The notes beneath the pieces are model-generated. The model was given only the letters and a program-made list of their open reading frames with translations, was not told the DNA's origin and searched no databases. From a virus (lineage: Duplodnaviria > Caudoviricetes): 64,000 nt of DNA. Below are positions 1-64,000 of the stretch, piece after piece. The stretch spans positions 1,910-65,909 of the IMG/VR virus record IMGVR_UViG_3300046010_000754; one strand, written 5' to 3'. Each line of letters begins with the position of its first letter. Position 1 is the first letter of the stretch. The position numbers were made by a program, and so were the translations under genes.

Positions 1-2
1 AG

Positions 3-692
3 GCGCTGCTGCGCACCAAGGCGTCGATGCCCACGTTCCAGTGGAACGCGCAGTACCAGCAGAACCCCACGTCGGAAGAGGCGTCGGTCGTCAAGCGCGA
101 CTGGTGGAAGCTGTGGGAGAAGGAAGACCCACCAACATGTGAGTACGTGATCATGAGTCTGGACGCGGCGGCTGAAAGCCACAACCGCGCTGACTTTACC
201 GCCCTGACGACTTGGGGCGTGTTCATGAACCAAGACGACGGCACATACAACATCATCCTGCTCAACTCAATCAAGAAGCGGCTGGAGTTCCCGGAACTCA
301 AGGAACTCGCGTACGCCGAGTACAGGGAGTGGGAGCCAGATGCGTTCATCGTCGAGAAGAAATCGGCGGGCACGCAGTTGTACCAAGAGATGCGCCGCAC
401 CGGTATTCCAGTGGGGGAGTTCACGCCGCACAGAGGTAGCGGAGACAAGCTGGCACGGTTAAACTCTGTGGCAGACATCGTGCGCTCTGGGCTGTGCTGG
501 GTGCCTGACACCCGCTGGGCCGAGGAGGTCGTGGAGGAGATCGCAGGTTTTCCCTTCATGAGTCACGATGACTTGGTGGACTCCACGGTGATGGCGCTGA
601 TGAGATTCCGACAGGGTGGGTTTATCAGATTGCCGTCTGATGAGCCTGACGAAATCAGGTACTTCAAATCCCGCCGTGGCGGGTACTACTAA
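3..692 (+). CDS. terL: Terminase large subunit, C-terminal RNase H-like nuclease domain (5'-truncated by window edge)
   Basis: Open frame from position 3; motifs WNAQYQQNP, SLDAA..RADFTA, FIVEKKSAG, GDKLARL, FPFMSHDDLVDS typical of phage TerL C-terminus; directly upstream of portal. Confidence 0.93.
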   Translation, partial: ALLRTKASMPTFQWNAQYQQNPTSEEASVVKRDWWKLWEKEDPPTCEYVIMSLDAAAESHNRADFTALTTWGVFMNQDDGTYNIILLNSIKKRLEFPELKELAYAEYREWEPDAFIVEKKSAGTQLYQEMRRTGIPVGEFTPHRGSGDKLARLNSVADIVRSGLCWVPDTRWAEEVVEEIAGFPFMSHDDLVDSTVMALMRFRQGGFIRLPSDEPDEIRYFKSRRGGYY

Positions 693-701
693 GGACAAAT
701 C

Positions 702-3161
702 ATGGCAGCAGCAGATTCAATGGACAAGGGCTTGTACTCCGCGCCGCAAGGACTGGAGAGCTTGGGTGACAGTATTGAGATCGAGATGGACGAGGAGTCC
801 ACGGTCAACATGCTGCCAGATGGCGGTGCAGAGATCATCATGGGCGAGGCCGAGGACACGTCAGACGAGTCCGACTTCGAGTGCAACCTCGCAGAGCACA
901 TCGACGAGGGTAAGCTGAACTCCCTGTCGAGCGAGTTGATCGAGTTGTTCGAGGCCGACATGGTGGCCCGCAAAGACTGGGCGGACACATTCGTCAAAGG
1001 TCTGGAGGTGCTGGGCTTCAAGTACGAGGAGCGCACCGAGCCGTGGGACGACGCCTGTGGCGTGTACTCAACAGTGCTGGCCGAAGCTGCGATCCGGTTC
1101 CAAGCCGAGACCATGAGCGAGACATTCCCTGCCGCTGGCCCTGTCAAGACAAAGATTCTTGGCAAGGTGACCAAGGAGAAGGAAGAAGCCGCCGAGCGTG
1201 TCAAGAACGACATGAACTTCCAGTTGACCGAGCGCATGGTCGAGTACCGGCCAGAGCACGAGCGCATGCTGTACAGCTTGGGCCTCGCAGGTAGCGCGTT
1301 CAAGAAGGTGTACTTCGACCCGCTGCTGGGCCGTCAAGTCTCTATCTACCTGCCAGCAGAAGATGTGGTGGTGCCATACGGTGCGTCGCACATCGAGACC
1401 GCAGAGCGCGTGACCCACGTGATGCGCAAGACCAAGAACGAGATGGACAAGCTGATGGCCAGCGGGTTCTATCGTGAGATTGACCTTGGCGACCCCCAGT
1501 CGTTCCCCACAGACGTGGAGAAGAAAAAAGCTGAGGAGGGTGGCTACACCATCCAGAACGACGAGCGTTACACGCTGCTGGAGATCAGCGTTGACATGCT
1601 GATTGACGGCGTGGACGACGAGGAAGATGAACTGCCCAAGCCGTACGTCGTGACCATCGACCGTGGCACAGGAGAAGTTCTTTCTGTGCGCCGCAACTGG
1701 CAAGAAGATGACCCCCTGCGCTTGAAGGACGACCACTTCGTGCACTACGTGTACGTGCCCGGTTTTGGCTTCTATGGTCTGGGTCTCATCCACATCATCG
1801 GTGGCTATGCCCGTGCTGGCACTTCGATCATCCGCCAGTTGGTGGACGCTGGCACACTGAGTAACTTGCCCGGTGGCCTGAAGGCTCGCGGCTTGCGCGT
1901 CAAGGGTGACGACACACCGATCAACCCCGGCGAGTTCCGCGACGTGGACGTGCCGAGCGGCTCGATCAAAGACAACATCATGATGCTCCCATACAAGGAG
2001 CCATCACAAACACTTCTGCAACTCCTCCAACGGATCACTGAAGAAGGCCGTCGCCTTGGCGCGATCAGCGACATGAACGTGTCGGACATGAGCGCAAACG
2101 CACCCGTGGGCACCACGCTGGCATTGCTGGAGCGGACGCTCAAGCCCATGGCGGCTGTGCAAGCCCGAGTGCACTATGCGATGAAGCAAGAGTTCAAGCT
2201 CTTGAAGAAAATCATTGCTGAAGAAGCGCCCGAGGAGTACGGATACCAGCCCGAGACAGGTCTGGCTAAAGCTCGCAAGGCCGACTACGAGATGGTGGAT
2301 GTCATCCCCGTCAGCGACCCCAACAGCAGCACGATGGCTCAGCGTGTGGTGCAGTACCAAGCTGTGTTCCAGATGTCGCAGTCTGCGCCTCAGATTTATG
2401 ACCTGCCGTATCTGCACCGCCAGATGATCGAGGTGCTGGGCATCAAGAACGCCGACAAGATCGTGCCAACGAGCGAAGATCAGAAGCCACGTGACCCAGT
2501 GTCTGAAAACATGTCAGCGTTGGTGGGCAAGCCCATGAAGGCGTTTATCTATCAAGATCACGAGGCACACATTGCGACCCACACGTCGTTTATGCAAGAC
2601 CCGATGATCGCGCAGACGATTGGCCAGAACCCACAAGCTCAGCAGATCATGGCTTCGCTGCAAGCACACATTGCCGAGCACTTGGGCTTCAGCTACCGCA
2701 AGCAGATGGAAGAACGTCTCGGTGTGCAACTGCCCCCACCCGACGAGCCGCTGCCAGAAGATGTCGAGGTTCAACTGTCCAAGCTCATCGCCGATGGCGG
2801 CAAGCAGTTGGCCCAGCAGCACCAGCAGCAAGCCGCGCAGAAGCAGGCAGAGCAGCAAGCCGCAGACCCACTGTTCCAGTTGGAGCAGGCCAAAGTCAAG
2901 GTGCAGGAGATGGAGGTCACTCGCAAGGCCCAGAAAGATCAGACCGACGCAGATATTGCCGCTGCAAAACTCGTTATGGAGAAAGAGCGCAATCAAATGC
3001 AAGCTGCCCAGATTCAGCAACAAACTCAGTCGCAGAACGAGCAGAACATGCAGCGCGTCAAGTCCCAAGAAGCTCAAGCCCAGCAGCGCCTAAAACTTGA
3101 TGCCCTCAAGGTGCTGGCAACACCAAAACAACAGCCCAAAGCGCCGGGCAGCAAGGAGTAA
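702..3161 (+). CDS. Portal protein (P22-like, long Q-rich C-terminal barrel)
   Basis: 819 aa after TerL; GSAFKKVYFD, GFYGLGL, QLVDAGTLSN motifs; Gln-rich coiled C-terminus; AAGGA RBS. Confidence 0.9.
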   Translation: MAAADSMDKGLYSAPQGLESLGDSIEIEMDEESTVNMLPDGGAEIIMGEAEDTSDESDFECNLAEHIDEGKLNSLSSELIELFEADMVARKDWADTFVKGLEVLGFKYEERTEPWDDACGVYSTVLAEAAIRFQAETMSETFPAAGPVKTKILGKVTKEKEEAAERVKNDMNFQLTERMVEYRPEHERMLYSLGLAGSAFKKVYFDPLLGRQVSIYLPAEDVVVPYGASHIETAERVTHVMRKTKNEMDKLMASGFYREIDLGDPQSFPTDVEKKKAEEGGYTIQNDERYTLLEISVDMLIDGVDDEEDELPKPYVVTIDRGTGEVLSVRRNWQEDDPLRLKDDHFVHYVYVPGFGFYGLGLIHIIGGYARAGTSIIRQLVDAGTLSNLPGGLKARGLRVKGDDTPINPGEFRDVDVPSGSIKDNIMMLPYKEPSQTLLQLLQRITEEGRRLGAISDMNVSDMSANAPVGTTLALLERTLKPMAAVQARVHYAMKQEFKLLKKIIAEEAPEEYGYQPETGLAKARKADYEMVDVIPVSDPNSSTMAQRVVQYQAVFQMSQSAPQIYDLPYLHRQMIEVLGIKNADKIVPTSEDQKPRDPVSENMSALVGKPMKAFIYQDHEAHIATHTSFMQDPMIAQTIGQNPQAQQIMASLQAHIAEHLGFSYRKQMEERLGVQLPPPDEPLPEDVEVQLSKLIADGGKQLAQQHQQQAAQKQAEQQAADPLFQLEQAKVKVQEMEVTRKAQKDQTDADIAAAKLVMEKERNQMQAAQIQQQTQSQNEQNMQRVKSQEAQAQQRLKLDALKVLATPKQQPKAPGSKE

Positions 3162-3164
3162 TCC

Positions 3165-3365
3165 ATGGCCAAAACCGTCTTTGACGTGCTCATCATGAAA
3201 CACGAGGAGGATGTCTCCTCGGCAACCCAGTTTCTGGCAAACGGCGGGGCTAAAGACCTCGCCGAATATCGGGAAGTAGTAGGCAGGATTCGAGGTCTCC
3301 AGCTTGCTATCCAAACCACGAAAGACCTTTCGCGCTCTCAAATGGAAGAAGAAGACAATGACTGA
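3165..3365 (+). CDS. Small head-module protein
   Basis: 66 aa, AAGGAG RBS, EYREVVGRIRGL helix, lies between portal and GroES. Confidence 0.75.
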   Translation: MAKTVFDVLIMKHEEDVSSATQFLANGGAKDLAEYREVVGRIRGLQLAIQTTKDLSRSQMEEEDND

Positions 3366-3738
3366 TCAAGTCGAAAACGCCGTAACTGACGAAGAAGTGG
3401 AAGCTCAGCTTCCAAAGCCTGTTGGGTATCGGTTGCTTGTGGCGCTGCCACAGATTGAAGAAACCATCGGTGAGATGGGCATCATCAAAGCCAAGCAGAC
3501 CATGCGTGAAGAACGCATCCTGTCTACGGTTGGATTGGTGTTGGACATGGGCGAGCAAGCCTATACCGACCCCACTCGTTTCCCAAATGGCCCATGGTGC
3601 AAGGTGGGCGACTACGTTGTATTTGCGTCATACACAGGCACCCGTGTCAGTGTCAATGGCGTGGAGTATCGCCTGATGAACGACGACTCCATTGAGGCAG
3701 TCGTGGCCGACCCGCGTGGCGTATCGCGTGCTGGATAA
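3358..3738 (+). CDS. groES: Co-chaperonin GroES (Cpn10)-like protein
   Basis: PKPVGYRLLV...GLVLDMG...KVGDYVVFASYTGTRVSVNGVEYRLMNDDSIEAVV matches the Cpn10 pattern; ATG at 3358 overlaps the previous gene end. Confidence 0.88.
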   Translation: MTDQVENAVTDEEVEAQLPKPVGYRLLVALPQIEETIGEMGIIKAKQTMREERILSTVGLVLDMGEQAYTDPTRFPNGPWCKVGDYVVFASYTGTRVSVNGVEYRLMNDDSIEAVVADPRGVSRAG

Positions 3739-3748
3739 GGAGTAACCC

Positions 3749-4783
3749 ATGGCACTGCAAAAAGTAGAGTTTGAATTTCCCGATCCCGATAAGGCATCGG
3801 ACAAGACAGACTTCATCGAGAACAGCGACGGCAGCTTTGCGCTGAAGATCGAGGGGCGTGCTTCGGAAGAAGAAGCCAAGCGCGAAACGACCAAGGCGAA
3901 AGCCAAGGCCGACGACTTTGACATCGAGGTGGTCGATGACCGCCCCGAAGAAGATCAAGGGAAGAAGCGTTCCAAGGCTCCCATGGAGCTTTCCGACGAG
4001 GAAATGGACGAGTATTCCGAAAAGGTGCGCAAGCGCCTGCAACACTTTAGCAAGGGCTACCACGACCAGCGACGCGCAGCAGAAGCTGCCGCCAAAGAGC
4101 GTGAGGAAGCGTTGCGCTACGCGCAGCAGATCGCTGAGGAGAACAAAAAGCTCAAGGGCACTGTCTCCAAGAACCAAGAAGCGATGCTGGAATCGGCCAA
4201 AAAGATGGCCGCTGCCGAGCATGACGAGGCCAAGGCCAAGTACAAAAAAGCCTACGAGTCTGGCGAAGCAGATGCCGTAGTCGAGGCCCAAGAGGCACTG
4301 ACTGCTGCAAAAATGAAGGTTGAGCGAGTAAACAACCTCAAACTTCCTGCTTTACAAGAAGACGAGTATGATGTACAAACTCAAACAACCGCCCCAGCAC
4401 AGTCAGTTGATGACCGTGCCACTGCTTGGCAAGCCAAGAATAAGTGGTTCGGAGATGACGATGAGATGACCAGTTTTGCGCTGGGGTTGCACCAAAAGCT
4501 GGTCAAACAGGGCGTCAACCCGCGATCTGACGAATACTACGAGAAGATCAACTCTCGTATGCGCCAAGTGTTCCCCGAGTCCTTTGCGGATGCGGATGAC
4601 CACGAGGAAGTGACTGAAGAGCGTCGTCGCAAGACGACAGTCGTAGCATCTGCTACTCGAAGTGTGGCCCCTAAAAAGATCACGCTGACGAAGACGCAAG
4701 TTGCTCTGGCTAACAGGCTCGGAGTGCCACTAAACGAATACGCCAAACAGGTTGCTATGGAATTGAGGAAACAAAATGGCTGA
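3749..4783 (+). CDS. Putative capsid scaffolding protein
   Basis: Acidic N-terminus, long coiled coil, W..KNKWFG motif, C-terminal LTKTQVALANRLGVPLNEYAK; lies upstream of capsid genes. Confidence 0.72.
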   Translation: MALQKVEFEFPDPDKASDKTDFIENSDGSFALKIEGRASEEEAKRETTKAKAKADDFDIEVVDDRPEEDQGKKRSKAPMELSDEEMDEYSEKVRKRLQHFSKGYHDQRRAAEAAAKEREEALRYAQQIAEENKKLKGTVSKNQEAMLESAKKMAAAEHDEAKAKYKKAYESGEADAVVEAQEALTAAKMKVERVNNLKLPALQEDEYDVQTQTTAPAQSVDDRATAWQAKNKWFGDDDEMTSFALGLHQKLVKQGVNPRSDEYYEKINSRMRQVFPESFADADDHEEVTEERRRKTTVVASATRSVAPKKITLTKTQVALANRLGVPLNEYAKQVAMELRKQNG

Positions 4784-5228
4784 GAACAGACTTAATCGTG
4801 AACTGGATACCCGTGAAAAAACGGCCCGCAAGAAATCGTGGACTCGTCCCGAGACCTTGCCAACTCCTTTCCCGGAGGATGGCTATGAATTCCATTGGGT
4901 TCGCATCAGCACTCGCGGCGAAGCCGACGCCATGAACGTGTCCTTGAAACTACAAGAAGGCTGGGAGCCGGTTAAGGCTGCTGACCACCCCGAGATTTTC
5001 GTTGCAGGCGTCGAAAACGACCGCTTCAAGGACAATATCGTGATTGGTGGCCTGATGCTTTGCAAAACCCCCACTGAGTTCGTTGAAGAACGAAACGCAT
5101 GGTTTAACAACCAAGCATCGTCCCAGATGAAGTCAGTTGACAACAATCTCATGCGCGAGAACGATCCCCGTATGCCGCTCTACAACGAGCGCAAAACTAC
5201 GGTGTCCCGTTTTGGCAATGGCACTTAA
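4776..5228 (+). CDS. Conserved head-module protein of unknown function
   Basis: 150 aa, coupled to upstream gene; GYEFHWVR, EGWEPV, GGLMLCK. Confidence 0.7.
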   Translation: MAENRLNRELDTREKTARKKSWTRPETLPTPFPEDGYEFHWVRISTRGEADAMNVSLKLQEGWEPVKAADHPEIFVAGVENDRFKDNIVIGGLMLCKTPTEFVEERNAWFNNQASSQMKSVDNNLMRENDPRMPLYNERKTTVSRFGNGT

Positions 5229-5245
5229 CTTTTTTGGAGTCAAAA

Positions 5246-5893
5246 ATGGCTTATCCTACCGTTTCTGCCCCTTACGGGCTTAAACCAGTCAATCTGATTG
5301 GCGGTCAGGTGTATGCTGGTTCGACCCGCCTATTGAAGATCGCAAGCGGCTATGCTGCAAACATCTTCTACGGTGATGTGGTCAAGCTGGTCAGCACTGG
5401 CACTGTCGAGAAGGACACTGGCACTTCCACTGGCACCCCCGTTGGTGTTTTCATGGGCTGCACCTACACAGACCCTTCGTCCAAGCAACCTCGCTGGAGC
5501 CAATACTGGCCCACCGGCACCGTCGCTTCTGACGCACAGGCTTATGTCGTGGATGATCCCGATGTCCTGTTCAAAGTTGCCTCCGTGTCTTCGGGCACCA
5601 CTGTTGCGTTCTATGCGCAAACCGTGATTGGCAACAACGTCTCCTTGGTGCAGAACTCCGGTTCGACTACCACTGGTGACTCTGCTGTGGCCATTGACGG
5701 TTCCAGCGCCGCTACGACCGTTTCTTTGCCTATCCGCATCATCGCTGGTGTGCCTGATACAGCAAACTCTTCTGGTGAATTCTGCGAATTCATCTGCAAG
5801 TGGAACGCACCGTACATCACCCTCGCTGAAGGTACTCCTAACACGGTAACGTGGGCTGGCGGCCATCAGTATCTCAACCCAACTGGCGTTTAA
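5246..5893 (+). CDS. Putative capsid decoration/cement protein
   Basis: APYGLKPV..IFYGDVV..GVFMGC pattern, beta-rich, immediately before the major capsid gene; GGAG RBS before ATG 5246. Confidence 0.65.
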   Translation: MAYPTVSAPYGLKPVNLIGGQVYAGSTRLLKIASGYAANIFYGDVVKLVSTGTVEKDTGTSTGTPVGVFMGCTYTDPSSKQPRWSQYWPTGTVASDAQAYVVDDPDVLFKVASVSSGTTVAFYAQTVIGNNVSLVQNSGSTTTGDSAVAIDGSSAATTVSLPIRIIAGVPDTANSSGEFCEFICKWNAPYITLAEGTPNTVTWAGGHQYLNPTGV

Positions 5894-5904
5894 GGAGCTA
5901 AATC

Positions 5905-6813
5905 ATGGCTATTTCACGTGCACAGCTACTGAAAGAACTGCTCCCCGGCCTGAACGCTTTGTTTGGCTTGGAGTACAAAAAGTACGGCGAAGAACACAAA
6001 GAGATTTTCGAGACCGAAACCTCTGAGCGTTCTTTTGAAGAAGAAACCAAGTTGTCCGGCTTCAGCGCCGCACCTGTGAAGAACGAAGGTTCTGCACTGG
6101 CGTATGACAACGCACAAGAAGCATGGACTGCACGCTACGTGCACGAAACCATTGCGATGGGTTTCTCTCTGACCGAAGAAGCTATCGAAGACAACTTGTA
6201 TGACTCGTTGTCCGCTCGATACACCAAAGCTCTGGCTCGCGCCATGGCTTACACCAAGCAGGTCAAAGCTGCTTCGATCCTGAACAACGCCTTCACTGGC
6301 GGCCCCACCTACGGTGACGGCCAAGTTCTGTGCTCGACAGCCCACCCTTTGGTGTCTGGTGGTACCAACAGCAACCGTCCTACTGTCGCTGCCGACCTGA
6401 ACGAGACTTCCTTGGAAGCCGCCGTTATTCAGATCGCTGGTTGGACAGACGAACGTGGCCTGTTGATCGCTGCTCAGCCTAAGAAACTGATCGTGCCCCC
6501 AAGCCTGCAATTCGTTGCAACTCGTTTGTTGGAAACCGAACTCCGCGTCGGCACCAACGACAACGACATTAACGCACTGAAGAACAACAGTTCCATCCGC
6601 GAAGGCTACACTGTCAACCACTACTTGACAGACAGCAACGCTTGGTTCCTGATGACTGACGTGCCTAACGGCTTGAAGCACTTTGTCCGTAGCCCATTGC
6701 AAAATGGCATGGACGCTGACTTTGACACCGGCAACAGCCGTTACAAAGCCCGCGAGCGTTACAGCTTCGGTGTGTCCGACCCTCTGGGTATTTTCGGTTC
6801 CCCCGGCGCTTAA
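5905..6813 (+). CDS. Major capsid protein (HK97 fold)
   Basis: 302 aa, strong AAGGAG RBS, highly biased codons, PKKLIVPP and YKARERYSFG motifs, followed by an intrinsic terminator. Confidence 0.9.
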   Translation: MAISRAQLLKELLPGLNALFGLEYKKYGEEHKEIFETETSERSFEEETKLSGFSAAPVKNEGSALAYDNAQEAWTARYVHETIAMGFSLTEEAIEDNLYDSLSARYTKALARAMAYTKQVKAASILNNAFTGGPTYGDGQVLCSTAHPLVSGGTNSNRPTVAADLNETSLEAAVIQIAGWTDERGLLIAAQPKKLIVPPSLQFVATRLLETELRVGTNDNDINALKNNSSIREGYTVNHYLTDSNAWFLMTDVPNGLKHFVRSPLQNGMDADFDTGNSRYKARERYSFGVSDPLGIFGSPGA

Positions 6814-6820
6814 ACCGCGT

Positions 6821-6853
6821 AAAGAAAAGCTCCTTCGGGGGCTTTTCTTTTTT
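6821..6853 (+). terminator. Rho-independent terminator after major capsid gene
   Basis: AAAGAAAAGCTCC-TTCG-GGGGCTTTTCTTT hairpin followed by a T-run. Confidence 0.88.
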
Positions 6854-6873
6854 GGTATTTGATGTATATTTGA

Positions 6874-6947
6874 GTCGTTCCGGGAATTCCGGTGCATCAT
6901 ATTGACCCGGCAAACGACGTACCGAATGATGCGCTGATCTTGTACGT
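6874..6947 (+). promoter_or_regulatory. Candidate structured (pseudoknot/kissing-loop) 5' leader RNA
   Basis: Two stems plus 11-bp loop-loop complementarity (6890-6900 with 6926-6936) directly before the RBS of gene 6961. Confidence 0.5.
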
Positions 6948-6960
6948 AAGGAAAATTGAA

Positions 6961-7425
6961 ATGGCAGTCTCTACCACCCAAAGTATTTGGCGTTCTGGCG
7001 GCGGTGATCAAACGCGCACCGCTTACTGTGGTTCCGGCATCATGGCCGCATCGTTCTATATTGCCGATGCAAGCCCCGCCACCGCAGGCACCAACGTCGC
7101 AGTGTCTTCTGCACTGAGCACTACCCCCCTCATTCTGCCTGTTGGCGCAGTGATCTTGTCTATCAGCATCAACGATGCCGGTACAGGTTCTTGCGACATT
7201 GGCGCTACTGGCTACGTCAGTGGCACAGCAGACAACAACTTCTTCGCGTCTGGTTTGGATGTGTCCGCTGTGGGCACTACAAGCGTTGGCTCCGTGGTTA
7301 CGGGTGCTACGTTGACCGAAATGTCTTATGTGACTGTGACTGACAACACCAGCGGCGCTGGCACCGTTGCAGGCTACATCACCTACTTCGTTGTCGATCC
7401 ATACACCGGTCAGCAGAACGTCTAA
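6961..7425 (+). CDS. Virion structural protein (minor capsid-like)
   Basis: AAGGAAAA RBS, S/T/G/A-rich beta protein; start taken at 6961. Confidence 0.7.
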   Translation: MAVSTTQSIWRSGGGDQTRTAYCGSGIMAASFYIADASPATAGTNVAVSSALSTTPLILPVGAVILSISINDAGTGSCDIGATGYVSGTADNNFFASGLDVSAVGTTSVGSVVTGATLTEMSYVTVTDNTSGAGTVAGYITYFVVDPYTGQQNV

Positions 7426-7437
7426 TAGGAGCCCGAC

Positions 7438-7716
7438 ATGGGAATGCAAACCGATGTAATGGCCAAATCGCTGGCCGCATCGGGCTCTGTTTATGGTGGC
7501 CGCGCCCGTGTGCGCGGAGCCTTGATTGAGCCCGGTACGGGCGCAGGCAGCGTCGTCTTCAAAGATGGCGGCTCTGGCGGCACCACCCTATTCACCATCA
7601 ACACAGTCGCTAACGGTGAGCCGTTCAGCGTGGTCATTCCAGCGCAAGGCGTTTTGTTTCAGACAGACGTTTACGCTGCGTTGACCGATGCCAAAGTGAC
7701 GGTGTTCTATGGCTAA
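7438..7716 (+). CDS. Small virion structural protein
   Basis: 92 aa, AGGAG RBS, beta-rich, ends VTVFYG. Confidence 0.7.
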   Translation: MGMQTDVMAKSLAASGSVYGGRARVRGALIEPGTGAGSVVFKDGGSGGTTLFTINTVANGEPFSVVIPAQGVLFQTDVYAALTDAKVTVFYG

Positions 7717-7963
7717 GAAGACTCCCTCCCTTGCTATCGGTCGTGGCGAAAAGCTGCCTGCTTCCAAGGGGGCGGGTTTGACTGCCAAAGGCCGTGCCAA
7801 GTACAACGCTGCAACGGGCAGCAACCTGAAGGCTCCTCAACCACAAGGCGGCAAGCGCAAGGACTCGTTCTGCGCACGCATGAGCGGTATGCCGGGGCCG
7901 ATGAAAGACGAGAAGGGCAAGCCCACTCGTAAGGCTGCTTCACTTGCAAGATGGAAGTGCTGA
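7709..7963 (+). CDS. Small basic protein (K/G-rich; SFCARM...ARWKC)
   Basis: 84 aa, overlaps upstream stop; motif common in phage head modules. Confidence 0.7.
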   Translation: MAKKTPSLAIGRGEKLPASKGAGLTAKGRAKYNAATGSNLKAPQPQGGKRKDSFCARMSGMPGPMKDEKGKPTRKAASLARWKC

Positions 7964-7964
7964 T

Positions 7965-8213
7965 ATGGAACTGATGGTATGGAACGTGATTTTGTCTTTT
8001 GTGGCGGCTCTGATCCTGATGTGGGTCAAGGGCGTGCACGAAGAACTCAAGCGCGTTCAAATTTTGCTCAACAAAACTCGGGAAGAGATGCCCAAGGAGT
8101 ACGTGACAAAGGCTGATGTCCACAACGACATGAACCGCGTCATCCAACGCCTTGATCGCCTCGATGCCAAACTCGATGAATTTATGAAGGAGCAACGCAG
8201 TGCCCTCGGTTAG
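7965..8213 (+). CDS. Small membrane-anchored coiled-coil protein
   Basis: N-terminal hydrophobic helix (MELMVWNVILSFVAALILMWV) followed by a coiled coil. Confidence 0.65.
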   Translation: MELMVWNVILSFVAALILMWVKGVHEELKRVQILLNKTREEMPKEYVTKADVHNDMNRVIQRLDRLDAKLDEFMKEQRSALG

Positions 8214-8541
8214 CCCAGCGCAAAAACGCTTGATGGATGCAGCGGCTCACAACCCCGCGTTCGCCAAAAAAGTCGGTGTACCTACCAAGGTCGCCAAAGA
8301 GTTTAGTCAGGCCGATAAAGGCCGTAAATTTGCAAAAGGTGGTTCTATGAAACACGAAGATGTGAAGATGGACAAAGCCATGATGCAGAAGGCCGTGAAC
8401 AAACACGAAGGCCGTTTGCACAAAGGCAAGCCCATGACCAAGTTGGCCAAGGGTGGCAGTGTCACTCGTGGCGACGGTTGTGTGGCCAAGGGTCATACCA
8501 AGGGCAAGATGATTGCCATGGCTGGCGGCGGTAAATGTTAA
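8200..8541 (+). CDS. Small Lys-rich basic protein (putative core/DNA-binding)
   Basis: GTG start with AAGGAG; FAKGG, LAKGG and C-terminal MAGGGKC motifs. Confidence 0.72.
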   Translation: MPSVSPAQKRLMDAAAHNPAFAKKVGVPTKVAKEFSQADKGRKFAKGGSMKHEDVKMDKAMMQKAVNKHEGRLHKGKPMTKLAKGGSVTRGDGCVAKGHTKGKMIAMAGGGKC

Positions 8542-8550
8542 GGAGTCAAC

Positions 8551-8874
8551 ATGAAAAAACGCAAATTCAATGATGGCGGTATCTACACTGCTGGTATGGG
8601 GAAACCCCCACAAGACATCGACGGCGCTTCTGCACCTATGAAGAAGCCGATGCCTAAGCCGCCTATGGCCGCAAAGAAGCCCATGCCCAAGAAGCCCATG
8701 ATGCCTGTGGCTCCCAAGCCCCGTGGCGCGGCTCCTGATGAGTCCGTGATGCCCGCCCCTGCTTTCAAGAAGGGCGGCTCTGTGGGTTCCGCTTCCAAGC
8801 GTGCTGACGGTATTGCCTCAAAGGGCAAGACCAAAGGCACCCAGATCAAAATGGCTGGCGGCGGTAAGTGCTGA
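8551..8874 (+). CDS. Small Lys/Pro/Met-rich basic protein
   Basis: AAGGAG RBS; KKPMPK repeats; RADGIASKGKTKG...MAGGGKC end paralogous to the upstream gene. Confidence 0.72.
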   Translation: MKKRKFNDGGIYTAGMGKPPQDIDGASAPMKKPMPKPPMAAKKPMPKKPMMPVAPKPRGAAPDESVMPAPAFKKGGSVGSASKRADGIASKGKTKGTQIKMAGGGKC

Positions 8875-8875
8875 T

Positions 8876-9175
8876 ATGAGAGCGAGTCGCGGTATGGGTA
8901 TCATCAACCCAGACAAAATGCCCAAAGCCAAGGTGAAGAAACGCCGTGACAACACGGACTTCACCGAGGATGGGCAGGCGCGTCAGCGCCGCGACAACAC
9001 GGACTTCACCGAGTACGCTCAAGGTGGAGAAGTGTGGGACAAAGCCCGCCCCAAGGGGCTGGGCGCACCCAAGAAGCTATCTCCGGCCAAGAAATCAAGC
9101 GCCAAGGCCATGGCCAAGGCAGCAGGGCGTCCATACCCTAACCTCGTTGACAACATGAGGGCGGCTAAAAAATGA
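8876..9175 (+). CDS. Small basic protein with internal RRDNTDFTE duplication
   Basis: ATG at 8876; ends AGRPYPNLVDNMRAAKK; ATGA overlap with next gene. Confidence 0.65.
   Translation: MRASRGMGIINPDKMPKAKVKKRRDNTDFTEDGQARQRRDNTDFTEYAQGGEVWDKARPKGLGAPKKLSPAKKSSAKAMAKAAGRPYPNLVDNMRAAKK
8942..9013 (+). repeat. 27-bp direct repeat with 45-bp period (CGCCGYGACAACACGGACTTCACCGAG x2)
   Basis: Copies at 8942-8968 and 8987-9013, one mismatch. Confidence 0.9.
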
Positions 9176-10128
9176 GCACTTCAGGCACTTCCATTTTCAA
9201 CCTCGAATTCACTGAAATCGCAGAGGAGTCGTGGGAGCGTGCTGGCCGCGAGTTGCGCACTGGTTATGACCTGCGCACCGCTCGTCGTTCGATGAATCTG
9301 ATGACCATCGAGTGGCAGAACCGCGGCATCAACATGTGGACGATTGAGCAGGGGGTGATCAACCTCGTGCAAGGCATCAACACCTACGCGCTGCCCAACG
9401 ACACCATCGACCTGCTGGAGCACGTCATTCGCACGGGTGCGGGGAACGTGTCCACACAGGCTGATCTTTCAATCACGCGCATCAGCGTATCCACGTACGC
9501 GACGATCCCAAACAAGTTACAGCAGGCACGCCCAATCCAGATTTGGATTCAGCGCATGTCGGGCCAAGAGAGCCTCACTGCTGGGCTGCTGTCGTCCACG
9601 ATCAACTCAACTGCCACCACGATCATCCTGAGCGATGTGACGGGCCTGCCAGCGGCGGGCTTCATTCGTTTGGACAGTGAGATCATCAGCTACGGCTATA
9701 TTGTGCAGGCTCAAGGCAGCACGCAGGGCACGCTCTACAACTGTGGCCGTGGCCAACAAGACACCTTCCCTGCCGCGCATACCGCTGGGGCCGAGGTGTA
9801 CTGGGCGCAAGTTCCCGCTGTGACCGTCTGGCCAACCCCAGATCAAGGCACCGCAGCCGAGCCTTACTACCAGCTTGCTTACTGGCGCATGCGCCGTATT
9901 CAAGACGCTGGAGCGGGTATCGAGACCGCAGACATGAATTTCCGGTTCCTGCCTGCCGTAACGGCTGGTCTGGCCTACCACATTGCCATGAAGGTGCCTG
10001 AGTTGGAGAGCCGCATTCCAATGTTGAAGGCTGCATACGACGAGCAGTTTGACTTGGCAGCAGGAGAGGATAGAGAAAAGGCTGCGATCCGGTTTGTGCC
10101 GCGTCGCTCCTACATTGGGGGTGGCTGA
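9172..10128 (+). CDS. Head-tail adaptor (P22 gp4-like) with inserted beta domain
   Basis: Helical N-terminus (ARRSMNLMTIEWQNRG), VWPTPD, AGLAYHIA...YDEQF; central insert LSSTINSTATTI...H.AGAEV. Confidence 0.6.
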   Translation: MSTSGTSIFNLEFTEIAEESWERAGRELRTGYDLRTARRSMNLMTIEWQNRGINMWTIEQGVINLVQGINTYALPNDTIDLLEHVIRTGAGNVSTQADLSITRISVSTYATIPNKLQQARPIQIWIQRMSGQESLTAGLLSSTINSTATTIILSDVTGLPAAGFIRLDSEIISYGYIVQAQGSTQGTLYNCGRGQQDTFPAAHTAGAEVYWAQVPAVTVWPTPDQGTAAEPYYQLAYWRMRRIQDAGAGIETADMNFRFLPAVTAGLAYHIAMKVPELESRIPMLKAAYDEQFDLAAGEDREKAAIRFVPRRSYIGGG

Positions 10129-10517
10129 TGGGTAACCGTTTTGCCTCCGGCAAGATTGCAATTGCGATCTGCGACCGTTGTGGTTTTCAGTTCCGTCTGC
10201 GCGAGTTGCGCACGCTGATCATCAAGACGAAGCAGGTCAACATGTTGGTCTGCCACGATTGTTGGGAACCTGACCAACCCCAGTTGCAGTTGGGTATGTA
10301 CCCTGTGGATGACCCGCAAGCGTTGCGCAATCCCCGCAAGGACAACACCTACTACCAGTCTGGCACGTTGGCAAACGGCTCGATTGGTGAAGGTAGCCGG
10401 AACATCCAGTGGGGGTGGAACCCCGTGGGTATGGCCCGAGGGTTTGATTCCGCGCTCACGCCAAATAACTTGGTGGGACTCGGACAAATTGGTACAGTAA
10501 CGGTTGTGATCACATAA
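10128..10517 (+). CDS. Small Zn-binding virion-module protein
   Basis: CDRC...CHDC with DQPQL; coupled to upstream gene. Confidence 0.7.
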   Translation: MGNRFASGKIAIAICDRCGFQFRLRELRTLIIKTKQVNMLVCHDCWEPDQPQLQLGMYPVDDPQALRNPRKDNTYYQSGTLANGSIGEGSRNIQWGWNPVGMARGFDSALTPNNLVGLGQIGTVTVVIT

Positions 10518-10527
10518 GGAGTTCAAA

Positions 10528-10716
10528 ATGGCATTTACAAAATCTGCGGATGGCGTCGCAAAAAAGGGCAAGACCAAGGGTAAAAATCTTGGCGATAGCG
10601 GCCCCGCTGTTGGTATGCAAGATGGCGGTAAGGGCAAAGCCAAAGGCGTCACTGGCGAAGCCATGCGTGCAGTCGGTCGTAACATGGCTCGCGCAAACAA
10701 CCAAAAGCGAGGTTAA
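10528..10716 (+). CDS. Small basic protein
   Basis: AAGGAG RBS; SADGVAKKGKTKGK motif shared with the 8200/8551 proteins. Confidence 0.7.
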   Translation: MAFTKSADGVAKKGKTKGKNLGDSGPAVGMQDGGKGKAKGVTGEAMRAVGRNMARANNQKRG

Positions 10717-10718
10717 TC

Positions 10719-10982
10719 ATGGCCAAATTCAGTCAAAAAATGATGGGCAAGGAAGTTGGCGCTGCCAGCGTCTATGCCAAGCCGCACACGATGTCGGGTA
10801 AAGCCGTCAAGATGGCAAGCAACCCCGGTAGCGGCCCTGACCACAGCAACCTGAACACTGTGAACATGTCTGCTGGAAACATCTACAAGCGCGACGATGC
10901 TGGCCCAAAAACCAGCGGTATCGTTGTGCGTGGTGGCAAGGCCCAGACCAAAGGCAAGATGGCCCGTGGCCCTATGGCCTAA
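10719..10982 (+). CDS. Small basic protein
   Basis: GAGG RBS; ends RGGKAQTKGKMARGPMA. Confidence 0.68.
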   Translation: MAKFSQKMMGKEVGAASVYAKPHTMSGKAVKMASNPGSGPDHSNLNTVNMSAGNIYKRDDAGPKTSGIVVRGGKAQTKGKMARGPMA

Positions 10983-10992
10983 GAGGTAGCTC

Positions 10993-11628
10993 ATGAACTA
11001 CACCGAGTTGTGCACCAACATCCAAAACATCTGCGAGAACGAGTTTTCTGCGCAGGAGTTGGCTATGTTCACCGAGCAGGCTGAGCAGAAGATTTACAAC
11101 ACGGTGCAGATTCCGGCTATTCGCAAGAACGTCACGGGCGCGATGACGGCTGGTAACAAGTACCTCCAGATTCCATCTGACTTCTTGTACGTGTACTCGC
11201 TGGCTGTGATTGACGCCGCAGGTGAGTACCACTACCTGATCGACAAGGATGTGAACTTCATTCGTGAGGCGTACCCACGGGATGTCACTGCCACTCGCAA
11301 GTTGCCCCGCTACTACGCGATTTTCGACGCCTCTGCGTTCATCATTGGCCCCACACCCGACCAGTCATACGATGCAGAGTTGCATTACGGCTACTACCCT
11401 GAGTCCATCGTCACGGCAGGCACCACATGGTTGGGCGATGAGTTTGACACTGCTCTCTTGAACGGCGCGTTGATTGAAGCCATCCGGTTTATGAAGGGTG
11501 AAGCTGACATCATTGCGGTGTACGAGAAGTTGTATGTACAAGCAATTGGCCTGTTGAAACAGTTGGGCGATGGCAAGCTGCGCCAAGATGCGTATCGCTC
11601 TGGGCAAACCCGTATCCCTGTCAGTTAA
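10993..11628 (+). CDS. Second adaptor / tail tubular protein A-like
   Basis: MNYTEL..I...AEQKIY, GPTPD..Y..ELHY, ALLNGALIEA..FMK pattern of connector proteins. Confidence 0.6.
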   Translation: MNYTELCTNIQNICENEFSAQELAMFTEQAEQKIYNTVQIPAIRKNVTGAMTAGNKYLQIPSDFLYVYSLAVIDAAGEYHYLIDKDVNFIREAYPRDVTATRKLPRYYAIFDASAFIIGPTPDQSYDAELHYGYYPESIVTAGTTWLGDEFDTALLNGALIEAIRFMKGEADIIAVYEKLYVQAIGLLKQLGDGKLRQDAYRSGQTRIPVS

Positions 11629-11638
11629 GGAGTAAGAA

Positions 11639-12073
11639 ATGGCAATCACACAAGCAATGTGCACATCGTTCAAGGTCGGTATCCTCGGAGCCGATTTTGA
11701 CTTTGGTACTGGCACTTCGCAAACATTCAAGATCGCGTTGTACACGTCGTCGGCCACTTTGAGCGCCGCCACGACCGCATACACCACCTCCAACGAAGTT
11801 GTCGGTACAGGGTACACCGCTGGCGGCGAGACTTTGACCATCAGCCAAGTACCCACATCCAGCGGCACCACAGCGTTTATTGACTTCTCCGATGTCACGT
11901 GGACGACCGCCACGATCACTGCGCGAGGTGCTTTGATTTATCTGGCCAACGGCACGACTAACCCGTCGGTTTGTGTGCTGGACTTTGGCGGTGACAAAAC
12001 ATCTACTGCCGGTAACTTCACCATCCAATTCCCTGTTGCAGACGCATCGAACGCGATCTTGCGCATTGCGTGA
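11639..12073 (+). CDS. Tail structural protein
   Basis: FKIALYTSSATLSAATTAY..NEV.GTGYTAGG, VLDFGGDK motifs; AAGGAG RBS. Confidence 0.7.
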   Translation: MAITQAMCTSFKVGILGADFDFGTGTSQTFKIALYTSSATLSAATTAYTTSNEVVGTGYTAGGETLTISQVPTSSGTTAFIDFSDVTWTTATITARGALIYLANGTTNPSVCVLDFGGDKTSTAGNFTIQFPVADASNAILRIA

Positions 12074-12083
12074 TGAGTGATAC

Positions 12084-12926
12084 GTGGCGTCGTCTATTGA
12101 ATACGTAGGTTGGGGTTCTGGCCCATGGAGCCGTGGCTCGTGGGGGGAAAACCTGACCATCGTATCGGTAGATGGCGTCAGTGCAACGGGGGCCATTGGT
12201 ACCGTCGTTGTCGCGGCTAATGCAGATGTCCCTGTTACCGGGGTTTCTGCTACTGGAGCGGTGGGTACAGTCACCGTTACCGGAACTGCAATTGTCTACC
12301 CTTCTGGCTTACAAGCAACGGGCCAAGTAGGGTCTGTCTTAGTGCAGGCCAACGCCCTCGTGCAAGTCACAGGTGTAGCTGGCACAGCGCAGGTAGGAAC
12401 TGTACAAATCTCTGGCACGGCCATAGTCCCTACGACTGGAGTCTCCGCTACCGGCGCAGTTGGTAGTGTCATTGCAACAGGTGGAGCTACGGCGTACCCC
12501 TTGGGGGTTGAGGCCACCGGCGCGGTTGGCAGCGTCGAAATTACGGGCACAGCAGAAGTATTCCCAACAGGCGTTGAAGGCGTCACCGAAGTTGGGAACG
12601 TAACGGTACTTCTGTCGATCATCGTCCCTGTCACCGGGGTATCCGCTACTGGTGAAGTAGGCACTGTGGTGGCCAGCGCGGGCGCTACCGTACTTCCCAC
12701 TGGGGTGTATGCAACTGGATACATTGGCCAAGTCAACGTCTGGGGCCAGATTGACGACAACCAAGACGCCGATTGGAACGGTATAAATGATGGCCAGAGC
12801 GCTTTGTGGTCACAAGTTAGTGACGGACAGTCAGCAAACTGGCAAAATATCAACGATGCTCAGACACCCACATGGGGTGTTGTGAGTGATACGCAAACTG
12901 CGGGCTGGCAACAAGTTGTCACATAA
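12084..12926 (+). CDS. Tail protein with ~21-aa V-x-V-T-G-V-S-A-T-G-x-V-G repeats
   Basis: About 9 tandem beta repeats, then W-x-x-(I/V)-x-D-x-Q repeats at the C-terminus. Confidence 0.72.
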   Translation: MASSIEYVGWGSGPWSRGSWGENLTIVSVDGVSATGAIGTVVVAANADVPVTGVSATGAVGTVTVTGTAIVYPSGLQATGQVGSVLVQANALVQVTGVAGTAQVGTVQISGTAIVPTTGVSATGAVGSVIATGGATAYPLGVEATGAVGSVEITGTAEVFPTGVEGVTEVGNVTVLLSIIVPVTGVSATGEVGTVVASAGATVLPTGVYATGYIGQVNVWGQIDDNQDADWNGINDGQSALWSQVSDGQSANWQNINDAQTPTWGVVSDTQTAGWQQVVT

Positions 12927-12938
12927 GAGGGTAAACAG

Positions 12939-15900
12939 ATGACCACACAATACACACCAACGCTGAAATTGGCGCTTCCCGTCACTGGGGAACTCTCTGG
13001 TACATGGGGCGATATTGTCAACGACAACATCACCTCGATGATTGAGCAAGCCATCACTGGCCTTGCAACGATCAATACTTGGACTGCCAACGCCCACACG
13101 TTGACCACGGCCAACGGTACGACTTCCGAGTCTCGCTGCGCCGTGCTCGTTGCGGCTACTGGTTCCGGGGGCTCGGCCATCACCGGCGCGGGTGAGATCA
13201 TCTGCCCTGCCGCAGCCAAGCTCTACGTGGTGCAGAACACCACGTCTTTCGCTGTTACTCTGAAGACCTCTGCTGGTACAGGTGTGGCAGTCGCTGCTGG
13301 CAACACCGCCTTCTTGTTCTGCGACGGCACCAACGTCAACGCTTGCGTGACCACCATCATTGATGGCCGAGTCACCGGCAACCTGACAGTCGATGGCAAC
13401 GCCACGATCAACGGCAACACCACATTGGGTAACGCGACAAGCGACACCGTGACTGTGACTGCACGTGTGGCCTCCAACGTGCTGCCTTCCGCTGACAACA
13501 CCTACGACTTGGGTTCCGCTGCAAACGCATGGAAAGACCTGTACATCGACGGTACTGCAACCATTGCAACGCTGAACGTCACCACAATCGACACCACAAA
13601 CCTTGAAGTAACCAACATCAAGGCCAAGGATGGCACAGCCTCGATCACCATTGCTGATTCGACAGGCGCTGTCTCCTTTGCCAACAACGTAACCCTTGGC
13701 GATGCCACTACCGACACTGTGACGGTGAACGGGTATATGGGGGTGGGTGGTGGTGGAAATTCGGGTCGTGGTATTCAGGTAGTTAGTACGGCGCTAACTG
13801 GTGGAGATCAATTCGGCGTTTATTCCAATGTTACAGCGAGTTCTTCGGCCACCACTGCGCTCAGATTGTTTCAATCTCTTCCAAAAACAGCGGTTGCAGC
13901 TTTTACTTGCTCAAACATCTACGGTTTTTCAGCCGAGGATGCGTCATTGGGTGCGGGTTCTTCCGTTACCAATCTTGTTGGCGTGCAAATTGCTGACCAA
14001 ACCCAAGGCACAAACAACTACGGCATTCGCTCTTTGGTTTCCAGCGGCACGAACAAATGGAACATCTATGCCAGCGGTACAGCGGCGAACTACTTTGCTG
14101 GCAACGTGGGTATTGCAACAACCGACCCAGCAACTTACGGTGTAGATGGCTCAGAGAATCTTGTTATTGGGCAAGCTGCGGGCAATGCTGGTTTGACAAT
14201 CAGCAGCTTCAACACAAGCACTGGCACGGTTGCATTTTCTGATGTTATCAATGCTACGGTGGGCCGGGGTTATGTTACGTACAACCACAGCGGCGACTCT
14301 ATGGCATTTGGCACGTTAGGTGCTGAGCGCATGCGTATCGACTCTTCCGGCAACTTGCTGCTCGGTACCAGCACAAGCTACACCTCTACGACCACCGCTG
14401 GTGGCATGGCGCTCGTTGGGTATGGGGTTTATCCGTACACTACTCAGACGGGTGCAGCAAACTCAACTGCCCTATCATCTCTTACTGCCGTACCTACAAT
14501 TGCCGCAACGGGCTCAACGAGCATCACTCTATCAGCGGGGCAGTTTTCGCCTGCATTGTCAAACGATGGGACGGGTGGAAGCAACACAGTTTCCTTACTG
14601 GGGATTAGCTCCAATCCAGTTATTACGTCGAGCGGATCGACCGCACGGGTGTCCCTAACCGGAGTTCAAGGGATTGCAAACCGAGGCAATGCGGCTGACA
14701 CATCAACTAACGCGTCAAACGCCCTTACTGGGGGTACGTTCGGCGTAACACACGGAACTTCGTTACCAACCACTGCGGTGTCTGGGACTGCTGTTGCTCT
14801 TACTGGCGCTGTTACCAACGCCGCTGGCACAATGACCGCAGCAACTGCTGTTCGGGCAGCGTTTTCTCTTGGTAGCCTCTCGACCTTCAACACCAATAGC
14901 ACACCCACCGCTATTGGGTTCGAGTTATCTTCATTTACTGTTGGCGCACCAACGGCTGTAGGAAACGCCACGGTTACCAACGGCTACGGCATCAAGCTGG
15001 CAGGCCCAGTTGTCGGTGTCACTGGCACGATGACCAACTACTACGCCTTCCGCGCCGACGCTCCTACGGTCTCGGGCACCCTGACCAACCGCTACGGCAT
15101 CTGGATGGATGACTCTCAGTCCACAAACTATTTTGCTGGCAACGTGGGTATTGGGACGACTACGCCTGCTGCAAAGCTGGATGTAACTGATAATGCCGTT
15201 GTTTTGGGGTATTTCCGTGGCTCGGGAGGCTCGGCAAACGACAAGAGACTGACTTTTACCACTGGTGGCGATAGAGTGATTCTTGATGCTGCCACTAACT
15301 CAACTGGCGCTGCCACGGCTTTGGCGTTTACTACTGGCGGCACAGAAAGAATGCGCCTCTCCGCCGCTGGCGGCTTGTCCATCGGCACCACAACAGACCC
15401 CGGCGCTGGTGGCCTCATCACCACAGGCAACGTAACCCTTGGCGATGCTACGACCGACACTGTGACAGTGAACGGGTACATGGGCGTGGGTGGTGCTGGG
15501 TCAACCAACATAGCGCTTAAAATTACCAACTCGGCACTTACGTCTACGTCGCAATATGGCGTTGCCTCGCAACTTACAGGCAGCACCGCAGGCACTTCAG
15601 ACTTAATTGCGTTCCTGTCTTTGCCTGCAACGGCGGCATCCGCATATACGGTCACCAATCTTGTCGGCTTCCAAGCACTCAACCCAACTTTGGGTGCGGG
15701 TTCAGCCATCACCAACCAGTACGGCGTATTTATTGCCGACCAGACACGGGCCACAAACAACTACGGCATCACCTCCGCAGTCTCCAGCGGCACGAACAAG
15801 TGGAACATCTACGCCAGCGGTACGGCGCAGAACTACTTTGCTGGCAACGTGGGTATTGGGACGACTACGCCTGCCAACCAGCTAACTGTTTCGTCTGCTG

Positions 15901-17072
15901 CCAGCGTCATAATTCAAGCATTGGGGACAAATGCCGCAAACCCCAGTCTTTTTAGAGCACAAAATTCTGATGGTGTGACTTTTGATTTCCGGATGAACGG
16001 GTCATCCGCAGCCACAAACCCATCAACTGCACAGATTACGACCAGTGGTACGCAGTCAATTGCATTTATTCAGTCTGGCGTGGAGTCCATGCGTATCATA
16101 GGCTCAAGCAACAACGTAGGTATTGGGACTGCTACGCCATCTTCGCGTCTTGATGTGGCAGACGCTACATCTGCCATCCTCACACTCACCCGCACTGACA
16201 GCACAGCAGGCAACGGTGTAATCCGCTCCATTGGCAATACGGGTGTCACAAACGCCTCGATCAACCTTGGTGGCGGCGTGAACAACAACATGGTGTTCAA
16301 CACCAATGGCTCCGAGCGCATGCGCATCCTCTCTACTGGTGAAATTATCCGTGGCGGATCAGCGGGTGTCACAAGCACTGGCGGCTCTGTACTTGGAATT
16401 GAAACTCTTGGTGGAACCACCGCAGCCAGCAGCATCGGTCAGTATGCGTTCGCAACGACAAACGCAGCCCCATTCCTTGAGATGGGCTTTTCGCGCAACG
16501 CAACAGTTGGCTCGCAGACAGTGGTTAACAGCGGCGATGTCGTGGGTGCCATCCGCTTCTCTGGCTCAGACGGTACAAACTTTGTTCGTGCGGCACAGAT
16601 TGCTGGTGTTGTGGACGGCACCCCCGGCACTAACGACATGCCGGGTCGCTTAGTGTTTTCCACTTCTGCTGATGGTTCTGCTTCGCCCGCCGAGCGCATG
16701 CGTATTGACAGCGCAGGAAATATCCAAACTACGACAGGTTCTCAGGTCGTTTGGGCACCAGCACCTGCATCCATCAGCACCGCCGCCACACTGACCAACG
16801 CCAACATCCAAGGCCAGATCATCAACACGACTGGCACAAGCTACACCGTGACGATGCCTCTGGGTTCTACGCTGGAGACACTTGTTTCTTGGGCTACAAC
16901 CGACATTGGCTACAACTTCACCGTCATCAACACTGCCTCTGGCACGATCACAATGGCCGTCAACACTGGCGTAACATCGCTGGGTGCTTTGACAATCGCC
17001 ACTGGCACATCGGCAAACTTCCGCATCCGCCGCACTGCGGCAAACACTTTCATCCTGTACCGCATGAGTTAA
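12939..17072 (+). CDS. Long tail fibre / receptor-binding protein
   Basis: 1377 aa, T/S/G/A-rich; N-terminal LKLALP.TGE.SGTWG anchor; repeated GNVGIGT.P and ERMRI fibre motifs. Confidence 0.88.
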   Translation: MTTQYTPTLKLALPVTGELSGTWGDIVNDNITSMIEQAITGLATINTWTANAHTLTTANGTTSESRCAVLVAATGSGGSAITGAGEIICPAAAKLYVVQNTTSFAVTLKTSAGTGVAVAAGNTAFLFCDGTNVNACVTTIIDGRVTGNLTVDGNATINGNTTLGNATSDTVTVTARVASNVLPSADNTYDLGSAANAWKDLYIDGTATIATLNVTTIDTTNLEVTNIKAKDGTASITIADSTGAVSFANNVTLGDATTDTVTVNGYMGVGGGGNSGRGIQVVSTALTGGDQFGVYSNVTASSSATTALRLFQSLPKTAVAAFTCSNIYGFSAEDASLGAGSSVTNLVGVQIADQTQGTNNYGIRSLVSSGTNKWNIYASGTAANYFAGNVGIATTDPATYGVDGSENLVIGQAAGNAGLTISSFNTSTGTVAFSDVINATVGRGYVTYNHSGDSMAFGTLGAERMRIDSSGNLLLGTSTSYTSTTTAGGMALVGYGVYPYTTQTGAANSTALSSLTAVPTIAATGSTSITLSAGQFSPALSNDGTGGSNTVSLLGISSNPVITSSGSTARVSLTGVQGIANRGNAADTSTNASNALTGGTFGVTHGTSLPTTAVSGTAVALTGAVTNAAGTMTAATAVRAAFSLGSLSTFNTNSTPTAIGFELSSFTVGAPTAVGNATVTNGYGIKLAGPVVGVTGTMTNYYAFRADAPTVSGTLTNRYGIWMDDSQSTNYFAGNVGIGTTTPAAKLDVTDNAVVLGYFRGSGGSANDKRLTFTTGGDRVILDAATNSTGAATALAFTTGGTERMRLSAAGGLSIGTTTDPGAGGLITTGNVTLGDATTDTVTVNGYMGVGGAGSTNIALKITNSALTSTSQYGVASQLTGSTAGTSDLIAFLSLPATAASAYTVTNLVGFQALNPTLGAGSAITNQYGVFIADQTRATNNYGITSAVSSGTNKWNIYASGTAQNYFAGNVGIGTTTPANQLTVSSAASVIIQALGTNAANPSLFRAQNSDGVTFDFRMNGSSAATNPSTAQITTSGTQSIAFIQSGVESMRIIGSSNNVGIGTATPSSRLDVADATSAILTLTRTDSTAGNGVIRSIGNTGVTNASINLGGGVNNNMVFNTNGSERMRILSTGEIIRGGSAGVTSTGGSVLGIETLGGTTAASSIGQYAFATTNAAPFLEMGFSRNATVGSQTVVNSGDVVGAIRFSGSDGTNFVRAAQIAGVVDGTPGTNDMPGRLVFSTSADGSASPAERMRIDSAGNIQTTTGSQVVWAPAPASISTAATLTNANIQGQIINTTGTSYTVTMPLGSTLETLVSWATTDIGYNFTVINTASGTITMAVNTGVTSLGALTIATGTSANFRIRRTAANTFILYRMS
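13686..15860 (+). repeat. Internal duplicated fibre module (1743-nt offset)
   Basis: NVTLGDATTDTVTVNGYMGVGG at 13686 and 15429; SGTNKWNIYASGTA.NYFAGNVGI at 14041 and 15784; near-identical DNA at both ends. Confidence 0.85.
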
Positions 17073-17087
17073 TCGAAAGGAAATATC

Positions 17088-17417
17088 ATGACCACCACCT
17101 TCAACTGGACTGTCACCGCAATGGACTGCTACCCCCAAGAGGGCAGCGAAACCGATGTGGTCTTCAACGTGCATTGGACGTGCTCCGGCACTCAAGACAC
17201 TTACAGCGCCAGCGCATACTCCACCTGCCAAGTGCCAGCCCCCTCCGGCTCGTTTACGCCCTACGCAGACCTGACTCAAGAGCAAGTCTTGGGCTGGATT
17301 TGGGCCAATGGCGTTGACCAAGCAGCCACCGAAGCATCGGTGCAAAGCCAGATCGACAATCAGATCAATCCCCCAGTGGTAACCCCACCTTTGCCTTGGG
17401 TCACTCCTGCGGCATAA
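17088..17417 (+). CDS. Tail-fibre-associated (assembly/chaperone-like) protein
   Basis: Follows fibre gene; FTPYADLTQEQVLGW...PLPW motif; AAAGG RBS. Confidence 0.7.
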   Translation: MTTTFNWTVTAMDCYPQEGSETDVVFNVHWTCSGTQDTYSASAYSTCQVPAPSGSFTPYADLTQEQVLGWIWANGVDQAATEASVQSQIDNQINPPVVTPPLPWVTPAA

Positions 17418-17471
17418 TTGCACGGGGTCTCGCCGCTGCCCCATCTCAGCGGTTGCAAAAATGGAGTTCGT

Positions 17472-17648
17472 ATGAACGAGCAAAAAACTGTCGCGTTGTC
17501 TCTTGATCTGGTTAACGGTGTCTTGCAATACCTTGCTACCAAGCCTTTCCAAGAGGTGTTCCAACTGGTAAACGCGATCCAACAGCAAGCCCAAGGCCAA
17601 TTGGGTAGCCCTGATGAAGCTGCAAAAGCCCCCACAGACGCTGCCTGA
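17472..17648 (+). CDS. Small hypothetical protein
   Basis: GGAG RBS before ATG 17472; LQYLATKPFQEVFQLV helix. Confidence 0.6.
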   Translation: MNEQKTVALSLDLVNGVLQYLATKPFQEVFQLVNAIQQQAQGQLGSPDEAAKAPTDAA

Positions 17649-17826
17649 TGGCACGATAGAAGCAGCCCACGAAGTGGAGGCCGTATGCCTCCACTGTGGC
17701 TATGACTTGGATGAGGCGGAGCTTGCCGCCGACACCTGCACCGATTGCGGCAAAGCGCTGGAGTTGAAGCAGAACGTGGCCATCCAAGTAACAACACTGC
17801 CTCCGATGTTTGGTGGCGTAATGTAA
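17614..17826 (+). CDS. Small zinc-ribbon protein
   Basis: CLHCG...CTDCG. Confidence 0.6.
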   Translation: MKLQKPPQTLPDGTIEAAHEVEAVCLHCGYDLDEAELAADTCTDCGKALELKQNVAIQVTTLPPMFGGVM

Positions 17827-17837
17827 AGAAAGCCCCA

Positions 17838-18452
17838 ATGAGTGACGAGAAAGCCCTTGGCGTATTGGATCGGGTTCTATCGTATGTAGATTCCCCATTC
17901 AAGCTGATCGCTATTGTGATCATGGCAATCGTCACCTTTGTGGGCTATCTGTTTTGGCAAAACCAAGCGTTTCTGCTGGCTGCTTACCAAGAGCAAAAAA
18001 GAATGCCCACCATCCACGAAGAACGTGTGGATGATGCAGCGTCGGTACTGTTCAAGCAAACCGACGCCAAGTTCGTAGCCATCTTTAAAGTCAACCCCAT
18101 TCTTGGCACCCGTGTGTTGCACCGCCTGTACACCAAGGACGGACGCAGCAAAGAACTTGAAGGCATAGATGTCGGCCTGTTTACATCTAACCACGCGAAC
18201 AACAATGATGTCGTTAAGCTCATGGCTGGTGACATTCCTTGCAGCCAGTATTTGCGCCCTCAGAGTGAGTTGGGAATTTGGTACATAGCGCAAGGCGCTA
18301 ACTATACCTGTCGTATATCCGTGCCCCCTGACCGCAGCCGATTCATTGGTCAGATTACCGCAGGGTGGGCACAGCAGCCTGACAACATGGAGCACATCAT
18401 TTCAATGATGGAGATCGCAGCGACCATATTGGTCAAGAAAGGTGGAGCATGA
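17838..18452 (+). CDS. T4 gpT-like holin (single TM plus periplasmic GAF-like domain), putative
   Basis: GVLDR amphipathic N-terminus, one TM segment, Cys pair, GQITAGW and AATIL near the C-terminus resemble T4 holin T as recalled; lies in lysis cluster. Confidence 0.55.
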   Translation: MSDEKALGVLDRVLSYVDSPFKLIAIVIMAIVTFVGYLFWQNQAFLLAAYQEQKRMPTIHEERVDDAASVLFKQTDAKFVAIFKVNPILGTRVLHRLYTKDGRSKELEGIDVGLFTSNHANNNDVVKLMAGDIPCSQYLRPQSELGIWYIAQGANYTCRISVPPDRSRFIGQITAGWAQQPDNMEHIISMMEIAATILVKKGGA

Positions 18453-18913
18453 ACCTGAGTGACCTGAACCCACTGGCTGCTATTGGCGGCAAACTGATCG
18501 ACCGATTCTTGCCCGACCCCGCAGCCGCAGCCGCCGCAAAGCAGGAGTTGGCCCAGATGCAGGAGAACGGCGAGTTGGCCCGTATGGCGAACGAGACCAA
18601 AGTGCTGGAGATCAACAACGCCAATACCGACAGCGCCCGTGACATGAACGCCAAGGTGCAAGAATCGGTCAACGCCTCTTGGCTGGCCAAGAATACCGCC
18701 TATGCGCTGGACGTAGGTATCGTGTCGGCCACCATCTTTTTGGCGTGGTTTGCGTTCATCAAGGGCGTGCCGGAAGCCAACAAAGAACTTGTGTACATGG
18801 CGCTTGGCTCCCTCATCACCATGAGCGGCACCATCCTGAACTTCCACCGTGGGAGTTCGCAGGGCTCCAAAGACAAAGGTGCTGACCTCCTAAACCTGAA
18901 AGACAAAAAATGA
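18449..18913 (+). CDS. Holin (GTA 3TM-like)
   Basis: GKLIDRFLPDP N-terminus, DSAR motif, two TM segments, GSSQGSKDK tail; upstream of endolysin. Confidence 0.7.
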   Translation: MNLSDLNPLAAIGGKLIDRFLPDPAAAAAAKQELAQMQENGELARMANETKVLEINNANTDSARDMNAKVQESVNASWLAKNTAYALDVGIVSATIFLAWFAFIKGVPEANKELVYMALGSLITMSGTILNFHRGSSQGSKDKGADLLNLKDKK

Positions 18914-19374
18914 ACTTGACCAAGAACTTCACCTTGTCCGAGATGGTCAAAAGCGACACTGCCCTGCGCCACGACATGGACAACACGCCGAACGAGGTGC
19001 AGATCGCCAGCCTAAAGTTGCTGGCCGAAAAGGTGCTTCAGCCCGTGCGTGACCACTACGCCAAAGGCGTCAAAGTCAATTCTGGGTTCCGCCACCCCGA
19101 GGTCAACGCCAAGGTAGGCGGCTCTCGCACCTCTGACCACTGTCACGGCATGGCCGCAGACATTGAGATTCCGGGGGTACCAAACCATGAGCTTGCCGAG
19201 TGGATTAAATCGAATCTCTCCTATACACAACTGATCCTTGAGTTTTATACTCGTGGTGTACCGGATTCAGGTTGGGTGCATGTGTCTTACGACCCTGCAA
19301 ACCTGAAAAAGCAGGACTTGACCGCCGTAAAAGAGGGCGGAAAGACTGTGTACTTGCCGGGTCTTCATGCGTAA
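18910..19374 (+). CDS. Endolysin, peptidase M15A (Zn D-Ala-D-Ala peptidase fold)
   Basis: NFTLSEM, VNSGFR, SDHCHGMAADI, WVHVS motifs. Confidence 0.9.
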   Translation: MNLTKNFTLSEMVKSDTALRHDMDNTPNEVQIASLKLLAEKVLQPVRDHYAKGVKVNSGFRHPEVNAKVGGSRTSDHCHGMAADIEIPGVPNHELAEWIKSNLSYTQLILEFYTRGVPDSGWVHVSYDPANLKKQDLTAVKEGGKTVYLPGLHA

Positions 19375-19383
19375 GGTGACGGC

Positions 19384-21486
19384 ATGCCACTAAAGAAGCT
19401 ACTGCTCAAGCCCGGTGTAAACCGTGAGAACACACGGTATACGAACGAAGGGGGCTGGTACGAGAGCGAGAAGATTCGCTTTCGTCAAGGCACGCCTGAA
19501 AAGATCGGCGGGTGGGAGCGTATTTCTTCGGCCACGTTCTTGGGCGTTTGCCGTTCCCTGTGGAACTGGGTGACCCTTGGCGGCATCAACCTGATTGGCG
19601 TGGGCACCAACCTCAAGTTCTACCTTGAAGCTGGCGGTATCTACAACGACATCACCCCCTTCCGCGATCAGGTCACATTGACCAACCCGTTTGAGACTTT
19701 TAACGGCTCGCCGATTGTTGAGGTGACTGACGCCAACGGCGGATACATTGACGGCGACTTCGTGACGTTCTACGGCGCAACCGCTGTGGGGGGCTTGACC
19801 ATCTTCGGCCAATACGAGATCACAGTCACGGGCACCAACACGTACACGATTACAGCAAGCTCCAACGCTTCGTCGGATGCAACGGGTGGCGGCACGGTGT
19901 ACGCGCTCTATCAGATCAACGTCGGCCCTGCGTATGTGGTGCCGCTTGTGGGCTGGGGTGCTGGCCCTTGGGGTGCTGGCCCTTGGGGGGTTGGCCAATC
20001 GTCTACGGACGCCATCCGTTTGTGGAGCCAACAGAACTACGGCGAGGACTTGATCTTCGGCCCCCGAGAAGGCCCAATTTACTACTGGGATGCCACGTCT
20101 GGCTACACCCCCATCACGTTCGCCGCAACCGTGGCCAACCCCACGGTGATTACTGCCGCTGCCGAATACGCTGAAGGCACGCCCTTGCGCTTTGCGCCTG
20201 ACTCTGGAGCCACGCTGCCCGTGGGCATCACCCCCGGCGAGTTGTACTATGTGCGCAACCCCTCGGGCTCCTCGTTCAACATCTCGCTGACTCCTGCGGG
20301 GGCGCTCATCCAAGTAACCGTTGCGGCTGTGGGCACATGCCGCATCCTGTCGAACGCATACTTGCTCAGCGATTTTGGTGGGGCCACGGACGTACCTGAG
20401 CATCAAAACTACTTGCTGGTGTCTGACATCAGCCGGTTTGTGTTTGCGTTCGGCTGCAACGACTACGGCACGTCTACTGTTGACCCGATGTTGATTCGCT
20501 GGTCTGATCAAGAAGACCCCTACAACTGGACACCCGCATCGACCAACCAAGCAGGTTTCCTGCGCCTGTCTCGCGGCTCTGAGATTGTTACCGCCACGCA
20601 GTCTCGTCAGGAGGTGTTGGTGTGGACTGACGCATCGCTGTATTCACTCCAGTACGTGGGTGCACCGATTGTCTGGGGTGCTCAGCTTGTTGGCGAGAAC
20701 ATCTCCATCGTGGGCCAGAACGCTGTAGCGTATGCCAACGGCGTGTCCTACTGGATGGGCAAAGACAAGTTCTACAAATACGATGGTCGCTCACAGACAT
20801 TGAACTGCGACTTGCGCCGCTACGTGTTCTCGGACATCAACACTGCCCAGTACGCACAGGTGGTGGCTGGCACCAACGAGGGGTTCAACGAAATTTGGTG
20901 GTTTTACTGTTCTGCTGGGTCAGACGTAATCGACAAGTATGTGATCTTCAACTACGCCGAGAACGTCTGGTACTACGGCAACATGGCCCGCACCGCATGG
21001 CTGGATTCCGGCCTGCGCAACTTTCCGCTGGCGGCTACGTATAACAGCAACCTCGTAAACCATGAACAAGGTCTGGACGACAACGCCACGGCAACCACAC
21101 TGCCAATCGAGTCGTGGATCATTTCCTCACAGTTTGACTTGGACGATGGTCACAACTTCATGTTCGTATGGCGCGTGCTGCCTGACATCACGTTCGAGGG
21201 CTCTACCGCTGATGCGCCAAGCGCCACGATGTACCTGCTGCCATTGAAAAACTCTGGCTCTGGGTACTCGGTCAACAAAGCCACCAACGCCGACCACTCG
21301 GTGGCCAACGAGAGTTTTGCCAACATCACGCGAATCGCTGCGCTGCCAGTGGAAGAATATACGGGCCAGATTTTCACTCGGGTGCGTGGTCGCCAGATGT
21401 CAATCAAAGTCGAGTCCACCGGGTTGGGCGTGAACTGGCAATTGGGCGCACCTCGTATTGACATGCGTGCAGACGGTCGCAGGTAA
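19384..21486 (+). CDS. Tail nozzle / stabilisation protein (P22 gp10 / T7 gp12-like)
   Basis: 700 aa, beta-propeller-like (IRWSDQED, EIWWFY, ARTAW, RVRGRQ, DGRR end) with inserted beta domains. Confidence 0.75.
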   Translation: MPLKKLLLKPGVNRENTRYTNEGGWYESEKIRFRQGTPEKIGGWERISSATFLGVCRSLWNWVTLGGINLIGVGTNLKFYLEAGGIYNDITPFRDQVTLTNPFETFNGSPIVEVTDANGGYIDGDFVTFYGATAVGGLTIFGQYEITVTGTNTYTITASSNASSDATGGGTVYALYQINVGPAYVVPLVGWGAGPWGAGPWGVGQSSTDAIRLWSQQNYGEDLIFGPREGPIYYWDATSGYTPITFAATVANPTVITAAAEYAEGTPLRFAPDSGATLPVGITPGELYYVRNPSGSSFNISLTPAGALIQVTVAAVGTCRILSNAYLLSDFGGATDVPEHQNYLLVSDISRFVFAFGCNDYGTSTVDPMLIRWSDQEDPYNWTPASTNQAGFLRLSRGSEIVTATQSRQEVLVWTDASLYSLQYVGAPIVWGAQLVGENISIVGQNAVAYANGVSYWMGKDKFYKYDGRSQTLNCDLRRYVFSDINTAQYAQVVAGTNEGFNEIWWFYCSAGSDVIDKYVIFNYAENVWYYGNMARTAWLDSGLRNFPLAATYNSNLVNHEQGLDDNATATTLPIESWIISSQFDLDDGHNFMFVWRVLPDITFEGSTADAPSATMYLLPLKNSGSGYSVNKATNADHSVANESFANITRIAALPVEEYTGQIFTRVRGRQMSIKVESTGLGVNWQLGAPRIDMRADGRR

Positions 21487-21495
21487 GGAACGCAC

Positions 21496-22143
21496 ATGTC
21501 AGGCAACCTCACACAGATTGAACCCCCAGCACTACCGCTGGGGACGGATCAGTACCAGCGACCGTACCAAGATCAGTTGAACAACGTCCACCGTCTGTTC
21601 TACAACCGACTGACCAACATCGTCAACGCCGTGCTTGGTAGCAACGGTGGGCAGTACATCGACTGCCCGAACGGTCTGTTTTTCAGCACCACGGATCAAC
21701 CGATTGCTGTGGTAAACGTGGGCCAGCCGATTGACTTCCCAATCGAGTACCTGAACAACGCAGTTCGAGTGAACTCTGGAACGGACAGCCGGGTGTACGT
21801 GGATGTTGGCGGCATTTACAACTTTCAGTTCTCCGGGCAGCTTCGCAGCAATTCGGGCAGCGCCAAGCAGGTGTACATCTGGATTGCCAGAAACGGAATA
21901 GACATCGGGTATTCCACCCACCAGTACACAGTGTCTGGGGGCAACACCCATTTGAACATCTCGTGGAACTTTGACATTGACTTGGGCGCGGGGGAGTACA
22001 TTGAGATGCAATGGGCATCTGATGACATCGACATGTCGCTGGAAGCTGCCGCTGCAACAGGGGTTCATCCGGGTATGCCTTCGGCGGTGATGGCAGTCAA
22101 CTTCATCGCGCCACTGCCCGTGCCACGACCCACCCCGCCATAA
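21496..22143 (+). CDS. Tail needle/knob-like protein
   Basis: N-terminal helix (DQLNNVHRLFYNRL) followed by a C1q/TNF-like beta domain (GIYNFQFSGQL, GEYIEMQW). Confidence 0.6.
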   Translation: MSGNLTQIEPPALPLGTDQYQRPYQDQLNNVHRLFYNRLTNIVNAVLGSNGGQYIDCPNGLFFSTTDQPIAVVNVGQPIDFPIEYLNNAVRVNSGTDSRVYVDVGGIYNFQFSGQLRSNSGSAKQVYIWIARNGIDIGYSTHQYTVSGGNTHLNISWNFDIDLGAGEYIEMQWASDDIDMSLEAAAATGVHPGMPSAVMAVNFIAPLPVPRPTPP

Positions 22144-22160
22144 CAACGCACCGCTTGGCG

Positions 22161-22189
22161 TTGATTCGCGCTGCGCGGTGAGGGATACT
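22161..22189 (+). promoter_or_regulatory. Possible sigma70 promoter for the ACP-KAS pair
   Basis: TTGATT-17 nt-GATACT in the 74-bp intergenic gap. Confidence 0.35.
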
Positions 22190-22217
22190 ACGTGTCCCTC
22201 TTTACCAAGGTGCGAAC

Positions 22218-22499
22218 ATGAATTTTCTTGAACTTTTTAATGGCGTGGTAGACCTCGCCAAGCCTGTCTCTGCCGCGCAGAGTCACGCCGCATCCATGCA
22301 AGATCAGTTGGCTGATCTTAAATTGGACAGCCTCGACACTATCATGCTGGCCATGTACCTCGGGGAAATCTACGGTATCGAAGAAGACACGATGCGGGAA
22401 ATGGAGGCCACCACGGTCACCGATTTGCAAGCCTTTTTGGAAGCGCACAAAACGCACACTCCAACTGATCTTGAAGCTGAACTGGCGAGGGTCAAATGA
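22218..22499 (+). CDS. Acyl carrier protein
   Basis: 93 aa, acidic; LKLDSLD phosphopantetheine-attachment motif (Ser38); helix II then YGIEE...TTVTDL ACP pattern. Confidence 0.85.
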   Translation: MNFLELFNGVVDLAKPVSAAQSHAASMQDQLADLKLDSLDTIMLAMYLGEIYGIEEDTMREMEATTVTDLQAFLEAHKTHTPTDLEAELARVK

Positions 22500-23602
22500 T
22501 TTACCTCACACACCACCGCAACGCCGGAACAACCCACACGGATGTCATTGAAGACCATCCCTACCCACAACGCATCCACTGGTTCCCCGAGACCTACAAC
22601 AACGTCAAGTCGGGGCTGGTCTACCCAGCGCACGTGCTGGCCAACAAAGTCATCGACCCCAAGCTGATCGACTACGTAAGGGAAAACCCTACATCTGGCA
22701 AGACTGGGTTCATCTTGGCCGCAGGCTCCCAAGGCTGGGCAGGCATCCGGGGCAGGCACGACCAGAAAGACGAAGGGCGCTTGCACTTCAAACTCAAGCT
22801 GCCGCTGGTCACCCTGACCAACATCTACGCAGGGCGGGTTGCCTCCATGTTTGGCCCCATGGACTACGTGTCCACAGACGCCAGCGCATGCGCGTCCAGC
22901 ATCAAGGTCTTGCTGGAGGTGCAGAACCTCATGACCAACTTCGGGTTTACCCGTATGATCGTGCTGGGTGTCGAGGACGCCGTAAACAACTCGACGTTGG
23001 AGTTCTTTGGCCAAGCCAAAGCCAGCCTGATGTACAAGGACGAGGCCACCATCAAGCCATCGGCGTTTGACTCCGTGAACGCAGGGTTCAACATTGGGCA
23101 AGGTGCAGGTCTGGCCATCTTCGAGACCGAACCGGCTGTCAATCCTGCCGCCAAAATGCTGGGCACATACACCGCCGCCGAGGACTTTGCCAACCCGTTG
23201 GGCCAGCGCCCTGACGGTCAGGGGTACCAAAAGGCCATTGAGGGTGCGCTGTACATGGCCAAAATCCCTGCCAGCGATGTCAAAATCGTCAAGACGCACG
23301 GTACAGGCACCCAGACCAACAACACGGCTGAGAAGGCTGCTATCCTTGCCCAGTTCCCCGACTTTGTGGCTACATCCTACAAGCAGCGTGTGGGGCACAC
23401 CCTTGCCGCCAGCGGACTGATGGAGACCAGCATGCTCCTGAACAACCTCAAGATCGGTGTCATTCCCGGCATCGTCAACCGCACTGAGCACGATGATGTG
23501 TTTCTGTCCTATGACGCACCGGCCCGTGAGGGGGTGATCGCAGTTCTGGCCGCAGGCATGGGCAACGTGTTCTCAGCGGCGCTGTTTGATCCTTGTGCGT
23601 AA
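22496..23602 (+). CDS. Beta-ketoacyl-ACP synthase (FabF/FabB-like thiolase-fold ketosynthase)
   Basis: Catalytic triad present: ACAS (Cys132), HGTGT (His268), KQRVGHT (His301); GQGAG motif; ATGA coupling to ACP. Confidence 0.9.
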   Translation: MIYLTHHRNAGTTHTDVIEDHPYPQRIHWFPETYNNVKSGLVYPAHVLANKVIDPKLIDYVRENPTSGKTGFILAAGSQGWAGIRGRHDQKDEGRLHFKLKLPLVTLTNIYAGRVASMFGPMDYVSTDASACASSIKVLLEVQNLMTNFGFTRMIVLGVEDAVNNSTLEFFGQAKASLMYKDEATIKPSAFDSVNAGFNIGQGAGLAIFETEPAVNPAAKMLGTYTAAEDFANPLGQRPDGQGYQKAIEGALYMAKIPASDVKIVKTHGTGTQTNNTAEKAAILAQFPDFVATSYKQRVGHTLAASGLMETSMLLNNLKIGVIPGIVNRTEHDDVFLSYDAPAREGVIAVLAAGMGNVFSAALFDPCA

Positions 23603-23648
23603 TAACATGCCAGCATAAAATATCACATGTTTGTAAAGGCGGAACCTG

Positions 23649-24113
23649 ATGGCAACAATGGTAGACAGCAAGAAGGAGCAGCTATCCATACCTGAGATCA
23701 TCACTCGGGCGGCATATAACGACCCAGTTGAGGGCGTGCCTCCGTACGCTGCTATCTTGTCGATCATCAAAGAAGGCACTATGCCGAACACGGAAGTCAC
23801 GCAGTATGGCAACACCGTGTTTATCACCCACTTCAGTAAAGACCGTGACTTAGCGGTTAACCGTGCGCTGAGCGTCGATTCCGCTAAAAATTTCCTCACC
23901 AACGGGGAAGAATACTTCCGTGACTTGGTGCGTGGGGGCACAAAAAAATACGTTGCGCAATTTGACCGGCCCTCGTTTGCCACAGCGTTTATGGCGTTTA
24001 AGCGCAACCCCATCACGACCAAAATGAAAATGTGGATTGTGCAAACCCCCAAAGGACACACGCAGGTTCGTATTGCTTTGGATGGCGAACTTATTGAGGG
24101 GCGTAGAAAATGA
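23649..24113 (+). CDS. Unknown alpha/beta protein in the position of T7 gp13 / P22 gp14 (possibly GNAT-like)
   Basis: 154 aa, coupled (ATGA) to the first ejection protein; fold assignment is positional inference only. Confidence 0.6.
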   Translation: MATMVDSKKEQLSIPEIITRAAYNDPVEGVPPYAAILSIIKEGTMPNTEVTQYGNTVFITHFSKDRDLAVNRALSVDSAKNFLTNGEEYFRDLVRGGTKKYVAQFDRPSFATAFMAFKRNPITTKMKMWIVQTPKGHTQVRIALDGELIEGRRK

Positions 24114-27100
24114 GTTTTGTTGTTGACGCTATTGAAGATGTAGGCGACGCTGTTGGTGACGCATTAGACTGGGTGATTGACGAGGTTATTGACCCCGTGA
24201 TGACCACGGTCAGCAACGTCATTGAGTCCGCGCTCGACAACCCCGTTAAGACCATTGCACAGATCGCTGCGATTGCCACTCAGCAGTATTGGGCACTCCC
24301 ACTCATTGAAGGTGCAGACGTTGCCGCAAAGGGTGGCGATCTCGGGGATGTGCTGGAAGCCACGGCCAAAGCCTACGTTATGCAAGAAGTGGGCTCGTAT
24401 GTTGGTAAAGCGGCGGGCTCCTACGCAGGTACCGCAGCTACCGAAGCTGGCGCATCTGCGGCTTCTGCCAAGATTGCCGAAAACGTGGTGGGCGCAGCCG
24501 CAGGCTCTGCTGCCGTTGCAGTAGTCTCGGGGCAAGACCCAGTAAAGGCGTTCATTACAGGGGGAGTAGGCGCAGCAATGCCTGCTGTTCTTGGCCAAGT
24601 CAGCGGGTTCAAAGAACTACCCGGAAGCGCCCAACGTGTAATCTCCTCTGCGGTGTCTGCGCAGTTGTCGGGAGGCAACGTCACCGCTGCCGTAATCGGG
24701 TCTACTATTGCCGCCTCGGGCATTGTTACCGATGCGCTGAAGTCTTTTGACCCAGACGGTACAAAACTTGACAACACGCAACGCGCAATTCTGACTGATG
24801 TACTCATGGGCACTGCTACTGCCGCAATAACTGGTGGTAGCCCCTCAAACGTCATTAAATCGGCAATGATGAAAGCTGGCTCCAAGGCGCTTGGAGATAT
24901 GGCCACAAACGCGTTTAAGACCGCTACTGCCGAAGCAACCACCTCATACAACGCCGCATCCAAAGTGGCGGACAAGTTGGATGCAAACCAAGCCGCCCAA
25001 GCTACCGCAGCCAAAAACTACAACGATACAGCGGCGGCGTTGCAGAAAAAGATTGACGAGCAAAACAGACTTCAGACTGCGTACAACAATGCTGTTGCCG
25101 CACACAACGCAAACCCAAGCGAAGCTACTGCTAACGCCGCCAACGCTGCGATTGCAACTTACAACTCGTATGTAACAAACCTCAACAAAGAGTACAACGA
25201 CACGTTCAAACCCGCGCTGGACAAATACGGCGGGGAACTTGATTCGCTCAAGCAAGCGGGTGCGGTGCTTACCGGCGACTACGAAAAGGCTATCAAGGCG
25301 TTCTCAACAAAGACTGACACTATCTCGGACGTACTTGACCCAATCTACCGCACAAGTAATCGTGCGTTCGTAGAGGCGATGGATGACAAGTTTGACGCTG
25401 AGCAGTACCGCAAACTAAACGGGCTGGGTGCCGATGTTGACCCCTACGAGCACTTCTTGTCCAAAGGACAATTTGAAGGTGCGCCAACAAACAACAAGTC
25501 TGCTGAGCCGATCATTGCAGCAGAGCGTACTCGTCTTGTTACTCAGGCACTGGAAAGTAAGGGCGTGACGTTGGCTACGGCTGACCCCGCTGTGGTCTCG
25601 AAGATTCTGGACAACATCGACGCAAAGTACGGCAACAACGTCGGTGCAATGAAGGCGGCGTCCATCCAAGACGTGATCAGCGGAAACACCTCGTCAATCA
25701 ACACGCTGGTTGCAGATCAGCAGAACGGTGTATTCCGAGTCGAGGTTCGCGGTGGCAGCTACGGGGAGTGGAACAAGCCCCCGACAGACCGGTTCACTGC
25801 ACCTGCGGGTACCAAGCTGGCCTCGTTTGAGGCGTTCAACAACGGCACTGCCTCGCTGGTCTACGACACCAAGGGTAACCCAGTGTGGATTGAAAACGAC
25901 CCCCGCACTGCGGTTAAGTCGTGGAATCCAGCCCAAGGCGACACAACTCCAACAGTCACGATTGTTGGCAAGAGGCCAACTGAGCAAGAGAAGATTCTTG
26001 CCATGTCGGAACTGACAGGTGCAGATGCCGTCAACGGTGTGGTCTCGCAAGGCATGATCAATGCCGCCAAGACCCTCGTGGGCTGGGCCAAAGACACCGG
26101 GAACTCTACTGTCATCAACACAGCGGCCAACGTCATCAAAGCAGGCGGCGGGTTCATCGAGTCCATCAACGGCATCTCTGCACTGTTTGGTGCGGTGCCG
26201 AAAGACACGGCCATGGGCAAGTTTGCCAACGCGCTGAACAACATAGGTAAAGCCGGGAATACCGCGCAGTACCAAGCTGCAATCAAAGATGTCAAGGACA
26301 TGATCGGCAACGCCAAGGGCGTAGGCGGCACGCTGGCGGCTATCTACAAAGGCGCCACAACGTACCCGCTGGAGTTTGCTGCTGAGTTCATTGGTGTCGA
26401 AGGCTTCCAAGAGATTGCACCGTTCCTAATCGGTGGTGCAGCAACCACTGCTGCCAAAGGTTTGGCGCTGGCCCGAGGAGTCGGCCAACAACTGGCGACC
26501 CGTATTGGCAATGTGGCGGGTATGACCTCTGCAATCTCCACTGACGTGATCGAGTCAGCCGGTGGCGCTGCCGCAGGCGCGTTCGACGAAGCGTACAAAC
26601 TTGCTATCAAGAACGGCAAGAGCGAAGCTGACGCCACAAAGATTGCGCTGGACATCGCACAGAAATCCGGCATCGTCTCGGGTTTGGTGACCGCTGCCTC
26701 TATGGGGCTGGGCGGGGGTGCACTGGAGAAGGCAATCTTCAACGGCAAAGTCTCGGGTACCGGCTTCGGGGATGCGCTGAACAAGCTGGGCCAAGCTGCC
26801 AAGACCGGCACCCAGATCACCATCAAAGAAGGTGTATCGGAAGCTGGCGAGGAAGGTATCACCCAAGCGTTCTTGGAAGGTCAACTCTACAAGCTCGACC
26901 CGAACCGTGACGTAGCTGCAAACATCACTGCCGCCGCTGCCTTTGGCGCAATCGCAGGTGGCCCTATTGCTGGCACCGCGTACGCTGGCTCACAAGCAGG
27001 TGATGTGCTCTCCAACGCCATGATGGGCAACCCACAGATCGCCAGTGTTTTGGAAACCAACAAGGGCAACCCTGCCGCTGCTGATGCAGCACTGGCCAAT

Positions 27101-30100
27101 CTTGGTATTACCGATAACACGATCAAGTCCAACTTGATGAACGTCGTTGACGATACCAACTACACAAGTAGTCAAGAAGCTGCTGACACGTTGGCCAAGC
27201 GCAGCGATTATTCGTTCACCGGTGACGACGTGACTGCACTGACGGGCAAAGGCACCGATCTCACATTGGCCAGCCGTGTTGAGGCATACGTTGACCCCCG
27301 AGTGTTTGACCTTGCCGAAGTCAAAGCCGCCGCCGCTGCCGAAGGCTATACGCTCACAGACGCAGAAGCCGCCAAGTTGGTTGGCCAAAAGGATGAAGCT
27401 GCGGCCACCTCCGCCGCACGTGCCGAGTTTGACCCCAAGGCGACCAACTACGACGAAGCCAAGTCATTCTTTACCGACAAGGGCTACACACCCTCTGCGG
27501 ACGAGATCAAGCAGTTTGTCGGTAGCAAAGCTGAGTCCACACAGACCAAGGCTGTTGCAGACTACGTGAACCCTCGTCAGGTAACAACTGAGGAGGCAAA
27601 GAAGTACCTCACTGATCTGGGGTACAAACCAACCGATGCAGAAGTCAAACGGTTCGTTGGGCAAGTCAATGAAGCCGAGCAAGCCAAGGCCATCGGCACT
27701 TACGTTGACCCCCGCATGGTGGACGAGGGTGAGGTCAAGGCTGCATACGAATCACTGGGGCTGAAGAAGCCTACCGCCGATGACCTCAAGAAGTTGATGG
27801 GGCAGTACGATGAGACTGGGCTGACCGCCAAGGCTACTGAGTACCTGCCAACCGCACGGTTCAACTCCATCATGGCGCAGCTTGACGAGATGAGTTCTGG
27901 CGGTGTCAGCCAAGAAGCAAGGGACGCAATTGATCTGGTGCGTAAAGACCTCACGAAGTCGATTGCCGATACGGGGTTGGAGGTTGCCAAGGTTGCACTG
28001 AAGGTTGATAACGCCAAGGCCGATCTGGAAAAGGCCATCACCACTGCAACCAAAGGCTTGGCCACGCCTGCGGACGTGGATGCGGCTATCGCCAAAATTC
28101 AGTTCCCTGCTGGCCTGTCCAAAGAGGATGTCTCGTCTGCAATCAAGACTTACATGGAGGCCAACCCCGGCCTTAGCTTGGAAGACGTTGCGACAAAGAT
28201 CAGTGAAGCAACAAAGGGGCTGGCCACTTCTGAGGGCGTTAAGACCGAGATAGCCGCGGCTATCAAGGGGCTCGCCACAACCAAAGACATTGAGACTGCG
28301 ATCTCAAACATCAAGTTCCCTGCGGGGATCACCAAAGAAGATGTTGCCGCTGAGATCAAGACTTACATGGAGGCCAACCCCGGCCTATCCCTCGCGGATG
28401 TTGCATCGAAGATTGGGGATGCGACAAAAGGGCTTGCCACTTCTGAAGGTGTCAAGACCGAAATAGCTGCGGCAGTCAAAGGACTCGCAACCACTCAGGA
28501 CATTAAAGACGCCATCGCTGGGATTGAGTTCCCTGCGGGGCTGTCTAAGGATGATGTCTCGTCTGCAATCAAAATCTACATGGAGGCCAACCCCGGCCTG
28601 TCTATCGACGAAGTTGCAACGAAGATCGGTGATGCAACCAAAGGACTGGCTACTCCAGAGCAGGTAAAGACCGCAATCGAAACTGCGTTGACAGGGGTTG
28701 CCACAACCGCCGAAGTCAAAACTGCAATCTCAGACGCGCTCAAAACCACTGAAGGTCGGTTCGACACAATCGACAAAGCCATCCAAGACTTGCGTGACGC
28801 AGGGCTCACGGCAGAAGACGTTAGGGCTACGGTTGATAAGATCGTAGGCAGTGCTGGTACAGACAAAACTGCGGCCACGGGCATCTACGCGCACATCGAC
28901 GGGGTGAACACCAAGATCGACAACATCAATACGTTGATCGGTGCACCTGCCGAGGGCGATACGGCTGCGACTGGCCTGTACGCCAAGATTGCCGAGAACG
29001 AAGCCGCTGGCATGAAGCGCGAGGAAGCAACGCAAAAAGCGATTGCCGATGTTGCCGCTGACCTTGGCACCACCAAAGCCGACTTGCTCAAGTCGTTGGG
29101 CACCACCGAAGGCAACCTCACTCGCAAGATTGAGGGGCTGGAGACTGCACTGACGACCACCGAGAAGAACATTCTCGACAGAGTGAAAGAGTATGAGAAG
29201 GCTGGGCTTACCCGCGACGAGGCTACTCAGAAAGCCATCGAGACTGTTGCCGCAGACCTTGGCACTACCAAGGCAGACTTGCTCACTGCGCTCGGTACAA
29301 CGGAGGCAAACCTCACCAAGTCAATGACTGACCTGAGCACTCAGGTGTCTGACTTGAGCACCAAACTCGGGGACGTAGAGACCAACATCTTGTCGAAGAT
29401 GGCGGACTACGAAAAAGCTGGCATCGGTCGAGATGAGGCGCTGTCCAAAGCGATTGACGATGTTGCCGCAGACCTCGGCACCACCAAAGCAGACCTGTTG
29501 AGCCAGATTGGTACGACAGAAGCCACCCTGAAAGAAGAAGTCGGGCTGGTCGAAACAAACCTTGGTGCCAAGATTGCTGACGCCAAGGATGAAGTCCTCA
29601 AGGAACTGGGGCTGGCCAAGACTGGCCTGAGCGAAGAAATCTCAGCGTCCGAAGGAAGAACGGCTACCAAGATTGGTGATGTCGAGACCAACATCTTGGC
29701 AAAGATGGCCAACTACGAAAAGGCTGGCATTGGGCGCGACGAAGCATTGAGTAGGGCAATCGACGACGTGTCTGCCGAACTTGGCACCACACGCACTGAC
29801 ATCCTTACACAGATCGGCAAGACTGAGGCGAACCTCAAAGCTGATCTGGCCAGCACCAAGACTGAACTGAAGACTGACATCGGCACCGCCAAACAGGAAG
29901 TGCTGGACAGGGCGGCTGAGTACGAGAAGGCGGGTATTGCACGCGACCAAGCACTTCAGTTGGCGCAGGCAGACATGGCCAAGACCTTGGGTCAAGGCAC
30001 ACAGCAAGCCACGCAGTCTGATCTGGACGCAGTGATCAACCTGCTGCAAACCCAAGGTGCGTACGATGCGCAGTACGACTACAACGGCGACAGGGTAATC

Positions 30101-30544
30101 GACCAAAACGATAAGGTTGCGATTGAGAATTACCTCAACCGTTCACCCGATACTACTGCGCCGTTTACCCCTGCTGCTGGCTCCAAGTGGGCACCCACGG
30201 GCGTGTTCAAGACTGTGGCGGACGAGGCCGAGGCCACCCGTCAAGCGCAAGCTGCGGAAGCTGAGAAGACCCGCCAAGCTGCCACTCGTAACGCCGCTAA
30301 CCAAGCACGCTTGGGCAACATCAACTCCCTGACCAGCATGCTGGCGCAGGCAGGCGACACCGGAGGCCAACAAGTCACGGTAAAAGCTGCCGATCCTGCC
30401 AAGATTGGGTACATTTATGACTGGAACAGCATTTTCGCTAACCCATCACAGGAAAAGATGTTTGCGTCCCCTTTCGCACAGGGCGGCATGGTGGACGGCT
30501 CTGATGATGTAAACGAAGAATTGCTCAAGATATTGAAAGGCTGA
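24110..30544 (+). CDS. Giant Ala/Gly-rich internal virion (ejection) protein with multiple repeat arrays
   Basis: 2144 aa; hydrophobic G/A-rich segments, 71-aa tandem repeats, YEKAG repeats, EF-hand/dockerin-like loop, C-terminal FAQGG. Confidence 0.75.
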   Translation: MSFVVDAIEDVGDAVGDALDWVIDEVIDPVMTTVSNVIESALDNPVKTIAQIAAIATQQYWALPLIEGADVAAKGGDLGDVLEATAKAYVMQEVGSYVGKAAGSYAGTAATEAGASAASAKIAENVVGAAAGSAAVAVVSGQDPVKAFITGGVGAAMPAVLGQVSGFKELPGSAQRVISSAVSAQLSGGNVTAAVIGSTIAASGIVTDALKSFDPDGTKLDNTQRAILTDVLMGTATAAITGGSPSNVIKSAMMKAGSKALGDMATNAFKTATAEATTSYNAASKVADKLDANQAAQATAAKNYNDTAAALQKKIDEQNRLQTAYNNAVAAHNANPSEATANAANAAIATYNSYVTNLNKEYNDTFKPALDKYGGELDSLKQAGAVLTGDYEKAIKAFSTKTDTISDVLDPIYRTSNRAFVEAMDDKFDAEQYRKLNGLGADVDPYEHFLSKGQFEGAPTNNKSAEPIIAAERTRLVTQALESKGVTLATADPAVVSKILDNIDAKYGNNVGAMKAASIQDVISGNTSSINTLVADQQNGVFRVEVRGGSYGEWNKPPTDRFTAPAGTKLASFEAFNNGTASLVYDTKGNPVWIENDPRTAVKSWNPAQGDTTPTVTIVGKRPTEQEKILAMSELTGADAVNGVVSQGMINAAKTLVGWAKDTGNSTVINTAANVIKAGGGFIESINGISALFGAVPKDTAMGKFANALNNIGKAGNTAQYQAAIKDVKDMIGNAKGVGGTLAAIYKGATTYPLEFAAEFIGVEGFQEIAPFLIGGAATTAAKGLALARGVGQQLATRIGNVAGMTSAISTDVIESAGGAAAGAFDEAYKLAIKNGKSEADATKIALDIAQKSGIVSGLVTAASMGLGGGALEKAIFNGKVSGTGFGDALNKLGQAAKTGTQITIKEGVSEAGEEGITQAFLEGQLYKLDPNRDVAANITAAAAFGAIAGGPIAGTAYAGSQAGDVLSNAMMGNPQIASVLETNKGNPAAADAALANLGITDNTIKSNLMNVVDDTNYTSSQEAADTLAKRSDYSFTGDDVTALTGKGTDLTLASRVEAYVDPRVFDLAEVKAAAAAEGYTLTDAEAAKLVGQKDEAAATSAARAEFDPKATNYDEAKSFFTDKGYTPSADEIKQFVGSKAESTQTKAVADYVNPRQVTTEEAKKYLTDLGYKPTDAEVKRFVGQVNEAEQAKAIGTYVDPRMVDEGEVKAAYESLGLKKPTADDLKKLMGQYDETGLTAKATEYLPTARFNSIMAQLDEMSSGGVSQEARDAIDLVRKDLTKSIADTGLEVAKVALKVDNAKADLEKAITTATKGLATPADVDAAIAKIQFPAGLSKEDVSSAIKTYMEANPGLSLEDVATKISEATKGLATSEGVKTEIAAAIKGLATTKDIETAISNIKFPAGITKEDVAAEIKTYMEANPGLSLADVASKIGDATKGLATSEGVKTEIAAAVKGLATTQDIKDAIAGIEFPAGLSKDDVSSAIKIYMEANPGLSIDEVATKIGDATKGLATPEQVKTAIETALTGVATTAEVKTAISDALKTTEGRFDTIDKAIQDLRDAGLTAEDVRATVDKIVGSAGTDKTAATGIYAHIDGVNTKIDNINTLIGAPAEGDTAATGLYAKIAENEAAGMKREEATQKAIADVAADLGTTKADLLKSLGTTEGNLTRKIEGLETALTTTEKNILDRVKEYEKAGLTRDEATQKAIETVAADLGTTKADLLTALGTTEANLTKSMTDLSTQVSDLSTKLGDVETNILSKMADYEKAGIGRDEALSKAIDDVAADLGTTKADLLSQIGTTEATLKEEVGLVETNLGAKIADAKDEVLKELGLAKTGLSEEISASEGRTATKIGDVETNILAKMANYEKAGIGRDEALSRAIDDVSAELGTTRTDILTQIGKTEANLKADLASTKTELKTDIGTAKQEVLDRAAEYEKAGIARDQALQLAQADMAKTLGQGTQQATQSDLDAVINLLQTQGAYDAQYDYNGDRVIDQNDKVAIENYLNRSPDTTAPFTPAAGSKWAPTGVFKTVADEAEATRQAQAAEAEKTRQAATRNAANQARLGNINSLTSMLAQAGDTGGQQVTVKAADPAKIGYIYDWNSIFANPSQEKMFASPFAQGGMVDGSDDVNEELLKILKG
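28050..28700 (+). repeat. Three tandem 213-nt (71-aa) repeats
   Basis: TACATGGAGGCCAACCCCGGCCT at 28151, 28364 and 28577. Confidence 0.9.
28990..29990 (+). repeat. Degenerate helical repeats YEKAG..RDEA...AI.DV.A.LGTT
   Basis: 4-5 copies visible in protein and DNA (CTYGGCACYAC at ~29063, 29258, 29474, 29780). Confidence 0.8.
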
Positions 30545-30546
30545 TC

Positions 30547-31491
30547 ATGGCAGGCTACTACGACGAAGAAACGGGTGCATGGATTGAGGATGAGCTTGGG
30601 GGAATCCAAGAGGAACTCACCAATGAAACCTCCGGCACCGACAGCATGGAGGGGTGGAACTACGGAAACGGCGTATGGACTGACCCCTCGGGCGAGAAGT
30701 ACGACATGAGCTACTTGACTCCCAACGAACAGTTGGACTTGGGTGGCAAGCTGTCAAAGCTGGGGCAGATTGCCGCAAACAAACTGGTCAAGACATTCAC
30801 CCAGCCCAATGGCGACACCGACTGGCGTTCTGTGGCTGGTGCCGTAGGTGGTTTGTACGGTTTGTACAAGAGCCAGCAGAAACCCGAGAAGACGGGCTAC
30901 CAAGGCGGCATCCCTAAGTACGAAGCGGTGCGTGAGAAGGTGGCCAACACCTATGACCCCGACCGCCGTCCGGGTAGCTCAGCGCAAGAGTATTTCACCA
31001 AAACTCGTTTTGGTGCACCCGAGGGTGCCGAAGCCGCTCGCACTGCCGCCAAGGAAGAAGCCGCTGGTCTGGAGGCTCTGAACAAATCCAACCCTGCCCG
31101 TCAAGAGCGTGCGGTGTTGCAAGCTGGTGCTGAAAAGAAGGAAGCGGAAAAGAAGGAAGCAGTCAAGCCTGCTTCCTCTGTCATCGACAAACTACCCGTG
31201 CCAAAGTACGCATCCGGTGGCATCGCTGATATGGCCAAGGGCCGATATTTAGGTGGCGCAACCGATGGTATGGCTGATAAAATTCCAGCACGAATTGGCG
31301 GAAAACAAGAGGCACGATTAAGTCATGGTGAGTTCGTTATTCCCGCAGATGTTGTTGGGCACCTTGGCAACGGTAACTCTGAAGCGGGTGCCAAGCGCCT
31401 GTACGAAATGATGGATCGAATCCGTCAAGCACGCACCGGTACGACCAAGCAGGGTAGACAGGTCAACCCCAACAAATTTTTGCCCAAGTGA
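30547..31491 (+). CDS. Internal virion protein with C-terminal DG.AD.IPA...LS.GEFV domain
   Basis: 314 aa; YASGG...DGMADKIPARI...RLSHGEFVIPADVV. Confidence 0.72.
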   Translation: MAGYYDEETGAWIEDELGGIQEELTNETSGTDSMEGWNYGNGVWTDPSGEKYDMSYLTPNEQLDLGGKLSKLGQIAANKLVKTFTQPNGDTDWRSVAGAVGGLYGLYKSQQKPEKTGYQGGIPKYEAVREKVANTYDPDRRPGSSAQEYFTKTRFGAPEGAEAARTAAKEEAAGLEALNKSNPARQERAVLQAGAEKKEAEKKEAVKPASSVIDKLPVPKYASGGIADMAKGRYLGGATDGMADKIPARIGGKQEARLSHGEFVIPADVVGHLGNGNSEAGAKRLYEMMDRIRQARTGTTKQGRQVNPNKFLPK

Positions 31492-31499
31492 GGTAAGAC

Positions 31500-32417
31500 A
31501 TGGCAACAGCACCATCTTCAGGAACTACCGGCTCTGCCGCTGACACCGGAGTCGGCCAACAAACCGGCACCGAGTCGTCTCTCTCCAACTGGGCAGGGCC
31601 GTATGTAACGGACATGCTGGGTCGCGGTCAAGCACTGGCCAACCAAGACTACCAAGCCTACGGTGGCCCAATGACTGCGGGGGAGTCTGACCTCCAGAAA
31701 ACCGCGTTCCAAGGTATTGCTGGCCTGACCATTCCTACTGACCAGATGGGTGCATTCACCCCTCAACAATTCAGTGCGGATGCTGCCGAACAGTACATGA
31801 ACCCCTACCTGACTGCGGCGCTCAACCCGCAGATCGAGGAGGCCAGACGCCAGTCGCAGATTCAAAATCTGCAAAACCGCACCGCCATGACCAAAGCTGG
31901 CGCGTTCGGCGGTGGCCGGGGTGCCTTGATGGAGTCCGAGAACCAGCGCAACCTGCTGCAAAACTTGTCAGGCATCACCGGCAAGGGCTACTCAGACGCC
32001 TACACACAGGCGATGAACCAATTTAACGTCGAGCAGGGCCGTGGCCAAACAGCGCAAGACGCCGCCAACACTTACGGTCTGGCCGCGCTCCAGAAGCAGG
32101 GCGAAGCTGGCCAAGTCCAACGCGACATCGAGCAACAAGGTATCACCGCCGATGTCAAAGAGTTCGAGACCCAGCGCGAGTTCCCGTACAAGCAGGTGCA
32201 ATATCAGCAGTCGCTGCTCCAAGGTTTGCCCCTTGCCGCACAAACGTACTCGTACTCACAACCCAGCGCACTGTCTGAGATTCTCAGCGGCGGTGGTGGC
32301 CTCATGGACTTGTATGATCGTTTGTTCCCAGACCCCAGCAAACCGGCAGCAACGACGGCACCTAAATCGTCCGGTACGACAGGCACCGGTTCTGGCTCAA
32401 CTACGACCACGGGATAA
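31500..32417 (+). CDS. DNA ejection/transfer protein
   Basis: Q/G/A-rich; YMNPY...AGAFGGGRG motif typical of podovirus ejection proteins; GAGG RBS. Confidence 0.72.
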   Translation: MATAPSSGTTGSAADTGVGQQTGTESSLSNWAGPYVTDMLGRGQALANQDYQAYGGPMTAGESDLQKTAFQGIAGLTIPTDQMGAFTPQQFSADAAEQYMNPYLTAALNPQIEEARRQSQIQNLQNRTAMTKAGAFGGGRGALMESENQRNLLQNLSGITGKGYSDAYTQAMNQFNVEQGRGQTAQDAANTYGLAALQKQGEAGQVQRDIEQQGITADVKEFETQREFPYKQVQYQQSLLQGLPLAAQTYSYSQPSALSEILSGGGGLMDLYDRLFPDPSKPAATTAPKSSGTTGTGSGSTTTTG

Positions 32418-32426
32418 GGACACAAC

Positions 32427-34262
32427 ATGTCAGTACCAAACGCTACACCGCAAGGTCTTGCAGGACTCATGCAACAACGTCCGCAAGCCCCGCAAATGCC
32501 CACCCCCGGAAAAGCCAGCCCCATGGCTGGGCTGGGGAGTGTGGACGACCGTGTTTCCGCCTACCAAGGCAACACCAAGCCGCTGGAGCAACGCTATGCG
32601 ATGACGCAGGACTTGCTCGATCTGTTGGCACTCCAAAAGATCAAATCGCAAAAGGAAGCCGCCGCTCGTCAGATGCAGTTGCAGATGGCCCAGCAAGGCC
32701 AGCAAGACGGTCAAGCCAACATGACTGTGGCGCAACAGCGTGAGCAAGAGGTTGCCGAGATGTCCAAGAACGAGCTTGCACAGCAACGTGGGGATACTGC
32801 GCAGAAGCAGACGGGTGATCAACAGGCCATGATGCAGAAGTTGATGGGTGGTATCGCTGGGGCTCCCGGCGCGAACGCCGCTGCACAGCCAAAGATGTTT
32901 GCTTCAGGCGGCATCATTGGGTACGCTGGCCCTCAAGGTAGCAGTGTAGAAGACCCCCGTCGCAAACGCTTGGAAGGCGAAAGCCTGCCCGAATACAATC
33001 GCCGCATGCTGGAGTTGGATTTACAACTTAGCAAAGAAGGTACGGCGTCACGTGAGTCCGCACGGGAAGCGGAACGGCAACGGATGTTAGCCGAGCGTGG
33101 GGGTGCGGCGATCCCGCCGAGTCGTTTGTTTGCCCGCAAGCCACTTGAGTTGCCCGGTGCCGCTGGCCCACTACCAACTGCTCCGGCCCCCGCACGCCCG
33201 CCCGTATCCGAGGCGCAAGCAACTGCCGCCGCTGGCCCTCAAGCTGCGGTGCCTCCTACCGCCGCCCAACCCCCTCGCCCACCTGCGCCTCCTGCTGCTC
33301 CCAAGCCACCCGCACCTACCGGTGGACTTCCTACGCTGCCCGGTGCTGCTGGCCCTGCCGCACCCGCTGGCCCTGCCGCCCCCGCTGCTCCATCCTTCGG
33401 CGACCGGTTCAAGAAAGCCTCTATTGACGCGGCTGAGTTGGACAATATGCAGCAAGGCCGCACCGAAGAAGCGCGTGTTGAGAAACGTATGGCCCTCACG
33501 CCTGAACAACGTGGTGTGTACGACGAAGGTATTGCAGGGCTGCAAGGTATGTACCAAGAACAGTACGACCCCGAACGCATGCGCCGTGAAGGTATCAAAC
33601 GCGCCCTGATTGGCGCTGGTGGTCGCCGCTATGGTGAACTCGGCGCTGCTGCTGGCGCGGGTATGGCATACGACGACCGGATGCGTGCTGCCAAGCTCAA
33701 AGAGTTCGGCGATGTGCAGAAGGCCCGCACCGATCTTATTGGCATTGACCGTGCAAACGTCAAGAACGCTATTGACGCTGGCGCAGCGGTGGCAAAAGAA
33801 GGCGCAGCAACCAAGCGCCAAGGACTTGCTTCTTCCGCCAATGCGTACAGCACCGATGTAGGCTCCAGCGATAAAGCCCTTGACCGTGAAGTTGAACGCC
33901 TCAAGGTGGCTGCACAAAACGCAGCTACTGCCGCACAACGTGAAGGTTTATCGCAAGACAAGAACCGAAATCTTTACTTGATGCAACTTAACAGAGTTGA
34001 GCAATTGGAACGCAATTTGGATAAGGATTTTGCATCGGGCCCATTGGGTATGTTGTTGATGCAAGACCCTGCTAAGTTGAAGCCCGAAGACAAAAACCGT
34101 CTGGAAATTGCTAAACTGGAACTTGAGCAGAAGAAAGCCAAGATTCGTAGGGACATGGAGCCTGTCTTGGCGGACGTGCGCCGGACGCTTGGCATATCAG
34201 ACGCTAAGATGTCAAAGGAAGAAGAAGCGGCGCTCCAGCGTAATCTGAACCGAGGAAAATAA
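32427..34262 (+). CDS. Internal virion/ejection protein with Pro/Ala-rich linker
   Basis: 611 aa; Q-rich N-terminus, FASGG motif, PA-rich linker, coiled C-terminus. Confidence 0.7.
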   Translation: MSVPNATPQGLAGLMQQRPQAPQMPTPGKASPMAGLGSVDDRVSAYQGNTKPLEQRYAMTQDLLDLLALQKIKSQKEAAARQMQLQMAQQGQQDGQANMTVAQQREQEVAEMSKNELAQQRGDTAQKQTGDQQAMMQKLMGGIAGAPGANAAAQPKMFASGGIIGYAGPQGSSVEDPRRKRLEGESLPEYNRRMLELDLQLSKEGTASRESAREAERQRMLAERGGAAIPPSRLFARKPLELPGAAGPLPTAPAPARPPVSEAQATAAAGPQAAVPPTAAQPPRPPAPPAAPKPPAPTGGLPTLPGAAGPAAPAGPAAPAAPSFGDRFKKASIDAAELDNMQQGRTEEARVEKRMALTPEQRGVYDEGIAGLQGMYQEQYDPERMRREGIKRALIGAGGRRYGELGAAAGAGMAYDDRMRAAKLKEFGDVQKARTDLIGIDRANVKNAIDAGAAVAKEGAATKRQGLASSANAYSTDVGSSDKALDREVERLKVAAQNAATAAQREGLSQDKNRNLYLMQLNRVEQLERNLDKDFASGPLGMLLMQDPAKLKPEDKNRLEIAKLELEQKKAKIRRDMEPVLADVRRTLGISDAKMSKEEEAALQRNLNRGK

Positions 34263-34263
34263 T

Positions 34264-37200
34264 ATGGACTTTCAGACCGCGCTGGCCGCGATGCGTAACG
34301 CAGAAGCGGCGGGTAACTTTGAGGATGCCAAAACACTGGCGCAACTTGCACAGCGCCTCCGAAATAGTTCCCCCGAAGAATCTGATCTTGAGTCCCGCCT
34401 GCAACAGTTACGCGCCGAACGTGAGGAACTGCTCAAGCCAAAACCTACTGTCGGTGGGTATGCCAAAGAAGCCTTCAAGGGGTTGGTACCCGGCGCGATT
34501 GGTCTGGCCGAAACCGCAGGAACTGGCATCGCATCCATGCTGCCCGACAGCACGGAAAAGGCCGCACGCGAGAAAATCAAAGAGCTTGCCGGTCTCGCCA
34601 AGAAGCCGTTTGAAGCCGCACCGGGGTATGAAGATTCGGTCGTGCGTAAGCTGAGCGAAGGCTTGGGCTCAACACTGCCGTTCTTTGCCGCTGGCCCGTT
34701 TGGTCTGGCTGGCCGTGTAGCCGCTGGTGGTCTGGGCGTTGCCGCTGGCGCTGGTGAAGCACGTGAGTCCGCTGAAGCCAAGGGTGCTACTGCTGACGAA
34801 CGCCGCGCCGCCACCCTGCTGGGTGCACCTACTGGTCTGCTCGACTTGCTGGCACCACAACTTGGCCCACTCAAGAAAGTCTTGGGCAAAGAACTTAGCT
34901 CAGTTCAGTCCTTGATGGGCACCGCCGTAGCACGTGGTGGTATTGAAGGCGCAACGGAAGCTGCGCAGAAGATTGCACAGAACCTGATTGCCAAGGGCGT
35001 GTACGACCCAAGCCAAGAGATTCTCGTTGGCTCAGGAGAAGAAGGTGCCTATGGCGCTGGAGTCGGTGCACTGGCCAGCTTGATTGTTGACATGACCATT
35101 GGCCGCAAGGCTCGTCGTGCATCGCTGGGTCTGGACAAAGAAACCCCCGAAACCGATACCAAACCCAAGACTCCCGAACAACAACTGTTGGGGTACACCG
35201 CCGAACCATTCACCCCTGTGGCGTTGCCTGACGGCTCTGTCATCACGTCCAAAGCCGAATACGACGAGTACGTTAAGTCCAAAGAAGGCACCGCACGTCA
35301 GCGTGAGGAAGACCTCCGCACCTCCGACCCATTGGCTGCGCTGTCGTCATTTGATCGTACCCTTGCACGCCGTGGCAAAGAAGCCGCGCTGGAAGAAACA
35401 TTCAAGTCTCAAGAGCCTGACTTGCTCGGCGAGCTTACCCCCGCACGGGAGCGGGTCGAAGAACAGCCCAAAGCCGAGGAAGACCCCTTTGCCGTAAAGC
35501 GGGACGACAAGACCCGCGACATGATCGACGAGTTGGAAACCCAACAAGTTGAGGAGTTGTACGCAAAGGACGAACGCGCTGCCGCTGAAAAAGAGCGCCT
35601 GAAGTTTGAGTCCGACCTTGCCGAACTGACTGGCAAGATGGAGCGTAAGCAGGAGAAAACATCTGAGGACAACCGCCTTCAGTTGCTGCTGCCGATTGTC
35701 GAGTCCAACGTCAAGAACATCCCCAAGGTGTTTGTCACAGAACTCAAGCGTGCAGGTTTTACCAACACCAACCTGACTGATCGTGAGCGCAACCTCATCA
35801 ACCGTGCCTACGATATTCGTCTGGCCGAGGAGCCCGTGGCTGAAGCCGAACAGGAGGTGCAAGCCACCGAGGGGCAGAAGAAAGAACTGCGTTCCATCGA
35901 GTCGTTGATCCCTGAAAAGAAGCCACAGCGTGCACAGGAGCAGATGGGTTTCCCCGGCATGGGCAAGCCGAAGGGTGCCGCACCCCAAGCCTTCTCCGAG
36001 GAGGAACTCGCGTCTCAGGAAAAGCCATTCACTGGCCGCTCTGACGAAGCCCCTCGCTCGTACACATCCACAGCACCGTTCCAAACTGTGCTGACACCGG
36101 AAGTGCTGACCGCCGCTGGCCTGCCCAAGCAGTCGGGCTTCTACAAGCAGTTGCTGAACATGGACATGGCCGACACCGCTCAACAGCCGGTCGTCGCAAA
36201 CATCTTCGGGCGTATCCGCACCAACCCCAACCTGTCTGCACCTACCAAGGATGCCGTAGAGAAACTGGCGATGCAGGCGTTTGGCGGTTTGGCCAAGCAA
36301 GGTGACATGTTCGTACCCGCCAAGCCAACCAAGGCTGCTAAGGAGGACAAGAAAGATGCGACTGCAACAAAACCCGCAGCCGGAAAATCCGCTGAACGAG
36401 GACGTGATAAGGACGCAGGAGATGTCGCTGGAGGAACTGGAACTCGCGCTGAAGATCGCAAAGAGAGCGGTCGAAAGGACGAGCGCACTGGAGCCCCTGC
36501 TGATACCAAGCGAACTGAAGCACCTAAGTCCGCTGGACTGGGAGATCGTGGGAAACCTGCTGGTGACGCTGGAAGTCGAGCAAGCGTGGAGTCGGGTGCA
36601 CTGAAGAAGACCGAACCCAAGACCGAGGCTAAGACAAAATCTACCGTTGATGTGGCGTGGGGGATGCTCCAACGTGCGGAAGCAGCCCAGCGCGAAGCAG
36701 ACGAAGCCGCTAAGGGTAAACCCGAAGCCAAGACTGAAGCCAAGGGCAAAGCCAAGACCGAAGCTAAGCCCAAACCTAATGCAAGTTTTGGTGCATACGG
36801 CCAAGTGATGGAAGCAGAGAGTAAATCCGATGCGCTCGACTATCTGGCATACGACATGTACGTGGCCATGTTCGAGAAGTTCAAGCTGCTCACCCGTGTC
36901 AGCACGCTCAATGACATCAACGCACAACTGCGCGAAGGCAAACTCCCCGGTGAAGTTGCGTTCGGTCGTGAAGGTACAACGTCGATTGTCCCGCTGAGCG
37001 GTGGCAAGTACGCCAAGACGTTCTACGAATCCCTGTCTGCCGCCGACAAGAAAGCGCTGGCCCGAAAGATGGCAGACTACTTTGGCAAGTCTGAAACTGA
37101 AGTCCGCCGTGGAATCGAAAGCGCCAACGCTGCCCAAGCACTGTCCCGCGCCAACGTCGAGCAGTTCAAAGGCGATGAGTTGGAACTCGCACGTGACGCT

Positions 37201-40200
37201 GTTGTACTGTCCCTGCCCTTGCACCCTGCCATCCGTAAGGCGCTGAAGGCTGGTGATCTGCGCGGTGCTCTGACCATGCTGGGCTCGCAGAACCTTGGCC
37301 GTGCATCCGAAGTCGCCAAGAAATTGGCTGGCGCAATCGGCAAGACCAAGATCGAGTTGGAGCCCATGCTCCTCAACGCCGAGGACATTCCGGTCGCTGG
37401 CCTGTACGACCCCAAAACTGACACCATCAAGCTGGACGCGCAGGAAGGTATGAACCTTCACGTGCTATTACATGAAGCGGTACATGCTGCTACATCACAT
37501 GTCATAGATAACAAGTCACACCCTGTGACTAAACAACTCACCGAGCTTTACAACAACGTCAAAGACTCGCTGGACACAGCGTACGGCGCACAGTCGTTGG
37601 ACGAGTTCGTCGCCGAAGCATTCAGCAATCCTGAGTTCCAGCAGAAGTTGGCGGCAATCAACCCCAAGGGTGAGGCGATCACTGCATGGCAACGCTTCAC
37701 GCACGCCATCCGCAACTTTGTACGTTCCCTCATGGGGAAGGATACCAAGGGCATGGGCTCCGCACTCGACGCTTCGGACTCCATGATCGACGCCATCTTG
37801 TCGCCTGCCCCTGAGTCTCGCGGCGCTGGCTCGCTGTACTCGGCGGCTCTGTTGGGTAAGGGTGCCGAAGTATTCAAAGGCATAGACAACCGAATCCTGT
37901 CCATGCCGGTAATGAACAACGACACGATTGCACGGGTGTACGACATGGTGCGTAACGCACCGCAGACTGTCAAGAAAATCATCTTGCGCAGCCTGCCGCT
38001 GAACGTGCTGACCGAGGTCGCATCCAAAGATGTTCCCATGGCATCCAAGCTCAACGAGTTGGAGCGGCTGTGGAACGGTGCAAAAGACAAGCGCATGCGT
38101 GAGACCAACGCCACCATGTCGCGCATCCAGAACTGGGTGAAGGGTAACCCTGAGAAAGAAGTTATCCTGAACAACGTCATCGCCACCAGCACGCTGGAGC
38201 AGGTTGACCCCTCCAAGTCCCGCGCCGACTACAAGGGCAAGCAGTCCGAGAGCGGTGCAGACAAGCAGAAGATTTGGGATGAGTTGCAAGCCGAGTGGAG
38301 CAAGCTCGGCCCTGAAGGTCAAAGCGTCTACAAGCAGATGCGCGACACGTACAAGAAAACGTACGAGGACTTGCTCGATCTGTTGATGAAGCGCATCGAC
38401 GACTCCGTTGAGAACAAGGAAGATGCCAAGAAACTGCGCACTGAGATTTATCAGCGCCTTGCCACCAAGGGCAAGATCGAGCCTTACTTCCCCCTGACAC
38501 GTACAGGTGACTTCCGTCTGTCGTACGACCTCAAGGGCGAGCACTACGTCGAGCACTACGAGACATCAGTTGCGCGTGAGCGTGCGATCAAAGAGTTGGA
38601 AACCGCTGGCGGGGCCAAGAATGTGCAACGGTTCAAGGGCGGCTCCAAGCGCACCTACAAGGATGCACCTTCCACCTCGTTCGTGAACTCTATCTTGCGA
38701 ACACTTGAAGCCAACAAAGTCGATCCAGAAGTGACCGATGAGATCATGCGTACGTTCTTGTCAACACTGCCTGAGTCGTCATTCGCTCAAGCGTTCCGCG
38801 CTCGTAAGAACACCCCCGGCTTTAGCTTCAACGCAACGGGCGCGTTCTACTCACGCTCCATGAGTATGGCCCATCAGTTGCCAAACATGGAGTACAGCGC
38901 CAAGGCGTACAAACTGCGCGACGAGATCGACGAGTACGCCAAGAAGAAGGGCGACGAGCAGACCCGCCTCGTGGCCGACGAGTTGAACAGCCACATCCAA
39001 ACGCTGGTCAGCCCCAACATTGCGCCGTGGTCTAAGGGCGTGACCTCGTTGGTATTCGGCTGGACGCTGGGCCTCAACGTGTCGTCCGCTGTGGTCAACA
39101 TGTCACAGGTGCCGTTGGTGATGTTGCCTTACCTTGGGGGTAAGTACACCTACCCCGAAACCATGAAGGCCATTGGCTTCGCTACCAAGGTGTTCATGGG
39201 CAGTGGCCGCAAGCGCATGGTCAAGATGACGGTGCCCACCGCTGACGGTAAAGAAACCATCGAACAAACAGGTGGCTTCTCGCTGGACAACTACGACTTT
39301 GATGCCAAGGGCACCCCGCCAGAAATCAAACGCCTCAAAGAGTTGTCAGAGATCGCCGACAAGTACGGTTTGCTCGACCGCTCCATGACAAGCGACATGC
39401 TCGACATGAACGAGAAGGCGTCCCCGCTCGACCGAGTTAACGCATGGTCTGGGTTTATCTTCCACCACGGCGAGCGCATGAACCGCCAGATTTCGCTCAT
39501 CGCTTCCTACGAGCTTGAGCTTGGCCGCATGGCCAAGGAAGGCAAGAAAATTGATGCCGCCGCACGCACCGAAGCGGCCAAACGCGCCGTGGAGATTGCC
39601 GAGATCATGAACGGTGGTGCGTCCGCAAGTAGCGCACCTTTGCTGGCAAAGAACTCGCTGGGCAAGATCATGTTCATGTACAAGCGGTACGGTGTGACCA
39701 TGTACTACATGATGTTCAAGACGGCCCGTGAAGCCATGAAGTCCGAAGACAAGAAAGTCCGCGATGCCGCCATGCGCCAGATCGCCGGTATCTACGCATC
39801 CGCTGGCCTGATGGCTGGGGTGCAGGGTCTGCCGATGTTCGGTATCGTCGCCGCTGTCTACAACATGTTCAAGGACGACGACGAGGATGACTTTGAAACC
39901 GCCGCACGTAAGTACCTCAAGGAAGGTATGTTCAACGGCGCGGTCAACTACTTCACTGGCACGGCTGTCGCCAACCGTATCGGCTTGTCCGATCTGCTGA
40001 TCAACAGCACGGGGTACAAAGAGCAGGACAACGCGATCTTGTCGTTCTTGCAACTCGTGGGTGGCCCAGCATACGGCGTAGCCGACCGACTGGTGCAGGG
40101 TGCCAAGCTGATCAGCGAAGGTGAGACTCTGCGTGGTCTGGAGCGCATGGCCCCCTCGGGTGCGGCCAACGCCATGAAGGGTATTCGGTTTGGGACTGAG

Positions 40201-40611
40201 GGTGCCAACACCCTGCGCGGCGACCCCATCACGGGTGACATCAGCGCGTACAACGCTGGCGCACAGTTCCTCGGGTTTGCACCTGCCGAGTACACACGTC
40301 AGTTGGAAATCAACGCCTCTGAGAAAAACATCGAGCGTCGAGCACTCAAGGAGCGCACCAAGATTCTGCGTGACTACTACGTTTCCGCACGTGTTGGTGA
40401 TTCCGAGGGGATGTCAGACGCGATTGAAGACATGCTGAAGTACAGCAATCGGCACCCCACCCATGCAATTACTGCCGATACCGTGAGCAGGTCTATGGCT
40501 CAACACATGAAGACATCACAAGAGATGTACCACGGTGTGACGCTCAACAAGAAGTTGCGGTCTGAGTTGTTAGCGGACGCCGCCGAGTTTGATGGCGACT
40601 TCTTCGAGTGA
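34264..40611 (+). CDS. Large polyvalent ejection protein with zincin metallopeptidase domain
   Basis: 2115 aa; G/A-rich hydrophobic N-terminus; LLHEAVHA...DEFVAEAF (37471-37620); last gene of the virion operon, like gp16-type proteins. Confidence 0.75.
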   Translation: MDFQTALAAMRNAEAAGNFEDAKTLAQLAQRLRNSSPEESDLESRLQQLRAEREELLKPKPTVGGYAKEAFKGLVPGAIGLAETAGTGIASMLPDSTEKAAREKIKELAGLAKKPFEAAPGYEDSVVRKLSEGLGSTLPFFAAGPFGLAGRVAAGGLGVAAGAGEARESAEAKGATADERRAATLLGAPTGLLDLLAPQLGPLKKVLGKELSSVQSLMGTAVARGGIEGATEAAQKIAQNLIAKGVYDPSQEILVGSGEEGAYGAGVGALASLIVDMTIGRKARRASLGLDKETPETDTKPKTPEQQLLGYTAEPFTPVALPDGSVITSKAEYDEYVKSKEGTARQREEDLRTSDPLAALSSFDRTLARRGKEAALEETFKSQEPDLLGELTPARERVEEQPKAEEDPFAVKRDDKTRDMIDELETQQVEELYAKDERAAAEKERLKFESDLAELTGKMERKQEKTSEDNRLQLLLPIVESNVKNIPKVFVTELKRAGFTNTNLTDRERNLINRAYDIRLAEEPVAEAEQEVQATEGQKKELRSIESLIPEKKPQRAQEQMGFPGMGKPKGAAPQAFSEEELASQEKPFTGRSDEAPRSYTSTAPFQTVLTPEVLTAAGLPKQSGFYKQLLNMDMADTAQQPVVANIFGRIRTNPNLSAPTKDAVEKLAMQAFGGLAKQGDMFVPAKPTKAAKEDKKDATATKPAAGKSAERGRDKDAGDVAGGTGTRAEDRKESGRKDERTGAPADTKRTEAPKSAGLGDRGKPAGDAGSRASVESGALKKTEPKTEAKTKSTVDVAWGMLQRAEAAQREADEAAKGKPEAKTEAKGKAKTEAKPKPNASFGAYGQVMEAESKSDALDYLAYDMYVAMFEKFKLLTRVSTLNDINAQLREGKLPGEVAFGREGTTSIVPLSGGKYAKTFYESLSAADKKALARKMADYFGKSETEVRRGIESANAAQALSRANVEQFKGDELELARDAVVLSLPLHPAIRKALKAGDLRGALTMLGSQNLGRASEVAKKLAGAIGKTKIELEPMLLNAEDIPVAGLYDPKTDTIKLDAQEGMNLHVLLHEAVHAATSHVIDNKSHPVTKQLTELYNNVKDSLDTAYGAQSLDEFVAEAFSNPEFQQKLAAINPKGEAITAWQRFTHAIRNFVRSLMGKDTKGMGSALDASDSMIDAILSPAPESRGAGSLYSAALLGKGAEVFKGIDNRILSMPVMNNDTIARVYDMVRNAPQTVKKIILRSLPLNVLTEVASKDVPMASKLNELERLWNGAKDKRMRETNATMSRIQNWVKGNPEKEVILNNVIATSTLEQVDPSKSRADYKGKQSESGADKQKIWDELQAEWSKLGPEGQSVYKQMRDTYKKTYEDLLDLLMKRIDDSVENKEDAKKLRTEIYQRLATKGKIEPYFPLTRTGDFRLSYDLKGEHYVEHYETSVARERAIKELETAGGAKNVQRFKGGSKRTYKDAPSTSFVNSILRTLEANKVDPEVTDEIMRTFLSTLPESSFAQAFRARKNTPGFSFNATGAFYSRSMSMAHQLPNMEYSAKAYKLRDEIDEYAKKKGDEQTRLVADELNSHIQTLVSPNIAPWSKGVTSLVFGWTLGLNVSSAVVNMSQVPLVMLPYLGGKYTYPETMKAIGFATKVFMGSGRKRMVKMTVPTADGKETIEQTGGFSLDNYDFDAKGTPPEIKRLKELSEIADKYGLLDRSMTSDMLDMNEKASPLDRVNAWSGFIFHHGERMNRQISLIASYELELGRMAKEGKKIDAAARTEAAKRAVEIAEIMNGGASASSAPLLAKNSLGKIMFMYKRYGVTMYYMMFKTAREAMKSEDKKVRDAAMRQIAGIYASAGLMAGVQGLPMFGIVAAVYNMFKDDDEDDFETAARKYLKEGMFNGAVNYFTGTAVANRIGLSDLLINSTGYKEQDNAILSFLQLVGGPAYGVADRLVQGAKLISEGETLRGLERMAPSGAANAMKGIRFGTEGANTLRGDPITGDISAYNAGAQFLGFAPAEYTRQLEINASEKNIERRALKERTKILRDYYVSARVGDSEGMSDAIEDMLKYSNRHPTHAITADTVSRSMAQHMKTSQEMYHGVTLNKKLRSELLADAAEFDGDFFE

Positions 40612-40612
40612 T

Positions 40613-40645
40613 AAAAAAGCCCCCACCTATACTGGGGTGGGGGCT
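40613..40645 (-). terminator. Intrinsic terminator at the convergence of the two genome arms
   Basis: 10-bp stem AGCCCCCACC/GGTGGGGGCT with a 6-T tail on the - strand. Confidence 0.88.
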
Positions 40646-40690
40646 AATCCTCTTTCCAAGGAGAAACGAAGTGACATCCACAATGTCAAG
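40613..40690 (-). ncRNA. Candidate small RNA antisense to the shared early/middle-gene RBS motif
   Basis: Extended -10 TGtGATAAT (40704-40696), 5' hairpin UGACAU/AUGUCA, seed CACUUCGUUUCUCCUUG (40673-40657), terminator. Confidence 0.5.
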
Positions 40691-40699
40691 GCGATATTA

Positions 40700-40963
40700 T
40701 CACAGTCGTCTCCAAATGCGAACCCCCCAGCGTCCGTCTTCAATGCCGGGGCGGTAGTGGACGACCCACTCCCACGAAGATGTTATCTGGTGAACCTGAC
40801 GTACGAGTTCCAGCGTGTTCACGCAGGGGATAAACACGGAGGCTCCCGCAGGGAACTTGTCCCAGCGGACGACGATTCGCACCCCATCGGGTGCGAGATC
40901 ATCAAGCCTGACCCTGTTTCTCGAACAGCGCGGCGGTTGTCGCCAGAGCTTGCTCAGTTTCAT
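40700..40963 (-). CDS. Small hypothetical protein (possible DNA-binding)
   Basis: 87 aa, overlaps primase end; WDKFPAGASVFIPC...GVRIWR. Confidence 0.6.
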   Translation of the reverse strand: MKLSKLWRQPPRCSRNRVRLDDLAPDGVRIVVRWDKFPAGASVFIPCVNTLELVRQVHQITSSWEWVVHYRPGIEDGRWGVRIWRRL

Positions 40964-43757
40964 CGGTCATAAATCCTGAACAGTCCAACACCAGAACATC
41001 GGTTGGCGGCATGTTGATGTGGGTGCCCTTACCGAGCCGAACCTTGGCCTTGACCGCCTTGGTGCCCCCTGTCTTCAGCCCGTCAACGAACCCAGCGTAG
41101 TTGATCTGTTGCTTACCGCACCATGCCTTGAGGGGCTTGATCAGCAAGTACAGCTTCTTCACATCGTATTCGTACCGTGCAACGAACTGCCCACGTGGGG
41201 AACTGTCGGGCACCACGATCTTGTCGAGCGCACCAGCAGAGTTCCGTGCATCCTCAGTCGAGGTGATGCGGAGCATGTTGTTGTAGTTCTCAGCGATGTA
41301 GTCAGTCAGTTGGGCCTCAACATCCACGTTCATCTCACCAACAATCGCTTTGGCCTCGGCCATCACGTTGACAATCCACTGCACAATCGGCGCGATCTGC
41401 CAGTTGATCAGGCCAGCTTTCTTGGCCAGCATCAGACCTGCGATGGTGCGTGAAGCCAAGGCAGACCAGTAGCGGTTCTCAGCAGACAGACGCGATGCCG
41501 AATCGAGTTTGCGTTGCACCGTCATGGCGAGTTCTTTGACCGCATCCAAGTTGTTCAGGACGTACTGGAGGTAGACCACACCAGCATGCCCAAAGTTGTC
41601 CTTGATCGCGGCGCTGAAGACATCGGTCTCGGACTTGGTTGCGAACTTCACGGGCTCGACACGATACTCAAGCACCCGCTGGGCTTCCGCTTGTGGCAGA
41701 GCTTTGAACAGTGCGATGCGTTCAAGCATTGAGGTGTTACCCGTGGTGCCGAACAGAGTCTTCCATGGCTTACCACGCACGCGCTCGACGTTGCCCTTCG
41801 GCCCCATGCGGTTGCGTTGCAGACCGCTCGGCAGTTGGTACGCAAAGTCCGACAGGTCTTGCGGCTTGGTGTTGGTCATCTCGTCCATGTAGCAGACGAT
41901 GTTCTTGTACACCTCGGCACGGTTCATCTTCGAGTTGAAGGTGTCGCGCTCTTGCATCACCAACAGGTCAGGGTCACCCCAGATAGATGCACCTGCGTAC
42001 ATGGCCGTGGTCTTGCCCAAGCCAGAGCCTTTGCTCCATGCGTGGAAAGCGGCGGCGTTGATCGGCTGGAACTCCATGAGGACGGAGCCCAGCGACAGCC
42101 CGAACATGAATTGGTGCAACTCCATGTTGGGTTGGTTGTAAAACTCCATGGTCTGCTTCCACTTGTCCAAGGTGCCCTTGGACTTGAAGATCGGGAACAG
42201 GCCCACGGTAGCGCCAGAAGGCGAACTCACCTCAACACGGTCTTTGTAAACTTCCATGTTGCCAACTACGAACGACTCGTGCTTGTCGTCCTTCCATCCG
42301 AATTGCCGACACGCTTCGTCGGCTTCGGAGCCAAACTGTAACTCGTTAACCCATCGCATTGTGTACTCCATCAGTTCTTGTACGTTCAGGACTGCCACCC
42401 CCTGTGCCGCAAGGTGTTTGCGAAACTCATCCTTCGTACCCACGGCAGTCAGCGGTAACGTGAACTCACGCACCCCGTCTTTGGGCAAGTGCAAGCGCAT
42501 CACAAGTGACTCACCTGCTTCGGGGTCTTTGATGCGCCGTATGACGTACAGGTCGTTGAAGTAGACCAGCACATCTTTGTCTTCGCCCTCAGTGTTCTTG
42601 GAGTGCTTGAACACCCCACCACTCTTGCCCCTGAAGTACGGGTGCGGGTACTTGGGGATGACGTACCGAATCGGCGTAGCCGCAGTCACGTCCAGTGGTT
42701 TTTCAATGACGATGTTGTCGGACTCGTCAGCTTCCTCCACCTCACGCCCGAGGGTGATCGGTGACTTGATCTTGTTCCAGTGCTTGCAGTCAGGGCAGAC
42801 ACCTGCGCGGTACTCGTCAAACCGTGTGCACAGGTATGGGCCTTTGATCAGGTCAACCTTCTGCTCGGTGCCTTCCGGTGTGTACTCGGGGTGCTTGACA
42901 GAAATCTTGTGGATTGCTTTGCCACCATCGACACAGAACTTGGCAATCGACAGCCCAGCCCTCCACAGAGGCTCCGAGATGTTCGGTTGGTTGTTGACCA
43001 CTTCCCTGAGTTGTTCGCACCCAGTACCCGCCATGGTCTTGATCAAGATGGTCTTGAACCGACTCACGAAACTGCCCGACAGGGCTTGCATCATGGCGTC
43101 TTGTTGTTGGGGTACGTACTTCTTAGGGGGCACCAAGATTGACGAGTCGTCCCCCATGAGGTCACGGAACACGTCGAACTCAACTGGTGCACCAGCCTCG
43201 CCCACCAAGCCCACGGGCGTAGGAGGGTCGGTCTTGTAGTTGTGCGTATTGGGCACCCGCAACACACGCGCCGCATCCGCTGGCACAGCGGGGTCGTTAC
43301 GCATCCCTTGCTTGGCGCACAGGCGTTTGAATTGCTCCGCGACAGGCACCCATGTTTCACGTGAAACAGGCGCGGTCAACGGCCAATACACGTGGATACC
43401 ACGCCCCGAATTTACGATGGTCGGTCGCGGTAGCTTGAGTTCTTTACAGAACGTGCGTAGTGCGGCAAGAGCTTCGCTCTGTGTCGCGTAGTCTTTTGTT
43501 GGCCCACAGTCAAGGTCAAGAAAGAATGATCTAAGTTGCTTTACGTTGGGTGCCTTGCGAGACCCTGCTTGGTCAAAAGTGCCCAACGCAAAATAAGCGT
43601 CATACCCTTCAGCATCTAAATTGTGAGCAGCATGGATTGCGGCATCGAGGTTGTCGTAGAACTTCTGAACCTTGCGATCATCGGATGGCCGATACGCAAA
43701 TATGCAGTAGTGTCCTTCGTCCCCCAGTACCGACTCCAGAAATGTTTTTGTTTCCAT
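40902..43757 (-). CDS. Primase-helicase: N-terminal primase (AEP/RepB-like), Cys cluster, DUF927/Cch-like helicase
   Basis: FFLDLD, VNSGRGIHVYW, DAARVLRVP; C..C..C cluster; Walker A GSGLGKTT, Walker B YMDE, NFGHAG. Confidence 0.85.
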   Translation of the reverse strand: METKTFLESVLGDEGHYCIFAYRPSDDRKVQKFYDNLDAAIHAAHNLDAEGYDAYFALGTFDQAGSRKAPNVKQLRSFFLDLDCGPTKDYATQSEALAALRTFCKELKLPRPTIVNSGRGIHVYWPLTAPVSRETWVPVAEQFKRLCAKQGMRNDPAVPADAARVLRVPNTHNYKTDPPTPVGLVGEAGAPVEFDVFRDLMGDDSSILVPPKKYVPQQQDAMMQALSGSFVSRFKTILIKTMAGTGCEQLREVVNNQPNISEPLWRAGLSIAKFCVDGGKAIHKISVKHPEYTPEGTEQKVDLIKGPYLCTRFDEYRAGVCPDCKHWNKIKSPITLGREVEEADESDNIVIEKPLDVTAATPIRYVIPKYPHPYFRGKSGGVFKHSKNTEGEDKDVLVYFNDLYVIRRIKDPEAGESLVMRLHLPKDGVREFTLPLTAVGTKDEFRKHLAAQGVAVLNVQELMEYTMRWVNELQFGSEADEACRQFGWKDDKHESFVVGNMEVYKDRVEVSSPSGATVGLFPIFKSKGTLDKWKQTMEFYNQPNMELHQFMFGLSLGSVLMEFQPINAAAFHAWSKGSGLGKTTAMYAGASIWGDPDLLVMQERDTFNSKMNRAEVYKNIVCYMDEMTNTKPQDLSDFAYQLPSGLQRNRMGPKGNVERVRGKPWKTLFGTTGNTSMLERIALFKALPQAEAQRVLEYRVEPVKFATKSETDVFSAAIKDNFGHAGVVYLQYVLNNLDAVKELAMTVQRKLDSASRLSAENRYWSALASRTIAGLMLAKKAGLINWQIAPIVQWIVNVMAEAKAIVGEMNVDVEAQLTDYIAENYNNMLRITSTEDARNSAGALDKIVVPDSSPRGQFVARYEYDVKKLYLLIKPLKAWCGKQQINYAGFVDGLKTGGTKAVKAKVRLGKGTHINMPPTDVLVLDCSGFMTDETEQALATTAALFEKQGQA

Positions 43758-43790
43758 AGCCGCCGATAGTTAGAGTGAATGAGATAACCG

Positions 43791-43819
43791 AAAAGAAAGG
43801 GTGGGGAGCGACCCCACCC
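43791..43819 (-). terminator. Intrinsic terminator between the SSB-like gene and primase
   Basis: GGGTGGGG-TCGCT-CCCCACCC followed by TTTCTTTT on the - strand. Confidence 0.75.
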
Positions 43820-43828
43820 CGAAACTAA

Positions 43829-44752
43829 TCAGTCGTCCCAATCTCCAACAATGTCGCTCAACTCAGACTTCGGCTCAGCGGCAGGTGCGGCTTTCTTGGT
43901 GACCTTGATCGGCTCAGCCACTTCTTCAGCCTCGACCTTCTCAGCTTTCGGTGCGGCCTTGGCTTCTGGCTTTGGCTCAGCCTTGGGCGCAGGTTCGTCG
44001 AACAACTTGGGTGCGGGAATCACGCCATCCATTTGCGACACGTTCATGGTGATCGCCTTGATGGTGTCAGGGTGGTTCTGCAACTTCACTGCGGTTGCCA
44101 ACTCGTCTTCTTCCAGTGCACGCACGGGGCTGAACACCAGCTTGGGAGTCGCGCTGTCGATGTCGAAACGCATCTCGGTCACGATGGAAATCGCAGGAGT
44201 GTTGTACGCCTTGAGGTGACGACCGTAGGCTTGCAGTGGCATCTTCTTACCCTCTGCATCACCGAACACAGATGTCGATGGCAACGTGACTTGGTACACG
44301 GCTTCTTTGTGCAACTCGCCATCGAGCGCCACGGCAATACGCTGTTGGAAACGGCATGCGCGAGTGTCGCCTTGGCCAGAGCCCTTGATGTGTTGCTTGC
44401 AGTCCTTGCAGAACTTGGCTTGGCGTTGGTCTTCGGGCACTGCCTTGTCGGGGCTTTGTGTGTCGCTCGACCAGCACGTTGGCTTGGTCTTCTGACCTTT
44501 GACGTACGTGCCTTCAAAGAACATACGGGACACAGGTGCGGCGTTGATCAGGATGACTTTCATCGAGCGTTCTTCGCTCACACGCACTTCCTTGCCACCG
44601 ATGTACTCGCGGAAAGCGCCGCCTTCAATGCTGATGCGCTTGTTGCCGCTACCACCACCAGCGAGGGTGCTTGTCAGGCTGTCTTCGATACCGCTCAGCA
44701 GGGCGAGGGCGGCGTTGTTGGGCTTGCCAAACAGGGTCATTTCGTTGCTCAT
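43829..44752 (-). CDS. Putative single-stranded DNA-binding/recombination protein
   Basis: RISIEGG.FR, CWS...C..C..GSG...AC zinc site, flexible P/A/K/E linker, acidic tail ending WDD; in replication cluster. Confidence 0.6.
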   Translation of the reverse strand: MSNEMTLFGKPNNAALALLSGIEDSLTSTLAGGGSGNKRISIEGGAFREYIGGKEVRVSEERSMKVILINAAPVSRMFFEGTYVKGQKTKPTCWSSDTQSPDKAVPEDQRQAKFCKDCKQHIKGSGQGDTRACRFQQRIAVALDGELHKEAVYQVTLPSTSVFGDAEGKKMPLQAYGRHLKAYNTPAISIVTEMRFDIDSATPKLVFSPVRALEEDELATAVKLQNHPDTIKAITMNVSQMDGVIPAPKLFDEPAPKAEPKPEAKAAPKAEKVEAEEVAEPIKVTKKAAPAAEPKSELSDIVGDWDD

Positions 44753-44766
44753 TTTCGTTTCTCCAG

Positions 44767-45030
44767 TTAAATGTCTTCGTCAGGGTTGTTGAACACCAGT
44801 TCGAGTTGAACAGGTGCGTGGGGGTCTACGGCCTTCGGTTCTTCCGGTTCGTCCTTGGGTACGCTTGAAAGAGCCTTGATCACCGCAGGTACGTTGAAGC
44901 GGTATGTGTTACCAATCTTCAGATACGTGTCTTTGGGGATGTAGCCCTGTCGCACCCATGCACGAACGGTGGAGACCGAAACCGTAAATTGCTTGGCCAA
45001 GTCTTCGATTGGCACAAAAGGTTCGCTCAT
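44767..45030 (-). CDS. Helix-turn-helix (excisionase/MerR-like) DNA-binding protein
   Basis: IEDLAKQFTVSVSTVRAWVRQGYIP...IGNTYRF. Confidence 0.82.
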   Translation of the reverse strand: MSEPFVPIEDLAKQFTVSVSTVRAWVRQGYIPKDTYLKIGNTYRFNVPAVIKALSSVPKDEPEEPKAVDPHAPVQLELVFNNPDEDI

Positions 45031-45458
45031 TACTTCCTCCGTACGGTGATGGTGTATTCGCTGTCCACGTTGAGTCCCGGTGGTAGCGTGTCAGGGTTGG
45101 CCTCAAGGAACTCTTTGAGGTTGGTTTGGTGAATGCGCTCGTGCAGTAACTGCGGCGCATTGTGTTCGACGATGAACTTGTGCATGGCTTCCCAGTTGTT
45201 CGTCCAGTAGTTCACCTTGACGGTGCGGTAGAACAAGCCTTCACCTGTTCGCACACTGTCCACGTTCTGGTCTTTGCAGAACGCCAAGAGCGCAGACTTT
45301 ACCTTAACCATCTGGGCGCTGAGCTTCTTTTCTTCGGCCTCATAAGCAATACGCATCTCGTCGTGCTTGGCCTTCATCTTGAGGTACACCTTGACCAGCT
45401 TCTCAGGGGCTACGGCGGGGGCTTCTGCGGGTGCGGGGGTGTCGGCTTGATCAGTCAT
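45030..45458 (-). CDS. Conserved phage replication-region coiled-coil protein
   Basis: GGAGG RBS; LVKVYLKMK coiled coil, SVRTGEG, PPGLNV. Confidence 0.7.
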   Translation of the reverse strand: MTDQADTPAPAEAPAVAPEKLVKVYLKMKAKHDEMRIAYEAEEKKLSAQMVKVKSALLAFCKDQNVDSVRTGEGLFYRTVKVNYWTNNWEAMHKFIVEHNAPQLLHERIHQTNLKEFLEANPDTLPPGLNVDSEYTITVRRK

Positions 45459-45732
45459 CGTTGGCCTCCGCATTCAATTTCTGTTGGGCGATGGCAAGGC
45501 CGTAGGCTTGCTTGGTCTGGTCGATGTAGTTCTCGAACGGCACACCATGCTCGACTGCGGCCAAGGCATAGATTTCAGCCAGTGCGGTCAGCAGAATCGG
45601 CGTGGTGATCTCGCGCTCTGCATGCACCTTGCGGATGCCCTGCATGATGGCAGTCTTGAGGTCTGTCATCGTGCGAACCGACTTCATCAGTTCCTCGGCA
45701 CGGCGTTGTTTGTAGTCTGGAATGTCTGACAC
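45451..45732 (-). CDS. Hypothetical protein
   Basis: GTG start with GGAGAACGAA RBS directly downstream of a sigma70 promoter. Confidence 0.65.
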   Translation of the reverse strand: MSDIPDYKQRRAEELMKSVRTMTDLKTAIMQGIRKVHAEREITTPILLTALAEIYALAAVEHGVPFENYIDQTKQAYGLAIAQQKLNAEANDD

Positions 45733-45761
45733 TTCGTTCTCCGTTTGTTGTTGGAATCTTT

Positions 45762-45790
45762 ATTATAGTGGCGTTTCACAACTTATTCAA
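45762..45790 (-). promoter_or_regulatory. Sigma70 promoter
   Basis: TTGAAT-17 nt-TATAAT. Confidence 0.75.
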
Positions 45791-47324
45791 GTATTTCTTT
45801 GTAAAGATCAACTATTTTTGAGTGAACGTCAATTTTGTTATCTAATAAGTTGTAAACGTGTCTTTCTACACCTGACCCCACCAGTTGTACCACTGTGGAT
45901 GGGTGGCGCTGGCCCGAGCGGTGGACACGGGCGTTGGCTTGGGCGTAGGTCTCAAGGGAGGATGTCGGCCCCCACCACACCACGGTGTTGGCGGCTGTGA
46001 GGGTCACACCGTGGGCGGCTGACTGAGGCTGAATCACAAGCACCTTGGTGCCGTTGGGTTCGGTCTGGAAGCGGTTGAAGATGTCGGTGCGCTTGGCCAC
46101 GGGCACGTCCCCACTGATCACCTCGGTCGTGTAGCCATCGGCGTTGAGCTTGTCGGTCAGGATGCTGATCACATGCTTGAACGGCACGAACACCAGCACC
46201 TTCTGGCTTGACTCGTCGATCACCTCGGTCAGCACGTTGTAGCGGTTCTTGATGTCGAACTCCAAGGTCTCGCCTGAGTCGGAGTACACCGCGCCACAAG
46301 ATATTTGCAGGAGCTTGCTCATGTTCACGGCGGCGTTGACTGACGTGATTTCTTCCCCTGCGGCTTGCACCACCATGCGGCTCTTGAGCATGCCGTAGTA
46401 GCGTTCCTGTTGCTTGGTCAATTCGACCTTGCGCTTGGTGTACGTCATCTCGGGCAGGTCAAGGCATTCCTCTTTGGTGTACCGGATGGCGGGTTGTAGG
46501 CTCTCGAACACGGTCTGCGTGGCGGTTTCTTTGGCAAGCCAACGGAAGTTGTTGAGCTTGATCATCACCATGTCGCGGAAGGTTGTGAAGAACTTGGGGA
46601 CACCCTGTGGGTTGACGAGCTTAGCAAGGCCGTACGCATCAAGGGGCGACTGAGCGGCGGGGGTGCCTGTCATCATCCAGAGCCATGTGTCGGTCTTGAC
46701 CAACGAGTTGAGCACCTTCCACCGCTTGGTCTGCACGTTCTTGTATGCGTTCGCCTCGTCAATGACGATCAGGTCAAAGCCGCCCTTGGCGATGTCCTCG
46801 GCGACGATCTCCACGCCGTCATAGTTGATGATCACGAACTCGGCTGTACCGTTGATGATGGCCCTGCGCTTTTCCTTGGCACCGTATGCGATGTCAACTG
46901 ATCGGTGCATGGCGAACTTGAACAGGTCGGCTCTCCATGCTGAGTCCATGATGGACAGGGGGCAGATCACAAGCACCCTGCGGATGCGTTTCTGTTTGAG
47001 GAGGTAGTCTGCCGCCCAGATGACTGACCCCGTTTTGCCCGTGCCCTGCTCGTTCAGGCAGAACGCTCGGCGGTTCATCGTGAGGAAGGCGGCTGTTGTC
47101 TTCTGATGGTCGAACGGCTTGTACTGACCGGGCCAGTCGTAGCGTCCCATGATGGGGGATGGCACGTTTTTCACGCGCAGATTCTTGAGGACTTGTGCCT
47201 CATCTAACCCCCAGTGCACCAACACTTGGTTGTTAGGGAGTTCCCTACTTTTAGGGATGACTGTGGTGACGCGATGCGGATTACGCAACGTCAACAACAG
47301 GGCTTTGTTGTCAATGATTTCCAA
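45783..47324 (-). CDS. SNF2-family (SF2) helicase
   Basis: EQGTGKT, IDEAN, MTGTP, HGVTLT, QANARVHRSGQ motifs; TTG start with GGAG RBS. Confidence 0.92.
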   Translation of the reverse strand: MEIIDNKALLLTLRNPHRVTTVIPKSRELPNNQVLVHWGLDEAQVLKNLRVKNVPSPIMGRYDWPGQYKPFDHQKTTAAFLTMNRRAFCLNEQGTGKTGSVIWAADYLLKQKRIRRVLVICPLSIMDSAWRADLFKFAMHRSVDIAYGAKEKRRAIINGTAEFVIINYDGVEIVAEDIAKGGFDLIVIDEANAYKNVQTKRWKVLNSLVKTDTWLWMMTGTPAAQSPLDAYGLAKLVNPQGVPKFFTTFRDMVMIKLNNFRWLAKETATQTVFESLQPAIRYTKEECLDLPEMTYTKRKVELTKQQERYYGMLKSRMVVQAAGEEITSVNAAVNMSKLLQISCGAVYSDSGETLEFDIKNRYNVLTEVIDESSQKVLVFVPFKHVISILTDKLNADGYTTEVISGDVPVAKRTDIFNRFQTEPNGTKVLVIQPQSAAHGVTLTAANTVVWWGPTSSLETYAQANARVHRSGQRHPSTVVQLVGSGVERHVYNLLDNKIDVHSKIVDLYKEILE

Positions 47325-47396
47325 TTCGTTCTCCAGCGCAAACGGATAACGGAGCGAAGTGGGTGTCCCACTCGCTCTCGTCGCCGTCGAAGTTCT

Positions 47397-47425
47397 AATC
47401 TAACCGAACGCGCAGGGCGCGTCAA
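47397..47425 (-). promoter_or_regulatory. Possible sigma70 promoter for helicase
   Basis: TTGACG-17 nt-TAGATT, followed by a leader hairpin at ~47352-47377. Confidence 0.5.
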
Positions 47426-47718
47426 GCGGGTTTCTTCCCGCCCTTTTCTTTTGTGCTGTGACCGTTACGTGCACGATTCTTGGAAGGTGCAACGATGCGC
47501 AGCCCGTCCTTGTTTGAGCCACCTTTGGATAACATCTTTACGTGGTCGATGTCCTTGCCTTCACGCTTGTCGGCTTTGCCGTTGCCGTTCTCGTCGGGGG
47601 AACTGGCATCAATCTTTCGCCTTGCGCGTTGGCGCTCCATGCGGTCGGGGTGTTCGCCCCGTTCCTTCTGCTTTTGGTACTCGGCCTTGTACGGGCGTGG
47701 TGATTTGGTGTATGGCAT
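47422..47718 (-). CDS. Small HNH endonuclease
   Basis: GKDIDHVKMLSKGGSN...NRARN. Confidence 0.8.
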   Translation of the reverse strand: MPYTKSPRPYKAEYQKQKERGEHPDRMERQRARRKIDASSPDENGNGKADKREGKDIDHVKMLSKGGSNKDGLRIVAPSKNRARNGHSTKEKGGKKPA

Positions 47719-47939
47719 TACTCGCCCCTCTCTTGCATCATGGCGTTCGCCATTTCATAGGCGTTACGGGCAACGTGGTCGGCATCGTAATCGACGTGCC
47801 CCCCATGTCCAGAAGCCGAAATAATGGCTTGCATAGCGGCCTTTGCAAACTCATCCCGTAGACGTTCGTAGTCGTCAAGTTCTGTACTCAAGTAGTCCAT
47901 GGCGGCGAGTTGTTCTTGCATAATTTCGTGGGTGTTCAT
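47718..47939 (-). CDS. Hypothetical protein (LRDEFAKAAMQA family)
   Basis: AGGAG RBS; motif LRD.FA..AMQ...AY.MA.AM common in small phage proteins. Confidence 0.7.
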   Translation of the reverse strand: MNTHEIMQEQLAAMDYLSTELDDYERLRDEFAKAAMQAIISASGHGGHVDYDADHVARNAYEMANAMMQERGE

Positions 47940-47948
47940 GATTGGCTC

Positions 47949-48221
47949 CTAATATCGGTTCAATTGTTCTGCGAGTTTATTTCTAATCTGGTGCATAAGA
48001 GAGCCATCTGACATGATGGCGTTGATCAACATGCTCTGCGCCACCTCACGGAGCCGTTCTTGGTTGTTGGTGTCATAGACACACTCAAGCTCCTCTACTT
48101 CCCAACGGTTGCTTGGATTTAAGGCTCGGCTGAGGGCGATCATGACGCGCTTGTCAACCTCCCTGCTCATCATCAAAGCAATGGTCGCGGTCTCTTGGTC
48201 AGGTAGGGTTGGTTCGCTCAT
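47949..48221 (-). CDS. Hypothetical protein
   Basis: ATG 48221 overlaps the nuclease stop (ATGA). Confidence 0.55.
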   Translation of the reverse strand: MSEPTLPDQETATIALMMSREVDKRVMIALSRALNPSNRWEVEELECVYDTNNQERLREVAQSMLINAIMSDGSLMHQIRNKLAEQLNRY

Positions 48222-48901
48222 TCCGCTCTCCCGTTGTGTTGGCATGATAAAACAACACAGTGTCTCTTGCAAAGCCCAGATGTGCGGGGGTTCCACACGT
48301 TTGTCTCGTAAGCTCTTTTCATGCGGCCATGGTCGCGTAGCCACTTCTCCCACAGCTTGGGCTCGTCCGTGGCGCGGTCGTAGCTTGCCTTGGGGAACTG
48401 CTTGGCGATGACAAACAATAGGCCACCTTTGACACGCTTGACCTCGGGGAAGTGCTTGAACACGGCAAGCGCCATCAACTCAAGCTGTCCGGTGTCGGCG
48501 TACTTGGCGCTCTTGCCTGTCTTGTAATCCACCACCCGCGCAGTGCCATCGTCCTCAAGGATGATCAGGTCAGCGATGCCGCGCCACCACACGTTCGGGT
48601 CTTTGAAACCGCACGGTTGTAAGTCAGCGGTCAGCCCCATTTCGTACTCGCACAGCTTTCGGCCAGCGCGGTGCTTGAGGTTGTCCAGTGAACTCTTGGC
48701 GTACGCGAACTGCGGGGGCAGGGGTGTGTCGTCGCGTATGTAGAACTCAGCCGCCTCGTGAAAGGCGGTGCCGTAAGTCAGGTGCTCAGCGTTCTGGTCT
48801 TCCTGAAAGTCTTTGACGACCTTCAAGTGGTAGAACTTCTTTGGGCACTGCTCGAATGTTTTGATGGACGAGAACGACCATGCGGGTATCTTGACTGTCA
48901 T
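48218..48901 (-). CDS. PD-(D/E)XK exonuclease (Cas4/RecB-like)
   Basis: WSFSS..FEQCP, GTAFH, GIADL, VVDYKTGK, QL, C-terminal C...C....C. Confidence 0.88.
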   Translation of the reverse strand: MTVKIPAWSFSSIKTFEQCPKKFYHLKVVKDFQEDQNAEHLTYGTAFHEAAEFYIRDDTPLPPQFAYAKSSLDNLKHRAGRKLCEYEMGLTADLQPCGFKDPNVWWRGIADLIILEDDGTARVVDYKTGKSAKYADTGQLELMALAVFKHFPEVKRVKGGLLFVIAKQFPKASYDRATDEPKLWEKWLRDHGRMKRAYETNVWNPRTSGLCKRHCVVLSCQHNGRAE

Positions 48902-49416
48902 GGCTGACCCCCAAAGGCAGAGCCGAGGATGCTTGTCGCCACTGCGTTCTTTGTAGCCGCCATGGACTTGGCAAGGTTGGCGCTGTAATCTGATGCTGAT
49001 GCCAACTGTGGGGGCTCAACCGACTCCTGTATTTCACGTACCCGTTGTAGGCAGGTCAGGATGGCAAGTTTTTCTGCGTCCTCGTACAGTGCGCCGGTGG
49101 ACTCATGCAGTAGCGCATCCATCACTTCCTTGAGTATGGAACGCTTATCCTCCAACACCCGATCATTGAACGCCCTACGTGCCCACTCGATGAACACTTG
49201 AGCCGATGTGTCAGCTTGCCCGTCAAACTGCAACTCGTCCCCGTTGAAGTCAAAGCGTCCGATCTCCTTGCCGCCCGGCCCATGGAATATGATGTTATGG
49301 TTCGGTTTCAAAGACCCAAGCTGTATCGCATTCAGCGTTTGACTTGCCGTGTTGTTGATGGTGTATGTGTTGGGGTCATTGACATGGCTCCATGTCACGG
49401 TGTTGTCGTTACTCAT
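48898..49416 (-). CDS. Hypothetical protein
   Basis: 172 aa, coupled to both neighbours. Confidence 0.6.
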   Translation of the reverse strand: MSNDNTVTWSHVNDPNTYTINNTASQTLNAIQLGSLKPNHNIIFHGPGGKEIGRFDFNGDELQFDGQADTSAQVFIEWARRAFNDRVLEDKRSILKEVMDALLHESTGALYEDAEKLAILTCLQRVREIQESVEPPQLASASDYSANLAKSMAATKNAVATSILGSAFGGQP

Positions 49417-51242
49417 CAGCAGTCTCCATAAGATTTGCCACTGCCCGACTCACAGTTGACGGGCAGACCTGTCGCCCACTCGGGCACCCACCGCATGCAG
49501 TCCTCAACATACTGCGTTGCGGGTACAACCTCAGCATCTGGTACGCACACAGCAATCGCGTCATGCACAGTCAGCACAACCTTGTAACGCTTACCGATCT
49601 TCAGCATCTGCTCAGCGATGATGCAACGTGCAATGGCTTGGCATACGTTCTCAATCACCTTGCCGCCGTAGATACGGGTGCGACCCTTGCGCGTCTTGTA
49701 GTGGAACTCGATGCCCTTCTCGTTCTGGTCAAACTTCAAGTCGTCGTAGCGCATCAGCAGACCAGAGGGCAAGCGGATGGCTGTCTCACTCGGCACCACT
49801 TCAAGTACACCCCGGCGTCCGAGCGGTGCGGGTTCGTTGCGTGACATGTTTACCAGAGCGTTCTGAGCCTGTCGCCACAGCCTGACCACGGCATCGTTGG
49901 TGCGTCGATAAATGTCGATGATGCGCCGTGCTTCGTCCACGTCCACATCCACACCCATGTTCTTGAGTTGGGCTTGGAACTTCACGGCACCCATGCCATA
50001 CCCCGCGCCAAGAATTGTGGTCTTACCCACGAACCGCTCGTCCTTGGTGATCTCGAACTCGGGCTTGCCGTAGATAGCCGAGGCCATCTTCTTGTACACG
50101 TCCTTACCCTCAGCAAAAGCTGTTACCAGATCATCTTGACCCGACAGCCATGCCAGCACACGTGCTTCGATCTGTGCAGAGTCAGCGTCAATGATGGTGT
50201 GCCCCTCGGGGGCAATGATCGCCTTCTTGAGCTTGTTGCCATTGTTGCCACGGCTTGGCAAGTTCTGCATGTTGATCTTGTCGTCACCACCGAACCGTCC
50301 AGTGTGTGCGGCGTAGTAGCGAATCGGCACAGGCAGGTTGCCGCGCTTGGAGATGTCGATGAACCGTTGGGTACGTGTTTCCTCCAGTGTTGACTTCGTA
50401 CCCAGTCGTGCGGCGACAAGCGTCTGCACCCGTGCATCGTCATGCTCAGCGAGGGCTTTGAATTCCTCGTCACTCTTGGCGAACGCATAGGTCTGCTTGC
50501 CCGTGGCAGGGCTCGTCTTCATCGGGGGTTCAACGCCGAACGAGCGGAGCAGTTCAGCGAACTTCTCATTGCTCATGAGTTCAGCCTTGTCCACACCCGA
50601 GGATGTCAGCAGGTCTTCCTTCATCTGCTTGATGCCGATGAGGTGCTGTTGCAACATGTCGCCGTCCAGTTCGAGCACAGGGTCGATGAACATGCGCAGG
50701 GTCTGGTCGATCACACGCAACTCTTGCTTGGGGAAATCCTTTACCAAGATGGTAAAGAGTTTGTGGGTGAGTTCCACATCGTTGATGCAGTAGTCACCGT
50801 ACCGTGCAAGTTCTTCGTCGCTGAAACTCAGTCGTCTTTTACCGAGGGCGTTGACGACTTCTGTTCCTTTTGCGCCGAGCCCGTACCGCTCAGTAAGAGC
50901 TTTAAGCGAACCCCCAACTTCCACGCCGTGAAGGGCACGGCCCATACACAGAGTGTCAAGCCAACCCCGAGGATTAACACCGAAACGCCAAGACAGGATA
51001 GCCCCGTCAAAAAGGGTGTTGTGCGCCAAGACAAAACTCCGTTCCCATTCAAAATTGCCCTGAAGCCACTGTTTGATTTGTTCATGTGTTCCACTTGCCC
51101 ACTCCGTTTCTTGGTTGTTGACCTTCACAGATACGCCAATGACTTCAAAGAGGTCAGAGCGTACGTATTCTTCGGTTGTGATCTTTGACAGCGAGAAGTC
51201 GCGGTCATAGTACGTTTCAAAATCAATTGTTATTAAGTCCAT
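49416..51242 (-). CDS. polA: DNA polymerase family A (3'-5' exonuclease + polymerase)
   Basis: ExoI DFETYY, ExoII HN..FD, ExoIII YC..D; motif A DSAQIEAR, motif B R..GKTTILGAGYG, motif C TVHD. Confidence 0.95.
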   Translation of the reverse strand: MDLITIDFETYYDRDFSLSKITTEEYVRSDLFEVIGVSVKVNNQETEWASGTHEQIKQWLQGNFEWERSFVLAHNTLFDGAILSWRFGVNPRGWLDTLCMGRALHGVEVGGSLKALTERYGLGAKGTEVVNALGKRRLSFSDEELARYGDYCINDVELTHKLFTILVKDFPKQELRVIDQTLRMFIDPVLELDGDMLQQHLIGIKQMKEDLLTSSGVDKAELMSNEKFAELLRSFGVEPPMKTSPATGKQTYAFAKSDEEFKALAEHDDARVQTLVAARLGTKSTLEETRTQRFIDISKRGNLPVPIRYYAAHTGRFGGDDKINMQNLPSRGNNGNKLKKAIIAPEGHTIIDADSAQIEARVLAWLSGQDDLVTAFAEGKDVYKKMASAIYGKPEFEITKDERFVGKTTILGAGYGMGAVKFQAQLKNMGVDVDVDEARRIIDIYRRTNDAVVRLWRQAQNALVNMSRNEPAPLGRRGVLEVVPSETAIRLPSGLLMRYDDLKFDQNEKGIEFHYKTRKGRTRIYGGKVIENVCQAIARCIIAEQMLKIGKRYKVVLTVHDAIAVCVPDAEVVPATQYVEDCMRWVPEWATGLPVNCESGSGKSYGDC

Positions 51243-51726
51243 CTTGCACCTGTGTTGTTGGGAAATACGTGTTCATCACTTCGCGGTAATCGAACTCCTC
51301 GGTGAAGCAGTCTTCGATGCTCACGTAGTCCAAGCCCGTCCGCACCACCGCATCGTTGTAGACAAACATGTGTGACGGCACTGACAGTCGGCTGTGAACA
51401 AAGTCATGCCCGTCAAGCGTTGCTCTCCACACGCCGCTCGTCTTGACCTTCTCCGAGTCGGGCTCACGTGCTTGCACCAGCCCCCAATACTTGAGGTGCC
51501 CGATAGAGTTGGAGCGCAACATGAACATGGGCACATCGTTACGAGTGTTGACCCATCCGTTCTCGGCACCCGCTGAGTTGCTCACGAGCCACGCCAATGA
51601 ACGCGCCATGCCGCTTGTCAGTTTGACCTTGTTGATCTTGCCCCACCGATCACACACAGGGCAGTAGCCGCCGTCCGATTCGATGGTGTTGCGCCAGTTG
51701 TGACGCAGTGTTGATTCTTCTGTCAT
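51223..51726 (-). CDS. Hypothetical protein with CxxC and winged-helix-like region
   Basis: CPVCDR; LKYWGLV...SGVW.AT..G; CAAGGAGAAACGAAG RBS. Confidence 0.7.
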   Translation of the reverse strand: MTEESTLRHNWRNTIESDGGYCPVCDRWGKINKVKLTSGMARSLAWLVSNSAGAENGWVNTRNDVPMFMLRSNSIGHLKYWGLVQAREPDSEKVKTSGVWRATLDGHDFVHSRLSVPSHMFVYNDAVVRTGLDYVSIEDCFTEEFDYREVMNTYFPTTQVQDGLNNN

Positions 51727-51748
51727 CTTCGTTTCTCCTTGTTGTAAG

Positions 51749-52054
51749 TTAGGGAGTCCCTAACATTTCCTTGAGCTTCATCTTGTAGTGACGAAACTTG
51801 CCAGCATCATCGCTGTCTTTCTTGCCAGCACGCATGCCGTACTTGATGCAGTTGCCCTTGAGGTACCCAATGAATTCCTCGCGTGACAACGTAGCCTCCA
51901 TCACTTCCCATGGCTGTACGCCCATGTCTTTGTAATGGGTGCCACCAACTTGCAGGTCGTCTGCTTTTACTTCGGTCATTTCAACTCCGTCTGTATCAAT
52001 GCGGGGGTCATAACATGCGCACCCCCGTTCTGCGCATCCTCTATCAGCGATCAC
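51749..52054 (-). CDS. DUF3310 (SaV-like) protein
   Basis: QVGGTHY..MGVQPW...GYLKGNCIKY..RAGKK...D..K. Confidence 0.85.
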   Translation of the reverse strand: MIADRGCAERGCACYDPRIDTDGVEMTEVKADDLQVGGTHYKDMGVQPWEVMEATLSREEFIGYLKGNCIKYGMRAGKKDSDDAGKFRHYKMKLKEMLGTP

Positions 52055-52072
52055 ATCAGTGCCTCCTCAACG

Positions 52073-52315
52073 TCATCCATTGCTTGCTCCTTGCGGTTCT
52101 TGCGTCCCCACTTGGCCAACTCTTTCGGACACACCGTCCCGAAAGGCCAGCTTGGATACGGCAATGATGCGTTCCAGTGTGACTTTGAATCGTGCGTTGT
52201 CGTCGAGTGCTCGGTCGAGTTCGTGTTGCAATCTTTCATTACGTGCTCTCATCAATCTATTCTCTTGCTCCAGTTCAGCGACCATCAGGTCGAGGTTTCG
52301 TTCGTCTTCTGTCAT
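52073..52315 (-). CDS. Coiled-coil hypothetical protein
   Basis: AAGGAG RBS, ATGA overlap; ELEQENRLMRARNERL. Confidence 0.6.
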   Translation of the reverse strand: MTEDERNLDLMVAELEQENRLMRARNERLQHELDRALDDNARFKVTLERIIAVSKLAFRDGVSERVGQVGTQEPQGASNG

Positions 52316-52581
52316 GTGTTGCTCCTTGCTCGGATAATGGCGGCTAACTCTTCTGGTGCGTTCCGCCGCAAAACACGTATCGCGGCCCAGATGATGTCTT
52401 GCGACCTCGCACTTTCGTTCCCCATATGAATCGTATTCAAAAGCTCCACCGCCTCATCACGTTTCTCACGTTCGTCAGCACGGACAAGCTCAACCAGTCT
52501 GTGTATCTCAGGCATGAACTCCTGAAACAATTTCCAGTCATCTCCAGCGGCTTCACGCGCCATCTCAATGGTTGTTCTCAT
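52312..52581 (-). CDS. Hypothetical protein
   Basis: MAREA...LVRADERE...AAIIRARS pattern of small phage proteins. Confidence 0.65.
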   Translation of the reverse strand: MRTTIEMAREAAGDDWKLFQEFMPEIHRLVELVRADEREKRDEAVELLNTIHMGNESARSQDIIWAAIRVLRRNAPEELAAIIRARSNT

Positions 52582-53003
52582 GACACCACCCCAAAGGTGA
52601 CGGACACACTGAAGCCACCGTAGTAGCCGTTGTGCTCGTTGTGGTTGGTCAGGACAAATGCACCCTTGGATGTTGTGATCTCCAAGAATTCAATGTCGTG
52701 TGGGTCTTCCTCCCCGCTGTCCTTCAGGGGAATCGGCACAGGCTTGACTTCAATGTTCAGCAGGTTGCCGCCCACGTAGTCGCCCAGCTTGTCATCAGTT
52801 GTCATGTAGCGGTTCTCGCAACATGATTGGCCATCGTCCGCGATGCGGATGAATGTGTTGTTCTTGAATCGGATGTGCAACTCGTCCTTCTCGGTCGAGC
52901 CCACTGGCCCTGCCAAAGCAATGCCCGTGATCTCTTTGCCCATCACCTTCATGAACGCTTCGAGGTCAGTGCCCGTCAGGTTGCATGTCATTAAATCAAG
53001 CAT
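52578..53003 (-). CDS. Hypothetical protein (DGQSCCE...HNGYYGG family)
   Basis: GGAGG RBS before ATG 53003. Confidence 0.65.
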   Translation of the reverse strand: MLDLMTCNLTGTDLEAFMKVMGKEITGIALAGPVGSTEKDELHIRFKNNTFIRIADDGQSCCENRYMTTDDKLGDYVGGNLLNIEVKPVPIPLKDSGEEDPHDIEFLEITTSKGAFVLTNHNEHNGYYGGFSVSVTFGVVS

Positions 53004-53184
53004 GTTCTTCCTCCAAAGGCCACAAGTAGTTTGCGTTGCGTAGGATGTCATCAGCCAACTTACGTGCGGCGTCCTCAGACATGATGACGTGCCCAAGCTC
53101 GGCTATGTACAGGACGACACCCATGTCTTTGTGGGGGTCACGGTCGGTAACGCCCACGGTGATAAAACGATTATTAAACGCCAT
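52996..53184 (-). CDS. Hypothetical protein
   Basis: 62 aa, GGAG RBS, coupled to neighbours. Confidence 0.55.
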   Translation of the reverse strand: MAFNNRFITVGVTDRDPHKDMGVVLYIAELGHVIMSEDAARKLADDILRNANYLWPLEEEHA

Positions 53185-53653
53185 CTTGTCTCTCCACGAT
53201 GCGGCGCATCTTGCGCTGTCTAAATTCCTCGTTCACCAACTGTAAGCCGCGCTCCATGTCCTTGATCGTGATCACGTCCATCTGAGCGTCATGCAAATCC
53301 ATCAGTGTGTTGAGGGCTCTCATTTCTTCCGAACGCAGGATGAATCGGTTGCTCTGTGCGCCACGTTTACCAACGGCATGTAGCGCGTTTAATCCATCCA
53401 TTGTTATGTCACCATGCTCCTTACCAAACCCCATGCGAGACAGTGCTTCGGTCACGTTGCCCATGGCGATCAAGTCGTCCATGTCTGCGCGTGTTGCCTT
53501 GCCTTGCGTCAGGTTGGTCAGGGCCATGTGGTTCCTGATCTTCAGGTCTACCAAGTAGGTGTCGTGCTTTGCCACGGGGGTCATGCTCTCCATCACGTAT
53601 GCGATTGGATTCATGATCACCCCTTTGGGTCTGTACTTGCTACGCTTGCGCAT
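53174..53653 (-). CDS. Hypothetical protein
   Basis: 159 aa, basic N-terminus MRKRSKYRPK. Confidence 0.7.
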   Translation of the reverse strand: MRKRSKYRPKGVIMNPIAYVMESMTPVAKHDTYLVDLKIRNHMALTNLTQGKATRADMDDLIAMGNVTEALSRMGFGKEHGDITMDGLNALHAVGKRGAQSNRFILRSEEMRALNTLMDLHDAQMDVITIKDMERGLQLVNEEFRQRKMRRIVERQDGV

Positions 53654-53816
53654 GGAATATGCGGGTCACTCGGTGCCACAGACGTTCGCCCAGCGTGGGC
53701 TTGGTCAGCAGTGCACGTTGCAACATCTCAGCGTGAACGCCGAGGTCAATCACTCTGCGCGGGGGTGTGTAGAACTCCCCGATCTTCACCTTGCCCGTGT
53801 TGTAAAACTGTGTCAT
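53640..53816 (-). CDS. Small hypothetical protein (58 aa, absent from ORF track)
   Basis: AAAAGGAACGAAG-ATG start; MTQFYNTGKVKIGEFYTPP...FHAQA*. Confidence 0.55.
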   Translation of the reverse strand: MTQFYNTGKVKIGEFYTPPRRVIDLGVHAEMLQRALLTKPTLGERLWHRVTRIFHAQA

Positions 53817-53939
53817 CTTCGTTCCTTTTATCGTATGTGGAAATCATCTTGTGGCACCTTGCACACTCGTACATGATGTGGTCGGGGTTGCGCCAGCGAA
53901 TGCCGAACTGCGACTCCTCCCACCTGTGCTTGCACGTCA

Positions 53940-54230
53940 TCACATCTCTCCAAGCATGTAGCGCACGTGGTCAATGTTGTCTTCATTGATGACCACCGCA
54001 ACGCCGCCCATGGCTTTGATGCTGTCGAGGTTCTTCTGTTGCAACGGTGTCGGCTTGCCCTTGCCAGCCTTGCACTCGATGCCAAAGAACTTGCCGTGGT
54101 AGCACCCAACGATGTCAGGCACACCACTGCTACCGTACCCGCCAGTGACGGGGTAGAAGTAATAGGCGCGGAGTTCCTTGAGGATGGCCACGACCTTCTT
54201 CTTGACTTTGACTTCGGGTGTATCAGCCAC
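53940..54230 (-). CDS. VRR-NUC domain nuclease (putative resolvase)
   Basis: TPEVKVK...GVPDIV...GIECKA...PTPLQ. Confidence 0.88.
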   Translation of the reverse strand: MADTPEVKVKKKVVAILKELRAYYFYPVTGGYGSSGVPDIVGCYHGKFFGIECKAGKGKPTPLQQKNLDSIKAMGGVAVVINEDNIDHVRYMLGEM

Positions 54231-54456
54231 GGCGCTCTCCTTTGTCGCGGGTTGTCATTTCGTGCAACGCTTCCTCGATGAAGCCCATGTGATTGCCAGA
54301 CCACATGTCCCATACGACTGTGCGCTTTTGGTTGATGGTCAGATCACCGTCAGGACATCCCTTGAGCAAGCGCCCCATCTCGGCGCAACTTGCTGTGAAG
54401 TTTTTTGGTGCCTCTTGGTCAGGGCAGATTGTGAATGTGTAAGGTAATTTAGCCAC
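54223..54456 (-). CDS. Hypothetical protein
   Basis: 77 aa, coupled to neighbours. Confidence 0.55.
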   Translation of the reverse strand: MAKLPYTFTICPDQEAPKNFTASCAEMGRLLKGCPDGDLTINQKRTVVWDMWSGNHMGFIEEALHEMTTRDKGERRG

Positions 54457-54838
54457 GGAACCACCCCTTCACACGTTGCCACAGGGTAGGCTTGGGCTCG
54501 ACCATGGTGATCTCACCGTACGAATTGATCGGATACGGGCGCAACACGTAGGCTTCGCCATGTGAAGTCGTGATGACTGGCTCGGTCGGCGTGGGGGGCA
54601 GTGATGCCAGTTCCCCTGCCTTGACTCTGCGCGTACGCTTCTTCGGAGGTGCACCGATGCCGTCCGTAGGTTTCGGCAACGCACCGATGGAGCCGAGCCC
54701 CCGCTCTTTGTTGAGTTGGTAGCGGATGTTGTACACGGCTTGCGGCTTGCACTTCAACTTGGCAATGATGTCCTTGTTGTTGTAGCCCTTGTCAATTAGT
54801 GTGCGGATGCGCTGTGTTGTGCTGATCTGTTTACTCAT
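54449..54838 (-). CDS. HTH-containing protein
   Basis: IRTLIDKGYNNKDIIAKLKCKPQAVYNIR; start ATG 54838 after AAGGAAACGAAG and a palindrome copy. Confidence 0.65.
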   Translation of the reverse strand: MSKQISTTQRIRTLIDKGYNNKDIIAKLKCKPQAVYNIRYQLNKERGLGSIGALPKPTDGIGAPPKKRTRRVKAGELASLPPTPTEPVITTSHGEAYVLRPYPINSYGEITMVEPKPTLWQRVKGWFRG

Positions 54839-54908
54839 CTTCGTTTCCTTCATTGTTAATTTGTTAGGGAGTCCCTAACACGGTACGTGAAGCGCACGTA
54901 CCAACGCA

Positions 54909-55373
54909 TCAAGATGTGGTCTCGGGTGCGTACACCCAATAGACATGACTTGATATTCGACGACCGACACCCGCCACTTCTTGTGTTGGCGGTATACCAC
55001 TCGTAATCATTAACACGGCAAGACGTTCCTTTACCCATTCAGGTAGATCGTCCGTCCGATCATAATGACCGTTGATGTCCGAGTCAACACTTCCGAGACC
55101 AAAACACATGACATCTATACCATCGGGAAAGATACTCACACGGTATATGTTGTCATCGTGCATCTCCACATCTACCATGTCCATCTGCCCCCCGTTTGCA
55201 TGCTGTACGTCAAAGCGCATTACCTTGAACTTCATGGGCGTACGGCCTTCAGAAGACACCTCCCCTCTCAATATCCTACGCACGAGTGCGTCAGGCGGTT
55301 CCTCAGAGAACATGCGTGGGTCAGTCCAACCCATGCCGTACCGCTCGGTTGTCTTGTAGATCAGCTTGCTCAT
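54909..55373 (-). CDS. Hypothetical protein
   Basis: C-terminal DDLPEWVKERLAVL...GVGRR similar to the C-terminus of the upstream gene. Confidence 0.65.
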   Translation of the reverse strand: MSKLIYKTTERYGMGWTDPRMFSEEPPDALVRRILRGEVSSEGRTPMKFKVMRFDVQHANGGQMDMVDVEMHDDNIYRVSIFPDGIDVMCFGLGSVDSDINGHYDRTDDLPEWVKERLAVLMITSGIPPTQEVAGVGRRISSHVYWVYAPETTS

Positions 55374-56323
55374 CGTTGCACCCAGAAGGTTGCGCTGTCA
55401 ACACGCAAGCCCACGCCGTCCACGTAGTGGTTGTCCTCCACCATGCTCAATGCGGCGAGGCACCCACCGATGTGCTCGGGCAACTCCTCCATCTTGTACG
55501 TGACCACAGGCATGTGGTTGTCGAGGCGTGAACGCTTGTTGGCATCCAGTACCTCGATCACGTCACACATCATCTCTTCGCGGTGTATACGGACATTCAC
55601 GTAGTACGCATGCAGGGCACGGCCACGAGACACCTGATCTTCTTGGTACGCCTCACGCCACTTGATGATCATGCCCTTGAAGTCTTCGGACAAGAACTCG
55701 TACCCCACATCAACCATGTGAAACAACTCAGCACGTAGGTGCACAGAGTTTGTGATGTCGTACCGCACTGAAGACAACCCAGACGACACGTTCGACACGA
55801 CTGCTGAGAACTGATTGCGGATGCTGTCAAACGTCATGCTTGCACACTCAACGGGTGAGTACGGGCGCATGTACTTCTTCACGTTCTTGACGGCACGTTC
55901 GATGTTCTCCGCCGTTGCCATGTAATACTGATCTTTGTCCTCGCGGAACTTGTCATTGCTGATCATCCGCGCATAGACCATGTACTTGACATCACCTGTG
56001 TTCTTCACGGTGTAGTCGGCGTACCCGATCTTCATCATGGCGTAGGTGTGCCCTTCCATGTACACGTACAACTCCAGCAACCTGTTCGGGCCACCATGCC
56101 CCCAACTGTTCTTGGCGCGATTGCCCACGCCGAACTTCACATGGCGGTTGACCTTGCGTATTTCGGTGCAGAAGTTCAGCAACGGGCCTGTGACGGGGAT
56201 GCCGTCCACCATAGGTATGGGCGGGTCACCCGCATTTACTGTCTCAACACTATTAGCCAGTGCGGACAGCAAAGCCTTGGTCTTCTTCTCGATAACATCT
56301 ACTCGTGTGTGGTCGTAGCTCAT
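55370..56323 (-). CDS. Hypothetical protein
   Basis: 317 aa; AGGAGG RBS; C-terminal EELPEHI...LAALSM...GVG.R. Confidence 0.75.
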   Translation of the reverse strand: MSYDHTRVDVIEKKTKALLSALANSVETVNAGDPPIPMVDGIPVTGPLLNFCTEIRKVNRHVKFGVGNRAKNSWGHGGPNRLLELYVYMEGHTYAMMKIGYADYTVKNTGDVKYMVYARMISNDKFREDKDQYYMATAENIERAVKNVKKYMRPYSPVECASMTFDSIRNQFSAVVSNVSSGLSSVRYDITNSVHLRAELFHMVDVGYEFLSEDFKGMIIKWREAYQEDQVSRGRALHAYYVNVRIHREEMMCDVIEVLDANKRSRLDNHMPVVTYKMEELPEHIGGCLAALSMVEDNHYVDGVGLRVDSATFWVQR

Positions 56324-56324
56324 T

Positions 56325-57257
56325 TCAAACCTCCTTCGTTTCGTACATGCCTAACAACTTGTTCATCATGCGGTTGTATGAGGACTTGATCTTCATCAGG
56401 TCGTCCTTGCTCTCGATGACACGTTTGCCACCGATGTCATTGATCACCAACGCCATCAACGGGATGCGCAGGGGATGATCTTCTTGCTCCACGATATACC
56501 GCGCCAGTGCACTCGGTACGTGGTTGAGCCCACCCCACTGCGGTACATCAAAGCCGTTCTCTTTGCCCCACTCGGAGATAACGGTGCGGTACTCGTTGCG
56601 TCCGTTCCACGAGGTGTCGAGCATAGGTGCCAACGCCGCCGCTTGTGTGTAGAACGAGTCGATGCGTTCCTTCCATTGCTTCTTGAGTTCTTTGTCCACA
56701 GTCGTTCTCTCCACTTTGAATACTTCACCGACACGTGTGAACGTGCCATCCTCGTTGACCCGAAACTTCAGGCGCTTGCCGTCATCGCGGCCCACTTCCT
56801 TGAGTTGGTAGTCCCACCTGTAATTCGTCTTGGGCAAGGGGAAATCCTCCCACCCTGTCGGTGTCTTGGTGCGTAGCCAATGCTTGCCCTGTTGGTTGTA
56901 CCTGAACGCCACATCATTCGGCAGGCACCACTGCAAGAACTTATAGCGTCCGAACGGAACGGAGCCCTTCGTGCCGTTGCGTACATAGATGTAATCACCA
57001 TCGGCCTCACGCTTCCACATGATCGGTGCCATGTCCTGCTCGTACTGTGCATCGCCTCGGTTACTGTTGTACATGGTGCTACCGTAGTACCCATCGAGCA
57101 AGCAATAGGTCTCTGCATCCACCTTACGGATGCGCTCCCACTTGCGCTTGCGATCACCGACAGGTCGGATGTCATCTGATAGCGTGTGGTTCTTGCTGAC
57201 AAGTGGCTTGGTTTGTTCGTACCACTTGACCACCTCGTTGAATGTATTGAATCTCAT
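56325..57257 (-). CDS. Hypothetical early protein
   Basis: Start reassigned to ATG 57257 after CAAGGAAACGAAG and a palindrome copy. Confidence 0.75.
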   Translation of the reverse strand: MRFNTFNEVVKWYEQTKPLVSKNHTLSDDIRPVGDRKRKWERIRKVDAETYCLLDGYYGSTMYNSNRGDAQYEQDMAPIMWKREADGDYIYVRNGTKGSVPFGRYKFLQWCLPNDVAFRYNQQGKHWLRTKTPTGWEDFPLPKTNYRWDYQLKEVGRDDGKRLKFRVNEDGTFTRVGEVFKVERTTVDKELKKQWKERIDSFYTQAAALAPMLDTSWNGRNEYRTVISEWGKENGFDVPQWGGLNHVPSALARYIVEQEDHPLRIPLMALVINDIGGKRVIESKDDLMKIKSSYNRMMNKLLGMYETKEV

Positions 57258-57319
57258 CTTCGTTTCCTTGTTTGTTAGGGAGTCCCTAACTTGGTTTGGG
57301 TTAGCCACTGCGTGGCTGG

Positions 57320-57517
57320 TTAAGCGCGTCTGTTCCACAGTCGCACTGCTTCGTCACGTGTACGCCCCATGCACTCGATGGGTTTGAGCACAGGCTTGCC
57401 CCCATCTTTGCACCAGTGCAGTACCGATACAGAGAACACACCCGTTGTCGAGTTGCGTTCACGTATTTCTACCTCATGCCCACCACAGAACGGGCACGGT
57501 TTAATTTGCTCAGTCAT
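57320..57517 (-). CDS. Lar-like restriction-alleviation protein
   Basis: IKPCPFCGG...EAVRLWNRRA signature. Confidence 0.7.
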   Translation of the reverse strand: MTEQIKPCPFCGGHEVEIRERNSTTGVFSVSVLHWCKDGGKPVLKPIECMGRTRDEAVRLWNRRA

Positions 57518-57699
57518 GACCGCTCCTCCATGAACTTGGCATGCGCGGCAACGAGTTGCTCACGCGCTTCCTTGCTCTCAATGAACATCACCATCATGCG
57601 TTTCAATGAACGCGCCTCGTCCTTGTACTTGAACATCGCCGCAGTTGCGAGTACCGCCCATGCGAACAACGCCATCTCAGTCAAAGTAATCTCAATCAT
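57514..57699 (-). CDS. Small membrane protein
   Basis: N-terminal hydrophobic helix; ATGA overlaps on both sides. Confidence 0.55.
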   Translation of the reverse strand: MIEITLTEMALFAWAVLATAAMFKYKDEARSLKRMMVMFIESKEAREQLVAAHAKFMEERS

Positions 57700-58913
57700 G
57701 ACCAGTCCTCCACGTGTACATACTTGCCCACATCAGGTCGGGCGTTCCTGTTACCAACGATGCACCACAGTACGGGGCATGCCCACTGACCCCACGAACC
57801 ACCGAGGTAGCCGTCAGTCAACACGATCACCGCTTGCGGTTTAACACCATGCTGTGTCATGTACTCAGGCACACACTCCACCACAGTGCCACCACCACCC
57901 GCAGGTTTGGTCGATTGGATGATGTTCGCTACCTCAGTGCCAACGTACTTCTCGTCCGCACACACCTCGGTGTCCCAATACAAGAGGCGCACTACGTCAG
58001 GGTTGACCTGATCACAGATACCCTTGACCTCGCCCAAGAACTTGGACAACTCGCGCCCACCGATGGAGCCCGATGTGTCGATGGCAATGACCAACTCACC
58101 CACCTGTTCGCTCACACCCGATGGCATGTAATAGCCCGATGACACGAACCTACGGTTGGGCCGCCGCCACGTCGAGTAGTCGCTACCCTGACACGTTGTG
58201 GCAATGAACTCACGCAACATCTCGCGCCAGTCGATCTTGGTTTCGAGCAAGTCATCGAACATCCGATCACCACCCGAGCCGAGCTTGCCAGCCGCCAGTG
58301 CGCCTTGACGTATCGCTTCATCGAGGTCACGTGCTAACTGCTTGCCTTGCTCAGGAGTCATGTCCCGAGCGCCCTCCCAGTCGTGATCATCGAGACCAGT
58401 TCCCGAGGGTGCGCCTGAGCCGTCACCATCACCCGAGCCGCCACCTTGCCCGCCCCCGGAATCCTGTTGGTCGTCCTTCAATAACTTGTACACCTGTGCG
58501 CTGTCCATGCCACGGTACTTGGCATCACACAGTCCGACCTTGGGCATGATGGCAAAGCCATCGCTGTTGTCATCGGTCAGCTTGATGTTGATCACGTAGT
58601 CGCACGCCGCATTCGCAAGCTGTGCGTTGTCCTCATACAGATGACGCCACGTAGTCAGGTGCCGATACAGTTTGTGGTAGCACTCGTGCAACACGAGGAA
58701 CCGTAGCTCTGCATCACTGAGGGTCTCAATGAACGCACGTCCATACATCTCATCACGCCCGTTGGTGCATGCGGTCTTGGTCTTGTCGTCCACTGTGCGT
58801 GAGCCGATCATCAGTACGCCAGCGAGGGCGACATACTTGGGCGAACCCATGATGTCCACCACTGCCTTGCTGAGCCGTTGCTCAGCGGTTAGTTGTTTGC
58901 CTATCATCAGCAT
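57696..58913 (-). CDS. DUF2201-type metallopeptidase + vWA domain protein
   Basis: TACTNG, LHECYH (HExxH), DDHDW, MIDAS DTSGS, GGGGT, LTDGY. Confidence 0.9.
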   Translation of the reverse strand: MLMIGKQLTAEQRLSKAVVDIMGSPKYVALAGVLMIGSRTVDDKTKTACTNGRDEMYGRAFIETLSDAELRFLVLHECYHKLYRHLTTWRHLYEDNAQLANAACDYVINIKLTDDNSDGFAIMPKVGLCDAKYRGMDSAQVYKLLKDDQQDSGGGQGGGSGDGDGSGAPSGTGLDDHDWEGARDMTPEQGKQLARDLDEAIRQGALAAGKLGSGGDRMFDDLLETKIDWREMLREFIATTCQGSDYSTWRRPNRRFVSSGYYMPSGVSEQVGELVIAIDTSGSIGGRELSKFLGEVKGICDQVNPDVVRLLYWDTEVCADEKYVGTEVANIIQSTKPAGGGGTVVECVPEYMTQHGVKPQAVIVLTDGYLGGSWGQWACPVLWCIVGNRNARPDVGKYVHVEDWS

Positions 58914-58914
58914 T

Positions 58915-59031
58915 TCATTTCTCCTTGATGCACTGACATTCGCCAGCGCCTTTGATACATACGTGGAAGTCGATGAGTCCGACCATCCCCGCCAGTGTGC
59001 AAAGCACGAAAGCCCATCCGAGGAATCTCAT
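58915..59031 (-). CDS. 38-aa Cys-rich membrane peptide (absent from ORF track)
   Basis: TAAGGA RBS; MRFLGWAFVLCTLAGMVGLIDFHVCIKGAGECQCIKEK*. Confidence 0.5.
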   Translation of the reverse strand: MRFLGWAFVLCTLAGMVGLIDFHVCIKGAGECQCIKEK

Positions 59032-59063
59032 ACCGTGTCCTTAGTTGTTAGGGAGTCCCTAAC

Positions 59064-60158
59064 TTATTTCTTGTCCGCCGCGAACATGTAGTTGTTCGCC
59101 ATTGCCCACGCTGTGAACTTCTTGTTGGTCATGACCACAGACTGCTTGGCATACTTGGGGTTGCGCACACCGTTGGCAAACATGCCTTGGGCTTCTTTGT
59201 CGAGGCGCACCATGTAGTCCATCCACGCATCAATCCAGTCACGGTCGATGACAGACAACGAGCGATACACCACCATGCACACCGCCGCCGCGCTGTCAGG
59301 CACCTTGGCATTCATCGGGTCTTTCTTGATTGACTCCAATGATGGCAACTGATCAGACAGTTTGACGAACGCCATCAAGTCCATCGCTCCGCGTTCACCG
59401 ATGGTGCCCATGAGCAAAGCTGTCATAGTTTGATCGTCCACACCATCGCGGCCCTTCAACCAATCCGATGCGGCTTCGAGTGAACGAGGCGTGACGAACG
59501 CAGTGCGCTGTTGCTTGGGGTGATAGATGTACGGGTTCTGTTCAGGGTCTTTGACATCCTCGAACGAGTGGAACAACTGAGGGTTGTCCTTGCACCATCC
59601 GAGCAACGTGTGATCGACACCGTTGTTGACACCCCACTCAATCCATTCCATGTTTGACGGCTTGCGTGATGTGACCACAGTCATACGGTTACGTGCATGG
59701 GGAGGGAGCAGGTCGCCCACACCCTCTGCGCCGAGGTTGGTCGTGGCAAACACCACAGACTTGTCGGTTAACGTGTAACCACCCATCTTGCGTTCGAGCA
59801 AGAGCCGGAGCATGGCGTTCTTCACGGCAGGGTTTGCCTTGCCGTACTCGTCCACCATCAGGATGATGTCTTTCCCTAAGTGCAAGCCGAGTTCCTCGTT
59901 GGTCACGTAGCGCACATACCCTTGGTCGTCAATGGTCTGCAACTGAGGGATGGTGATGTCGCCCAAGTCCTTGGTCGTGCAGTCAAAGTAGCACATGATG
60001 TGTTGTGGCAGTGCCTTGCCCAAGGTCTTGAGCAGGGATGACTTGCCTGTACCCATGTGACCTTGCACAAGGACGGTACGCTTGTTGCCACCGACACGGA
60101 TGGCTGTCTCGATTTGGTCGAGCCCGAGGGAGTACATTGCAATAGCTTGATTAGACAT
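59064..60158 (-). CDS. MoxR-like AAA+ ATPase
   Basis: Walker A GHMGTGKS, Walker B LMVDE, sensor FATTN, RNRM, TPRS; paired with the vWA gene. Confidence 0.88.
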   Translation of the reverse strand: MSNQAIAMYSLGLDQIETAIRVGGNKRTVLVQGHMGTGKSSLLKTLGKALPQHIMCYFDCTTKDLGDITIPQLQTIDDQGYVRYVTNEELGLHLGKDIILMVDEYGKANPAVKNAMLRLLLERKMGGYTLTDKSVVFATTNLGAEGVGDLLPPHARNRMTVVTSRKPSNMEWIEWGVNNGVDHTLLGWCKDNPQLFHSFEDVKDPEQNPYIYHPKQQRTAFVTPRSLEAASDWLKGRDGVDDQTMTALLMGTIGERGAMDLMAFVKLSDQLPSLESIKKDPMNAKVPDSAAAVCMVVYRSLSVIDRDWIDAWMDYMVRLDKEAQGMFANGVRNPKYAKQSVVMTNKKFTAWAMANNYMFAADKK

Positions 60159-60209
60159 GATGTTTCTTTCTGTTTGGTTAGGTTAAGTTGTTAGGGAGTC
60201 CCTAACTTG

Positions 60210-61097
60210 TTACCAGCCGAGGCTCGGCAGGTTGTCGATGGTCTTGCGCACCTCGTTGACCTTGCGGCGGGTCTCGGCGCGGAGGTAGGGGTCTTCACGC
60301 AGGGCATCGGGTGTGATGCCACGCATGGCTTCGTCGAGGTCACGCTGTGCGGCTGACATCACGGGGTCGCCTGTCACGTTACATGCACCGAGCAGTTCGA
60401 TGATGTCCGTCACGTTGGACACGAGTGAATCGCGGAACACCTTGCGTGTGGTGTCATCGGCATAGTCGAGGCGCTCTGACATCTTTGTCAGTGCATCGTG
60501 CGCTCTGCGCCATACATCGCCCATCGCGGTTTGCAACTGCTGTGCGTAGTAGCCCTCGTACTGAGAACGCAGGGCGCTCTCGGTCTCGTCACCGATGGAC
60601 ACACGCCAGTCACCCGCATCAGGCAGGGGCATGTAGTTCATCTTGAAGCGGAACTTGTGGATGAGGCTGTCCGCTGTCGGGTACTCGTCAGGGTTGAACA
60701 GTGCGCCGAGCTTGAGTTGGGCGTTCTGAATCTCCCACGAGTAGGCATCGAGGAACGCTTGCACGAGGCGTTGGTATTCGCTTTGCAATGCTGTCATCTC
60801 TTGGTGATACTTGAAGTATTGTGTTGTCGGGAGCAGACGCAGACCTGTGTCAGACCAAGGCATGGTGCATGCGTAGTGCACGTTACGGGCATTGGCCGTG
60901 AACTTCTGCACCGCATCCAATTCGGCGCAGTCACCGAGGAGCTTCTTGTGCACGTTGGCCACACCCTTGTCAGCGTTGTTCTGTGACGTGACATCCTGTG
61001 ATGCACGCTTGTCGAGCTTGCGGCCAGTCCATGTACCGATGCTGAGTTCGACCAGCATGGCGGCGCTGGAGATTGAGGGGATAGATGTGTTTGTCAT
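60210..61097 (-). CDS. DUF3150-like helical protein accompanying the AAA/vWA pair
   Basis: AMLVELSIGTW...KKLL...TMPWSD.G.RLLP...LG.LFNPDEYP. Confidence 0.7.
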   Translation of the reverse strand: MTNTSIPSISSAAMLVELSIGTWTGRKLDKRASQDVTSQNNADKGVANVHKKLLGDCAELDAVQKFTANARNVHYACTMPWSDTGLRLLPTTQYFKYHQEMTALQSEYQRLVQAFLDAYSWEIQNAQLKLGALFNPDEYPTADSLIHKFRFKMNYMPLPDAGDWRVSIGDETESALRSQYEGYYAQQLQTAMGDVWRRAHDALTKMSERLDYADDTTRKVFRDSLVSNVTDIIELLGACNVTGDPVMSAAQRDLDEAMRGITPDALREDPYLRAETRRKVNEVRKTIDNLPSLGW

Positions 61098-61178
61098 TTC
61101 GTTTCCTTGTTTGTTAGGGATTCCCTAACTGGGTTTGGGTTTGTTTATCGACAAGGCGAATTCCGAGTCGATGGTTGT

Positions 61179-61207
61179 ATTGTAGCATAGTCTGCTACGT
61201 TTGTCAA
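61179..61207 (-). promoter_or_regulatory. Strong sigma70 early promoter
   Basis: TTGACA-17 nt-TACAAT with TGn extension. Confidence 0.85.
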
Positions 61208-61224
61208 TGTTTTCACACTGTCTG

Positions 61225-61425
61225 TTAAGTTCTGTCAGGTACCTTCGATACCCACACGCACTCGTTGATGTGCACCTTGCCCTTGCTGTCGGTGTATGTC
61301 TCGCCGCACCCTGCGGCCCACTCCAAGAACATGAACAGGAAGAACGCCATCAGCGCCGCGCCAGCGAGACCTTGAAGTAGCCAAAGCAAGAGTGGTTTGA
61401 GGTATTGCGTCCAAAGATGTTTCAT
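61225..61425 (-). CDS. Small membrane protein
   Basis: Long hydrophobic segment then CG...C; AAGGA RBS. Confidence 0.65.
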   Translation of the reverse strand: MKHLWTQYLKPLLLWLLQGLAGAALMAFFLFMFLEWAAGCGETYTDSKGKVHINECVWVSKVPDRT

Positions 61426-61598
61426 TGTGTGTCCTTCGTTTGGTTCATGTGGTTAAGAACCGCAATCCAGAACTTGCGCCCTGCCTCGTGGCTGTCGTAT
61501 GCAAACGCATGGTCGGTCGCCCGTTCTGCGGGTGTGTACTTGCTGTGCTTGTACATGCTCATCATGCGTTCGGCGGTGGCCTTCGGGTCATCGGTCAT
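61422..61598 (-). CDS. Hypothetical early protein
   Basis: GGAGG RBS before ATG 61598; ATGA overlaps. Confidence 0.55.
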   Translation of the reverse strand: MTDDPKATAERMMSMYKHSKYTPAERATDHAFAYDSHEAGRKFWIAVLNHMNQTKDTQ

Positions 61599-61894
61599 TT
61601 CAATTCCTCCCATCCGAATCCGGTGACGTTGCTTGGCTGTGACTGTGACGTGTAAGCGTACATGTCCTTGGCGCGTTTGGCTGTCAGGCCAGTCCACTCG
61701 GTCGTTGCACCGTCACGGGTGGTGATGTAGAACCGGAAGCGGTACTTGTTGGGTTGCACCTTGGCTTTGCGCTCGGCCTCCATGATGTCACGCATGGCGT
61801 GGAAAGACTCGTGTTTCATCACGGCCAGTTGTTGTGCGGCTGTTAGGGGATTCCCTAACAAGTCCATTGTGTAGATGTCCTCGGCTTGTTTCAT
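61595..61894 (-). CDS. Hypothetical early protein
   Basis: TAAGGA RBS; contains an in-frame palindrome variant. Confidence 0.65.
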   Translation of the reverse strand: MKQAEDIYTMDLLGNPLTAAQQLAVMKHESFHAMRDIMEAERKAKVQPNKYRFRFYITTRDGATTEWTGLTAKRAKDMYAYTSQSQPSNVTGFGWEELK

Positions 61895-61903
61895 GGTGAG
61901 TCC

Positions 61904-62128
61904 TTAGCGGTGCAAGCCGCCTTTGTTGTTGATACCCTTGAGGTCGTCAAGGTCGGTGATGAGCATGTAGTTGCTCTTGTGCATGGGCACGATGGTGCGG
62001 ATGGATGCACGTGCTTGTGCATCGCCGCATGGCATGCAGATGTGATAGCCAGCGTTGGCTCGCTTGGCTGAATAGATGTCGTCGCAGATGACGCACCGAG
62101 GTTTGAGGCGGCGATTGTGTCCCATCAT
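61904..62128 (-). CDS. Small zinc-finger protein
   Basis: CVIC...CMPC, PMHKSNY. Confidence 0.7.
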   Translation of the reverse strand: MMGHNRRLKPRCVICDDIYSAKRANAGYHICMPCGDAQARASIRTIVPMHKSNYMLITDLDDLKGINNKGGLHR

Positions 62129-62310
62129 GCACCTTTCTTGTTGTCAAGCCATGCTTGGAGGCGCAGGACTCGGGTGTAGATGTGGTGGTCGGCGTTGCCG
62201 TGGTCGGCAAGGGTCTGCTCGTAGTGAGTGACTTCCTGTGCACCGACATACTCCAAGAGGTCGGCGAGGTCGGCCAAAAGTGGCTCGGTAATTAAACGAT
62301 TGTGTCCCAT
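62125..62310 (-). CDS. Hypothetical early protein
   Basis: AAAGGA RBS; first gene after the 62.4-kb promoter; begins MGHNR like the next gene. Confidence 0.6.
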   Translation of the reverse strand: MGHNRLITEPLLADLADLLEYVGAQEVTHYEQTLADHGNADHHIYTRVLRLQAWLDNKKGA

Positions 62311-62370
62311 GGGTTAGTCCTTTCATGACTGTGGTGTAACACGTGATAACTTGTTAGGGATTCCCTAACA

Positions 62371-62950
62371 CGAACATTACAAGACGGGTAAAAACGAACA
62401 TTACTCGACTTGAACTATCATTATATACCATATCGTGGTGTTTGTCAATGTTTGGTGAGTGGGTGTGTAGAGTTCCTTTGTTTAGTAAATGTTCTTGTAA
62501 TGTAGCTGTGCAAGTCCTTGATTTACAACACTGTTCTAAAAGTACCGTCAAAAAAGACATACCCCGCCCCTCGGGCCTTTTCCCCCAAAAAAGTTATCCT
62601 ATAAATGGTTATGGTGTGTTTGAAAAAGTCAAAAAATACCCTTCGGACATTTCTGGAGAAAACGAACATATCTAAAAGTATTCATAATTAAGGTATAGAG
62701 TATATAGAAATAGAGTTCATATCAGAGTGCAAGTAATACCTGATGTAATGCCTGAGTACGCCATTTATATTGTTCTTGTAAAAACGAACATTGCAAGAAC
62801 ATTGCGGAACATTAGGGGGTAAAAACGAACATTAGGGGGAATAAAAAACATGTTAGCCATTTGAGCAAAACGAACAATACAAACCCAACGAAAACGAACA
62901 ATAGAACAATCATCAAACGCGAACATTAGAACAGTCTGAAAAACGAACAG
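62371..62950 (+). repeat. AT-rich region with ~13 (AAAAC)GAACA iteron-like repeats; candidate replication origin
   Basis: GAACA at 62372, 62396, 62664, 62786, 62797, 62807, 62827, 62872, 62896, 62904, 62921, 62929, 62945; no credible ORF. Confidence 0.6.
62420..62448 (-). promoter_or_regulatory. Consensus sigma70 early promoter
   Basis: TTGACA-17 nt-TATAAT (perfect consensus). Confidence 0.9.
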
Positions 62951-62956
62951 TTGGGG

Positions 62957-63177
62957 CTCGCCGCCGCTTTAGGAACTGGTTTCACGTGTTAGGGAGCCCC
63001 CTAACAAGCCGGGAACTAACCACGTGGCGTATCACGTGATGGCTTGTTATAGTGAGTGTGTGAGCCTGTGGCTCATGGCGCGGGGCACGTAACGCTCGTC
63101 TGCCCCCTTCGGGGCCGCTCGTGCCACTCGCCGCCGCTTCAGGAACTGGTATCTTTTGTTAGGGAGTCCCTAACAAG
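62957..63177 (+). repeat. ~51-bp imperfect direct repeat, each copy ending in the palindrome
   Basis: CTCGCCGCCGCTTYAGGAACTGGT...TGTTAGGGAG..CCCTAACAAG at 62957-63008 and 63127-63177. Confidence 0.85.
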
Positions 63178-63201
63178 TATTGGGGTGCAGGAATTTTGGA
63201 C

Positions 63202-63229
63202 AAAAAAAAGCCCCCATTTCTGGGGGCTT
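63202..63229 (-). terminator. Intrinsic terminator
   Basis: AAGCCCCCA-GAAA-TGGGGGCTT followed by a T-run on the - strand. Confidence 0.88.
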
Positions 63230-63241
63230 CGTGGTGCCTTG

Positions 63242-63766
63242 TTAGGCGTTGGCTGGGATTCTTGCCAGTGCTGACTGCAAGTCTTTGATGAAAGACCCGA
63301 TGTCACGTATTGTCGTGCTCTCCTTCTTCTGAGCCTGAGCGATCATCTCGCTGAGCACTTTGCGCTTCGTGCTTTCCCACGTTGACTTGTCAGCGCCTGC
63401 GCCGTCAGACTCAGCGCCCTGCGCTTCGCGCCGTGTCAGTGCATTGCGCAAGTCTTTGAGCTTCGAGCCGATCTGCTGTTGCCAGTAACGCTTGCTTTCT
63501 TTCTGAGCTTCGCTGAGCCCCTTCGTGTCCTTCTTCAACAAGGCTTGCACCGTGGCCGTGAAGCCCATCACGATGCTGACCTTCACGCTGTCAAACAAGA
63601 CAGTGCTTTCACCCTTAGCAGGTGCCACAAGCATGGCGGCTGTCACGCCGTCAGCATGGAGGCTGTCAACTGCTTTGAGCTTCGCATTGTCCACCTTGAC
63701 CGATTGACCTGCCCATGCGCCGATGGCGTTGATGGTTGCGGTAGAGAGTTTAGCTGTTGCTTTCAT
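63242..63766 (-). CDS. Monocistronic early protein of unknown function
   Basis: AAAGGA RBS before ATG 63766; own promoter and terminator. Confidence 0.75.
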   Translation of the reverse strand: MKATAKLSTATINAIGAWAGQSVKVDNAKLKAVDSLHADGVTAAMLVAPAKGESTVLFDSVKVSIVMGFTATVQALLKKDTKGLSEAQKESKRYWQQQIGSKLKDLRNALTRREAQGAESDGAGADKSTWESTKRKVLSEMIAQAQKKESTTIRDIGSFIKDLQSALARIPANA

Positions 63767-63826
63767 TTCAGTTCCTTTGAGGATTACCCGGCAGACAATC
63801 AAGACGTTGTCTGAACCGAGGCCTCT

Positions 63827-63855
63827 ACTGTAACAAAGCATGGCATGATTGTCAA
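63827..63855 (-). promoter_or_regulatory. Sigma70 promoter
   Basis: TTGACA-17 nt-TACAGT with TGn extension. Confidence 0.75.
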
Positions 63856-64000
63856 GGTAATGGCACGATCTGTCACGATCTGTTAGGGATTCCCTAACAT
63901 TTCAGAATTGGGGATAGGCCGAACCCACCCGTACGCCACCCCCCGCTGTATGGTTAGGAGTCCCTGTGGCCGCCTTGGTATGCTATTCCGCACAAATGTC

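Follow-up and report, generated by a model that had tools for sequence, protein, structure and literature searches.

What would an acyl carrier protein (ACP)-like protein and a ketosynthase (KS) do when they are encoded among the late genes of a phage, close upstream of a probable ejection protein? The cassette that raises this question belongs to a complete 65.9-kb genome of an uncultured short-tailed phage, and it was analysed in a window of 64,000 nucleotides, the numbering of which is used here. Our answer is tentative and is held at a little under even confidence: the pair may provide a private supply of acyl-ACP, which probably feeds the GNAT-fold protein encoded by the next gene.

The cassette and its neighbours

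The list of open reading frames places four genes in a row on the plus strand, encoding the ACP-like protein (93 aa, 22218..22499), the KS (368 aa, 22496..23602), a 154-aa protein (23649..24113) and a 2144-aa protein (24110..30544). ATGA overlaps, read directly in the sequence, join the first gene to the second (22496-22499) and the third to the fourth (24110-24113). Four more late genes on the same strand (30547..40611), for proteins of 314, 305, 611 and 2115 aa, make up the rest of what is presumably the internal-protein block. Relatives keep the synteny of the 314- and 305-aa genes; the 2115-aa protein matches LPD39 (E = 2.8e-20) and its C-terminal part is DarB-like (phrog_10089, E = 1.2e-74).

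Upstream, a 700-aa protein (19384..21486, plus strand) is assigned by PHROG to phrog_3287, 'virion structural protein' (E = 4.9e-62), and matches chain Y of PDB entry 9nwi (E = 3.9e-14), an entry with six chains; it may be a tail hub or nozzle, and its gene precedes the cassette in most related loci. The 215-aa protein that follows (21496..22143, plus strand) has a variable C-terminal domain and a conserved N-terminal segment, which recurs among relatives in versions of 63 to 222 aa. Its Pfam match to BclA_C (E = 7.8e-4, 19.8 bits) falls under the cut-off of 38, and its function is possibly that of a tail needle or knob. A nozzle and a needle are plausible identities for these two proteins. 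Lysis genes also lie within this late arm, at 17745-19374 (Pfam, PHROG). The 74-nt spacer 5' of the ACP gene contains a hairpin on the plus strand (22180..22200, read from the sequence), with a 9-bp stem including one G-T pair, a 3-nt loop and then TTT. The terminator scan did not flag this hairpin, and a scan of 22144-22217 found no promoter-like site.

The carrier protein and the ketosynthase

The ACP-like protein is recognised by PHROG as 'acyl carrier protein' (E = 4.3e-4), and its match to the Pfam PP-binding family (PF00550; E = 0.011, 16.4 bits) lies under the cut-off of 20.8. Nearly all of the 44 PDB sequences matched at E<=1 are ACPs (best E = 0.027), and the DSLD at residues 37-40 aligns with their ACP motif, which makes S38 the candidate attachment serine. 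D37, S38 and D40 are invariant in 23/23 relatives, including those from loci that lack a KS.

The KS carries both ketosynthase Pfam domains above the cut-off of 20.8, PF00109 at 42.4 bits and PF02801 at 64.6 bits; the E-values of the two domains are 1.1e-17 and 8.3e-11. It also matches phrog_35856 (E = 4.2e-31), and its best solved relative is FabF of S. pneumoniae (1ox0, E = 2.5e-19). The AF2 model (pLDDT 94.8) has FabF as its best fold match (E = 9.2e-23, TM up to 0.82), and model and Pfam domains together place the protein in the thiolase fold. C132, H268, H301 and K296 align with C163, H303, H340 and K335 of E. coli FabF, and all four are invariant in 139/139 family members. The GFGG loop of KAS I/II enzymes is a gate with a gatekeeper Phe. 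In the phage enzyme G354-M355-G356-N357 aligns with the gate loop G399-F400-G401-G402 of FabF, so the gate Phe is replaced by Met; G354, M355 and G356 are found in 139/139 members and N357 in 138/139. Compared with E. coli FabF, the phage KS is 21% identical and about 45 residues shorter (368 vs 413 aa).

Both proteins look catalytically competent, as far as their sequences can indicate. The alternative that they have been exapted as non-catalytic scaffolds, chaperones or virion components would suit two genes in a late operon amid structural genes, but we consider it very improbable, as the four KS residues and the carrier serine are retained in 139/139 and 23/23 sequences, respectively, across sequences down to approximately 30% identity.

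In the searches made, members of the KS family were found on phage contigs only. A pattern scan, which can detect close relatives only, covered 185,579 species of bacteria and archaea at one genome per species and confirmed no cellular relative. On this evidence the KS clade is phage-only and old, and is not a borrowed host gene. With its distance from cellular FabF and its restriction to phages in these searches, the ACP-KS pair is not a recent host pickup.

Profiles for PPTase (PF01648), FabD (PF00698), FabA/Z (PF07977) and SDR reductase (PF13561) had no match at E<=1 anywhere in the 65.9-kb genome. An earlier, sequence-only reading of this DNA had described a translationally coupled ACP and KS ahead of an ATGA-coupled 154-aa/2144-aa gene pair, an intact Cys132-His268-His301 triad in a KS with a shortened, divergent N-terminus and AAGMGN in place of SFGFGG, and a set of genes too small for a complete FAS or PKS. 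These descriptions hold: the first in the open reading frames and their overlaps, the second in the FabF alignment and the invariance of the triad across the family, and the third in the genome-wide profile search.

The GNAT-fold protein and the large protein downstream

The AF2 model of the 154-aa protein (pLDDT 91.1, pTM 0.83) has GNATs as almost all of the best 48 Foldseek PDB matches listed. VIA-align gave Z>=8 for 360 of 999 chains, with RimI (2cnm; Z 10.9, rmsd 2.9 over 123 residues), HP0935 (Z 10.8) and GCN5 (Z 10.3) among the matches, and the best structural matches are protein N-terminal and lysine acetyltransferases. We are confident, on the predicted structure, that this is a GNAT fold, as the sequence-only reading had suspected. 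Matches in BFVD named 'Internal virion protein A' appear at ranks 29 and 44, and the family has at least 504 relatives in IMG/VR.

Profile searches place the protein in no Pfam family; 23 members searched at E<=10 gave chance singletons only. There was no match to the acetyltransferase family PF00583, to HlyC (PF02794, E<=10) or to the LuxI model, and nowhere in the genome did the families of T7 gp13 (PF11090) or P22 gp14 (PF11039) match at E<=10. The Pfam search did not bear out an Atlas lead to DUF2824 (score 0.93). The acyl-CoA loop of GNATs has the motif Q/RxxGxG/A; here the alignment shows RALxxD(S/T)AxNF at this loop, and the usual motif is not evident. The conserved residues of the GNAT (S7, E42, G54, N55, H61, D77 and N81) are kept equally well in loci without ACP and KS, in 6/6 distinct sequences.

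The 2144-aa protein is, from its position and composition, a probable internal virion or ejection protein. Ala, Gly and Val abound in its first 300 residues, which include hydrophobic stretches. Relatives retain its N-terminal domain 3' of their GNAT gene, with G75 in 85/85 sequences, and no Lys or Cys in that domain is invariant across the 85.

These features bear on a special case of the private acyl-ACP supply, in which the GNAT would use phage acyl-ACP to lipidate the 2144-aa or another ejection protein, in the way that HlyC and CdiC act on HlyA and CdiA. The overlap of the GNAT stop with the start of the 2144-aa gene points to such a partnership, as do the protein acetyltransferases (RimI, HP0935, GCN5) among the GNAT's best structural matches and a large protein with the hydrophobic, Gly/Ala-rich N-terminus expected of a membrane-active ejection protein. 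Precedent exists in HlyC and CdiC, as described in the parts of PMC8339906 and PMC8510554 available to us. We nevertheless judge this case unlikely: the conserved N-terminal domain offers no invariant Lys or Cys, the HlyC family is unmatched, and loci that lack ACP and KS retain the GNAT and the large protein without change.

Another alternative assigns the GNAT a small acceptor. It would condense a 3-oxoacyl-ACP with a small amine, in the manner of an AHL or N-acyl amino acid synthase, or pass the chain into an envelope lipid, and so alter host signalling or the host surface late in infection. GNAT-related enzymes that use acyl-ACP exist, the AHL synthase TofI is among the Foldseek matches (rank 42, E = 5.2e-3), and the pair is found elsewhere with different third genes. 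TofI ranks well under ordinary acetyltransferases, however, the LuxI family is unmatched, and a GNAT gene that keeps its place as the first of the ejection operon, with or without the pair, fits virion assembly better; we regard this alternative as distinctly unlikely.

Distribution among related loci

The pair and the GNAT are chained in most related loci. When loci were selected by the KS, the GNAT lay directly 3' of the pair in 24 of the 32 that could be tested; in ten of these 24, no upstream 700-aa gene can be recognised any longer. Five of the others had ACP-KS in a replication module, with an SNF2 helicase on one side and small ORFs on the other, and three were T7-like, with ACP-KS in a tail-fibre/terminase context followed by a gene for a di-iron, desaturase-like protein. 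That protein matches FA_desaturase_2 below the cut-off (E = 5.1e-4), and Rubrerythrin above it in locus L115 (24.2 bits). Selection by the GNAT gave 78 testable loci: 64 with the trio, six with an ACP and no intact KS, and eight with neither, in which the GNAT and the large protein are retained.

Spacing is tight. The ACP and KS genes overlap by 4 nt in 90/92 related loci, the KS-GNAT spacer is 11 nt or less in 85/87, and in 4/6 loci that lack a KS the end of the ACP gene shares 1 nt with the start of the GNAT gene. In five loci (L043, L054-L056 and L059) the 700-aa protein is 88-90% identical to that of this phage, whereas identities are 28-34% for the ACP, 50-51% for the KS and 34-35% for the GNAT. 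In L002, L008 and L013 the corresponding values are 87-92% for the 700-aa protein, and 82-83%, 93-97% and 77% for ACP, KS and GNAT. Judged by these identities, the ACP, KS and GNAT switch together.

The ACP-KS pair is accessory and mobile. The synteny that the earlier reading proposed to look for is seen for the trio, which is chained in most related loci, and not in the five replication-module and three T7-like loci among the 32 selected by the KS. That reading had also counted variable, non-structural contexts, or a recent origin from host FabF and AcpP, against its lipidation proposal. Contexts do vary, which counts in part against the proposal, and the pair is absent from 8 of the 78 GNAT-selected loci, but 21% identity to FabF and a phage-only family speak against a host pickup.

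Mobility of this kind suits a stand-alone auxiliary metabolic cassette, in which the pair would boost, redirect or hijack host chain elongation for membrane supply, the GNAT would be an unrelated assembly factor for ejection proteins, and the pair would simply occupy a place in the late operon that tolerates insertions. The pair moves among three genomic contexts and is missing from some close relatives. As the lysis genes at 17745-19374 are also embedded in the late arm, location alone is no proof of a virion role. The third gene of the T7-like loci, di-iron and weakly like an acyl-ACP desaturase, points to fatty-acyl chemistry over protein modification, and a phage ACP is annotated as an auxiliary metabolic gene in the portion of PMC11705849 available to us. 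Against this, a GNAT gene that follows almost without a spacer, its overlap with the ACP gene where the KS is lost and the joint exchange exceed what chance insertion would give. The KS, moreover, comes from an old, phage-only clade, shares only 21% identity with FabF, has some 45 residues fewer and is without the gate Phe. We consider such a cassette possible, if somewhat doubtful.

A proposed private acyl-ACP supply

We return to the reading preferred at the outset, in which the phage would have its own source of acyl-ACP, probably for use by the GNAT. The chemistry that we infer would begin with ACP and KS as an active, phage-private carrier and condensing-enzyme pair. The host would prime and load the phage ACP and carry out any reduction, since none of the PPTase, FabD, reductase and dehydratase profiles matched the phage genome. 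Late in infection the pair would trap an acyl chain on the phage ACP or lengthen it there, and the product, an elongated or 3-oxo acyl-ACP, would be kept separate from the host pool. In this lineage the accessory pair is placed directly 5' of an 'internal virion protein A'-type GNAT gene that heads the ejection operon, and the chaining of the genes suggests that the acyl-ACP most likely serves as donor for the GNAT. The acceptor could be an ejection protein or other virion protein, a different late protein, a lipid or a small molecule.

In favour of this reading we count the invariant KS residues and carrier serine, the folds, the chaining, the distribution of the loci and the exchange of the three genes as a block, together with the precedent of the RTX toxin-activating acyltransferases and the distance of the KS from host FabF. 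Against it, the GNAT occurs without the pair and the pair without the GNAT, the GNAT is assigned by predicted fold with no Pfam match, and the ACP is under the Pfam cut-off. According to the available portion of PMC4819975, moreover, the T7 counterpart is a non-structural protein that acts in assembly, and no enzymatic role is shown for it. That portion (Hardies et al. 2016) already presents the internal virion protein A of this slot as acetyltransferase-like, in agreement with the placing by the sequence-only reading of a GNAT-like protein in a T7/P22-like slot. What is new here is the GNAT fold of the 154-aa protein, the phage-specific ACP-KS pair and its accessory, mobile distribution.

Comparison with known systems

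The pair resembles AcpP and FabF of type II FAS. The ACP gene lies directly upstream of the KS gene, as in E. coli acpP-fabF, and the thiolase fold, the Cys-His-His triad with its Lys, both KS Pfam domains and the DSLD serine are shared. The phage KS differs in its 21% identity to FabF, in being some 45 residues shorter and in having GMGN for GFGG (Phe to Met); the phage ACP falls under the Pfam cut-off, the two genes overlap by ATGA, and the family is phage-only in the searches made.

The 154-aa protein shares with internal virion protein A (T7 gp13, P22 gp14) a small gene that follows the tail genes and opens the ejection operon. T7 and P22 are not known to have an ACP or a KS ahead of that gene, and the phage GNAT is unmatched to PF11090 and PF11039 at E<=10. 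The T7 and P22 proteins are acetyltransferase-like by remote homology, according to the available portion of PMC4819975, and the present one is a GNAT by predicted fold.

RTX toxin-activating acyltransferases have a GNAT-like fold without CoA-binding elements and take acyl-ACP as donor, and the genes for HlyC, ApxIC and CdiC adjoin that of the very large delivered protein which they lipidate (PMC8339906, PMC8510554, in the parts available to us). Here a GNAT-fold gene, with H61 and D77 conserved in its product as possible counterparts of the His/Asp dyad of HlyC, is ATGA-coupled to the gene for a 2144-aa protein with an ACP nearby, which we treat as a working analogy and not as membership of that family. 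The donor ACP is the host's in the RTX systems, whereas a private ACP and KS are present here, and there is no HlyC match.

In rhizobia, NodF and NodE are a dedicated ACP and KS which depend on the general FAS machinery of the cell for the synthesis of a special acyl chain, and NodA, a dedicated acyltransferase that is not known to be a GNAT, transfers this chain to an acceptor chito-oligosaccharide in a bacterial symbiosis. The phage trio resembles them in its combination of a dedicated ACP, a dedicated KS and a putative acyltransferase.

Genome context

The virus record behind the window is a complete genome of 65.9 kb, split into a late arm read rightward and a replication arm read leftward. 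The late arm carries genes for the portal (702-3161), a capsid protein (5905-6813), an SU10-type adaptor (10993-11628) and a tail fibre (12939-17072), and then two holin-like genes with an M15 endolysin (17745-19374), which separate the tail fibre from a 700-aa virion structural protein. As lysis genes are present inside the late structural arm, position in that arm alone is no proof of a role in the virion. The 700-aa protein and the 215-aa protein that follows it precede a trio of plus-strand genes, encoding an acyl carrier protein (ACP, 22218-22499, 93 aa), a FabF-like ketosynthase (KS, 22496-23602, 368 aa) and a 154-aa GNAT-fold protein (23649-24113). A presumed ejection protein of 2144 aa (24110-30544) lies directly downstream, and large proteins continue up to 40611. 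The four reading frames have exactly the coordinates assigned to them in the sequence-only reading, and ATGA overlaps are found in the sequence at 22496-22499 (ACP/KS) and 24110-24113 (154-aa/2144-aa). The replication arm encodes a primase, an SNF2 helicase, a PD-(D/E)XK nuclease and a family A polymerase.

Scans of 17000-25000 gave no excess of either promoter-like sites (6, with 4.0±2.1 expected) or terminator-like sites (7, with 9.0±3.5 expected). A 9-bp hairpin followed by TTT, unflagged by the terminator scan, is located at 22180-22200, within the 74-nt spacer just 5' of the ACP gene. Further along the late arm, a 2115-aa protein (34264-40611) combines an LPD39 'large polyvalent protein' domain (E 2.8e-20) with a C-terminal part resembling anti-restriction proteins of the DarB type (phrog_10089, E 1.2e-74), and it is probably injected and multifunctional. 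In the early arm, a DUF2201 metallopeptidase/VWA-like protein (405 aa) adjoins an AAA ATPase (364 aa) on the minus strand at 57696-60158.

Carrier protein and ketosynthase

The 93-aa product scored 16.4 bits (E 0.011) against the Pfam PP-binding model, under the cut-off of 20.8. Its weak PHROGs and PDB matches were nearly all acyl carrier proteins, aligned on the DSLD motif. Across 23 relatives, six of them from loci without an intact ketosynthase, D37, S38 and D40 were invariant while overall identity fell to 25%. We take the product to be a divergent ACP in which the attachment serine is under selection.

Both ketosynthase Pfam domains were over cut-off in the KS, and its best matches among solved structures were FabF enzymes (E 2.5e-19). 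Its AF2 model (pLDDT 94.8) matched the FabF fold with TM up to 0.82. When E. coli FabF was added to the family alignment, overall identity was 21%, and C163, H303, H340 and K335 of FabF aligned with C132, H268, H301 and K296 of the KS, all four invariant in 139/139 family members. The FabF gate loop, G399-F400-G401-G402, aligned with G354-M355-G356-N357, of which the first three are invariant in 139/139 members and N357 is present in 138/139. The gate-loop Phe acts as gatekeeper in FabF; the phage KS, which is about 45 residues shorter, has an invariant Met at that position. Judged by alignment and model, the KS is an enzyme, though no ordinary FabF. A purely structural, non-catalytic role for the ACP and KS is very hard to credit, as the strict conservation of the KS catalytic residues and of the carrier serine speaks against it.

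An exhaustive HMMER search with the KS against 1.84 billion representatives gave 10,900 matches at E<=0.001, of which 81 reached E<=1e-30. The top matches were about 45 short clusters (roughly 330-390 aa), with identity down to about 30%. Below these phage-type clusters came multi-domain or multi-KS polyketide synthases at 27-30% identity. Recent pickup of a host FabF, named in the sequence-only reading as an outcome that would tell against it, is ruled out by the low FabF identity together with this match profile. A pattern scan of one genome from each of 185,579 bacterial and archaeal species, which finds close relatives only, confirmed no KS relative, and among GenBank phages a full-length relative was present only in MW202545.1 (54% identity).

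The GNAT-fold protein and its neighbour

Neither the 154-aa protein nor any of 23 relatives matched a Pfam family, and searches with the Pfam models for T7 gp13 (PF11090), Acetyltransf_1, HlyC and LuxI gave no match either. The AF2 model, built from a 23-row alignment, had pLDDT 91.1 and pTM 0.83. Almost all of the PDB matches listed by Foldseek were GNAT acetyltransferases (the best being RimI 5isv, E 2.5e-4), and VIA-align gave Z 10.9 against RimI 2cnm, with an rmsd of 2.9 over 123 residues and 360/999 chains at Z>=8. The GNAT fold, offered earlier as a question for structure prediction, was thus recovered in the predicted structure by Foldseek and VIA-align. Among predicted viral structures the best matches were uncharacterised phage proteins (TM 0.86), and the entries at ranks 29 and 44 bore the name 'Internal virion protein A'. 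The family has at least 504 relatives in IMG/VR. An Atlas lead to DUF2824 (score 0.93) found no confirmation in Pfam scans of 23 members or in a genome search.

Internal virion protein A (IVP-A) of T7 is described by Hardies et al. 2016 (PMC4819975) as a non-structural assembly protein for internal virion proteins which matches acetyltransferases by HHpred; according to the paper, its homologues in P22 and epsilon15 occupy an equivalent position, after the tail tube gene and ahead of the first ejection gene. The earlier statement that T7/P22-like phages often carry a GNAT-like protein before their ejection proteins agrees with that description. On its modelled fold, the 154-aa gene is best regarded as a probable functional counterpart of the IVP-A-type GNATs.

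The sequence-only reading had proposed that the phage channels host acyl chains to its own ACP in order to acylate membrane-crossing ejection proteins, or that it makes a dedicated lipid or small molecule late in infection. The N-terminus of the 2144-aa protein is hydrophobic and Gly/Ala-rich, a composition fitting a membrane-active ejection protein. An invariant Lys or Cys was sought in the conserved N-terminal domain of the protein 3' of the GNAT gene, and none was found in 85 sequences, where the conserved positions were V30, V34, P45, A54, P64, G75, G76, D80 and G95. That result is weak evidence because an acceptor site could lie elsewhere. Lipidation of the ejection protein specifically seems improbable on the present analysis.

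Distribution and linkage

Related loci on other phage contigs were gathered two ways, via the KS and via the GNAT, and some of the contigs may be near-duplicates across samples. The KS-selected set comprised 35 loci (L001-L021, L103-L112, L114-L117), of which three end too early to judge. In 24 of the 32 testable loci the GNAT gene came immediately after the ACP-KS pair. In five (L009, L010, L017-L019) it was situated in the replication module, flanked by an SNF2 helicase and small ORFs, endonuclease VII, a DUF2800 exonuclease and an Enc34-type SSB, and in three (L115-L117), T7-like as judged by tail-fibre and terminase domains, it was followed by a 268-aa di-iron protein. Variable, non-structural surroundings had been named beforehand as telling against a virion link; the pair precedes the GNAT gene in most loci, and the replication-module and T7-like copies are the part of the distribution that goes the other way. 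In the KS tree the replication-context copies fall into two groups, both within one clade supported at SH-aLRT 99, indicating at least one move of ACP-KS between contexts and allowing a single origin of those copies.

The GNAT-selected set contained 79 loci (L024-L102), one of them too short. Among the 78 testable loci, 64 had the full trio, six had ACP and GNAT without an intact KS, and eight had the GNAT and a large downstream protein without ACP and KS. In one KS-less locus, L037, an in-frame deletion has left a 35-aa ORF (4291-4398) in which the beginning of the KS runs straight into its C-terminal GMGN end; the ACP upstream and the GNAT downstream are both intact.

Several loci have further features. 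L004 contains an extra 218-aa ORF of no Pfam family (10446-11102) between the ketosynthase and GNAT genes. The distant pairs of L115 (4138-6367), L116 (4725-7002) and L117 (5609-7886), whose KS is about 35% identical to that of the window, lie with their third gene between tail-fibre genes and terminase. That gene, joined by overlaps, encodes a di-iron protein of 268-269 aa with two E-x-x-H motifs, which scored 24.2 bits against Rubrerythrin (over cut-off in L115) and E 5.1e-4 against FA_desaturase_2 (under cut-off); it could be a phage acyl-ACP desaturase. The replication-context contig L009 encodes a 764-aa protein (9033-11327) with the ADP-ribosyltransferase domain of polyvalent proteins (ART-PolyVal, E 6.5e-12). 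A 98-106-aa ORF 3' of the KS in replication-context loci has a regulator-like look and matched no Pfam family.

Where the genes are adjacent they are closely packed. The ACP and KS genes overlap by 4 nt in 90/92 loci, the KS-GNAT gap is 11 nt or less in 85/87, and in 4/6 loci that lack an intact KS the GNAT start shares 1 nt with the stop of the ACP gene. Phages with a 700-aa protein 87-92% identical to that of the window fall into two sets, one with window-like alleles (ACP 82-83%, KS 93-97%, GNAT 77% identity) and one with distant alleles (ACP 28-34%, KS 50-51%, GNAT 34-35%). Two allele sets behind such similar 700-aa proteins imply that the three genes were exchanged as a block. This rests on the swap among close relatives only; rank correlations of identity-to-window between genes were left out, most loci being at about equal distance. 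The trio was also kept in ten loci that no longer have a recognisable structural gene upstream of it.

Possible functions

No PPTase, FabD, dehydratase or reductase was found in the phage genome, nor any of these families among the 38 larger proteins scanned. The earlier view that there is no complete FAS is therefore upheld, and the ACP-KS pair must lean on host enzymes. The chaining to the GNAT gene, the ACP kept beside it after loss of the KS, and the block exchange together make the GNAT the likeliest user of acyl-ACP in this lineage, as far as gene arrangement can indicate. Counting against dependence of the GNAT on the pair, S7, E42, G54, N55, H61, D77 and N81 are kept in 6/6 distinct GNAT sequences from KS-less loci and equally in 6/6 from loci lacking both ACP and KS. 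Prediction of a complex between the GNAT and the ACP of the phage (alignments A1, A3; score 0.02, mark 0.32) weighs neither way. Since each is also found without the other, the link between pair and GNAT is facultative.

We tentatively favour a private supply of acyl-ACP, probably for the GNAT. A stand-alone lipid-metabolic cassette is somewhat less likely. Broader, and improbable as a whole, is the proposal that the entire IVP-A GNAT class consists of acyl-ACP-dependent protein acyltransferases lipidating an internal or ejection protein for entry through the host envelope, with host acyl-ACP used in most phages and a private ACP and trimmed ketosynthase providing a special chain (eg 3-oxo or odd-length) in this lineage.

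The ACP, KS and GNAT are each a familiar kind of protein. What is unusual is an old, phage-only clade of trimmed ketosynthases that have a carrier protein of their own, and the chaining of ACP-KS, in most loci, to an acetyltransferase-fold gene opening the ejection operon. If the pair feeds the GNAT, the long-unexplained IVP-A class gains a testable chemistry, and phages would be shown capable of producing acyl donors themselves, for use in virion assembly or cell entry; a metabolic cassette would instead be a new kind of lipid-directed host takeover. Were the class-wide acyltransferase proposal true, T7 gp13/P22 gp14-type proteins would acquire an enzymatic function and the first phage-made protein lipidation pathway would be in hand. 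The natural variants (trio, ACP without KS, neither, replication-module copy, desaturase-linked copy) are ready comparison sets.

A dedicated ACP and KS which lean on other enzymes are known in NodF/NodE, and the phage pair shares that add-on logic. None of the papers found by literature search describes a phage ACP-KS pair placed ahead of IVP-A, and a review of ejection proteins (PMC8954989) has no occurrence of 'acyl' or 'acetyltransferase'. Within the literature found, phage ACPs have so far been booked only as auxiliary metabolic genes, as was that of a schitovirus (PMC11705849). For the GNAT, parallels exist in HlyC, ApxIC and CdiC, GNAT-like enzymes that depend on acyl-ACP and lipidate the very large protein encoded next to them (PMC8339906, PMC8510554).

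Follow-up and report, generated by a model that had tools for sequence, protein, structure and literature searches.

A probable small-RNA gene between converging phage gene arms and its complementarity to translation-start regions of the same phage

The gap between the two gene arms

The two gene arms of an uncultured freshwater phage converge on a gap of 88 bp, and the question raised by this gap is whether it encodes a small RNA that acts on the messages of the phage itself. The DNA analyzed, referred to here as the window, comprises 64 kb of a 65.9-kb IMG/VR virus record that is rated complete. The original prediction, which was made from the letters of the window, had placed in the gap one trans-acting RNA that could occlude the ribosome-binding sites (RBSs) of a whole regulon. 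The two arms and the parts of the small-RNA element that occupies the gap between them are as follows.

Genes up to 40611, + strand: the + arm, with terminase, capsid and two proteins of about 2100 aa
64000 down to 40700, − strand: the − arm, with DNA polymerase A, an SNF2 helicase, a PD-(D/E)XK nuclease, an AAA ATPase and its DUF2201 partner, a Lar-like protein, a 951-aa prim-pol/DUF927 primase-helicase and a terminal 87-aa gene
40700–40963, − strand: the 87-aa gene, last of the − arm, with its stop codon inside the predicted −10 of the small RNA
40694–40702, − strand: predicted extended −10, TG-A-TAATAT, the TGA of which is the stop codon of the 87-aa gene
40613–40687, − strand: putative small RNA some 75 nt long, extending from G40687 through the last U of the U run, as judged from the fold and a covariance model
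40672–40688, − strand: 5′ hairpin of 7 pairs with the core GACAU/AUGUC, the 3′ arm of which also belongs to the target-complementary stretch
40656–40675, − strand: seed directed against translation-initiation regions (TIRs), complementary to a Shine-Dalgarno sequence, the spacer and the start codon and extending over the initial bases of codon 2
40612–40645, both strands: intrinsic terminator (stem 40645–40618, then a T run), with a strong U tail on the − strand and a terminator-like score on the + strand too

Read on the − strand from 40702 to 40612, the element holds TGTGATAAT and consists, in order, of the extended −10, the 5′ hairpin, the stretch complementary to start regions, and the terminator. 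The extended −10 was present as originally predicted, but not in the register TGtGATAAT, as the relatives described below favour TG-A-TAATAT, two bases downstream. This −10 was not called by a consensus promoter scan because the −35 region is weak, and the putative 5′ end at G40687 was placed from the spacing of 6 to 7 nt after the −10. The hairpin and the intrinsic terminator that had been read on the − strand of the gap were borne out by the fold and by a terminator scan. It was found that the 90-nt fold has an energy of −32.5 kcal/mol (z = −3.7), and that none of 200 shuffled sequences folded as well; the fold in the window comprises the 5′ hairpin, a weak second hairpin that partly sequesters the seed, and the terminator. 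Because the terminator scores on both strands, both arms probably end there. A covariance model built from relatives found a single copy in the window, at 40613–40687 with 80.4 bits, and the covariance-model search gave one copy per phage source. A CsrA sponge was also considered and rejected, the GGA motifs being confined to the window's copy.

The giant genes of the + arm lie at 24110–30544 and 34264–40611. The giant protein of 2115 aa contains an LPD39 domain and is matched by PHROGs of the DarB-like antirestriction type, and for that of 2144 aa no Pfam, PHROG or PDB sequence match was found; the proposal that the latter is an N4-like virion RNA polymerase was rejected, as there was no match among solved structures. 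On the − arm, the Lar-like restriction-alleviation protein adjoins the DUF2201 metallopeptidase/VWA protein and the AAA ATPase (57323–57517, 57699–58913 and 59067–60158), and the three genes may be an anti-defence or host-takeover cluster. The 87-aa gene had no Pfam or PHROG family match, and neither an integrase nor a repressor was found among the 45 proteins scanned.

A megablast of the region against GenBank phages returned nothing, and tblastn of the primase against phages gave distant matches only, the best being Pseudomonas phage Rollin (29.5%). A search of bacterial genomes with the primase found no relative that would point to a host. Phage DNA was found in 20 sequencing runs from lake, sludge and other aquatic metagenomes, all available as assembled contigs. 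Four runs were compared with the window, of which two were RNA, one was probably DNA and one was of unspecified kind; none of the assembled contigs of the two RNA runs lay over 40562–40709.

Conservation of the element among related phages

The conservation of the element was evaluated in two samples of related loci that were drawn by primase homology. The first contained 46 IMG/VR loci with 54–97% identity, 38 of which had the primase end; 3 of these were too short, and 35 were scored. All 35 had TGATAnnAT, a hairpin 6–7 nt further on, a stretch with UCUCC, and a G+C-rich hairpin that leads into a U run, and in all 35 the element directly followed the stop codon of the homologue of the 87-aa gene. 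A second sample was drawn with a primase 47% identical to that of the window, because the pattern scan described below fixes the hairpin sequence by construction. In this sample, where the scored loci had at least 294 nt downstream, the −10, the 5′ hairpin, UCUCC and the terminator were carried by 15/15 loci (10 of them read by eye, with no scripted fold).

Considering both primase samples, T-G-A-T-A-n-n-(A/G)-T was found in 52/52 loci, which comprise 39 distinct sequences. Its T-G-A-T-A and final T were invariant and the A before the final T was present in 95%, whereas the two central positions agreed in only 49% and 59%, and the next six bases in 33–59%. At the level of sequence, an invariant TGATA/T with free central positions is the signature of an extended −10 that shares a stop codon. 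The relatives mostly had a GACAG/CUGUC hairpin at the same place as that of the window, and distant lineages had wholly different stems, read by eye as AACAAG/CUUGUU, GGGUGG/CCACCC, GCGGU/ACCGU and GACUGACG/CGUUAGUC. The terminator was represented in the relatives by 26 distinct stem sequences, every one of which was a G+C-rich hairpin followed by a U run. UCUCC was present in 45/45 distinct family sequences, to which a CTCC filter had been applied beforehand.

In some lineages, namely C (L032–L039, L043 and L100) and D (L061–L076), the loop of the 5′ hairpin contains a second pyrimidine block, which is UCUCUCC or CCACCUCC, the latter resembling the ribosome's own tail. The RNAs of those lineages thereby have two anti-Shine-Dalgarno stretches each, as in sRNAs of Burkholderia and Neisseria.

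A pattern scan gave 53 viral stretches, and a hairpin and T run followed in 47/47 newly fetched loci (by eye), all of these pattern-derived loci carrying the hairpin sequence by construction. The same pattern in 596 Gb of bacterial genomes gave 6 matches compared to about 7 expected by chance according to our own arithmetic, and a terminator followed none of them. Synteny was evaluated at 19 representative loci of the pattern-found lineages: the primase was present in 19/19, the 87-aa gene in 19/19 (with homologues of 40–80% identity that end directly before the element in all 19), and the converging giant gene in 18/19, the nineteenth locus ending before this gene could appear. The identity of the flanking proteins in these lineages went down to 26–47%.

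RNAalifold on a MAFFT alignment of all lineages recovered part of the terminator only, because the hairpin was misaligned, and stems were instead counted by script. A covariance model of lineage A recognized 22/47 sources at E ≤ 0.01 and missed the distant lineages, and for this reason it was unusable for covariation counts. The promoter, 5′ hairpin, seed and terminator are kept at one syntenic spot across the phage clade, which supports a discrete small-RNA gene. We regard it as highly probable that the element is a conserved small-RNA gene.

Complementarity to start regions in the window and in relatives

The initiation regions of three genes in the window were considered as predicted targets.

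51719–51741, − strand: initiation region of gene 51726, the best predicted target (duplex of −31.4 kcal/mol)
45727–45744, − strand: initiation region of the 93-aa gene, which has a GTG start (−21.2 kcal/mol, one bulge)
58910–58927, − strand: initiation region of gene 58913, for the DUF2201 metallopeptidase/VWA protein (10-nt contiguous complement, −21.8 kcal/mol)

The 15-mer CAAGGAGAAACGAAG was found exactly twice in the window, at 40657–40671 on the + strand and at 51727–51741 on the − strand, and the second copy directly precedes the ATG of gene 51726, so that the exact complement (15/15) claimed in front of this gene was confirmed. When up to 3 mismatches were allowed, the 15-mer had 7 matches compared to 1.71 expected, and 0/100 shuffles reached 7. 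Gene 51726 encodes a protein of 167 aa that belongs to phrog_2693, of unknown function, and lies directly upstream of the DNA polymerase gene. The pairing of the seed with this gene would comprise 20 pairs with one bulged A and span the AUG and the next five bases.

The start contexts that had been quoted for genes 44752, 58913, 57257, 61097, 54838, 45732, 47324 and 53816 were all as written, and the predicted targets in the window lie 4.9–20 kb from the element on the same strand. The difference between the arms was evaluated with our own heuristic gene-start calls, on which the following counts rest. A contiguous seed complement of at least 9 nt was found at 7/39 starts of the − arm and 0/38 starts of the + arm, which is the enrichment at − strand genes that had been expected, whereas 300 seeds with a shuffled 5′ half matched a mean of 0.69 and a maximum of 4 starts. 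With a 16S-like tail as the control seed, there was no difference between the arms. Similarly, ACGAA was present within 14 nt of the start in 9/39 genes of the − arm and 0/38 of the + arm (Fisher p 0.0023), in agreement with the earlier observation that late + strand starts are without this extension. The proposal of a whole regulon came out weaker than it had been put: the genome-wide background is about −19 to −24 kcal/mol, only gene 51726 stands clear of it, and the other genes that had been named have 7–11 nt of complement, some of it bulged.

The relatives were then examined for covariation of seed and target, a check proposed with the original prediction. The longest perfect complement to the pre-terminator RNA was sought in the whole upstream flank of 58 deduplicated loci, with no gene calls. 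The mean length of this complement was 11.7 nt in the sense orientation and 8.2 nt in the antisense orientation, and the sense complement exceeded the antisense one in 45 loci, equalled it in 10, and fell short of it in 3. In 53/58 loci the best site was at the start of an open reading frame (ORF) of at least 40 aa. A best match of 17–19 nt was obtained in 13 loci, one of 13–15 nt in 7 and one of 10–12 nt in 19; the other 19 loci had no more than 9 nt, which is no better than antisense.

The long matches are of the type GGAGAA(A)CGAAG-start-ACAG and lie before a 135–138-aa gene, or before a 93-aa gene that is inserted ahead of it. The 135–138-aa gene of the relatives corresponds to the 142-aa DUF7307/phrog_13900 gene of the window, and the perfect matches of 17–19 nt were at the orthologue of the 93-aa gene or at the neighbouring 135–138-aa DUF7307 gene. 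In four distant lineages, windows of 3.4 kb around the DUF7307 gene contained matches of 7–10 nt only (antisense 7–12 nt) and no long match.

When the RNAs of 14 lineages were compared with the gene starts of the same lineages in an own-versus-other matrix, the diagonal sum was, for each of four measures, greater than in any of 20,000 permutations; lineages D, E and F ranked their own RNA poorly (4th to 13th of 14 on the main measure). The triplet of the RNA opposite the start codon agreed with the start codon of the target in 21/24 lineage-A loci, of which 17 were CAC/GTG and 4 were CAU/ATG; one of the remaining loci disagreed (L021), and in two no such leader was found. The 4 CAU/ATG loci come from two lineages, which also differ in the spacer on both partners: AACGAA + ATG pairs with CAU-UUCGUU in one variant and AAACGAG + ATG pairs with CAU-CUCGUUU in the other, compared to the majority version of a GTG start paired with CAC. 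Covariation was thus positive in the matrix, the flank scan and the start-codon triplet, with counts that overstate the number of independent events because the lineages are related.

For gene 51726 itself, exact complementarity was absent in the orthologues of three complete relatives, where the A-run lengths were off by one base in either direction. Because the A-run lengths differ in relatives, the 15/15 match in the window is partly luck within a family of similar leaders. No homologue of gene 51726 was found in lineages B and C, for which the records searched were partial.

The leader module together with the first codons (M/V-T-E/D-E) was found before non-homologous genes, namely the 167-aa, the 93-aa and the 135–138-aa DUF7307 genes (window; L070, L018, L004 and L014). 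Because the same leader and first codons precede non-homologous genes in different lineages, the module does move, and it appears to do so by recombination.

Two sets of repeats were also observed in the − arm. A 17-bp palindrome, GTTAGGGA-n-TCCCTAAC, has about 11 copies that are in intergenic regions of the − arm only, between 47232 and 63898 (for example, 51748–51764, 54863–54879, 57274–57290, 59047–59063, 60190–60206, 61113–61129, 62353–62369, 63158–63174 and 63882–63898), and its half-site TCCCTAAC gave 22 matches compared to 0.97 expected. If folded, it would have a 7-bp stem and a 3-nt loop. It lies 4–14 nt upstream of the Shine-Dalgarno sequence of the next gene, including four leader-tagged genes, and is present too in a lineage-B′ relative. 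Possible roles of the palindrome are those of an operator or of a hairpin for RNA processing or stability; a role as a hairpin-type promoter, by analogy with N4, is our speculation. Six AAAACGAACA(T/A)TA-type repeats, arranged as three pairs, occupy 62367–62952 inside the lowest-GC part of the window (49.5%); they have the ACGAA word in common with the early leaders and could be an origin, iterons or an operator array.

Alternative readings, known systems and a proposed mechanism

Several alternatives to a small RNA that acts on the phage's own genes were weighed. The one that survives best, although we consider it unlikely as the main explanation, is a host-directed anti-Shine-Dalgarno RNA, the UCUCC core of which would bind many host RBSs and damp or reprogramme host translation, with pairing to phage leaders being secondary; it is compatible with action on the phage's own genes and may coexist with it. 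In line with this alternative, UCUCC is the only part of the seed that is invariant across all lineages, and lineage C has the second CU-rich block in the hairpin loop noted above. Below the Rfam threshold, full-length matches were also obtained to anti-hemB and to RF02278 (33.7 bits, E 2e-4 over 2.3 kb). Reports on the Burkholderia double-hairpin sRNAs describe RNAs of 57–92 nt with a hairpin, a terminator hairpin and unpaired CU-rich stretches complementary to RBSs, and an RF02278 family whose overexpression slows growth (PMC5688073, PMC4603805). In form, the element resembles RF02278 (Betaproteobacteria toxic sRNA; ncS03, ncS05, ncS27 and ncS62). It has a hairpin, a terminator and a CU-rich stretch, and in the window this stretch lies partly in the weak extra hairpin. 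Because 33.7 bits is below the gathering score of 50, the likeness is a resemblance and not membership; no gathering-level match was found anywhere in the window, and in six relatives RF02278 gave 27.8 bits for one (L042) and no match for the other five. RF02278 moreover has three to five dispersed chromosomal copies in Burkholderia, whereas the element is phage-borne and single-copy, and its seed runs through the spacer and start codon of specific phage genes. What argues against a host-directed RNA is that covariation with the phage's own leaders extends to the flanks of the seed and to the anti-start triplet, which would be needless for host targeting, and that the pattern scan of 596 Gb found the element in no bacterial genome.

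A slightly less probable alternative is that there is no separate RNA and that the element is the 3′ UTR and terminator of the replication operon, in which the anti-TIR stretch would act in cis by long-range pairing or as a 3′-end stabilizer. The terminator is common to the element and the upstream operon, and when 170 nt are folded the seed is able to pair with the last part of the 87-aa gene, both of which are consistent with this reading. On the other hand, the invariant TG-n-TA..(A/G)T with variable central and downstream positions is the pattern expected of a −10, the hairpin always begins 6–7 nt after this signature, at the predicted start, and the targets are 4.9–11 kb upstream, partly behind likely transcription-unit boundaries that are marked by the palindromes.

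It is improbable that the element is a DNA-level relic or protein site, that is, an inverted copy of the mobile leader module that arose by recombination or gene conversion, or AACGAA words bound by a phage DNA- or RNA-binding protein, with no regulatory RNA. The movement of the leader and first codons between non-homologous genes would fit a relic, and the AAAACGAAC-type repeats, present six times at 62367–62952, would fit the relic or protein site. Yet over the time in which the proteins diverge to 26–47% identity, a mere relic would be expected to retain neither the promoter and terminator nor a 5′ hairpin whose stems change in a compensatory manner, and gene conversion between inverted repeats of 17–19 nt that are several kilobases apart is unlikely.

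Finally, the alternative that the motif is merely the RBS of a genuine + strand gene of 28 codons that starts at GTG 40671 can be dismissed as very improbable: although there is a good Shine-Dalgarno sequence and spacing before the GTG in the window and most lineage-A relatives, the ORF is not conserved in length (7 to 77 aa), in peptide (unrelated groups among 27 distinct sequences) or in start (no start codon 4–13 nt after GGAG in 10/27, including all of lineages B, B′ and C), and the GTG is explained because it mirrors the GTG start of the targets.

We return to a small RNA that acts on the phage's own genes, and compare it with known systems. The c4 RNA is cut out of the leader of the operon that it controls, and the P4 CI RNA is related to it. 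By analogy of function, c4 of P1/P7 is the closest known system; a review describes c4 as an RNA of about 77 nt that blocks a gene of its own phage by short complementary blocks around the RBS, from a separate position (PMC12197685). Like c4, the element is, as computed, complementary to the RBS region of a gene of the same phage that is encoded elsewhere. Unlike c4, which belongs to temperate phages and to immunity, it is found in an apparently virulent phage and would include the start codon in the pairing. It is predicted to be transcribed from a promoter of its own, situated where the replication arm ends, a layout that speaks against excision from an operon leader. For 40500–40800, 12 Rfam families were listed when E values up to 10 were allowed, and C4 was not one of them.

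Type I 3′-end-embedded sRNAs such as MicL and DapZ have their own promoter in the end of the upstream gene, share its terminator and repress in trans, and are chromosomal and stress-regulated. The element would be similar in that the conserved −10 overlaps the upstream stop codon in 52/52 loci, and different in that the −10 uses the stop codon itself and the predicted targets are the phage's own genes. The RegA repressor and RegB nuclease of T4 are proteins that shut off many early messages late, at Shine-Dalgarno and start regions; the proposed logic is similar, with RNA instead of protein. The lambda OOP and P22 sar RNAs are cis-antisense RNAs that overlap their target gene, whereas the predicted targets here are distant and on the same strand, and overlap with the + arm is limited to the terminator. 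The phage small RNAs described in the review are mostly of temperate phages and prophages, and mostly have host genes or immunity as targets (PMC12197685). Among full-text search results and in one section of 10.1101/2024.10.31.621285, such a family was not found described in uncultured or virulent phages; PMC12197685 lists 38 phage sRNAs of unknown function, which may be relevant here. The predicted element would be a variant form of the antisense regulators of phages, of which P1 c4 is one.

The following mechanism is proposed. Host RNA polymerase would start at the extended −10, the TGA of which also terminates the reading frame of the final − arm gene. The RNA would have the hairpin first, then the pyrimidine-rich stretch, and then a terminator in common with the upstream operon, a layout that would be that of a 3′-end-embedded sRNA with its own promoter. 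The stretch from the hairpin 3′ arm through UCUCCUU mirrors the initiation module GGAGAA(A)CGAAG-start-ACAG, which the phage sets before some early or replication genes, and both complementarity and covariation were observed for this step. By pairing over the Shine-Dalgarno sequence and start codon, the RNA would keep 30S subunits off the messages, and as it accumulated with genome copy number, the tagged genes would be translated less. The main target would be gene 51726 in the window and, in most relatives, the 135–138-aa DUF7307 gene or the 93-aa gene before it.

Of the original idea that one trans-acting RNA occludes RBSs, the conserved small-RNA gene and the covariation speak for the RNA, whereas most of the targets named in the window fall within the energy background. 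Overall, we think it rather probable that a trans-acting small RNA, about 75 nt in length, is transcribed from the gap and represses the phage's own leader-tagged genes, and we infer a possible role for this RNA as an early-to-late or lysis/latency switch. A broader interpretation is offered tentatively: a clade of uncultured, apparently virulent freshwater and sludge phages may time its early and replication genes with one RNA that co-evolves base for base, including the choice of GUG or AUG, with a leader-start module moved by recombination, and any gene gaining the module would fall under the control of the RNA.

If this is true, the RNA would play a part like that of RegA and RegB in T4, and the leader module would serve as a portable 'regulon tag'. 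Comparative data alone define the RNA family by a fixed genomic address, a recognizable promoter, covariation down to the start codon, and a gene-hopping leader module. If confirmed, the system would represent RNA-based temporal control over a phage's own early translation, and it would provide a rule to predict the controlled genes in metagenomic phages as well as a compact, orthogonal repressor-and-tag pair.
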